Positions 1 through 32,000 of a stretch of DNA of 32,000 nucleotides are shown here, piece by piece. Where the stretch lies: the NCBI GenBank assembly GCA_964510795.1, contig CAZEDT010000004.1:65178-97177 (forward strand). The letters are read 5' to 3'. The DNA is from an uncultured Syntrophomonas sp. GTDB taxonomy: Bacteria > Bacillota > Syntrophomonadia > Syntrophomonadales > Syntrophomonadaceae. The translations under genes and the position numbers were made by a program. Under the pieces are notes generated by a model that was not told where the DNA came from, did not search any database, and saw nothing but the letters and a program-made list of their open reading frames with translations. Each line of letters opens with the position of its first letter. The stretch's first letter is position 1.

Positions 1-2
1 TA

Positions 3-761
3 GGCGCTGTTAAAGGCGTAGCCACCCACATGGTTGACATGATGACTCCAGTCGTAGTTCCAGTTCTGGCGTTTTATATTGAGGGAGGTCCTAAGAAAAT
101 TCTGGTTGATACCGGGGTTGTGGATGGCGGACCCGAGAATAATTTCCACGGCTTTCCCCTTATTGATTCCGGACCGCAGGGTATGGTAAAAGCGCTGGCA
201 GAGATCGGACTCACACCTGAAGATATTGATATTGTGATAATTACCCACCTGCACTTTGATCACGCGGCCAACATCAGTCTGTTCCCCCATGCCCAATTTA
301 TCTTGCAGAAAAAAGAATGGGAATATGCTAAAGCTCCCCTCCCGATTCAGAAAGGGGTATACCTGACTGATTTACTGAGCCAGCTGGAAAGCTATGATCT
401 TATTCTGGCTGATGACGGCTATGAAGTTGCCGAGGGGGTTAAGGTAATATGTGTGCCTGGTCACACCAAAGGTCAGCAGGCGGTAGTGGTAAACACCAGC
501 GATGGCAACTATGTAATAGCCGGTGACCTTATGTACACCCTCCTTAATATCTATCCCGAAAAAACCGAGCTTATTGACATGTTTGGCAACCAGATCCCCT
601 GCACACCACAGCCGGGACACGCCTTTTATCCTCCGGGCATTCATACTGACCTCACCGACTGGTATAATAGCGCCTGGCGAGTATTATCTATTGCCGGAAC
701 TCGCAAACATATCATTCCGGGACATGAACCCAGCCTGGTAGGAAAGGTCTTCCCTGAGTAG
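3..761 (+). CDS. MBL-fold metallo-hydrolase (AHL-lactonase-like); 5' end probably outside the window
   Basis: ORF track 30..761. HxHxDH zinc motif (ITHLHFDHAAN) preceded by an ILVDTG strand, later PGHTKG and PGHEP. The frame stays open back to base 3 (GAVKGVATH-M), so the ATG at 30 may be internal. Confidence 0.8.
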   Translation, partial: GAVKGVATHMVDMMTPVVVPVLAFYIEGGPKKILVDTGVVDGGPENNFHGFPLIDSGPQGMVKALAEIGLTPEDIDIVIITHLHFDHAANISLFPHAQFILQKKEWEYAKAPLPIQKGVYLTDLLSQLESYDLILADDGYEVAEGVKVICVPGHTKGQQAVVVNTSDGNYVIAGDLMYTLLNIYPEKTELIDMFGNQIPCTPQPGHAFYPPGIHTDLTDWYNSAWRVLSIAGTRKHIIPGHEPSLVGKVFPE

Positions 762-948
762 CATTTTCCCAACTGATTACGACAATTATCCTTTGCTTTT
801 CGGATTGCCGCTCCATAAAAGAGAAACACATATATCTATTTCTACAATTTACAAGGGTACACCACCCTAACCTTTAAAATGGCAGGCTTTTAATGATGAG
901 CAAGCCCGATAGTAAAGTATTTAACAACTAATTTGAGGGGGGTTTAGA

Positions 949-2544
949 ATGACAGAGGCAAGACTGGAATTTCCTATTATGCAAGTTGAAGATTTACCAT
1001 TCTTAAAAGGAAGACGCCTCCAATTTGATAGCATTGCCGAGATGTTTTATACCAGAGTGCAGGAAGCCCCAAACACACCCCATGTGCTTTTCTACGATCA
1101 GATAATCACTTACGCCCAGACCAACCAGCGATCTAATCAGGTAGCCAATTACCTGAAGGAACAAGGCGTACAAAAGGGTGACATGGTATCAGTCATGGTA
1201 TTAAATTCACCTGAGATTTACTATACGATGTTTGGGACTCAGAAACTGGGTGCCGTAGCCGGAGCTATTAACTATCTGCTGAAGGGCCCGGAAATAGCCT
1301 ATGTGCTTGATGATTCCAAGCCTAAAGTCGCCTTTGTAGGCAGCGAGTTTATGCAGGATTTTGCAGCCGGCTATGCCCTGGCTAACCACAAACCGGTGGT
1401 TGTTGAGGTAGCAACCGGAGCAGAGCATGGAGCCAATATTGCTGCTGGGACCCTGGTCGATATTCTGGCAAAATACCCCGATACTGAAGCCTTGGTGCCG
1501 CAGGGTCCGGATGATCCGTTTTTGCTGCTTTACTCTTCGGGAACTACCGGTTCCCCTAAAGGAATCCTTTTGCCCAATAGAGCGCAGCTCTCGCTTTGTC
1601 GAGCCATGAATATGATTCAGCTTTTTCACGGCAATGACATAATGATGATCATCATGCCTATGTTCCATACCAATCCTCTTTGTGTCTGGACCTATCCTAT
1701 AATCTTCGGCGGACATACGGTGTGCATAAGGAAGGGTTTTTCACCGGCTGACTTCTGGCCTTCAGTTTTGCAGTATGGAGTAACAGTGGTTATGGGAGTG
1801 CCAGCCATGTATAACTATATCTACAATTCAGCCGATCCGAATACCATAGACAGATCCAGACTCAAGCTACGATACGCTTTCTCCGGTGCAGCTCCTCTGC
1901 CGGTTGAACTAATCCTGGGATTTAAAGAGAAATTCAATGTAGATATCCTGGAAGGTTATGGCTTGACCGAAGCGACCGGGGTGTCGACCGTAAATCCACC
2001 CGTTGGCAAAAAGAAACCTGGCTCGGTAGGCAGAAATTTCCCGGAGCAGGAAGTCGAAATTATGGATGATAACAATAATATTTTACCTCCATACGAAAAA
2101 GGCGAAATCTGTATTCGGGGCGACGCTAATATGATCGGTTACCTCAATAAGCCGGAGGCTACCGCCGAAACTCTTATAGATGCCTGGCTGCACACTGGTG
2201 ATGTGGGATATATGGACGAAGAGGGTTATATATTTGTCGTAGACCGCAAGAAAGATATGATAATCCGCGGCGGCGAGAATATTTATCCCCGCGAGATTGA
2301 AATAGTCCTGGAGGGACATCCCAAGGTAGCGGAAGTAGCGGTAATAGGGGTTCCTGATCCGGCTCTGGGAGAAAGAGTCAAGGCCTTCATTGTCCCGAAG
2401 CCTGATCAAGCTCTAAAGGGAGAAGAAATACTGGAATTCCTGAAGGATAAAATGGCCAAGTACAAGATTCCCGAATTCATTGATATTACCAATAATATTC
2501 CCCGCAATCCGACCGGTAAGATACTGAAAAAGGATTTGCGGTAA
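949..2544 (+). CDS. AMP-dependent acyl-CoA synthetase/ligase (adenylate-forming family; substrate not assignable)
   Basis: 531 aa. Motifs LLYSSGTTGSPKG, EGYGLTE, HTGDVGYMDEEGY, DRKKDMIIRGGENIYPREIE and terminal GKILKKDL. GAGGGGGG RBS about 6 nt upstream of the ATG. Confidence 0.9.
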   Translation: MTEARLEFPIMQVEDLPFLKGRRLQFDSIAEMFYTRVQEAPNTPHVLFYDQIITYAQTNQRSNQVANYLKEQGVQKGDMVSVMVLNSPEIYYTMFGTQKLGAVAGAINYLLKGPEIAYVLDDSKPKVAFVGSEFMQDFAAGYALANHKPVVVEVATGAEHGANIAAGTLVDILAKYPDTEALVPQGPDDPFLLLYSSGTTGSPKGILLPNRAQLSLCRAMNMIQLFHGNDIMMIIMPMFHTNPLCVWTYPIIFGGHTVCIRKGFSPADFWPSVLQYGVTVVMGVPAMYNYIYNSADPNTIDRSRLKLRYAFSGAAPLPVELILGFKEKFNVDILEGYGLTEATGVSTVNPPVGKKKPGSVGRNFPEQEVEIMDDNNNILPPYEKGEICIRGDANMIGYLNKPEATAETLIDAWLHTGDVGYMDEEGYIFVVDRKKDMIIRGGENIYPREIEIVLEGHPKVAEVAVIGVPDPALGERVKAFIVPKPDQALKGEEILEFLKDKMAKYKIPEFIDITNNIPRNPTGKILKKDLR

Positions 2545-2552
2545 GATGATTA

Positions 2553-2584
2553 GCCCTCCGGTAAGATTACCTCCGGGGGGCTTT
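2553..2584 (+). terminator. Stem-loop after the ligase gene (possible intrinsic terminator)
   Basis: gccctccgg (2553-2561) pairs with ccggggggc (2573-2581), including one G-U pair; 11-nt loop; followed by only a short ttt. Confidence 0.45.
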
Positions 2585-2728
2585 GACTGTCTAATAGAGT
2601 TTGCAATAATATCGACTAAATAGGATAATATTGGCATAGGCTCCTAAGCAAGGTTTATAAATATTTGCTGGTTTGATAGTTAAAAGCAAGCCGCTCATAA
2701 AAATATTTTATAGTAGGAGGAAGATGAA

Positions 2729-3028
2729 ATGATAGTTCTTGCCGCCTCTTTTAAAGCGAAAGCGGGTCTGGAAACAAAACTGGAAGAGGCTCTTAAGGCC
2801 ATGATCCCCAAAGTCCAGGAAGAAGAAGGCACCCTGATGTATACGCTGCATAAGGCCAAACGCGATCCCGGACAGTTCCTGATCTATGAAATGTACCAGG
2901 ACAAAGCCGCCCTGAATTTCCACAGTTCAACCCCATATTTCAAAGAATTCTTTGGTCAGATAGCGGACCTGTTAGAAGGTACCCCCCAAATTACCATCTA
3001 TGAGGATATTGCCTCCATTAGCCGCTAG
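2729..3028 (+). CDS. ABM-domain (antibiotic biosynthesis monooxygenase / YgiN-like quinol monooxygenase) protein
   Basis: 99 aa, typical ABM size and pattern (IVLAASFKAK..G....LEEAL.....V..EEG.L.Y.LH....DPG.F.IYE.Y.D..AL..H..T.YFKEF). AGGAGG RBS at 2714-2719. Confidence 0.8.
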   Translation: MIVLAASFKAKAGLETKLEEALKAMIPKVQEEEGTLMYTLHKAKRDPGQFLIYEMYQDKAALNFHSSTPYFKEFFGQIADLLEGTPQITIYEDIASISR

Positions 3029-3040
3029 GATTAGCTTTTT

Positions 3041-3080
3041 CTCAGGAGATCCCGGTAAATTCCATCGGGTTTCTCCTGAG
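3041..3080 (+). terminator. Hairpin downstream of the ABM gene
   Basis: ctcaggaga (3041-3049) pairs with tctcctgag (3072-3080), with inner cccg/cggg pairing. No clear T-tract. Confidence 0.35.
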
Positions 3081-3134
3081 TTACACCAGTTATTACATAG
3101 GAGTTCCACCGGGACGTTCTTCCTGTAACAATGC
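3080..3134 (-). repeat. Copy A of a ~55-nt transposase-flanking repeat (inverted relative to copies B and C)
   Basis: The reverse complement reads attgttacaggaagaacgtcccggtggaac...tggtgtaac. This matches attgttacgcgaagaacgtcccggtgtaac (copy C) and attgtgttacaagaagagcgtcccggtgtaac (copy B). Confidence 0.8.
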
Positions 3135-3902
3135 TTATGCTCTTTGTACATTCATAGCATTAAGTCCTGTAACTCGGGCTATTTGACGAAGTGTTACGCC
3201 TTCATTTTCCTTTTCCATACTCTGTAGCTTTCCAATTGGTTCTCCATCCATCAATGCCTCAAGTTCGGCCTTCACTTCTCCATCGGTTTTTTTACGTTTT
3301 ATTTCTTCATCCAGACAAGTATCTTCGTTTTCTTGCTTCATAAACTCCCGAAATGCCCGAATCGCTTCGATCTGGTTCCGATGAAATATGCATAGAATAT
3401 ACTCGGTTTGGGTTAACCCGCTTGGATACTCTTTCCCGCCGGCATACGCATGAATACTGCTCCATCGATACGATTCCGGGTTTCGTACCAAACCTGCTTT
3501 CACCGGATTGTTGTGTATATATCGGACTACGGTCAATAAATACTTGTCGTCTTCAACGCACTCACTGCCGTAACGTCCTTGAAATACATGTCCGCTTCGA
3601 CTGTATTTCTGGTTATACCACTTGGCATAACTCGTCCCAATCCGACTCATGGTGCGAGATACCGTATCCTCGTTTTCTCGCACCAGCAAGTGAACATGGT
3701 TGCTCATCAGACAGTACCCATAAAGCCCATACTCTTGATTTCTCTTTTTCTGCGCTAGCGTTTCCACAAAGTGCAGGCTATCATCATCGTCGAAGAAAAT
3801 GTCTCCTCGATTGATTCCCCGCAATACTACATGATAAATGCCACTCTCGCACCGTTGTCTTGCCTGTCTAACCACGCCAAAACCCCATACATTTTTTTCC
3901 AT
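3135..3902 (-). CDS. Y1 (IS200/RayT-like, COG1943-type) transposase with a C-terminal helix-turn-helix tail
   Basis: YHVVLRGINRGDIF, YGYCLMSNHVHLLV (HUH-type motif), GHVFQGRYGSECVEDDKYLLTVVRYIHNNPVKAGLV, YRWSS. C-terminal LRQIARVTGLNAMNVQRA looks like an HTH. I prefer the start MEKN at 3902 over the track start at 3959, because 3918-3960 is duplicated as non-coding DNA at 4115-4170. Confidence 0.85.
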   Translation of the reverse strand: MEKNVWGFGVVRQARQRCESGIYHVVLRGINRGDIFFDDDDSLHFVETLAQKKRNQEYGLYGYCLMSNHVHLLVRENEDTVSRTMSRIGTSYAKWYNQKYSRSGHVFQGRYGSECVEDDKYLLTVVRYIHNNPVKAGLVRNPESYRWSSIHAYAGGKEYPSGLTQTEYILCIFHRNQIEAIRAFREFMKQENEDTCLDEEIKRKKTDGEVKAELEALMDGEPIGKLQSMEKENEGVTLRQIARVTGLNAMNVQRA

Positions 3903-3970
3903 TATACCGAATCTAATCAAAAAAACCCACCGGTTATTCCAGCGAATCCAATTGTTCAATTTCTTAGTTT

Positions 3971-4023
3971 TATTGTGTTACAAGAAGAGCGTCCCGGTGT
4001 AACACGGTGTAACCCGTGTAACC
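3971..4023 (+). repeat. Copy B of the flanking repeat with three GGTGTAAC-type iterons
   Basis: tattgtgttacaagaagagcgtcccggtgtaacacggtgtaacccgtgtaacc. Confidence 0.8.
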
Positions 4024-4080
4024 TGAGCTCTACTAGTCTGTTTGACTTTGCCATCAGAAGTGGTGGAATAGCTGGGTGAT

Positions 4081-4381
4081 GTCAGGGGGACGGGGTTATT
4101 GACAGCTTTTAGACCCACCGGTTTTCCAGTGGGTCTATATAAGAATTGTTCAATTATTGTTTATTATTTTTTATTGTTACGCGAAGAACGTCCCGGTGTA
4201 ACCCCCGGTGTAACCCGGTGTAACCCCCAAAAAAAGCCAACAAAAAGAACGTCCCTCTGTTGGCCCTCTGTGTTGGGCCGGAACCCCCGGCCTAGCCGGG
4301 GGTTTTCATTGCGATAAAAAAACACCCCCAATCCATTTCATTCCGGATTGGAGGTGTTGGCAATAATCCCGTCCCTTTGAC
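4081..4381. mobile_element. MITE-like unit bounded by imperfect ~23-nt inverted repeats; contains repeat copy C and two strong hairpins
   Basis: Left end gtcagggggacggggttattgac (4081-4103). The reverse complement of the right end (4359-4381) is gtcaaagggacgggattattgcc, matching about 19 of 23 positions. Internal hairpins: aacccccgg/ccgggggtt (about 4279-4306) and aacacccccaatcc/ggattggaggtgtt (4321-4358). No ORF of its own. Confidence 0.5.
4171..4228 (+). repeat. Copy C of the flanking repeat with three GGTGTAAC iterons
   Basis: ttattgttacgcgaagaacgtcccggtgtaacccccggtgtaacccggtgtaaccccc. The preceding 4115-4170 also parallels 3918-3970 (cccaccggtt..ttccag...aattgttcaatt). Confidence 0.8.
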
Positions 4382-4407
4382 ACTTAAAGTTGCCATGCCA
4401 GTTCTTT

Positions 4408-5067
4408 TCAGCCGAAGCTTTTATTGATTTTTTCCTTATCATATTCCAATATCCAATTATTATATTTTTTATAGACTTGCATTAAAACATCTTTTGAATT
4501 TGCTACAATATCTAAACCTCTATCATCATAAACATGAAAAATGGAATTATTTAATTGATTGATAAAGTATAAGTCTCCTATAAGGCATGGTTCTTTTTCT
4601 ATGCTTTGATTTAATTTAGCAATAATCATATCTTTAAAATTAACCTCTTCAACTTTACAACTTATCCAAAAACGGTATGTCTTCGTATCATCAGTATCTC
4701 CAGCTTCCTTATATCTGTATTCTAATTCGTCTTTAAATATATTAGCGGAGAAGTCTTTTCCATAAAAATAGTTTTCGAAAACCTTCAATATTTCTGGTTC
4801 AGATTCATTTATGGGATATTCGTCCCATGAATCTACAAAAAGAATAACAAACAGTTCATCCTCAACCTTATTTATCTCATTAAATAATGCATACGAGCGA
4901 GTATAACACTGCTCAATTCTTCCTTCACAAAAATCTAAATCGCCACCTAAATCAAATCTAATCCCCACAGGGAAATTATAGAATAATGGTTGCTTTAATT
5001 GTAATGTAGGAAATTTTTTATTTAAGTACATCTCTAAACTAAATTCACTCACATATATCACCGCCAT
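4408..5067 (-). CDS. DUF3885-like protein; putative immunity protein for the upstream RHS toxin
   Basis: 219 aa, AT-rich. The N-terminal pattern YLNKKFPTLQLKQPLFYNFPVGIRFDLGGDL matches my memory of DUF3885 proteins. Lies immediately downstream (same strand) of the toxin C-terminal domain. Confidence 0.55.
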   Translation of the reverse strand: MAVIYVSEFSLEMYLNKKFPTLQLKQPLFYNFPVGIRFDLGGDLDFCEGRIEQCYTRSYALFNEINKVEDELFVILFVDSWDEYPINESEPEILKVFENYFYGKDFSANIFKDELEYRYKEAGDTDDTKTYRFWISCKVEEVNFKDMIIAKLNQSIEKEPCLIGDLYFINQLNNSIFHVYDDRGLDIVANSKDVLMQVYKKYNNWILEYDKEKINKSFG

Positions 5068-5114
5068 AAAGTATTGTAGAGGGCGACTTTACTCGCCCTC
5101 TATGAATTTAACCC

Positions 5115-5426
5115 TTACTTAAGCTTTATTACTGTTCCGGTTTTACTTTTATGTTTATTTTCTATAAAATTACCATACTCATCTGCATCTGCAACCCAAT
5201 GAAGCTCATTTCCCCTTTTTTCAAACACTTTATAAGCAGAACCCCCATGTCTAGTTGTGTCTTTTGCCCAGAAATATCCCTTCTTTGTATTATCTTGATA
5301 TGCCTTTACTTTTTCGCCGTTAAAATTATATGTTATTTCAGACTTTGCATTAGTTTTAATATCCCATTTGGTCTTACCTGCACCCTCAAGGGTATGTTTA
5401 ATAGATCCAGAATGCTCAATTAATTC
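5115..5426 (-). pseudogene. Toxin C-terminal domain reading frame lacking its own start, out of frame with the RHS core
   Basis: My own translation of the minus strand: ELIEHSGSIKHTLEGAGKTKWDIKTNAKSEITYNFNGEKVKAYQDNTKKGYFWAKDTTRHGGSAYKVFEKRGNELHWVADADEYGNFIENKHKSKTGTVIKLK*. About 103 codons are open, with no start codon near the 5' end of the frame. The frame overlaps the RHS stop (5420-5422). Confidence 0.6.
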
Positions 5427-6205
5427 CTAACCGATTTGGTTCCAGTTTTTCTTCCAATAATGCCCAGAGATAATGCTGGTACTGCCTGCGGATACTGATT
5501 TTCAAACATTTGACATGTCATGTCGAACGAATTGCTCGGATCCGGTGTAATTAGTTCTAATAATGCCTTACCTGATTTTTCATAATCAATAGGTTCGGCA
5601 AATATCATTACATTACCGCTTGGATCAACATACTTAGCTGGATTATTGATGCAATACGTGTAAAGATTCAAACTCAGCGGATTAGTAATACTTCCCTCAT
5701 AACTATCCTTCGATATAAACCTGCCGATGGTTGGATCATAGTATCTGGCCCTAAGATAGTAGAAGCCACTCTCACTATCCAGCATCTCTCCTGCATATTT
5801 GAAGTCATTTGCTATTGTCTCGGTCTGATTTAGGATGTTTCCCCATTCATCATATTCGTAGGTGTTGACTGGAATTCCTGCTGTGTCTACAATCTGCACT
5901 ACATCGCCATGACCGCTGTAGAGGTAGTAGTATTCCTGGTTGCTATTGTCCTTTTTGACCAGGAGTTTATCTGGCCCCCAGATATACTTTGAACTTTGGC
6001 TGGCATTTACATCTGATATTACTCTGCCGGCATTGTCATAGGTATAGCGTGTGGTTGCAGTCGGTGTAACCTTCTTTAGTCTTAATCCGGTTGGATCATA
6101 GGTATAGCTAGTGCTCTGTCCTGAAGTTGTTACACCAGTGAGTTGGTCTAATGCATTGTAGCTGCAGTTGAATGTGGTAGTGTAAATTGGGAATCCGGTG
6201 TTAGA
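5420..6205 (-). pseudogene. RHS/YD-repeat toxin, C-terminal fragment (N-terminally truncated)
   Basis: Track ORF 5420..5899 contains the RHS core end (YEYDEWGN, FYYLRARYYDPTIGRFISKDS, NLYTYCINNPAKYVDPSG). My translation shows the frame stays open upstream to 6274, with YD repeats (YTYDPTGLRLKKV, TRYTYDNAGRVI, YYYLYSGHGDVVQIVD). Homology is lost near 6205. Confidence 0.85.
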
Positions 6206-6257
6206 GCCAATCCATAATGTCCGACGATAGACGGTGTTAATTGTCCAGAAACTGACG
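6206..6257 (+). repeat. 52-nt repeat, copy 1; resembles an IS3/IS150-type terminal inverted repeat
   Basis: gccaatccataatgtccgacgatagacggtgttaattgtccagaaactgacg differs at 8 of 52 positions from 23122-23173. The segment gtgttaattgtccag recalls the IS150 end as I remember it. The next bases are 'ca' (6258-6259). Confidence 0.45.
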
Positions 6258-6591
6258 CATTCGTGTCTCCTATCTCAGCTACCCGCTCGGCAGCGGTTAC
6301 AGCACTAATTCCGGGCATGGTTTCGAGCTTGTAGTCAAGCTTAGGCATAACTGCCTTTAACGCTGCTTCTACACAGCTTATTTCCTGCTTTTTAAACTGA
6401 ATGTCCCTGACGATACTTTTAACCAGGAAATCACTGTTTGCCTGGTAATCTCGCTTGGTGTCTCCGTTTTTATCGATTAGCTCCAGTATTTTTTGGGCTT
6501 TTCGAATCAAACAGGCATTATTACTGCAATTACTCGGAAAATCGGCCAGTTCTTCTACGGTTATACCTTCTAATTGATGGGGAGCGGGGTA
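6258..6591 (-). pseudogene. IS110-family transposase internal fragment
   Basis: Minus-strand frame open from 6591: EGITVEELADF...KAQKILELI...ETMPGISAVTAAERVAEIGD, matching the IS110 Transposase_20 region. It lacks both the N-terminal catalytic domain and the C-terminus. Confidence 0.7.
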
Positions 6592-6593
6592 TT

Positions 6594-6765
6594 AAAGAGC
6601 CAAGGCCTTCATTGTCCCAAAGCCTGATCAAGTACTAAAGGGAGAAGAAATACTGGAATTCCTGAAGGATAAAATGGCCAAGCACAAGATTACCAGTAAG
6701 CTGCCCTGAAAAAAGATTTTTCATCCAGCAGTGGTAGCGCTGCGTGCCATGGGAGTCTGCTACGG
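6594..6765 (+). pseudogene. Displaced, decayed copy of the 3' end of the acyl-CoA ligase gene plus a downstream flank
   Basis: 6594-6691 matches 2372-2469 with 5 mismatches in 98 nt (manual alignment). A 42-nt gap relative to 2470-2511 follows, then accagtaag/ctg..ctgaaaaaagattt parallels 2512-2537. The tail 6701-6765 recurs at 21097-21161. Confidence 0.85.
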
Positions 6766-6985
6766 AAATATAATCTTATACCTATAACACCTTTCGACCG
6801 TCCCCCAGGAGCAGCCTAAAGGTATCCTGCCTCCAATGATTGCTTCCAGCTGGCTTGCCATGTTACTTTCCGGATTTCGCAGCTAATGTGCAGTAGTGGC
6901 TAATTTTATCCTGGGGTTGTCCTTTAGCCATTAATTGCGTTCTATTAAATATGGTAGGGGCGTATTATTTTATATCCAAATTTCC

Positions 6986-7014
6986 TTGACGGAAAAGAGG
7001 AAGGGCACTATAAT
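6986..7014 (+). promoter_or_regulatory. Sigma-A-type promoter of amtB-glnK
   Basis: TTGACG (6986-6991), 17-nt spacer, TATAAT (7009-7014). Confidence 0.7.
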
Positions 7015-7053
7015 AGCAAGAAATGATTCTAATTTAGTTAATTAAATATATTA

Positions 7054-7131
7054 GGCAGCATAATTCTGCCCGGCGAAGGCGCCTATTTGTTAATCAGGTT
7101 GAAACCTGATTAACAAATAGGCGCTTTTTTT
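7054..7131 (+). terminator. Leader attenuator: small hairpins followed by a 21-bp intrinsic terminator upstream of amtB
   Basis: Hairpin ggcag-cataatt-ctgcc (7054-7070). GGCGAAG at 7072-7078. Terminator arms gcgcctatttgttaatcaggt (7079-7099) and acctgattaacaaataggcgc (7104-7124), then TTTTTTT (7125-7131). Located between the promoter and the amtB ATG at 7166. Confidence 0.8.
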
Positions 7132-7165
7132 ATAATTATTTTTATTTATTGGGAGTGATGTATTA

Positions 7166-8425
7166 ATGATGGAAGTTAACATTCAGGACCTGGCTTCAGC
7201 CATAGACACTATCTGGGTACTGCTTTGCGCCGCCCTGGTTTTTAGCATGGAAGGTGGCTTTGCCTTTCTGGAGGCTGGTTTTATCAGGTCCAAAAATTCT
7301 ATTAACATTGTTATGAAGGTTTTCACCGATTGCACAGTAGGGATGCTCAGTTATTGGGTGCTGGGATTTGCCATCATGTATGGTGCTGACCAAGCTGGCC
7401 TTTTTGGAAGCACCGGCTTTTTCATCGGCGGAGACTTGAGTCATATTAAATTGCGTATACCTATATATGCTTATTGGATTTTCCAGGCAGCCTTTGCCAT
7501 GGCCATGGCTTCCATAGTCTCCGGTGCAGTGGCTGAACGGATGAAATTTGGCCCGTATATTATCTATACCGCTCTGGCCGCAGGCTTGATTTATCCGGTG
7601 GCCGGCCACTGGGTATGGGGTGTCGGCGGGTGGTTAGGTCAGCTGGGCATGCTGGATTTTGCCGGCTCAGCAGTGATCCATGCGGTCGGCGGGTGGAGCT
7701 CTCTGGCTGCAATATTGGTGTTGGGGCCGAGAACCGGCAAGTTCAGGGAAGATGGTTCGGTAAATTTCCTGCCGCCTCACAACCTGCACCTGGCATTTCT
7801 GGGAACCTTCTTGCTCTGGTTTGGTTGGTTCGGATTTAATGCCGGAAGCTCACTCTCCGGATTGGATTTGAACATTGGCAGAATCGTGGTAACCACTAAT
7901 TTGGCAGCAGCTGCTGGAGGTGCAGTAGCCACTCTGTTTACTATGTGCAGATATGGCAAGGCTGATCCCACTATGGCTATAAACGGATCTCTAGCGGGTC
8001 TGGTGGCTATAACTGCTGGCACAGCCTTCGTAAGTCCGGCTGCTGCGGTGCTCATTGGAGGTATTGCGGGAGTACTGGTAGTTTTAGCGATAAATTTATT
8101 TGATAAATTGTTGGTAGATGATCCGGTAGGCGCCATTTCGGTGCACGGTGTAAATGGACTGTGGGGTTCACTGGCAGTAGGTCTTTTTGCCGAGCACGGA
8201 GGTCTTTTCTACGGGGGCGGCTTAAAACTTATAGGTGTACAGCTTTTGGGAGTCATTGCGGTATCAATTTGGTCCTTTACAATGACCTATTTTATATTTT
8301 CAGTCTTAAAGAAAAAGGTAGGTATTCGGGTATCATTAGAAGAAGAGATTGACGGCCTTGACATCAGTGAGCATGGTATTTCAGCCTATTCAGGTCTTTT
8401 GAGCGCCAATAATGACGGCAGCTAG
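7166..8425 (+). CDS. amtB: Ammonium transporter (Amt family)
   Basis: 419 aa polytopic protein. Amt signatures include FAFLEAGF, AVAERMKF, DFAGSAVIH.VGG, FGWFGFN.GS and ISVHGVNG.WG. Confidence 0.95.
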   Translation: MMEVNIQDLASAIDTIWVLLCAALVFSMEGGFAFLEAGFIRSKNSINIVMKVFTDCTVGMLSYWVLGFAIMYGADQAGLFGSTGFFIGGDLSHIKLRIPIYAYWIFQAAFAMAMASIVSGAVAERMKFGPYIIYTALAAGLIYPVAGHWVWGVGGWLGQLGMLDFAGSAVIHAVGGWSSLAAILVLGPRTGKFREDGSVNFLPPHNLHLAFLGTFLLWFGWFGFNAGSSLSGLDLNIGRIVVTTNLAAAAGGAVATLFTMCRYGKADPTMAINGSLAGLVAITAGTAFVSPAAAVLIGGIAGVLVVLAINLFDKLLVDDPVGAISVHGVNGLWGSLAVGLFAEHGGLFYGGGLKLIGVQLLGVIAVSIWSFTMTYFIFSVLKKKVGIRVSLEEEIDGLDISEHGISAYSGLLSANNDGS

Positions 8426-8533
8426 ATTATAGTTGCCTCCGCATCAGAGCTAACCTATACTTGATAAAATAACTTATAAAATTTGTGGGGCATTGATATA
8501 TGTTTTCTTGAATTAAAGACGGGAGGTAAAATT

Positions 8534-8872
8534 ATGAAAAAAATTGAGGCTGTTATTAGACCCTCTAAACTGGCAGAATTAAAAGCGGCTCTTGATATAC
8601 TGGGTATCCGGGGAATGACCGTCTATGATGTGAAAGGCAGGGGCTTGCAGCGCGAAAAAAAACAGTACTACCGAGGGCAAGAACATGCAGTTGACTTATT
8701 TCCCAGGGTTAAAGTAGAAATAGTATGCGAGGATATCTCGGTGGAAAATATCATATCTACCATTCTGACTGTTTGCAGAACCGGCCAGGTAGGCGACGGA
8801 AAGATATTTGTGTATCCGGTGGAAAAGGTACTGCGGATTAGCACCCGGGAAGAAGGCAGTGCCGCTCTGTAG
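8534..8872 (+). CDS. glnK: P-II nitrogen regulatory protein
   Basis: MKKIEAVIRPSKL..., T-loop GRGLQREKKQYYRGQEH, C-terminal GDGKIFV.PVE. GGGAGG RBS at 8521-8526; the track start at 8483 is an upstream extension. Adjacent to amtB. Confidence 0.92.
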   Translation: MKKIEAVIRPSKLAELKAALDILGIRGMTVYDVKGRGLQREKKQYYRGQEHAVDLFPRVKVEIVCEDISVENIISTILTVCRTGQVGDGKIFVYPVEKVLRISTREEGSAAL

Positions 8873-9021
8873 ACCAGTCCGAACGAAAAGACAGGGGATC
8901 TTTTGCTTGCTCCAAACCAAAAAAACCTTTCGGCGTTTAACTATCCAGCAAACAAAAAACAACTTAAGATTGGTAAATACCATATTGATCGTTAAGCAAA
9001 CAAGCAAACTACTCTACACGT

Positions 9022-9059
9022 GAAACAGCTCGTTCCTCATCTGGGAAACGAGCTGTTTC
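9022..9059. terminator. Bidirectional hairpin between convergent glnK and glnA
   Basis: gaaacagctcgtt (9022-9034) pairs with aacgagctgtttc (9047-9059): a 13-bp perfect stem. Confidence 0.6.
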
Positions 9060-9097
9060 AGATTAATCGTAGATTTTGCTTGATCGTAGTGCCAATT

Positions 9098-10429
9098 TTA
9101 AAACTTTGTCAGGTATTGGCGCACTTCCCAAGGGCTTACTTGAACATTATAGTCTTGCCATTCTTCCATTTTGCCCTCTCTGAACTTCTCGTAAATATGT
9201 TCTCCCAGAGCCTCTTTGACTACCAGGTCTTTATCCAGTTCACACAGCGCTTCCAGCAGGCTGCCAGGCAGACTCTCAATACCCAGTTTTTTCCGGGTGG
9301 CTGAATCCATTTTGTAAATATTTGTATCTACTGGAGACGGCACCTCCATTCCTTTCGCAATTCCATCCAGCCCGGCTCGCAGCATTACCGCCATAGCCAG
9401 GTAGGGATTACAACTGGAATCGGGATTTCTAACCTCAACCCGCGTACTTAAACCTCTCTTGGCTGGTATTCTTAACAAACAACTGCGATTGGCTCCCGAC
9501 CAGGCAATATACACTGGTGCTTCATAACCAGGCACCAGCCTTTTGTATGAGTTTACCGTAGGGTTGGTTACAGCTGATAGTGCTTTAGCATGTTTCAGAA
9601 TGCCGGCCATATAATTGCGAGCCTTGTCACTGAGCTGATCCGCACTATTAGGATCCCAGAATATATTTTGGTCGTCTTTAAAAATAGATTGATGAATATG
9701 CATACCAGAGCCATTTATTCCGAATATGGGTTTGGGCATGAAAGAAGCATGCAGGCCATGGCGCTGGGCGATGGCGCGCACAGTTAATTTGAAGGTCATG
9801 ATAGCATCAGCTATGTGCAAGGCATCACCATATTTAAAATCTATTTCGTGCTGACCCGGAGCTGCTTCGTGATGAGAGGCTTCGATTTCGAAGCCCATTT
9901 CCTCCAGGGTGATGTCCATATCTCTGCGGATGTTTTCCCCCATGTCAATGGGGGCTAAGTCAAAGTAACCCGCATCATCCTGGGTCTGAGTAGTAGCCCG
10001 GCCATTTTCATCAGCCAGAAATAAGAAAAACTCTGCCTCCGGCCCCGCTTTCATGGTATATCCCATTGCCTCAGCTTCGCTTAGCACCCTCTTTAAATTG
10101 TTACGAGGACAACCGGCAAAGGGAGTTCCATCAGGATTATAGATATCACAGATTAAGCGCGCCACTTTACCATTGGATGATCTCCATGGAAAAATTACAA
10201 AGGTATCCAGATCTGGTATCAGGTACATATCTGATTCTGATATCTCAGCAAAACCATCGATAGATGAACCGTCAAACATGATCTCGCCTTCCAGGGCCTT
10301 CCCTAATTGGCTGACCGGGATGGCTATATTTTTCATAATTCCCTGTATATCAGTAAACTGCAAGCGAATGAACTTAACATCGTTGTCTTTTACCTTCTCC
10401 ATAATTTCGAATTTGCTTTTCTTAGTCAT
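9098..10429 (-). CDS. glnA: Glutamine synthetase, type I
   Basis: 443 aa. [55 protein letters not shown] and RIP..R......E.R.PD...NPY. Confidence 0.95.
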
Positions 10430-10463
10430 TCTGATCTCTCCTTATTTTAAATTGGTTCGACTT

Positions 10464-11060
10464 CTAAGGATGGACTAATGTCGCGGTGCCATGGCTGACC
10501 AGGAGCGACTCCTCGGCAATAATAATGGCCCGAGCCAGATCCTTCATGGTTATCCCCCGATCCATGCTATCCTTTTGCATCAAGCGGTAAGCCTCATTTT
10601 CAGTAATTGCCAAATTAGTCATAATAATACCCTTGGCTTTTTCAATAATTTTGCGGCTATTTAGGTTTTCTTTAAGCCTATCTACCTCATTCTGGGCAGC
10701 AATTAATTTGCTTCTATAGAGCATACACACTTCAATTACTGATAATAACGTATCCTCTGTATAGGGTTTTTGAATCTGGACCAGATCTTCCAGATTTCTA
10801 TTATCGCTTTCTCCCTTCAGTACCAGAACCGTGCCGAGATTATCATCTAGCAGGATACCAGTTACCTCCATGGTACTGCCGCCTTCCAGGTTAGAATCCA
10901 GAATAACCAAGTCTGGCAATATAGTTCTGGCCTTCCGCAATAGATCCGGTACATTCCGAGCTTCTGCCTGTATGCAATATCCGGCCCTAATCAGACTTTC
11001 CCGCAATATTTTCCGGCTATTTACCTTGCTATCGGCAATAATTATTCGAGCTGTTGACAC
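10464..11060 (-). CDS. Receiver-domain / ANTAR-domain RNA-binding antiterminator-type regulator
   Basis: 198 aa with a GTG start. N-terminal CheY-like fold (IIIADSK, DLVILDSNL, IQKPY). C-terminal ANTAR pattern (L.SRKIIEKAKGIIM.......EAY.LM.K.SMD....M.D.A.AII). Sits directly upstream of glnA on the same strand, with a 34-nt gap. Confidence 0.85.
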   Translation of the reverse strand: MSTARIIIADSKVNSRKILRESLIRAGYCIQAEARNVPDLLRKARTILPDLVILDSNLEGGSTMEVTGILLDDNLGTVLVLKGESDNRNLEDLVQIQKPYTEDTLLSVIEVCMLYRSKLIAAQNEVDRLKENLNSRKIIEKAKGIIMTNLAITENEAYRLMQKDSMDRGITMKDLARAIIIAEESLLVSHGTATLVHP

Positions 11061-11089
11061 AATCCATCATCACCACCTCTAAAGAACAA

Positions 11090-11143
11090 ATGTCCGAAGC
11101 CTAGCCGGTCTAAGAACTGACTGTAACTTCGGACATCTTCGCC
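11090..11143 (-). promoter_or_regulatory. Leader hairpin (terminator-like) of the ANTAR-glnA operon, preceded by GGCGAAG
   Basis: Minus strand reads GGCGAAG (11143-11137), then atgtccgaag (11136-11127), a 27-nt loop, cttcggacat (11099-11090), and finally ttgttcttt. The RBS and GTG at 11060 follow. Confidence 0.55.
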
Positions 11144-11168
11144 CAATCATTATTATTTTAATAATTTG

Positions 11169-11197
11169 ATTATATTTTTAAACAGAAATTTAGACAA
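11169..11197 (-). promoter_or_regulatory. Sigma-A-type promoter of the ANTAR-glnA operon
   Basis: Minus strand: TTGTCT (11197-11192), 17-nt spacer, TATAAT (11174-11169). Confidence 0.55.
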
Positions 11198-11425
11198 CCG
11201 CTTTGCCAGGGATATACTGTATACCTTGCTTTTAAGGGTAGTTTCGGCGCCGGCTACTAATCTTAAATTCCTAATATTCCAGCCTTTAGCAATTGTCAGC
11301 GGGGGAGCGCTGTTCCTTTCATAAGTATTGTTTGCGGGATAACTTATGGCTATATTTTTATATTATTACAAATAATGGTAAAATGAGGAAAAGAAGATCG
11401 AATACTAACAGAGGGGGAATGGGGA

Positions 11426-13366
11426 ATGGTCAACCGGGAACAGCTAAGAATGTGTACATTACCTGAGATGTTTAATGACTCGGTTATTAAGTTTGGGGAA
11501 AGGAGATGCCAGTGGTTTAAAGTTGCTCCAGGCTCTGCCGAAACAGAATCTTTAACCTATGCCCAGGTGGGAATGATTGTTCGCGATTTATCTGCCGGAC
11601 TTATTTCCCTGGGAATTAACAAAGGAGAAAGAATCGCCATAATGGCCAATAACTGTCCGCAATGGTTGTGGGCAGACTTTGCCACACTGAACAGTGGTGC
11701 TGTAACAGTTACTGTATACCCATCACTTTCAGTAACGGAAATGAAATACATTATAAATGATTCCGGCAGCAAGATTCTCTTCGTTCGTGATAATGAAGGT
11801 GTACAAAAGGCTCTGGCTGCCCTGGATGACCTGCCATCCCTGCAAACAGTTATTGTTATGGAAGACGACTGCCCGCTTCCTGATAATCCAGCCTTTTTAC
11901 ACCTAAGTTCGGTTAGACAGAGGGGGCGGGTTTATCTTTGGAGAAATCCTTACTGTTATGAGCAGGTATGTGATTCGATTAAGCTATGGGATATGGCCAG
12001 TATTATATACACCTCTGGAACTACCGGCAACCCCAAAGGAGCAGTACATACGCATTCGAGTTTTATGTATGCGGTACAGGCGGATAATAACACATTTGCC
12101 CGTAATGATTGTGGAATTGATGAATACGGGGTACTGATATCCTTCCTACCTCTTTCTCATACCTATGAAAGACAATGCGGACAGATGCAGTCAATCGATG
12201 TTGGCTGTACAATCGCCTATGCGGAGAAGCCTCAGACTATGATAATGGATTTACAGCTTTTCAGACCAACCTGGTTCTGTGCTGTACCCCGAATTTTTGA
12301 ACGAATATATATGGCTATACGGGGTTTGGCCTCATCAACGCCGGAGGGCAAGGCCGCTTTTGAAAAAGCTATGGACATTGGTTTGCAAGTAGTGGACTAC
12401 CATGCTGATGAAGATGGCTTTATTGATATGGGGATAGATGTGGATGTTACGGAAAACTTGCCGGAGGAACTTAAGCAAGAATACCAATGGGCAGACCAAT
12501 TTGTATTTAGTAAGGTAAGAGGTCTCCTGGGCGGAAACTTCCAATTTGCTTTTTCGGCTTCAGCTGGTCTGCCGGCCAAGCTTTGCAAAGCCCTTTTTGC
12601 AATGGGAATAAGGGTCTGTGAAGGCTACGGCTTAACCGAAACCATGAATGCCGTTAACTTAAACAATCTCCGGGCGGTTCTGCCCGGCTCGATGGGACCA
12701 AGCAATTATTATGTTGAAGAAAAAATTGCTGAAGATGGGGAATTATTGGTTAGAGGGGGAATGCTATTCCAGGGCTATTTCAACAACCCCGAAGCCACAG
12801 CCGCAGCCTTTGATGAGGACGGATTTTTCCACACCGGTGATATTGCTGCTACAGTCTATAATAAAAAGCTAGGCATTAATTACTATAAAATTATTGACCG
12901 CAAAAAGAGCATCATGTGTCTTGATACAGGTAAAAACGTTCCGAGGGCCAGGGTTGAAGAAAAATTTGCTACCGCCCATTATATAGAACAGATTTGTGTA
13001 GTCGGAGATGAGCGCAAGTTTGTAGCAGCTGTTGTCGTACCTAAGTTCGAGATGATAATACCGGCTCTAAAAGCACAAGGACTGGAAGTGGATGAAACCC
13101 AAATTATATGGGCCGGCGATGAAGGCAGCAAGGTGATCATTCAGGTCGGCGAAGAGGTGATTAGCAACCCGTTATTGCGGAACCTGATTGACCAGGATGT
13201 AGCAGAGGCCAACAGTGAACTTGAGGATTATGAGCTGATTAAGAAGTACCATATTTCCAAACGCAGGTTCATTGAAGCCATGGATGAGATTACTCCTACC
13301 TTGAAGAATAAATACCGGAATATTATTAAGAACTACTCTGATGAAATAGAGGAATTATATAAATAG
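11426..13366 (+). CDS. Long-chain acyl-CoA synthetase (FadD15/COG1022-type AMP-forming ligase)
   Basis: 646 aa. IIYTSGTTGNPKGA, EGYGLTET, FHTGDI, IDRKK. The long C-terminal extension is typical of the COG1022 group. Confidence 0.85.
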   Translation: MVNREQLRMCTLPEMFNDSVIKFGERRCQWFKVAPGSAETESLTYAQVGMIVRDLSAGLISLGINKGERIAIMANNCPQWLWADFATLNSGAVTVTVYPSLSVTEMKYIINDSGSKILFVRDNEGVQKALAALDDLPSLQTVIVMEDDCPLPDNPAFLHLSSVRQRGRVYLWRNPYCYEQVCDSIKLWDMASIIYTSGTTGNPKGAVHTHSSFMYAVQADNNTFARNDCGIDEYGVLISFLPLSHTYERQCGQMQSIDVGCTIAYAEKPQTMIMDLQLFRPTWFCAVPRIFERIYMAIRGLASSTPEGKAAFEKAMDIGLQVVDYHADEDGFIDMGIDVDVTENLPEELKQEYQWADQFVFSKVRGLLGGNFQFAFSASAGLPAKLCKALFAMGIRVCEGYGLTETMNAVNLNNLRAVLPGSMGPSNYYVEEKIAEDGELLVRGGMLFQGYFNNPEATAAAFDEDGFFHTGDIAATVYNKKLGINYYKIIDRKKSIMCLDTGKNVPRARVEEKFATAHYIEQICVVGDERKFVAAVVVPKFEMIIPALKAQGLEVDETQIIWAGDEGSKVIIQVGEEVISNPLLRNLIDQDVAEANSELEDYELIKKYHISKRRFIEAMDEITPTLKNKYRNIIKNYSDEIEELYK

Positions 13367-13467
13367 GTTTTTATTAAAGGTGTTCCCTCTGTTCAGTATT
13401 TTATTTAATAGATAAGCAGCCAGATCACCTAAATAGCTCAATCTATTGACCAGGATTAAGCAGCCTC

Positions 13468-13527
13468 AAAAAAGGGCGTTGAAAGCATTCTAAATGTTAC
13501 TGCAGAGATGCTCCTAACGCCCTTTTT
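13468..13527. terminator. Bidirectional terminator between the convergent ligase and activator genes
   Basis: aaaaagggcgtt pairs with aacgcccttttt (12 bp), with inner agcat/atgct pairing. A-run and T-run flanks serve both strands. Confidence 0.6.
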
Positions 13528-13555
13528 ATCTTACTTTCCTGGAATAATGTGAAAA

Positions 13556-15160
13556 TCAAACTCGCTCATCAGGCTGTCGGTAGTCCAGTTTTTTGTCACC
13601 AATCCCGTCCCCTTGGCTCTTGCGCCCGTAGATAACTCCTAGCTTTTTCATTTTATTTCTCAGGGTACTCGGGTTGATCCCCATCAACTCGGCCGCTCCT
13701 CCCTCACCATGGATCTTACCCCTGGTAATCTTTAAAACCTGTTGGATGTGCCTGGACATAACCTCATCCAGTAAAAGCGGGCCGATTTCCTTATCAACCG
13801 GGTTGGCGGCTGGCTTTTTTTGACTGGGCAGGCCAATATTCTCAAGACTTAAGGGTCCGCACTGGTTCAAAATAAGAGCCCGTTCAATAACATTGGCTAA
13901 TTCGCGTACATTGCCCGGCCAGTCGTAACTGACCAGCAGGTCAATGGCGCCGGGGGCCAGCGTTGGGGGCGGATATATTCTCAGTTCCCGTGCTTTACGA
14001 GCAATATAATGATCAATCAGAACAGGAATATCCTCTCTTCTTTCTCTTAAGGGAGGGATGTCGATCGGAAATACGTTAAGCCTGAACCATAGGTCCTCGC
14101 GGAACTTGGCTTCTAAAACCATATTTTTCAGGTCACGGTGAGTAGCCGCAACAATTCTTATATTCACAGGAATAACCCTCGACCCGCCCACCCGTTCGAT
14201 TACTTTTTCCTGTATTACTCTGAGTAACTTGACTTGTGCCTGCAGGGAGAGTTCTCCTATCTCGTCAAGAAAGATGGTCCCATTGTCAGCACGCTCAAAG
14301 TATCCGCGTGTTTGCGACAGAGCTCCTGAATAGGCTCCCTTTTCGTGTCCGAATAATTCACTCTCAATAAGAGACTCTGGAATGGCGCCGCAGTTGATCT
14401 TGATAAACGGACCGTTTCTTCTGAGAGATAAGGAGTGAATGGCATTGGCGATCAAATCTTTCCCTACCCCGGTCTCACCCAAGAGAAGTACCGGGCTATC
14501 CAGCGGTGCTACCTGCATTACCATCTGCATGACACCCTTAAGACCAAGATGCTCTCCCACTATTTCATGGCCAGTCATGTCTTGGAGCTCATCCTTGAGA
14601 TATTGGTTATTATCAGCCAGTATCTCATTTAGTCTTACGACCTCACGGTGCTCAAGAGCAACCTTCAAAGCCACCACAAAGGGAGTCCCTAACAAGGTAA
14701 ACAAGGCCGCCTGTTCTTTGGTATAACCTTCCGCTCCTTCTGCAACCAGTACCAGACTCCCCATTATTTGTTCCTGCGATACCAGACGCATGACCAGCAA
14801 TGAGGTTGCCTTTATATCCTGATAACGGAGCATGTGTTTGGCTATCCAGCTCGTTTCCGGATAGTCTATGATCATGGCCTCATTCCACCTGGTTTGGCGT
14901 GACTGGATAAGTTCGTCCCTGGCTTGATCGGATAAAGGAACGACTATGTCCAATTTTTTCCCGCCCGATGCAGAAGCAGCTGCAATAATGCGCATCGCTT
15001 GAATATCCGGTTCGTAGAGCTGCAGGTATATCCTGTCAGCAGGTATCTGGTTTTCTTGCAGAAAACTCAGACACGAAAACATGGACTGTTCTATCTCCAA
15101 ATAGCTGCATATCCGTAATGTTGCCTCCGAGAAAAACTCATTATTATCCATCTTCATCAT
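13556..15160 (-). CDS. Sigma-54-dependent transcriptional activator (N-terminal GAF-like sensor, AAA+ core, Fis-type HTH)
   Basis: 534 aa. Walker A LLLGETGVGKD, ESELFGHEKGAYSGA (a GAFTGA-loop variant), GTIFLDEIGEL, RIVAATHRDL, REDLWFRLNVFPI..PPLRER.EDI. C-terminal AAELMGINPSTLRNKMKKLG. Confidence 0.9.
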   Translation of the reverse strand: MMKMDNNEFFSEATLRICSYLEIEQSMFSCLSFLQENQIPADRIYLQLYEPDIQAMRIIAAASASGGKKLDIVVPLSDQARDELIQSRQTRWNEAMIIDYPETSWIAKHMLRYQDIKATSLLVMRLVSQEQIMGSLVLVAEGAEGYTKEQAALFTLLGTPFVVALKVALEHREVVRLNEILADNNQYLKDELQDMTGHEIVGEHLGLKGVMQMVMQVAPLDSPVLLLGETGVGKDLIANAIHSLSLRRNGPFIKINCGAIPESLIESELFGHEKGAYSGALSQTRGYFERADNGTIFLDEIGELSLQAQVKLLRVIQEKVIERVGGSRVIPVNIRIVAATHRDLKNMVLEAKFREDLWFRLNVFPIDIPPLRERREDIPVLIDHYIARKARELRIYPPPTLAPGAIDLLVSYDWPGNVRELANVIERALILNQCGPLSLENIGLPSQKKPAANPVDKEIGPLLLDEVMSRHIQQVLKITRGKIHGEGGAAELMGINPSTLRNKMKKLGVIYGRKSQGDGIGDKKLDYRQPDERV

Positions 15161-15315
15161 CCTATAATCCTCATATTCAATAATTCGATTAAGAAGGAGC
15201 TATTAGGGATTAATTTTGACGCATAGGCCTGCAACTGGGAGCTCAAGGATACCTCCATCCGGTTCTAATGGTTTGTACTAATTGATATACGAACTGCTAC
15301 CTATTCAAATCGCCG

Positions 15316-15348
15316 TATATCACAAAATATATACCCAATCGTGATATA
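15316..15348. promoter_or_regulatory. Inverted repeat, candidate upstream activator sequence for the sigma-54 activator
   Basis: TATATCAC-N17-GTGATATA, centred about 100 bp upstream of the -24/-12 promoter. Confidence 0.45.
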
Positions 15349-15426
15349 TGGCAAGCAAATCATCATAATTGGCAATCTGACCTCCGGGAAGTTCTAAAGA
15401 TACCGGTTTGTCGGGCAGGATATGGC

Positions 15427-15442
15427 TGGCATAATACTTGCT
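15427..15442 (+). promoter_or_regulatory. Sigma-54 (-24/-12) promoter
   Basis: TGGCATAATACTTGCT. The GG and GC are spaced exactly as in the consensus TGGCAC-N5-TTGCW. Lies about 90 bp upstream of the UbiD ATG and is divergent from the sigma-54 activator gene. Confidence 0.8.
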
Positions 15443-15532
15443 CTTAAGAATGGTAAATCAGAAAGGGGGCTCCGGCCAGGCAAATAGTCTTAATTCAGGC
15501 TTACCAATAATATTTTAAGGAGGTTGCAGTTT

Positions 15533-16927
15533 ATGAAAACCAACTGGAAAGACATGCGGGAGTTTATCGATTTTCTTGATACCAAGGGTCAGATCCGCCA
15601 CGTTACAGAAGAAATTGATCCCGATTGGGAAGTTAACTACATTACCAGAACTACCTTACAAAAACTGGGTCCATGCGTGATATTCGACAATATTAAGGGT
15701 GCCAAATACCCACTGGTTACCGGTTTATTAGCTGAAGACAAGCGGTTTCTGTGGGCACTGGGCCTGGATAATTGGAGCGATTTCAATGAATCATGGGCCG
15801 AGAGAACTCAGAACCTGATACCTCCCAAAATTGTTACCGAAGCACCGTGTCAAGAAGAGGAAATCCTGGAAGCTGATATTGACTTAAATGAAATATGCAA
15901 CGTCAAATGGCATCAGAAGGATAAGAGTGCTTTCCCGGGAACGCTGCTTATCTCAGTTACCAAAGACCCGCATACTGGCGTGCAGAACTCCGGTATCTAT
16001 AGGATGGGGATACAGGAAAAAAACAAGCTGGGTTGGGGAGCACCCCTATCTACCCATGGTCGTATGCACCTTACTGCCTGGGAGAAAACCGGCCAGCCCA
16101 TGCCGATTGCTTTGGTTTGCGGAGTTGATCCTATCATTGAAATGATGGGAGGAGTAGGAACATCACCCGGTATTGACGAGTACTATCTGGCTGGTGGATT
16201 GCGCGGGGAAGCAGTAGAAATGGTCAAATGCAAGACCATTGATATGTTAGTGCCAGCCACGGCTGAATGGGTAATGGAGGGCTATATTTATCCGAATTCC
16301 CTGGAACTGGAGAAGACTGAATGGTTCGGAGAATATACTGGACATTATGGCGAGGCAGCCGTATTGCCGATGGTTGTGATTAAACATATTACCCACCGCA
16401 AAAACCCTATTTTCCACGGAACCCGTGAGCAATGGTATCCTTCAGAAAGCCACTATGTAGTAGGCAGAACCCATCAGGCTGAGACGTACAAGATTGTTAA
16501 AAAGCTGGTTCCGGGAATCCTGGACATGAGGTGTAACCCCGCTTATGAATGTATCGTCAAGATTGACAAGCTATATAAGGGTCATCCTCAACGGGTCATG
16601 AATGCCGTCTGGGGATCAAGTCGTGGACCATACAAACATGTAATTGTAGTTGACAAAGATATCGATATTTGGAACTACGAGATGGTTCATTGGGCCATGT
16701 CTACCCGAGTGAAGGCAGACCGTGATGTCACCATTCTCCCCAGAATACCTGGACAGTGGCTTGATCCCTCCAGTGCCTTCAAAGAAAGACAGTATCAGGC
16801 CGGGCTGGGTATTGACGCTACCATGCCGAATGAAGAATATGATCGCTGCGGCGATAAAGTCCCCAGTCTGGTAGACGACCCAGAGATTATGGCCAAAGGA
16901 AAGGCTAAATGGGGCGATACCTTCTAA
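15533..16927 (+). CDS. UbiD-family (prFMN-dependent) reversible decarboxylase, substrate unknown
   Basis: 464 aa from the ATG at 15533. AAGGAGG at 15517-15523 rules out the track TTG at 15524, which has zero spacing. UbiD hallmarks: MREFIDFLD..GQ, NSGIYRM, P.A...G.DP, IDEY.LAGGLRG, FGEYTGHYG, HR.NPIF, HVIVVD.DID and W.MSTR..ADRD. Confidence 0.88.
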   Translation: MKTNWKDMREFIDFLDTKGQIRHVTEEIDPDWEVNYITRTTLQKLGPCVIFDNIKGAKYPLVTGLLAEDKRFLWALGLDNWSDFNESWAERTQNLIPPKIVTEAPCQEEEILEADIDLNEICNVKWHQKDKSAFPGTLLISVTKDPHTGVQNSGIYRMGIQEKNKLGWGAPLSTHGRMHLTAWEKTGQPMPIALVCGVDPIIEMMGGVGTSPGIDEYYLAGGLRGEAVEMVKCKTIDMLVPATAEWVMEGYIYPNSLELEKTEWFGEYTGHYGEAAVLPMVVIKHITHRKNPIFHGTREQWYPSESHYVVGRTHQAETYKIVKKLVPGILDMRCNPAYECIVKIDKLYKGHPQRVMNAVWGSSRGPYKHVIVVDKDIDIWNYEMVHWAMSTRVKADRDVTILPRIPGQWLDPSSAFKERQYQAGLGIDATMPNEEYDRCGDKVPSLVDDPEIMAKGKAKWGDTF

Positions 16928-17054
16928 GCACCGGGGTGATCAGGTAAAAAGCAGATCCCCGGTTGGCTGGGATGGATTACTGACAAACTGGATTCCCCGC
17001 TTTCCCCTGGCGGATAAGCGGGGAATCCTCTATCCATAAAGGAGGATTGACCAA

Positions 17055-18299
17055 ATGAAACTTAAAGGCAAGGTACAGGCTCTTATCGGTGCCTCAGTGC
17101 TCTCCTGGTTGTATGGCAGTCTAATCTTCGGGCTGCTGGGGAGACTGGCGCCCATCTGGATGGAAAGGTTTCAGGTAGGGAAGGGTGCCATCGGTTTGTT
17201 AATGACCATCGCCCTTCTAGCTATGGGAGTAACCATGTATTATGCTGGAAAATTGGCTGATGAGAAGGGTACCAAGCTATCACTTACAATCGGTGTTTTG
17301 TTGACCGCCGCGGCTCTGCTGGGTATGGCTTATGTGCAAAACCTTTATACGCTTTACGCTTGCGGGATTATCCTGGGGGTCAGCGGGAGTCTGGAGTTTG
17401 GTACTGGTTTAGCCTGTGTTCAACGCTGGTGGCCGGAGAAAAGCGGCCTGGTATCAGGAATATTCAACCTCTGCTTTGGTGCGTCGGCTGCAGTAATGGT
17501 ACCCATTTATCATTACCTGTTGCAAAGTCAGGGATATTATCATGCTCTTATTTCGATAACTTTGCTCGTTGTGGTGATCGGATTAATTTTCGCTCAGCTT
17601 ACTGCCTCTCCAGATGAGACAACCGCTGGAGCGAAACCCGGTCAGATCATGCCATCATCCCCGGACGGAGAAGAACCATCATTTTTTACCGTTAAGGAAG
17701 CCTTGCAGACGTCAACATTTTGGTTGATATGGGCCATTTGGGCACTATCAGGTACGGCCGGAATTGGACTGGTGATGCTGGCCCTGCCTCTCTCACAGGA
17801 TATTGGTCTTACCTTGGCTCAAGGCAGCCTCTTGCTGGTTACCTTCAATGCTGTAAATGGCTTGATTCGGATGGTTGTAGGCCCGCTGGCAGATAAAATT
17901 GGTGGCAAGGCCATTATGGCACCGATTTTCACAGTTGGAGCTATCGCCTGTTTCCTGCTTACCCGGGCAGAAAGCTTCGGTGCTGCCGCTATCTATCTGG
18001 CCCTTATCGGAGGCACGCTGGGAACAGTATTTACCGTTACCCCGGTATTGGTCAGGCAGTATTTTGGTTTAAAAAATTTTGGCGCTATATTTGGTTTAAT
18101 ATTTACTTCCTACTGTTTCTTCTCGGCCCTGGCCGGTCCATTTTTAGGAGGCGTAGTAAGGGATCTCACTGGTAACTTTACCGCTACCGCCATATATTTT
18201 GGCGTTTTTCTAGCCATCTCAGTCGCTCTGGTAGTTAAGTTGACTCCACCCCAACAGCCGGTAACTGTTAACTCAGACAGCCTTGATTCCTCCATCTAA
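17055..18299 (+). CDS. MFS transporter, oxalate/formate-antiporter (OFA)-like subfamily
   Basis: 414 aa, about 12 predicted TM segments. G.LAD..G motif after TM2 and an OFA-like CVQRWWPEKSGLVSGI segment. AAAGGAGG RBS. Confidence 0.75.
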   Translation: MKLKGKVQALIGASVLSWLYGSLIFGLLGRLAPIWMERFQVGKGAIGLLMTIALLAMGVTMYYAGKLADEKGTKLSLTIGVLLTAAALLGMAYVQNLYTLYACGIILGVSGSLEFGTGLACVQRWWPEKSGLVSGIFNLCFGASAAVMVPIYHYLLQSQGYYHALISITLLVVVIGLIFAQLTASPDETTAGAKPGQIMPSSPDGEEPSFFTVKEALQTSTFWLIWAIWALSGTAGIGLVMLALPLSQDIGLTLAQGSLLLVTFNAVNGLIRMVVGPLADKIGGKAIMAPIFTVGAIACFLLTRAESFGAAAIYLALIGGTLGTVFTVTPVLVRQYFGLKNFGAIFGLIFTSYCFFSALAGPFLGGVVRDLTGNFTATAIYFGVFLAISVALVVKLTPPQQPVTVNSDSLDSSI

Positions 18300-18469
18300 T
18301 TAAACCTGCCAGGCAGGCAGATAGTAAGCATTCGTGGATTCAGGATAAATGAATTCCTATATTGACTCCCATTTTCGCAAACAGTCCAGGCTGAACTAGA
18401 GTTAGCAAGCAACCAATGTTTTTAAACCAGACCAACCAAGCAGATATTATTGAAGAGGGGGTTGAAGTT

Positions 18470-19045
18470 GTGAAAAAACGCATAGTAATTGCAATAACAG
18501 GTGCAACCGGGGTAATTTACGGGATTGAGGCTCTCCGTTTGCTGGCAGCCAACGATAATGTTGAAACCCATTTGATTGTCACCGAATCGGGCAAACAAAA
18601 TATCGAAATAGAAACCGACTACGCTGTCAATGATGTCCTGGGCTTCGCAGATTATGTATATGACGATAAAGATGTAAGCGCTTCTCTGGCCAGTGGTTCT
18701 TTCCTTACCGATGGTATGGTGGTGATTCCCTGTACGATAAAGACCCTCTCTGGAATTGCTAATTCATACACTACCAATCTTACCGTACGGGCAGCGGATG
18801 TTACTCTGAAAGAGAAGCGCAAACTCGTTCTCGTGGTCAGGGAAACCCCCTTGCACAAAGGTCATCTTCGGTTGATGAACATAGCTGCCGACGCTGGTGC
18901 CCACATTCTTCCGCCGATTCCGGCTTTCTATCATCGTCCCCAAACCATAGAAGATATAGTTCACCAGACGATCGGTAAGATATTCGACTATCTTGGGGTT
19001 GAGAATAACCTTTATGAACGCTGGGAAAGCCCTGCCAAAGAATAA
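18470..19045 (+). CDS. ubiX: UbiX-type flavin prenyltransferase
   Basis: KRIVIAITGATGVIYG, VVIPCTIKTLSGIANSYTTNL..RAADV.LKE.R.LVLV.RETPL. GTG at 18470, 8-9 nt after GAGGGGG, gives the usual ~190 aa; the track start at 18416 looks like an extension. Confidence 0.9.
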   Translation: MKKRIVIAITGATGVIYGIEALRLLAANDNVETHLIVTESGKQNIEIETDYAVNDVLGFADYVYDDKDVSASLASGSFLTDGMVVIPCTIKTLSGIANSYTTNLTVRAADVTLKEKRKLVLVVRETPLHKGHLRLMNIAADAGAHILPPIPAFYHRPQTIEDIVHQTIGKIFDYLGVENNLYERWESPAKE

Positions 19046-19218
19046 CACAGGTCAGACGATGACCTGTACCAGGTTTTTTCCTGGTTCTTTAGGATAGCTG
19101 TTGGCACCCGAGAAACTAACCTGTCAAGATATCCAGGATTTGATGGAAGTTTTTTTAATTGCCAGCTCGCTGGTGGGGGGCAGAGGAAAAACCGTTTTCC
19201 GGGAAAGGGGGAAATAGG

Positions 19219-19635
19219 GTGTCGGTTAAACAAACCCAAGCCAGCCTGGTCGAAGTAATAGCTGGAGAGGAAACCCAGCGTATTGTGTGTACGGCTATCC
19301 TGGTCGGCCACGACTTGAATGTTATCATCCAAGGTGGAGACCGATCCCATATCGGAGCGGCAGCCATGGCCGTTCCCCGACCAAGTCTCAAGAATCCTGA
19401 AAAGATGAGTGCTACCGCATCGGTGCTTACCGTAACAGGTCACAAAGAAGATGAGCTTGCTCGGCTGGTTGCCTTGCACCTGGCTGCCCATTTAGGATGC
19501 GTTACAGCAGTAGTCGCGGGTATACATGTTGATGGCGCAAGTGAAAAGGATATAGCGGACATAGTTGCGAATGTAAAAATAGCCTGTCATGATCTCGTGC
19601 AGTCCATCATGAAAAATCGATCCCTCTCAGAATAA
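19219..19635 (+). CDS. LpdD-like small subunit / prFMN-decarboxylase accessory protein
   Basis: Pattern G.DLNVIIQGGDRSHIGAAAMAVPRPSL....SAT.SVLTV.GHKEDELA......L......VVAGIHVD......I matches my memory of L. plantarum LpdD-family proteins. The GTG start at 19219 follows AAGGGGGA. Position after ubiX fits. Confidence 0.6.
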   Translation: MSVKQTQASLVEVIAGEETQRIVCTAILVGHDLNVIIQGGDRSHIGAAAMAVPRPSLKNPEKMSATASVLTVTGHKEDELARLVALHLAAHLGCVTAVVAGIHVDGASEKDIADIVANVKIACHDLVQSIMKNRSLSE

Positions 19636-19663
19636 GGTTGGATAAACTATCCCGGGTTAGCTG

Positions 19664-19696
19664 GCATCGGCAGGAATTGCAGCTCCCTGCCGATGC
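19664..19696 (+). terminator. Hairpin after the LpdD-like gene
   Basis: gcatcggcagg pairs with cctgccgatgc (11 bp). No T-tract, so terminator function is uncertain. Confidence 0.35.
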
Positions 19697-19840
19697 GACC
19701 AAACCCCATTGTACACCATGGTATGCGCATAGCCTCCTCAAACCATTTTTTCACCTGCCCCTTGGAGCTTCTGAGACAATACCTAAAGGTAAGCATATCC
19801 ACAAATTGTGAAACGCGTATGAATGGAGGTATGATCTATT

Positions 19841-20371
19841 ATGCAGGAACCCAGGGTAATCCTCGTTGATGAAAATGATAAGGAAATTGGTACTGCGGGT
19901 AAACTTGATGCACATAAAAATCCGAGATTGCATCGGGCTTTTTCAATCTTTATTTTTAATTCACGGGGAGAACTATTAATACAACAACGTGCCAGTACTA
20001 AATATCATTGCCCGGATTTGTGGTCCAACACCTGCTGCAGTCATCCTCAGCCCAATCAAACCCTTCAACAGGCGACTCACCTGCGCCTGCGGGAGGAAAT
20101 GGGCTTTGATACCGATCTGAAGGAAATTGGTGCCTGCATATACGAAGCCCATTTCGATAATGGTTTGACCGAATCCGAATATGACCATATCTTTATAGGT
20201 AAATGGAATGGGAATCCGCAGGTCAATCCCCAAGAAGTTGCCGACTATATGTGGATATCATTAAAACAATTAGTAAACCAGATGAATCATAATCCAGCTA
20301 AATTTACAATTTGGCTGCAAATTGTTATGAAAAAATATCTAACCAGCTTTGATGCTGTACTTAAGCTTTAG
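19841..20371 (+). CDS. idi: Isopentenyl-diphosphate delta-isomerase, type 1 (Nudix-fold)
   Basis: 176 aa. By alignment from memory to E. coli Idi: LHRAFS, LLIQQRA..K...P..WSNTCCSHP, TESEYDHIF (metal and catalytic Cys/His/Glu positions conserved). Confidence 0.88.
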   Translation: MQEPRVILVDENDKEIGTAGKLDAHKNPRLHRAFSIFIFNSRGELLIQQRASTKYHCPDLWSNTCCSHPQPNQTLQQATHLRLREEMGFDTDLKEIGACIYEAHFDNGLTESEYDHIFIGKWNGNPQVNPQEVADYMWISLKQLVNQMNHNPAKFTIWLQIVMKKYLTSFDAVLKL

Positions 20372-20490
20372 GGGAGCAGTTGCAAACTGGAACAGCTCGT
20401 TCAGAAGTAAACCTCTGCCCCCTAAAAGAAAAAGCAGAAAAATTACTCCCTGCTTTCATGTTTCTAAACCAATTTATAAAATGTTGTATA

Positions 20491-20946
20491 CTAGACATCT
20501 AAAATATTTAAAGCCGGTGGTATACAGGCCACCATCTTATCATACACCATCTGTAATGGTCTATGTTTCCAGTCAATAGTTGTTATGCCATCATTGTTGT
20601 AATTTACAATCACCACAGTTTTATTGTTGGTTAATTTTCTAGCCATTACTGTAACACACTTATAATAATCCTCTAATTCTGCATAGCTATGTGCAGGGTA
20701 GAAATAATAAACGTCATTTCCTTGTTTCTCATATTTAGCCTTTCCAAATATAGATTTTAGTAATGCTTCAATTTCTTTTTTGGTATCATCCAGGTTCTTT
20801 TCCACTGTATATTTCTTCAATTCGTTACCTCCTACTACATTCTGCTCATCTACAGCTTGCTTCAGCTTGGCTAAATTCATAAGTACTTTATAATCTTCAC
20901 TATGCTCAAAGGCGTAATTGCCTAATATATTGTCTATTAATTCCAT
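20491..20946 (-). CDS. Hypothetical protein (151 aa), island cargo
   Basis: Single clean ORF in an AT-rich region. Extended -10 (TGATATAAT) on the minus strand near 21015-21030. No recognisable motif. Confidence 0.5.
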   Translation of the reverse strand: MELIDNILGNYAFEHSEDYKVLMNLAKLKQAVDEQNVVGGNELKKYTVEKNLDDTKKEIEALLKSIFGKAKYEKQGNDVYYFYPAHSYAELEDYYKCVTVMARKLTNNKTVVIVNYNNDGITTIDWKHRPLQMVYDKMVACIPPALNILDV

Positions 20947-21096
20947 TGGCTGAATCCACTACTTCTCTAATTTGTTTAATCACTTTAATAAATGCGTCTC
21001 CATGGTGGTTTATTAATGTTATGCCTCTAAATTGATTATATCAAGTATTATGCAACAATTTTTATTGGTTTATAGGAGAACTTCGAATGTCACTTT

Positions 21097-21161
21097 CTGC
21101 CCTGAAAAAAGATTTTTCATTCATCAGTGGTGGCGCTGCGCGCCATGGGGGTCTGATACGG
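21097..21161 (+). repeat. Second copy of the ligase 3'-end/flank fragment
   Basis: ctgccctgaaaaaagatttttcattcatcagtggtggcgctgcgcgccatgggggtctgatacgg differs from 6701-6765 at 6 of 65 positions (manual alignment). Confidence 0.85.
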
Positions 21162-21203
21162 GAAAAAAATACATAACCAGCTTTGCTGCTGTACTTAATT
21201 AGG
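21162..21203 (+). repeat. Displaced copy of the idi 3' end
   Basis: gaaaaaaatacataaccagctttgctgctgtacttaattagg parallels 20329-20372, gaaaaaatatctaaccagctttgatgctgtacttaagctttagg (the last codons and stop of idi). Confidence 0.8.
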
Positions 21204-21291
21204 TTGGGAAAGTGCTGCAAGGAGGCGGGTGACATGTTTGCGGTCAGTAGTTGGCTAGTGAACAATAGCTATCGCTTAATTAAATTTCCAC

Positions 21292-21316
21292 CTACAAAAT
21301 CTACAAAATCTACAAG
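21292..21316 (+). repeat. Short tandem repeat ctacaaaat x2.7, adjacent to a 9-bp-stem hairpin (21315-21361)
   Basis: ctacaaaat ctacaaaat ctacaag. Then agtgtcctt ... aaggacact. Confidence 0.7.
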
Positions 21317-21412
21317 TGTCCTTAAGTTCTAATAACAACATTAATAGAAATCAAGGACACTTGGCAACGTTGGTATGGAAAGCTAACTTTCATCGGTTTG
21401 CTTATTGCCTTC

Positions 21413-21793
21413 CTATTTGTTTAGAATATAACCCGCTAAAACTGCTTGTACTTCATAAATATCAAGACTTTTGTTAAACTGTTTTTCTATCGGCACTGGA
21501 TTGCCCGAAATCCATATTTTTAGTTCAGCATCTAAATCAAAATGTCCGGCTGTTTCAATGCTGAAGTGTGTGATGCTCTTATAAGGAATAGAGTGATATT
21601 CAATTTTCTTGCCAGTCATCCCCTGCTTATCAACCAAAATTAATCTCCCGTTTGTAAAAACGAAAAGGTCTCTTACCAGCTTATAAACCTTTTCAATTTT
21701 TTCATCACTGGCAAGTATTTTGGAAAAATCTTTCTCAATTGTTTTGATATCAACTTCTGATGCATTTCCCATCAAACCATCTAAAATACCCAT
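21413..21793 (-). CDS. Bacterial PH-domain protein (bPH_1 / YokE-like)
   Basis: 126 aa. GILDGLMGNASEVD....E..F..IL...E.IE..YKL.RDL.VFTN.RLILVDKQG.TGKK.EY.SIPY.SI..F..ET.G.FD.D.EL.IW. This is the pattern of the small cytosolic PH-like family. Confidence 0.7.
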   Translation of the reverse strand: MGILDGLMGNASEVDIKTIEKDFSKILASDEKIEKVYKLVRDLFVFTNGRLILVDKQGMTGKKIEYHSIPYKSITHFSIETAGHFDLDAELKIWISGNPVPIEKQFNKSLDIYEVQAVLAGYILNK

Positions 21794-22054
21794 TTCATTT
21801 CCCCCTTATTATTCCCATTACTTGTATCTCTATTGTACCCCTTAAAATCTATGTATTATAGAGTTTTATTGCCTAATTCCATAATTTTCTATAATAAATT
21901 ACCTGCTGCTTTCCCAGCGGTAATTGTATCAGAATCGAAATCATTCACCACAGGAATACCATCAAGCAGTCCCGTTCCAGGCAAAAATGTTAAATCACTA
22001 GACCAGGAAGCGCTTGGATGTTAAAGGGATTATTCGAGCTTTTAATTGAGAGTA

Positions 22055-22270
22055 CTAAGGTTTCTTAATTACTTTAGCCCAAGTTCTCTTGTGGCAGTTT
22101 GGGCACTCTACATACTTTGTGGTAACCCCTTGAGGGCTTATAAAATCCGTTAGTGTATTAATTGCAAATTTATTACTGCAATTTTTACACATATATTCAG
22201 ACGTTCTTGATTGCCATATTGCTAATAAAAACAGACCAACAACAGCTATAAACATAATGTAATAAGCCAT
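22055..22270 (-). CDS. Small membrane-anchored zinc-ribbon protein
   Basis: 71 aa. N-terminal TM helix (YYIMFIAVVGLFLLAIW), then CKNC...(27 aa)...CPNC. Confidence 0.55.
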   Translation of the reverse strand: MAYYIMFIAVVGLFLLAIWQSRTSEYMCKNCSNKFAINTLTDFISPQGVTTKYVECPNCHKRTWAKVIKKP

Positions 22271-22795
22271 GGTTTAACCTCCTTTAGATTTGCTATGCCT
22301 CTATTCATCATATCCTAATATGCCGCATATGCCTATAATTGATATCAGCATTTGAGGGATTTTAACGTCCCATGGTTGGCTCCCGTAATTAAATATAAAA
22401 TTTAGGCGTATGAAATATATCACAAAAGCTGTGATATCCCCAGCCCGTGGCGCTTTTGCGTAAATTGCTTTCCTTTTACGGCACTGCTAAGTCAGCACTC
22501 GCCCCCTACAATGGCATTTACCCCCACAATTAGCAGCATAAGCTGATATAGAACCACGGGTCCAGGACAAGGGAACTGTTTGAATATTTCAGCAAAACAA
22601 ACTAGAGTATCAAGAATATTCTATCACATATGTAATATTTATAATATTTTGATATGACTTTTGATATTATGGTGTTATAATATACACATAAAGAATGATG
22701 CTGAAGGGAGGAACCGCATGGGTTTAGTCGCAGTCAGCTCCAATGAACAGTCATTTAATCCAGACATTGCCAACTTAATTAAAGGAGGTCTTTGT

Positions 22796-23047
22796 ATGAA
22801 GAACCAAGCGATTCTTAAACTGCATTATCCTGAAAGAGTTAAATGGATCGATCAGCAGCTTAAAAAAGGTATGGGATTAGCAGATATATTTGATCTTGAT
22901 TTGCCGGAAAGTGAAGACGGCATAATGTCCAGCCGGGTTAATGTTGAAGTAATGAATCAATGGAGAGAATTTACAGCTACCAGGATGGAAAAATCAAAAG
23001 ATTTATTTTCGATGGCATTATGTGAATTTATGATTAATCATAGGTAA
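22796..23047 (+). CDS. Hypothetical 83-aa protein with a possible C-terminal ribbon-helix-helix
   Basis: AAAGGAGG RBS 7 nt before the ATG at 22796; the track start at 22661 lacks an RBS. The tail SRVNVEVMNQWREFTATRMEKSKDLFSMALCEFMINH has a strand-helix-helix look. Confidence 0.45.
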   Translation: MKNQAILKLHYPERVKWIDQQLKKGMGLADIFDLDLPESEDGIMSSRVNVEVMNQWREFTATRMEKSKDLFSMALCEFMINHR

Positions 23048-23121
23048 ATAATACAAAAGATACATATTGTGTTGAATAACAGAGAGCACATCTATCAGGC
23101 TAATTGGGCTTCGTTATTAAA

Positions 23122-23173
23122 GCCAATTCATAATTTCCAGAGATAGACGGTGTTTGTTGTCCAGAGACTGACG
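23122..23173 (+). repeat. 52-nt repeat, copy 2 (IS3/IS150-type end-like)
   Basis: gccaattcataatttccagagatagacggtgtttgttgtccagagactgacg differs from 6206-6257 at 8 of 52 positions. Confidence 0.45.
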
Positions 23174-23371
23174 GAGTAGCTGGCCAAGAAACATCGTCTT
23201 TTTATGACCCTCACAGATCCAACTGCCTTCTCAATAATGCACCTGTAAATACAAGTTTTCCAGGAATAGCCCACACTTATTTCGTTTAAAAAAGCCTATT
23301 TTCCACCCCCTCATTCTCAATATGTGGTAATTGGTCCCAAATAACCCTAATTAAATTATGGATGAATCTTA

Positions 23372-23950
23372 TTATTGAGCTTGAACACCTCTTGCTTGTA
23401 ACTTCCCAATAATATACCTAGCCTCAGGCTCATCAATGAATGGAGCTATTTTAATCATTTTCATACCATATTCAAAAGCTATATTACCTTTGCCAAATCC
23501 CCAAAATTCCATGCTACCACTGTGAGAAAACAAACTATTTCTCGGAACTTGTGAAACCATTAGGTTTCTTATCAATGAACAATCATAATTCTTAGTGATT
23601 CCAAGATTAAATGCTTGATTTGAAACCGACATAGTACTTCCATAAAATGTTATTACCTGTTTGCCGACGATTTGCCATAAAAAAGCTACGAGAGCAAATG
23701 CACCTCCAGCAGTCCAACCTAATAGCCATGCAATTAAAAAGAGATCTGGCGTTCCTGCTTTATTAGCCAAAAGTTCACTTGATACCTTTATTTCTCCAAA
23801 AAACCATCCTATTAACCAAATTGGCAAGAAAATAATTGCAAACCAGTTCTTTCGGGTAGGTATTGTAATTTTTATGATAGATCCAAGTTCATCGATTTGG
23901 GATCTACCATTAGGATTAACTACCGACAAATTTATGCACCTCCATAACAT
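23372..23950 (-). CDS. Hypothetical membrane protein (two central TM helices)
   Basis: 192 aa. WFAIIFLPIWLIGWFFG and LFLIAWLLGWTAGGAFALVAFLW, followed by a ~100-aa soluble C-terminal part. Confidence 0.5.
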   Translation of the reverse strand: MLWRCINLSVVNPNGRSQIDELGSIIKITIPTRKNWFAIIFLPIWLIGWFFGEIKVSSELLANKAGTPDLFLIAWLLGWTAGGAFALVAFLWQIVGKQVITFYGSTMSVSNQAFNLGITKNYDCSLIRNLMVSQVPRNSLFSHSGSMEFWGFGKGNIAFEYGMKMIKIAPFIDEPEARYIIGKLQARGVQAQ

Positions 23951-24309
23951 CGAATCTTTTCAAATGATCCTAGAATACCTTTAAGCAGCTGTTAGTAGAT
24001 TTTTATACTTTAAAATAAATTCTGTTAACCTTATCATTCTCCTGCATTATTTTGGAAATAACCGCCACCAATTCAAAGTAATTTCTTATGTATAATACTT
24101 ACAATACGGCTATACGTTTTCCCGACGAATACGACAATGGTTTTGTTAGCCTGATCAGTATTGACTTAAATGGTTATTCCAAAAAGCACGGCACTAAAAG
24201 ACTTTAACTCTCCCAGCTTGGTTAAACATAGCTAAAATATCACCTTTACTTATCCCTAACACAATTATGGTCTACGAACCTCTTTTTTTACATATGCAAA
24301 TTTTACGGA

Positions 24310-24341
24310 TTGACCCTGACATTAATGTCATAGTTTATAAT
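24310..24341 (+). promoter_or_regulatory. MerR-type promoter with an operator palindrome in an over-long spacer
   Basis: TTGACC (24310-24315), 20-nt spacer containing the perfect palindrome TGACATTAATGTCA (24317-24330), TATAAT (24336-24341). Confidence 0.65.
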
Positions 24342-24366
24342 TATCGTAGTGAGAGGGGGGGCTAAT

Positions 24367-24735
24367 TTGCATATTGGTGAATTGTCCAAAAAAACTAGTA
24401 TTAGCGTCAGGTCGTTACGATATTACGAGCAAAAAAACCTGCTACATTCCGAGCGTATGGCAAATGGATACAGGATATTTGATGATTCAGCAGTAAATAC
24501 GGTGCAGATCATTCAATTTTACCTAAGTCTTGGTATCACTACAGATGAGATCAGCAAAATATTAGAGTGCCCGATAACCATGGATGAACAACAGCCTTTA
24601 TGCAATAAAGCTATTGCATTATACGAAGCCAGGTTAAAAGAGGTAAACGAACAGATCAGTATATTAGAAACCCTTAAGGCTAACCTGGAAAAACGGATCT
24701 CGGCTTTTCGAAGCCATTATACGCAAACCCCGTAA
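24367..24735 (+). CDS. MerR-family transcriptional regulator
   Basis: LHIGELSKKTSISVRSLRYYEQKNLL...R..NGYR.F. C-terminal coiled coil. A TTG start at 24367 follows GAGAGGGGGG; the track GTG at 24349 is the alternative. Confidence 0.85.
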   Translation: MHIGELSKKTSISVRSLRYYEQKNLLHSERMANGYRIFDDSAVNTVQIIQFYLSLGITTDEISKILECPITMDEQQPLCNKAIALYEARLKEVNEQISILETLKANLEKRISAFRSHYTQTP

Positions 24736-24765
24736 TAAATAACACAGTATTTTGGAGGTGGAGCT

Positions 24766-24840
24766 ATGATTATAGACAGCCATGCCCATGTAATACTCCC
24801 TGCTGACAAGCAATTGGAGATGATGGATAAAGCCGGAGTT
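24766..24840 (+). pseudogene. N-terminal stub of an amidohydrolase-type gene, fused to unrelated sequence
   Basis: GGAGGTGGAG RBS. MIIDSHAHVILPADKQLEMMDKAGV is a typical amidohydrolase/TatD-like N-terminus. The remaining track ORF (to 24981) is hydrophobic and unrelated. Confidence 0.5.
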
Positions 24841-25416
24841 TTGCTATCGTGGCAGGATTCTTATCAGGCGCTATTATTGCCCCTACTGTGGGAGGACCAT
24901 TTCTTACTTGCCTTCTTTTTGTTTACCCTATTATCAATATTCCTTGGCAGTTATTTATCTGGTAATCACCAATCACATTGAATCCACTTATGTCTCCTAA
25001 TAGGCCAGCCATGTATAATAAAGCACGTAAATCATTTTCAGCAAACAATATGGGGTATATCAATACGGTGTTTATCGTTTTCATTCGATACGTATTTGGG
25101 CTTACTTTTTTGTAATACTCAGACTTTATTATCACAACGATATTCTAGGTCAGTCCCAAGCTTGTAAAAACTGTCTACATCATATCATGCTTCATTTGGG
25201 ATCTTATGGAAGTACCTTCCTGCTTTTCAGCACCCGGATCGTTATAAGCTGATGATGTGCTAGCTACTTTTTTACCTTTGTCTCCGCTTTCCTTTTCCTA
25301 TAATCAGCTTATTTTCATGAGTTGTTACAATGTTTTTTTCGGGCGGATTTTATTATTGGAAGTTCGCAATATCAGCATCTATCTCTTTGATTCTACCGGA
25401 TTCTGAAAAACTGCCA

Positions 25417-25825
25417 ATGTATATCAATCAAGCAGTGATCAAAAAGGCTACCGCAACCACGGGTAGGAAACACTATCATGAAATATCTGTGGAATTACTG
25501 AAACAATTACCTAAGCAGATTCATGATGCAATAATGGTTTTTGATTCCCTAACTCGTCCTGACAGCCTTGTGATTATGACCGAATTGATGCATAAAGATG
25601 AGAGCGTTGTAGTAACAGTTCATTTATCCGCTAGACAAGAAAACCATGTGATAAATGATATCGCTAGTGTTTATTCACGAGGAAGAGATTCTGATTTTGT
25701 AAAGTGGATTGAGAAGGGAGCATTGAGGTATATAAACAAACAGAAGGCTCTTTCGTGGTTTCGCAACGGGGGGCTACAATTGCCCGAAGTGGAAACGGAA
25801 CCTTCTTCCAAAAGAAGACTAACAG
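25417..25825 (+). pseudogene. Fragment of a phage/conjugative-element polyvalent-protein domain (MuF-C/PBECR-like)
   Basis: HYHEISVELLKQLPKQIHDAIMVFDSLTRPDSLVIMTEL....ESVVVTVHL.......VINDIASVYSR......W...GALRYINK.KA..W....GLQLP. Family recognised from memory only. The ORF then runs into IS3 sequence. Confidence 0.35.
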
Positions 25826-25941
25826 AAGATGGCTATGTCAAGTCGCTGACTAAAGATTTGGGCATTAGCTGGAGTTCTCGTAAGAATTCAGCCAGCAGTA
25901 GTGCACTGACTAGCTCCAGTACCTTACAATTGCCACAAACT

Positions 25942-26475
25942 GATTTTGACGACATGCGGCTTATTGATGAAATCTATACAGTCTGTAATTTCTATGGTTA
26001 CCGCAGGCTTACAGTGGAAATGCAGATGTAAGGATGGCAAATTTATCGCAAGCTGGTCGATGGCTCATACGGATTATATTCAAGGAATTGTCCTGATCCC
26101 AACCTAGTAAACGACTCCACGCTAAAATATATCCACCCATACCTTTTAAGGTCATAACTTGACCATCCTAATCAGATCTGGGCGGTGGAAGTGATATACA
26201 TTTGAATGCGCAAGGACTCATGTATTTATTCGTCATCACAATCTTTACAGTCGCTATGTTATGCACTGAGGATACCTTAATCGCCACTGGGTTATTACAT
26301 TGAGATCCTTAATACCAGAAATAATCAAAATTTCAAATAACGGAAAGGGGTGGGCACTAGATAATATTTATACTGAGTGATTCTTCTGGACATTGACCTT
26401 CTGTAAGAGGTCTGAACCAATTCATAATGTTTTACAATGAACAGCGGCTACATGAGTCGCTTGAAAAAAGTTAAT
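25942..26475 (+). pseudogene. IS3-family (IS150-like) transposase OrfB, heavily decayed
   Basis: MRLIDEIYTVCNFYGYRRLTVEM. Across frameshifts and stops: IHPYLL, PNQIWAVEVIYI, GKGWALDNIYTE.FFWTL, FYNEQRLHESL. These appear in the correct order for IS3 OrfB. Confidence 0.75.
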
Positions 26476-26720
26476 CTGACTTTAATTTTTAAAAGCTTAT
26501 TTTAGCTCAAAACAATAGTAATGCCAAAAAAGGAAATTCAATAATTACGTCGAAGATTTTAGTAATATCTAGGCTTGTCTCTTCTCATCAAGATAAGTAT
26601 GCTATACTTTAAGTAGATTTATACCACTTTATACCACTAAGATATTATTCTGAAAGGAGGATAACTGCTTCTCCCATCCTGGACAAGCTTTTACTTGGGA
26701 GTAAGGTCAGTTTAAATGTT

Positions 26721-26927
26721 ATGACTACTAAAACAAAAGAAGTGACCATAGATATAGACAGTATCCAAGCTGTAATTAAAAACATGGATCTTCCCTATGA
26801 TTATAAACATACAGCCTCTATATTGGAATTAGCTGCAATAAAAACACAACGACGTTTAGCCTGGAAAAGAAAAATGAGGTTAGTTCGCTTTTCCCCTTTT
26901 AATTCCAAACGTCTTAAAATCGGCTAA
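26721..26927 (+). CDS. Small protein translationally coupled to the zeta-like toxin (putative antitoxin)
   Basis: 68 aa. The stop overlaps the next start (TAATG at 26925-26929). Shares I.NM.LPYDYK.TA.IL with the orphan gene at 27684. Confidence 0.55.
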   Translation: MTTKTKEVTIDIDSIQAVIKNMDLPYDYKHTASILELAAIKTQRRLAWKRKMRLVRFSPFNSKRLKIG

Positions 26928-27514
26928 TGCCTGATAAATTTATGATTGTTGTTGCTGGCCCTAATGGGTCTGGTAAATCTAGCATATGGGGTGCTGTATC
27001 AGAAGTTTATGACATACAATACATATGTCCTGATAATTATACTCACTTGTACAGTTATATAAATTCAATTGAGGAACGCTACGTCTACGCGATGAAAGCA
27101 GCAAAACTAGACCGGTTAACTGCAGTGGAAATTGGCGATTCTTTTGCTTTTGAGACCGTTTGTTCTAATCCTGAGAAAATAAATTTTATTTCAGATGCAC
27201 GCTCCAAAGGTTATAGAATTATAGTCCTATATGTTTCGACTAGAGATCCAAATATCAATATTGCGAGAGTAAAAAAAAGAGTGTATGAAGGCGGTCATGA
27301 CGTTCCGGACGATAAAATATTTGAACGTTACCATAGAAGTATGAATCTCCTGCCAGATTTATTAAAATTGGCTGACGAGGCTCTAGTATATGATAATTCC
27401 GATGACAATAATCACCCCCAGCTTTTTCTTACAATTAAAAGAGGTTCATATTCCATTTATAATCCTGTACCAGCATGGGGTAAAGCAACTATTGAGAGCT
27501 TAACACATCTTTAA
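26927..27514 (+). CDS. Zeta-toxin-like P-loop kinase (COG4185-type)
   Basis: 195 aa. Walker A VAGPNGSGKSS, FAFETV, GYRIIVLYVST.DPNINIARVKKRVYEGGHDVPDDKIFERYHRS...L......AD.ALVYDNS. Confidence 0.75.
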   Translation: MPDKFMIVVAGPNGSGKSSIWGAVSEVYDIQYICPDNYTHLYSYINSIEERYVYAMKAAKLDRLTAVEIGDSFAFETVCSNPEKINFISDARSKGYRIIVLYVSTRDPNINIARVKKRVYEGGHDVPDDKIFERYHRSMNLLPDLLKLADEALVYDNSDDNNHPQLFLTIKRGSYSIYNPVPAWGKATIESLTHL

Positions 27515-27533
27515 CATTGAGTAATAGGAAACC

Positions 27534-27590
27534 GCCACCTGTGTACATTAAGCTATACAGGTGGCTAATTTTTGTTATTTTTTGGATACT
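27534..27590 (+). terminator. Intrinsic terminator after the zeta-like gene
   Basis: gccacctgt (27534-27542) pairs with acaggtggc (27557-27565), followed by taatttttgttatttttt. Confidence 0.75.
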
Positions 27591-27683
27591 TATCGTACTA
27601 ATTTTATTATGCTACTCGAATACTATCGTTATTTATTGGCAATCTTATTTAATATGATTATTTTATGAAAGAAGGTTGCTATT

Positions 27684-27842
27684 ATGTCCAAGAAATCTTT
27701 ACCTTCATTAAAAGCTATTAGTTCTACTATTGAGAATATGAAACTGCCCTATGATTATAAAAAAACAGCCGCTATATTGGATAAGTCCTCAAAAATAACG
27801 CAGTCTCGTCTAGCCGCTATTAGAAAGTCAAAAGGAGTATAG
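27684..27842 (+). CDS. Orphan paralog of the small putative antitoxin (52 aa; not in the ORF track)
   Basis: My translation: MSKKSLPSLKAISSTIENMKLPYDYKKTAAILDKSSKITQSRLAAIRKSKGV*. GAAGG RBS about 8 nt upstream. Confidence 0.5.
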   Translation: MSKKSLPSLKAISSTIENMKLPYDYKKTAAILDKSSKITQSRLAAIRKSKGV

Positions 27843-27882
27843 ACTCATTTATGGGTCTCCCTTTATATTTTTGCATAAGTAT

Positions 27883-28677
27883 TCAGGCACCACTCCTGAG
27901 AAACTGCAATGCAAATGCATGCCGTAATACGTATGGTGTTATTTTATAATCCAACATATTTGAGTATCTTATCATTCTTAAACCCCATGCTTGTTTATTC
28001 ATAGGTTTACCATCAACTGAGCAAAATACTTTAACTGAATTATCCAGGCTGGGTGATGCGCTGACAGTAATTCTTTTATTGCTCTTGCAGTTACAGGAGA
28101 TATTGGTAATGTTCGTGAAACTCTTGTTTTTGCGTTCTCGGAATGAACATAGATTTCTAGAGAATTAATATTTATATCCGTCGCTATTAAGCCAAATGCT
28201 TTTTTTCGGTCTAATTCCGCAATCTAAAGTAAAAAATATTTAGGCATAATCTCGTAAGCCAGCAAAAGTTTTCCTGTTAGGTAAACCAATAAGTTTCTAT
28301 AGTGTTTCAATTGATATATTTACCTTCTGCTTTTCTTTTTTTAAACCCAATCAATGGATTTTGGATTAAATACCCTCTTCAACACACCATTGAAAAAATA
28401 CTTTTAAATAGGTAAGTCGTAAATTATATGTTGCTGGTTTTACAGGCTGAGACATGTATTCTAACAGATATTTCTTTAACTTAGTTTCATCTTCAAAAGT
28501 TTCAGGAAATCGCTTAAAAAAGCTGTTTACATGCCCTCTGTAATCTTTTATTGTTGTTGTACTTAACCCTTGTGCTTGTTTCCAGTAAATAAATAAGTCA
28601 ATCGCCTCTGGTAATGATGGTGAATACCTTTCCAACTTAATAACTTTCTTACTCAAAATAAAAAACCCCTCTCGCAA
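27883..28677 (-). pseudogene. Tyrosine recombinase/integrase, frameshifted and C-terminally truncated
   Basis: Intact N-terminal SAM-like domain (track ORF 28366..28677). Downstream in other frames: NPLIGFKKRKAEG, LDCGIRPKKAFGLIATDIN, IYVHSENAKTRVSRTLPISPVTA, KITPYVLRHAFALQFLRSGA followed by a stop. No catalytic Tyr region. Confidence 0.8.
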
Positions 28678-28847
28678 TTTTATTAAGCGAAATAGGGTTT
28701 AAAACCGTTGAATCCAGTCAAGTTACTTGACCTTTTTAGGTCGACTGGACTCCTATATTTTAGGCTATTTTTCGAGGTGTTTTAAGGAATATAAAACATA
28801 ATCTTTGGTTATGCCATAATCATCACTAACACCCTGTATTACTTATT

Positions 28848-28946
28848 TGGCGGAAGCGTGTGAGAATCGAACTCACCCACCACAGGATCACTGCGGCGCA
28901 TACTGGATTTGAAGTCCAGGCGACCCACCAGGACCGATCCGCTTCC
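28848..28946 (-). tRNA. selC: tRNA-Sec (anticodon UCA)
   Basis: Reverse complement: GGAAGCGGATCGGTCCTGGTGGGTCGCCTGGACTTCAAATCCAGTATGCGCCGCAGTGATCCTGTGGTGGGTGAGTTCGATTCTCACACGCTTCCGCCA. Anticodon loop CTTCAAA, 6-bp D stem, long variable arm, extended acceptor stem, encoded CCA. Closely parallels E. coli selC. Confidence 0.92.
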
Positions 28947-29030
28947 AAAACGAACAGGTCTATTGTTGCCTGCTCGCTACATGAGTATATTATCCTTTGC
29001 GAAAAAAGTCAATTTGACTCCCCGCCATCT

Positions 29031-29696
29031 TTAGACCTGATCTTCCTGTTGAATAATAACTGATTCTACTTCGTAGCCCCGGTTTTTTAGACCTTCGATT
29101 ACATCTTCACAATTCAATTCTTCGATACGCAGAACCATTTTATACATATTTTTCTTTTTATCAAAGAAAACCACGGTGTTTAAGATATTTTTACCTGTTT
29201 GGGCAACCAAACCGGTAATTTCAGCGATGGTACCGGGGCGGTCGGAGGTGTAAAAATCAATCCGGGTATGGGTTCTTTTTACTCCCAGGATATCTATGAA
29301 GGCATCGAAAATATCAGTTTCGGTTACTATTCCTACCAGCTTTTGATTTTCATCTACTACCGGCAAGCCGCTGATCTTATACTCCCGCATTAATCTGGCA
29401 GCAGTCTCTATGTAATCGTTGGGGCTAATGGTAACCAGCTTCTGTTTCTTAGGCAAAATATCTTTGATTTTCGTTTTGGCCAGCAGGTAATTAAGCTCAT
29501 GTATACTCAGGGTGGTGGCCGTAGATGGACTAGCCTGGTTTAAGTCCGTAAGGGTAACGATACCTACTACTCTGTCCTTTTCCACAACCGGTAATCTGCG
29601 GATGTTATTTTCCTTCATTAAGGAAAAAGCTTCTGTGACACTGGAATCCATTCCTACCGTCCTGGGTTTTTCCGACATGCGATTTCTTACCTTCAT
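29031..29696 (-). CDS. CBS-pair plus ACT-domain protein (AcuB-like)
   Basis: 221 aa. Two CBS repeats (RRLPVVEKDRVVGIVT.TDL; SGLPVVDENQKLVGIVTETDI) and a C-terminal ACT-like segment (DRPGTIAEITGLVA..G.NI). Confidence 0.8.
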   Translation of the reverse strand: MKVRNRMSEKPRTVGMDSSVTEAFSLMKENNIRRLPVVEKDRVVGIVTLTDLNQASPSTATTLSIHELNYLLAKTKIKDILPKKQKLVTISPNDYIETAARLMREYKISGLPVVDENQKLVGIVTETDIFDAFIDILGVKRTHTRIDFYTSDRPGTIAEITGLVAQTGKNILNTVVFFDKKKNMYKMVLRIEELNCEDVIEGLKNRGYEVESVIIQQEDQV

Positions 29697-29751
29697 TATT
29701 TAGCCCCCCTATTCTTTAATTATGGTTTAACCTTCGCAGTTGACCAAACAA

Positions 29752-29828
29752 GTGAACAGGGGGACGGTTCCCTTGTTCATCCAGTTAAAGTGTTAGGGGA
29801 TGAACAAGGGAACCGTCCCCCTGTTCAC
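29752..29828. repeat. Perfect 31-bp inverted repeat (REP-like hairpin / liv operon terminator)
   Basis: gtgaacagggggacggttcccttgttcatcc (29752-29782), 15-nt loop, ggatgaacaagggaaccgtccccctgttcac (29798-29828). Each arm is itself internally near-palindromic. Confidence 0.85.
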
Positions 29829-29849
29829 TTTTACTGCATATAATCTATA

Positions 29850-30554
29850 TTATCCTCCCAGATAGGCCTTCTTAACTTCGTCGCTCTTCATGAGCTGCTC
29901 TGCTGAGCCCTGCAGCACGATTTCCCCGGTCTCTATTACATAGGCTTTGGTGGCAATGGAAAGTGCCATATTGGCGTTCTGCTCAACCAACAGGATAGTC
30001 GTTCCTCGGGAGTTGATGTCTTTGATTATTTCAAATATTTCTTTGACCAATAATGGTGCCAGTCCCATGGAGGGTTCGTCCAGCAGCAGCAGTTCAGGTC
30101 GAGCCATGAGAGCCCGGCCAATGGCCAGCATTTGCTGTTCACCGCCGCTAAGGGTCCCGGCCATTTGTTTGCGGCGCTCCTTCAGGCGGGGAAAGCGGGT
30201 AAAGACATTTTCCATGTCGAGCTGAATCTCATTTTTATCTCTACGCAAATAGGCGCCCATCTCCAGGTTTTCCAGCACTGACATGGATTGAAAAACCCGA
30301 CGGCCCTCAGGCACCTGGGATATGCCCATGCTGACAATCTTTTCCGGGGCTACTTTACTGATATCTACGCCTTTATAGATAACCGCTCCGCTCTTGGGCC
30401 TGAGTATTCCGGATATGGTTTTAAGCGTGGTGGTCTTGCCGGCTCCGTTGGCTCCAATTAGGGTAACAATGGTTCCCTGTTCTACCTGCAGAGACATTTT
30501 CTTAAGCGCATGGATGGCACCATAAAATACGTCAATTTCTTTTACCTCTAGCAC
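29850..30554 (-). CDS. livF: Branched-chain amino acid ABC transporter, ATP-binding protein
   Basis: 234 aa. GANGAGKTTTLK, LSGGEQQMLAIGRAL, LLLLDEPS.GLAP. Confidence 0.9.
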   Translation of the reverse strand: MLEVKEIDVFYGAIHALKKMSLQVEQGTIVTLIGANGAGKTTTLKTISGILRPKSGAVIYKGVDISKVAPEKIVSMGISQVPEGRRVFQSMSVLENLEMGAYLRRDKNEIQLDMENVFTRFPRLKERRKQMAGTLSGGEQQMLAIGRALMARPELLLLDEPSMGLAPLLVKEIFEIIKDINSRGTTILLVEQNANMALSIATKAYVIETGEIVLQGSAEQLMKSDEVKKAYLGG

Positions 30555-31321
30555 TATTCTACCTCCTCTCCCAGATATGCTTCTATTACTCTTTTATTGT
30601 TCCTTATTTCTTCCGGCAGACCTTCGGCAATGACCTGGCCGTAATCTAATACATAGATTCTTTCGCAGACTCCCATTACCAGAGACATATCGTGCTCAAT
30701 CAGCAAGATGGACAGGTCAAAATCTTTTCTTATCCACTGAATTAAATTCATTAGTTCCTTGGTTTCCTGGGGATTCATTCCTGCGGCTGGCTCGTCCAGG
30801 ATTAAAATACTGGGCTTGGTTGCCAGAGCTCGGGCAATTTCTAATCTTCTTTGCTCACCATAAGGCAGGTTAGAGGCTATTTCATCTTTTTTGTTATCGA
30901 GCTTGAATATCTTTAGATACTCCAGCGCTTCTGAGGTAATTGTTGCTTCGCCCTTAAAAAACCCGGGGGTTCTGAGGATCGCGCTGAAAAGACTGTATTG
31001 CACATCTTTATGCAGCGCTATCTTAACATTATCCAGCACCGTCAAATCGTTAAACAGACGGATATTCTGAAAAGTTCTGGCAATGCCTTTTTTACATATG
31101 CCGGAGGGCGCCAGGCCGGCAATATTCTGCTCGTTGAAGTTTATCTCTCCCTGGTCGGGTTTATAAACACCGGTAATCAGATTAAATACGGTAGTCTTGC
31201 CGGCTCCATTAGGCCCTATGAGACCTACCAGTTCGCCTTTGTCTAATTGGAAATTAAAATTCAAAACGGCGCTAAGACCACCAAAGGATTTATGCAGATT
31301 ATTTATTTGCATGAGGCTCAT
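30554..31321 (-). CDS. livG: Branched-chain amino acid ABC transporter, ATP-binding protein
   Basis: 255 aa. GPNGAGKTT.FN.ITG.Y.P..G, LPYGEQRRLEIARALA, LILDEPAAGMNP, IEHDM.LVM. Confidence 0.9.
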   Translation of the reverse strand: MSLMQINNLHKSFGGLSAVLNFNFQLDKGELVGLIGPNGAGKTTVFNLITGVYKPDQGEINFNEQNIAGLAPSGICKKGIARTFQNIRLFNDLTVLDNVKIALHKDVQYSLFSAILRTPGFFKGEATITSEALEYLKIFKLDNKKDEIASNLPYGEQRRLEIARALATKPSILILDEPAAGMNPQETKELMNLIQWIRKDFDLSILLIEHDMSLVMGVCERIYVLDYGQVIAEGLPEEIRNNKRVIEAYLGEEVE

Positions 31322-32000
31322 TTTTTTTCACCCCAAATCCTGCCAAAGGTTTTTCGGCTAATTTCTTTATTCCCCATTAAGCCCTGAGGTCTGTATATCA
31401 TTATAATGATCAGTATCAGGGCATATAAAATCATGCGGATAGCTGCCCATTTCTGTAGAGCTGCGGTTAAAACGGTTATGAAAATGGCGGCGATTATGGC
31501 TCCCGTGGTACTGCCCAATCCTCCCAGAACCACCATAACCAGGATATCAAAGGATTTCATAAAGTTAAATGTCTCGGGTTTAATAATATAGAAATAGTGT
31601 GCATATATGGCTCCGGCTAAACCGGCAAACATGGCACCAATTACAAAAGCCAGAACCTTATAGCGAGTAGTATTTATCCCCATCAGCTCGGAAGCAATCT
31701 CATCTTCGCGTACTGAAATGATAGCTCTTCCGTAACTGGAATTGATCAAATTAACCATTACCAGGACGGTAATAACCGTAGCTCCAAACAGCCAGGGCCA
31801 GGTAGTCAGCTGGCTTATGCCCATAATTCCGGCTGGGCCTCCTACGAAATCTATATTCTGTAATACTACCCGGATAATTTCTCCAAATCCCAGGGTAGCA
31901 ATTGCCAGGTAATCGCCTTTTAATCTCAAGGTCGGAACACCGATTATAAATCCGGCCAGCGCCGCTGCCAGACAAGCTGCCGCTATGCCTGCGATGAAGG
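31318..32000 (-). CDS. livM: Branched-chain amino acid ABC transporter permease, N-terminus beyond the window
   Basis: LRLKGDYLAIATLGFGEIIR and multiple TM helices. The frame stays open upstream of the track TTG at 31929 to base 32000 (FIAGIAAACLAAALAGFIIGVPT). Confidence 0.88.
   Translation of the reverse strand, partial: FIAGIAAACLAAALAGFIIGVPTLRLKGDYLAIATLGFGEIIRVVLQNIDFVGGPAGIMGISQLTTWPWLFGATVITVLVMVNLINSSYGRAIISVREDEIASELMGINTTRYKVLAFVIGAMFAGLAGAIYAHYFYIIKPETFNFMKSFDILVMVVLGGLGSTTGAIIAAIFITVLTAALQKWAAIRMILYALILIIIMIYRPQGLMGNKEISRKTFGRIWGEKK

Follow-up and report, generated by a model that had tools for sequence, protein, structure and literature searches.

A conserved UbiD-type decarboxylase operon with its own transporter and prFMN supply genes, probably under sigma-54 control, in an uncultured Syntrophomonas

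Introduction

What use would an uncultured Syntrophomonas sp. have for a UbiD-family gene that lies beside a divergent regulator, a transporter and genes of cofactor synthesis, and on what kind of acid would its product act? Characterised UbiD enzymes are few, and outside the native host many of them are hard to activate. The locus was analysed within a 32,000-nucleotide stretch of DNA (the window), which a first-pass annotation made from the sequence alone had described as encoding a candidate inducible, enhancer-dependent prFMN decarboxylase operon. The sequence features that it listed are all present, and an enhancer-dependent, probably substrate-inducible operon of this kind is supported: the operon itself is real, and it combines an uncharacterised UbiD-type decarboxylase with a dedicated acid transporter and the full set of genes for the synthesis of the prFMN cofactor, probably under sigma-54 control.

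The operon and its gene content

The features of the locus, in window coordinates, are as follows.

13556..15160, minus strand: sigma-54 enhancer-binding activator with a GAF-like sensor, AAA+ domain and Fis-type HTH (Sigma54_activat, AAA_lid_14, HTH_8)
15312..15375, no strand assigned: putative upstream activator site, a palindrome plus a third half-site, TTGCCAATT, at 15367-15375
15427..15442, plus strand: -24/-12 (sigma-54 type) promoter TGGCAT-N5-TTGCT, TGGCATAATACTTGCT, 91 nt 5' of the UbiD start codon
15533..16927, plus strand: UbiD-family prFMN-dependent (de)carboxylase of the His307/His314 subtype, predicted activity (Pfam UbiD_N, UbiD, UbiD_C)
16970..17035, plus strand: stable stem-loop without a U-run, in a UbiD-MFS spacer that folds at -51 kcal/mol (z=-2.7)
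17055..18299, plus strand: MFS transporter of the SfMCT/OFA-related branch (Pfam MFS_1)
18416..19045, plus strand: UbiX flavin prenyltransferase (NF004685, 251.9 bits against a cut-off of 188)
19047..19085, plus strand: two hairpins and then a U6 run, directly 3' of ubiX (z=-3.0)
19219..19635, plus strand: LpdD-family prFMNH2-binding chaperone, 138 aa, predicted function (PF21758, LpdD_chaperone)
19841..20371, plus strand: type-1 isopentenyl-diphosphate isomerase, Idi (NF002995, 170.5 bits against a cut-off of 127)

Four co-directional genes with short gaps had been proposed to follow the promoter, and the UbiD, MFS, UbiX and PF21758 proteins are indeed encoded there, but the spacers between them are 127, 116 and 173 nt long. 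A fifth conserved gene, the type-1 IPP isomerase gene idi at 19841-20371, had been overlooked. Comparison of neighbourhoods across loci revealed UbiD-MFS-UbiX-LpdD-Idi to be a conserved module, whose order recurs in Enterocloster asparagiformis-type loci, where little space separates the genes and lpdD and idi overlap. In the window the gaps run from 116 to 205 nt, two of them are strongly structured by RNA folding, and no further intergenic ORF of 60 aa or more is present. The stem-loop after the UbiD gene may act in processing or stabilising the mRNA, and the hairpins and U6 run that follow ubiX may be an attenuator or a partial terminator. We infer that all five genes are transcribed together; given the length of the gaps and the hairpin/U-run past ubiX, however, lpdD and idi may be transcribed apart from the upstream genes.

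A UbiD enzyme outside the characterised groups

With its start corrected to the ATG at 15533, the UbiD protein has 464 aa and matches UbiD_N (E=3e-15), the Rift-related UbiD domain (2e-54) and UbiD_C (3e-30). It passed the TIGR00148 subfamily cut-off (310.9 bits against 244.85) and none of the equivalog models tested on it, the VdcC model NF041204 giving 268.2 bits where 650 are needed. At the catalytic and cofactor-site motifs that were tested (N-x-G-I-x-R and F-G-E, the E/D-R-E network), N152, R157 and E267 match the motifs of HmfF and E. coli UbiD, and all three are invariant in a 56-sequence alignment of the clade. The protein is predicted to be an active member of the prFMN-dependent (de)carboxylase family.

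The nearest solved structure is that of HmfF (6H6X, E=6e-64), of the HmfF/HmfG 2,5-furandicarboxylate decarboxylase of Pelotomaculum thermopropionicum (PDB 6H6V/6H6X) and Cupriavidus basilensis. Orthology with HmfF was rejected, since identity is 35% over 412 aligned columns, as against 54-75% inside the protein's own clade. The first reading had noted stretches that could not be aligned by eye to BsdC, and the enzyme falls outside every characterised group; neither the His307/His314 subclade nor the wider clade has a characterised member. The histidine on which the furan specificity of HmfF depends (His296/297; PMC7976604) aligns with His307, whereas HmfF Arg304 aligns with His314 and the segment with HmfF Arg331 is deleted. 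Unlike the HmfF-linked furoate pathway, the 32-kb window has no genes for a furoyl-CoA synthetase or a Mo-dependent dehydrogenase.

Among 98 surveyed loci the His307/His314 signature marks the 10 that carry the compact module and no others. The remaining 88 show F/A/C/T/S/G plus Ser at these positions and, wherever the flanks can be read, belong to HyuAB, CoA-ligase or XDH-type clusters. An XDH-family operon adjoins the module itself in Enterocloster and L011 only.

A housekeeping role, in which UbiD and UbiX would form a polyprenyl-hydroxybenzoate-type decarboxylase for quinones or isoprenoid cofactors and Idi would give the isoprenoid units, might be read into the linkage of idi and into weak UbiD matches to the menaquinone SCO4490-type (232 bits) and E. 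coli UbiD (220 bits) models. These scores are far under the respective cut-offs of 496 and 788, the module is patchy in distribution, accessory and variable in content, it has an inducible regulator of its own together with a solute transporter, and the window has no polyprenyltransferase or other quinone genes; such a role is extremely unlikely.

Genes for the supply of prFMN

UbiX also passed TIGR00421 (229.4 bits against 108.9), and its nearest solved relatives, O157 UbiX and AnUbiX/PAD1, are DMAPP-capable. Its Gln184 occupies the position that in AnUbiX contacts the beta-phosphate of DMAPP (PMC6541611). Idi, which passed TIGR02150 as well (134.8 bits against 105.8), is likely the supplier of DMAPP to UbiX.

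The small protein, most likely starting at the GTG at 19219, had been called LpdD-like, and the PF21758 match (119.1 bits against a gathering score of 27, E=1e-34) bears this out. Direct similarity to LpdD (8pzh) is weak (E=0.005), and of the LpdD Mn2+ site, formed by His35, His61 and Asp63 (PMC10865409), the two histidines align with His44 and His75, while Glu77-Asp78 stands at the position of Asp63, all numbered on the 138-aa protein. The "LpdD(BsdD) triad" of the first-pass annotation merged two unrelated proteins, LpdD not being homologous to BsdD/VdcD (PMC8379154). In the VdcBCD, BsdBCD, ShdBCD and EcdBCD systems a UbiD, a UbiX and a small accessory protein are likewise encoded in one operon and the substrates are aromatic acids, but VdcD is a zinc-ribbon enzyme subunit without sequence similarity to LpdD (PMC8379154). 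A BsdD/VdcD identity was rejected for the PF21758 protein, which is the sole small protein of the set, and no VdcD/BsdD-like ORF was found in the window. A further precedent, the gallate decarboxylase system LpdC/LpdB/LpdD of Lactobacillus plantarum, likewise pairs a UbiD with a UbiX (LpdB) and has the gene of its LpdD-family prFMNH2 chaperone immediately 3' of ubiX (PMC10865409). There, however, lpdC is unlinked from lpdBD, and the window's UbiD is not LpdC-like; relative to that system the window adds the embedded MFS gene, idi and the sigma-54 activator.

The transporter: uptake or exchange

The first reading had the MFS protein exchange incoming acid for outgoing product, and proposed its placement in the OFA family (TCDB 2.A.1.11) as a check. 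Against the OFA model TIGR00890 it scored 131.7 bits (cut-off 374.85) and against the OxlT model TIGR04259 105.8 bits (cut-off 335). Its best curated match is SfMCT (NF049980), yet at 197.3 bits this too is under the equivalog cut-off of 320, so that by this test the substrate is not lactate. The best PDB match is again SfMCT (E=5e-29), a bacterial SLC16-type L-lactate/H+ symporter (6G9X) that aligns with residues 21-402, with the TM8 Arg conserved; OxlT (8hpj) follows at E=7e-14. Of the two basic residues with which OxlT binds its substrate, Arg272 and Lys355, the first, the TM8 Arg, is conserved, whereas the second aligns with Tyr353.

In the His/His subclade the MFS gene lies 3' of the UbiD gene in four of five lineages, with orthologs of 50-54% identity directly after UbiD in L002, L004 and L011. 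It is missing from three otherwise syntenic Enterocloster lavalensis loci (L003, L019, L020), a TRAP uptake system fills the UbiD-UbiX slot in L006, and the sister clusters have TRAP, TctC or ABC binding proteins.

Could the protein all the same exchange precursor for product as OxlT does, or work as an electrogenic uniporter, with decarboxylation then building a proton-motive force? Oxalobacter offers the precedent, in that OxlT, an MFS protein of a related branch, is paired there with oxalyl-CoA decarboxylase. The window's protein belongs to the branch that contains OxlT, an Enterocloster ortholog bears the JGI name 'OFA family oxalate/formate antiporter-like', in four lineages the gene is placed between those for catalysis and for the cofactor, and the uptake of an anion, combined with the consumption of protons in the cytoplasm, could be electrogenic in the absence of antiport. 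Set against this are the missed OFA and OxlT cut-offs, the greater closeness to a symporter, the Tyr in place of Lys355, the dispensability of the gene and its replacement by uptake-only systems in relatives, and the established chemistry by which a monocarboxylate yields an uncharged product that requires no carrier. We consider energy conservation of this kind unlikely. Because the protein is nearer SfMCT than OxlT, is absent from the E. lavalensis loci and gives way to a TRAP system, substrate uptake is more likely than antiport, and the predicted role, direction of transport included, is probably that of an importer of the acid substrate.

Regulation

The activator had been placed on the minus strand with a GAYSGA loop, and its AAA+ and HTH domains and the loop are all there: Sigma54_activat matches at E=7e-68, and the Walker A and B motifs (GETGVGKD and FLDEIGE) are visible. 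The direct GAF_2 match is weak (E=0.01, below the cut-off), but P0160, a protein recorded with GAF and GAF_2 hits, shares 53% identity with the N-terminal 195 residues. The loop reads GAYSGA, not GAFTGA. Among the 120 nearest homologs GAFTGA stands in 116 and GSFTGA in three, and only the window's activator has GAYSGA. Both substitutions are conservative, in a loop that is predicted to contact sigma-54.

The well-spaced -24/-12 promoter reported earlier was recovered as the single exact match to TGGCAY-N5-TTGCW in the 32-kb window, where 0.14 would be expected by chance. The palindrome some 100 bp upstream of it proved longer than described, with 12-nt arms (15312-15323 and 15341-15352, inverted repeat I4) that are 11/12 complementary across a 17-nt spacer; it was matched in 35 of 1000 shuffles and is alone only modestly significant. 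TTGCCRWWT half-sites cluster in this upstream site and in the activator-UbiD intergenic region of L099, and a related element lies 5' of UbiD in L011. Another activator, P0141 (62% identical), is divergent from a different cluster, in which three UbiD genes are accompanied by Mrp/ParA-type ATPases. A GG-N10-GC element and TTGCC half-sites like those of the window are present there too. The L004 operon is adjoined by an AAA+-less sensor-HTH relative of the activator, no full-length ortholog was found beside another His/His-type operon in the surveyed loci, and rpoN is not in the 32-kb window.

The sister clade and the direction of the reaction

The sister clade is much larger, with dozens of metagenome contigs from anoxic habitats and several phyla, and its UbiD genes have genes for ATP-dependent HyuAB enzymes and CoA ligases as neighbours. 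These neighbours, the reversibility of UbiD reactions (PMC8988006), the resemblance of the P0141-controlled cluster to arene-carboxylase clusters, and the anaerobic benzene, naphthalene and phenol pathways as proposed analogues would suit a UbiD that is physiologically a carboxylase, activating a neutral (hetero)arene, with the MFS protein exporting or re-importing the acid. The window's own module has no ATP-dependent activating enzyme, PaaK-type CoA ligase or downstream pathway genes, it carries a carboxylate-type transporter instead, and unassisted carboxylation is thermodynamically unfavourable (PMC8252502). Carboxylation is accordingly a very unlikely physiological direction here.

A proposed self-contained module and what it may mean

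The reading we prefer, at a probability of roughly 60%, is that of a self-contained, substrate-inducible module that breaks down or detoxifies a single (hetero)aromatic acid, probably a monocarboxylic one. Through its GAF-like domain the divergently encoded activator would sense this acid, or a compound related to it, and, bound to TTGCC-type half-sites about 100 bp upstream, would drive the -24/-12 promoter. The acid would then be imported by the MFS protein while Idi would convert IPP to DMAPP, with which UbiX would prenylate FMNH2 to prFMNH2. The LpdD-family chaperone would hand prFMNH2 to apo-UbiD and aid its activation, and UbiD would remove CO2 from the acid, leaving an uncharged product to diffuse out or be used elsewhere. 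What the sequences show is the identity of the genes, the conservation of the module, the signals of promoter and operator and the signature of the subfamily; the inducer and the class of substrate are predicted.

A wider reading is a tentative one, held as a whole at well under even odds. The His307/His314 subfamily, which occurs in the window's organism, in gut Enterocloster, in a Peptococcaceae MAG and in a further lineage, may decarboxylate a (hetero)aromatic acid outside the range of the known UbiD enzymes. It would come as a portable cassette of five genes in which transporter, UbiX, LpdD chaperone and Idi give active holo-enzyme without oxygen or host factors. The sister clade's cluster of HyuA, HyuB, UbiD, a PaaK-like ligase and an XDH-family enzyme, which appears to be undescribed, would in that case be a new pathway in which HyuAB, with ATP, and UbiD cooperate on an aromatic or N-heterocyclic ring.

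In strict anaerobes the cassette groups the decarboxylase gene with those for UbiX, an LpdD chaperone and Idi, the enzyme for the prenyl donor. It could serve as a minimal kit in testing oxygen-free prFMN maturation and in expressing difficult UbiD enzymes, and its His/His signature offers concrete specificity positions for mutation. Enterocloster strains with and without the transporter form a natural comparison for the transporter's role, one that possibly bears on a new way in which gut microbes transform an aromatic acid from the diet or the host.

Layout of the Operon

The UbiD-family gene heads a compact operon that is divergent from an activator gene, and the features of the two in the window are as follows:

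13556-15160, minus strand, sigma-54 activator (Sigma54_activat E=7e-68, AAA_lid_14, HTH_8)
15312-15323 and 15341-15352, arms of a palindrome
15427-15442, -24/-12 promoter TGGCATAATACTTGCT, as read from the sequence
15533, ATG start of UbiD, preceded by an AAGGAGG ribosome-binding site
16970-17035, stem-loop between UbiD and the MFS gene
19047-19085, stem-loop between ubiX and lpdD, the only one followed by a U-run
19219, most likely GTG start of the LpdD-family protein (138 aa)
19664-19698, stem-loop between lpdD and idi
19841-20371, NUDIX ORF directly downstream of lpdD, a type-1 IPP isomerase (Idi)

The ORF map and domain scans bore out the first-pass annotation in its four co-directional genes (UbiD family, MFS, UbiX and a small PF21758 protein) and its divergent sigma-54 activator, but the gaps between the four, which it had called short, are 127, 116 and 173 nt. 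It had also overlooked Idi, which passes both type-1 IPP isomerase equivalog cut-offs (170.5 vs. 127 bits and 134.8 vs. 105.8 bits). Enterocloster asparagiformis has the five genes in identical order with tight spacing, lpdD overlapping idi, which makes Idi part of the module; the operon, and presumably its co-transcription, extends beyond lpdD to include it. At 19806-19835, ahead of idi, there is a sigma-70-like site, but its -10 element stops 6 nt short of the start codon and overlaps the ribosome-binding site, so it was dismissed as a promoter. The UbiD-MFS spacer is strongly structured (-51 kcal/mol, z=-2.7) and the one after ubiX has two hairpins and a U6 run (z=-3.0). The stem-loops may cause the genes of the operon to be expressed at different levels; an Rfam search found no riboswitch or leader RNA in it.

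The operon has a core-like GC content of 42-50%, and an island of 34-39% GC starts immediately after idi. Its surroundings in the window are:

3135-3959, minus strand, IS200-like Y1 transposase ORF
7166-11060, nitrogen-assimilation cluster upstream (ammonium transporter, P-II protein, glutamine synthetase, ANTAR-domain response regulator)
11426-13366, FadD11-like acyl-CoA ligase, convergent with the activator
20400-29000, low-GC stretch with bacterial PH-domain proteins, a phage MuF C-terminal domain protein and a zeta-toxin-like kinase
28852-28946, minus strand, selenocysteine tRNA gene (tRNA-Sec)

In the low-GC stretch the GC content falls from ~45% to 34-39% after idi and recovers near the tRNA gene, and the whole looks like a mobile island inserted beside tRNA-Sec. 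No -24/-12 element was found ahead of the nitrogen-assimilation genes or the FadD11-like ligase, and no rpoN gene was visible in the window.

Promoter, Operator and Activator

The -24/-12 promoter read at first pass held up, being the sole exact match to TGGCAY-N5-TTGCW in the window against a chance expectation of 0.14, a pattern that becomes uninformative once a mismatch is allowed (three found vs. 2.96 expected). The palindrome reported upstream of it is present as well, although its arms are longer than stated: they are 12 nt, 11/12 complementary, with a 17-nt spacer, and their midpoint is 96 bp upstream of the -24 GG. By itself the palindrome reaches modest significance, as 35 of 1000 dinucleotide shuffles equal it. 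The left arm carries, with one mismatch, a copy of TTGCCRWWT, and two of the seven matches to this motif in the window fall within the 372-nt activator-UbiD intergenic region.

The activator's AAA+ motifs, GETGVGKD and FLDEIGE, are intact. Its loop is indeed the variant GAYSGA, found in none of the 120 nearest homologs (GAFTGA in 116, GSFTGA in three). The GAF label given to the sensor lacks a direct match above cut-off (GAF_2, E=0.01), but homology upholds it: over its first 195 residues the activator has 53% identity to P0160, a relative whose record lists GAF and GAF_2. The homolog search found no close ortholog of the activator, its best non-self homolog having 53-63% identity.

Among the loci fetched from other genomes and metagenome contigs (L-numbers), the closest activator relative on a long contig is P0141 (L099, 1-8536), which is 62% identical over its full length and has a nearly identical HTH recognition helix. 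Its gene diverges from three clustered UbiD paralogs, which are accompanied by two Mrp/ParA-type ATPases and several small proteins; the cluster presumably resembles the anaerobic arene carboxylase clusters of the literature. The intergenic region there holds a promoter-like GG-N10-GC element, TGGCGTGAAAATAGCA, which precedes the first UbiD gene by ~60 nt, as well as the element TTGCCGTATTTGGCAA and TTGCC...GGCAA repeats; all three matches to TTGCCRWWT in the 15.5-kb locus lie within its 247 nt. That the window's UbiD would serve as a physiological carboxylase is nonetheless very unlikely, as its module is without an activating enzyme or ligase.

A translated search revealed further activator relatives. 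L004 has, adjoining its MFS gene (2863-3726, minus strand), an intact 287-aa ORF that aligns with the activator's sensor (residues 3-182, 29%) and HTH (residues 430-525, 39%), with a clean loss of the AAA+ sigma-54 module, and L012 (3426-3632, minus strand) and L011 (5840-5983, minus strand) retain only an HTH remnant between the MFS and UbiX genes. Kin of the sensor and DNA-binding domain thus accompany the operon in other lineages, and the three loci look like cases of domain loss turning an enhancer-binding protein into a different type of regulator. In L011, TTGCCGCATTTGGTAA lies ~190 nt upstream of UbiD, and no -24/-12 element was found upstream of that gene. The Enterocloster module has a PucR-type regulator instead. 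The predicted sigma-54 dependence is limited to the window's operon.

A Distinct Subtype of UbiD

The UbiD passes the generic UbiD subfamily model only. Membership of a characterised clade was rejected, as the NCBIfam equivalogs for VdcC (268 vs. 650), menaquinone SCO4490 (232 vs. 496), E. coli-type UbiD (220 vs. 788), PpcA/B and BagN were all below cut-off; that the module is a quinone biosynthesis cluster is scarcely credible. Its own clade is populous, with more than 100 clusters at 54-73% identity in a database of 5.8 billion proteins, from Bacillota, Thermodesulfobacteriota/Deltaproteobacteria, Acidobacteria, Chloroflexota, Burkholderiales and SAR324, all annotated just as 'UbiD family decarboxylase'.

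A single-protein genome scan gave four loci, and an alignment-based metagenome scan widened the survey to 98, which were annotated with reference proteins from Pfam-annotated neighbours. These split cleanly. The window's subclade (10 loci, 71-75% identity to the window UbiD) has His307, His314 and the motif N-P-A-Y-E, within a compact module of MFS, UbiX, LpdD and Idi. The other 88 (54-70% identity) have Phe, Ala, Cys, Thr, Ser or Gly at 307, Ser at 314 (Ala once, Thr once) and a motif unlike N-P-A-Y-E, and their context is HyuA-HyuB-UbiD-(PaaK-like CoA ligase)-XDH-family FAD/2Fe2S/Mo subunits, in some cases ferredoxin and AOR instead, together with TRAP, TctC or ABC binding proteins.

Of the solved enzymes, HmfF of Pelotomaculum thermopropionicum comes closest (E=6e-64, 35% identity over aligned columns). 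HmfF Arg304 and Arg331, which we take to bind the second carboxylate of FDCA, are both replaced or lost in the window's UbiD: His314 aligns with the first, and the segment with the second is deleted. His307 aligns with HmfF His296/297, reported as key to furan specificity (PMC7976604). The survey split and the residue signature together mark the window's UbiD as a predicted distinct specificity subtype within an uncharacterised clade.

In the sister clade, HyuA/B were detected in 41 of the 88 loci and XDH subunits in 41 of the 88, most others being short contigs. The cluster (L006-L010, L013-L016, L026-L028, L032, L034, L038-L047, L050-L055, L060-L068, L073-L079, L094 and others) also has a TetR regulator and is spread over several phyla. 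It possibly encodes a ring-degradation pathway that has yet to be described. Its partner enzymes match caprolactamase, 4-hydroxybenzoyl-CoA reductase alpha and PaaK best, but none reaches an equivalog cut-off, so no substrate can be inferred from them. Some members of the UbiD clade, 636-642 aa long (L017/L018, 8001-9917; proteins P0101, P0102, P0105), have an N-terminal CoxG/SRPBCC ligand-binding domain and are divergent from an XDH-family operon.

An XDH-family operon also adjoins the Enterocloster and L011 modules (L002, 12158-17389; L036, 14161-21072; L011, 7005-12414). This operon has separate 2Fe2S and Mo subunits, plus a ~790-aa protein in which FAD-binding and GltD/YgfK-like domains are fused. 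It is accompanied by a PucR-type regulator and, in L011, by a BaiCD/bilirubin-reductase-like flavoenzyme. The idea of a purine or N-heterocycle substrate arose from the PucR-type regulator and the XDH genes that neighbour the Enterocloster module; the open-access papers searched yielded nothing relevant on UbiD with hydantoinase, xanthine/aminoimidazole or Enterocloster. Identity of the Enterocloster XDH operon with the published ucd urolithin dehydroxylase operon was rejected because the gene order differs, and the main text of the ucd papers makes no mention of UbiD.

Cofactor Supply

The small protein, LpdD-like at first pass, is of the LpdD family by its 119-bit match to PF21758, named 'LpdD_chaperone' in newer Pfam releases. 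The metal site of L. plantarum LpdD has the strictly conserved His35 and His61, and also Asp63 (PMC10865409); the window protein has histidines aligned with the first two and Glu-Asp at the third. LpdD is a prFMNH2-binding chaperone unrelated to the zinc-ribbon subunit VdcD/BsdD, and the earlier label 'LpdD(BsdD)' therefore merged two different proteins (PMC8379154).

The window UbiX passes its family cut-offs. Among solved structures it is nearest to O157 UbiX, which can use DMAPP (E=4e-52), and to AnUbiX/PAD1, which is specific for it (E=8e-51); PaUbiX, specific for DMAP, is further away (E=2e-32). Gln184 of the window protein occupies the position of AnUbiX Gln203, which contacts the DMAPP beta-phosphate, although donor specificity is not set by that residue alone (PMC6541611), and all UbiX proteins linked to the UbiD clade have Gln or His there. 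Given Gln184 and the DMAPP-using nearest relatives, an adjacent DMAPP-making Idi makes sense, and Idi probably supplies DMAPP to UbiX. No description of idi within a UbiD/UbiX cluster was found in the open-access papers searched.

Uptake or Exchange

The first-pass annotation had proposed that an OFA-type MFS protein exchanges acid for product. The protein fails the OFA subfamily (132 vs. 375) and OxlT (106 vs. 335) cut-offs, and its best curated match, the L-lactate/H+ symporter SfMCT, is also under cut-off (197 vs. 320); against solved structures, SfMCT (E=5e-29) is nearer than OxlT (E=7e-14). A TM8 arginine is common to all three (window Arg272, SfMCT Arg280, OxlT Arg272), and OxlT Lys355 aligns with Tyr353 of the window protein. 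We take the arginine and Lys355 to be carboxylate-binding residues, and a single such site suggests a monocarboxylate.

Of the five lineages that make up the His307/His314 subclade, four have an MFS ortholog (50-60% identity) after UbiD, so the link between transporter and enzyme is real. L003, L019 and L020, which are of E. lavalensis type, have UbiX directly after UbiD and no MFS gene, the rest of the neighbourhood being unchanged, and in L006, a Bacillota MAG, a TRAP DctPQM system occupies the exact UbiD-UbiX slot. The sister clusters have binding-protein-dependent uptake systems, and such systems, TRAP included, only import. These comparisons favour substrate uptake as the role of the MFS protein; antiport appears neither needed nor indicated. 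Electrogenic anion uptake by the MFS protein is compatible with the sequence, but an energy-conserving exchange or electrogenic module is unlikely in view of the failed cut-offs, Tyr353 and the loci that lack the MFS gene or have TRAP in its slot.

Proposed Function

The reading that we prefer, at a probability of roughly 0.6, is of an inducible decarboxylation module. The GAF-like domain would sense an acid that is aromatic or heteroaromatic and probably monocarboxylic, and the activator, at TTGCC half-sites, would remodel the sigma-54 holoenzyme at the -24/-12 promoter. The MFS protein would bring in the acid, Idi, UbiX and LpdD would make and deliver prFMNH2, and UbiD would decarboxylate the acid, its neutral product diffusing out or going to unlinked enzymes. 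Of this scheme, the gene identities, the conserved module, the promoter and operator signals and the subfamily signature were observed directly; which way the transporter works, what the inducer is, the substrate class and how far co-transcription reaches are inferred.

The module would work like the LpdC/LpdB/LpdD and HmfF/HmfG systems, yet by the membership tests run it lies outside the VdcBCD, HmfF, LpdC and OxlT groups. In public databases the Enterocloster orthologs carry generic names ('UbiD family decarboxylase', 'MFS transporter', 'hypothetical' or 'LpdD-like domain', 'IPP isomerase'). The window's module joins an uncharacterised, putative UbiD subtype to a set of cofactor-supply genes that is unusually complete.
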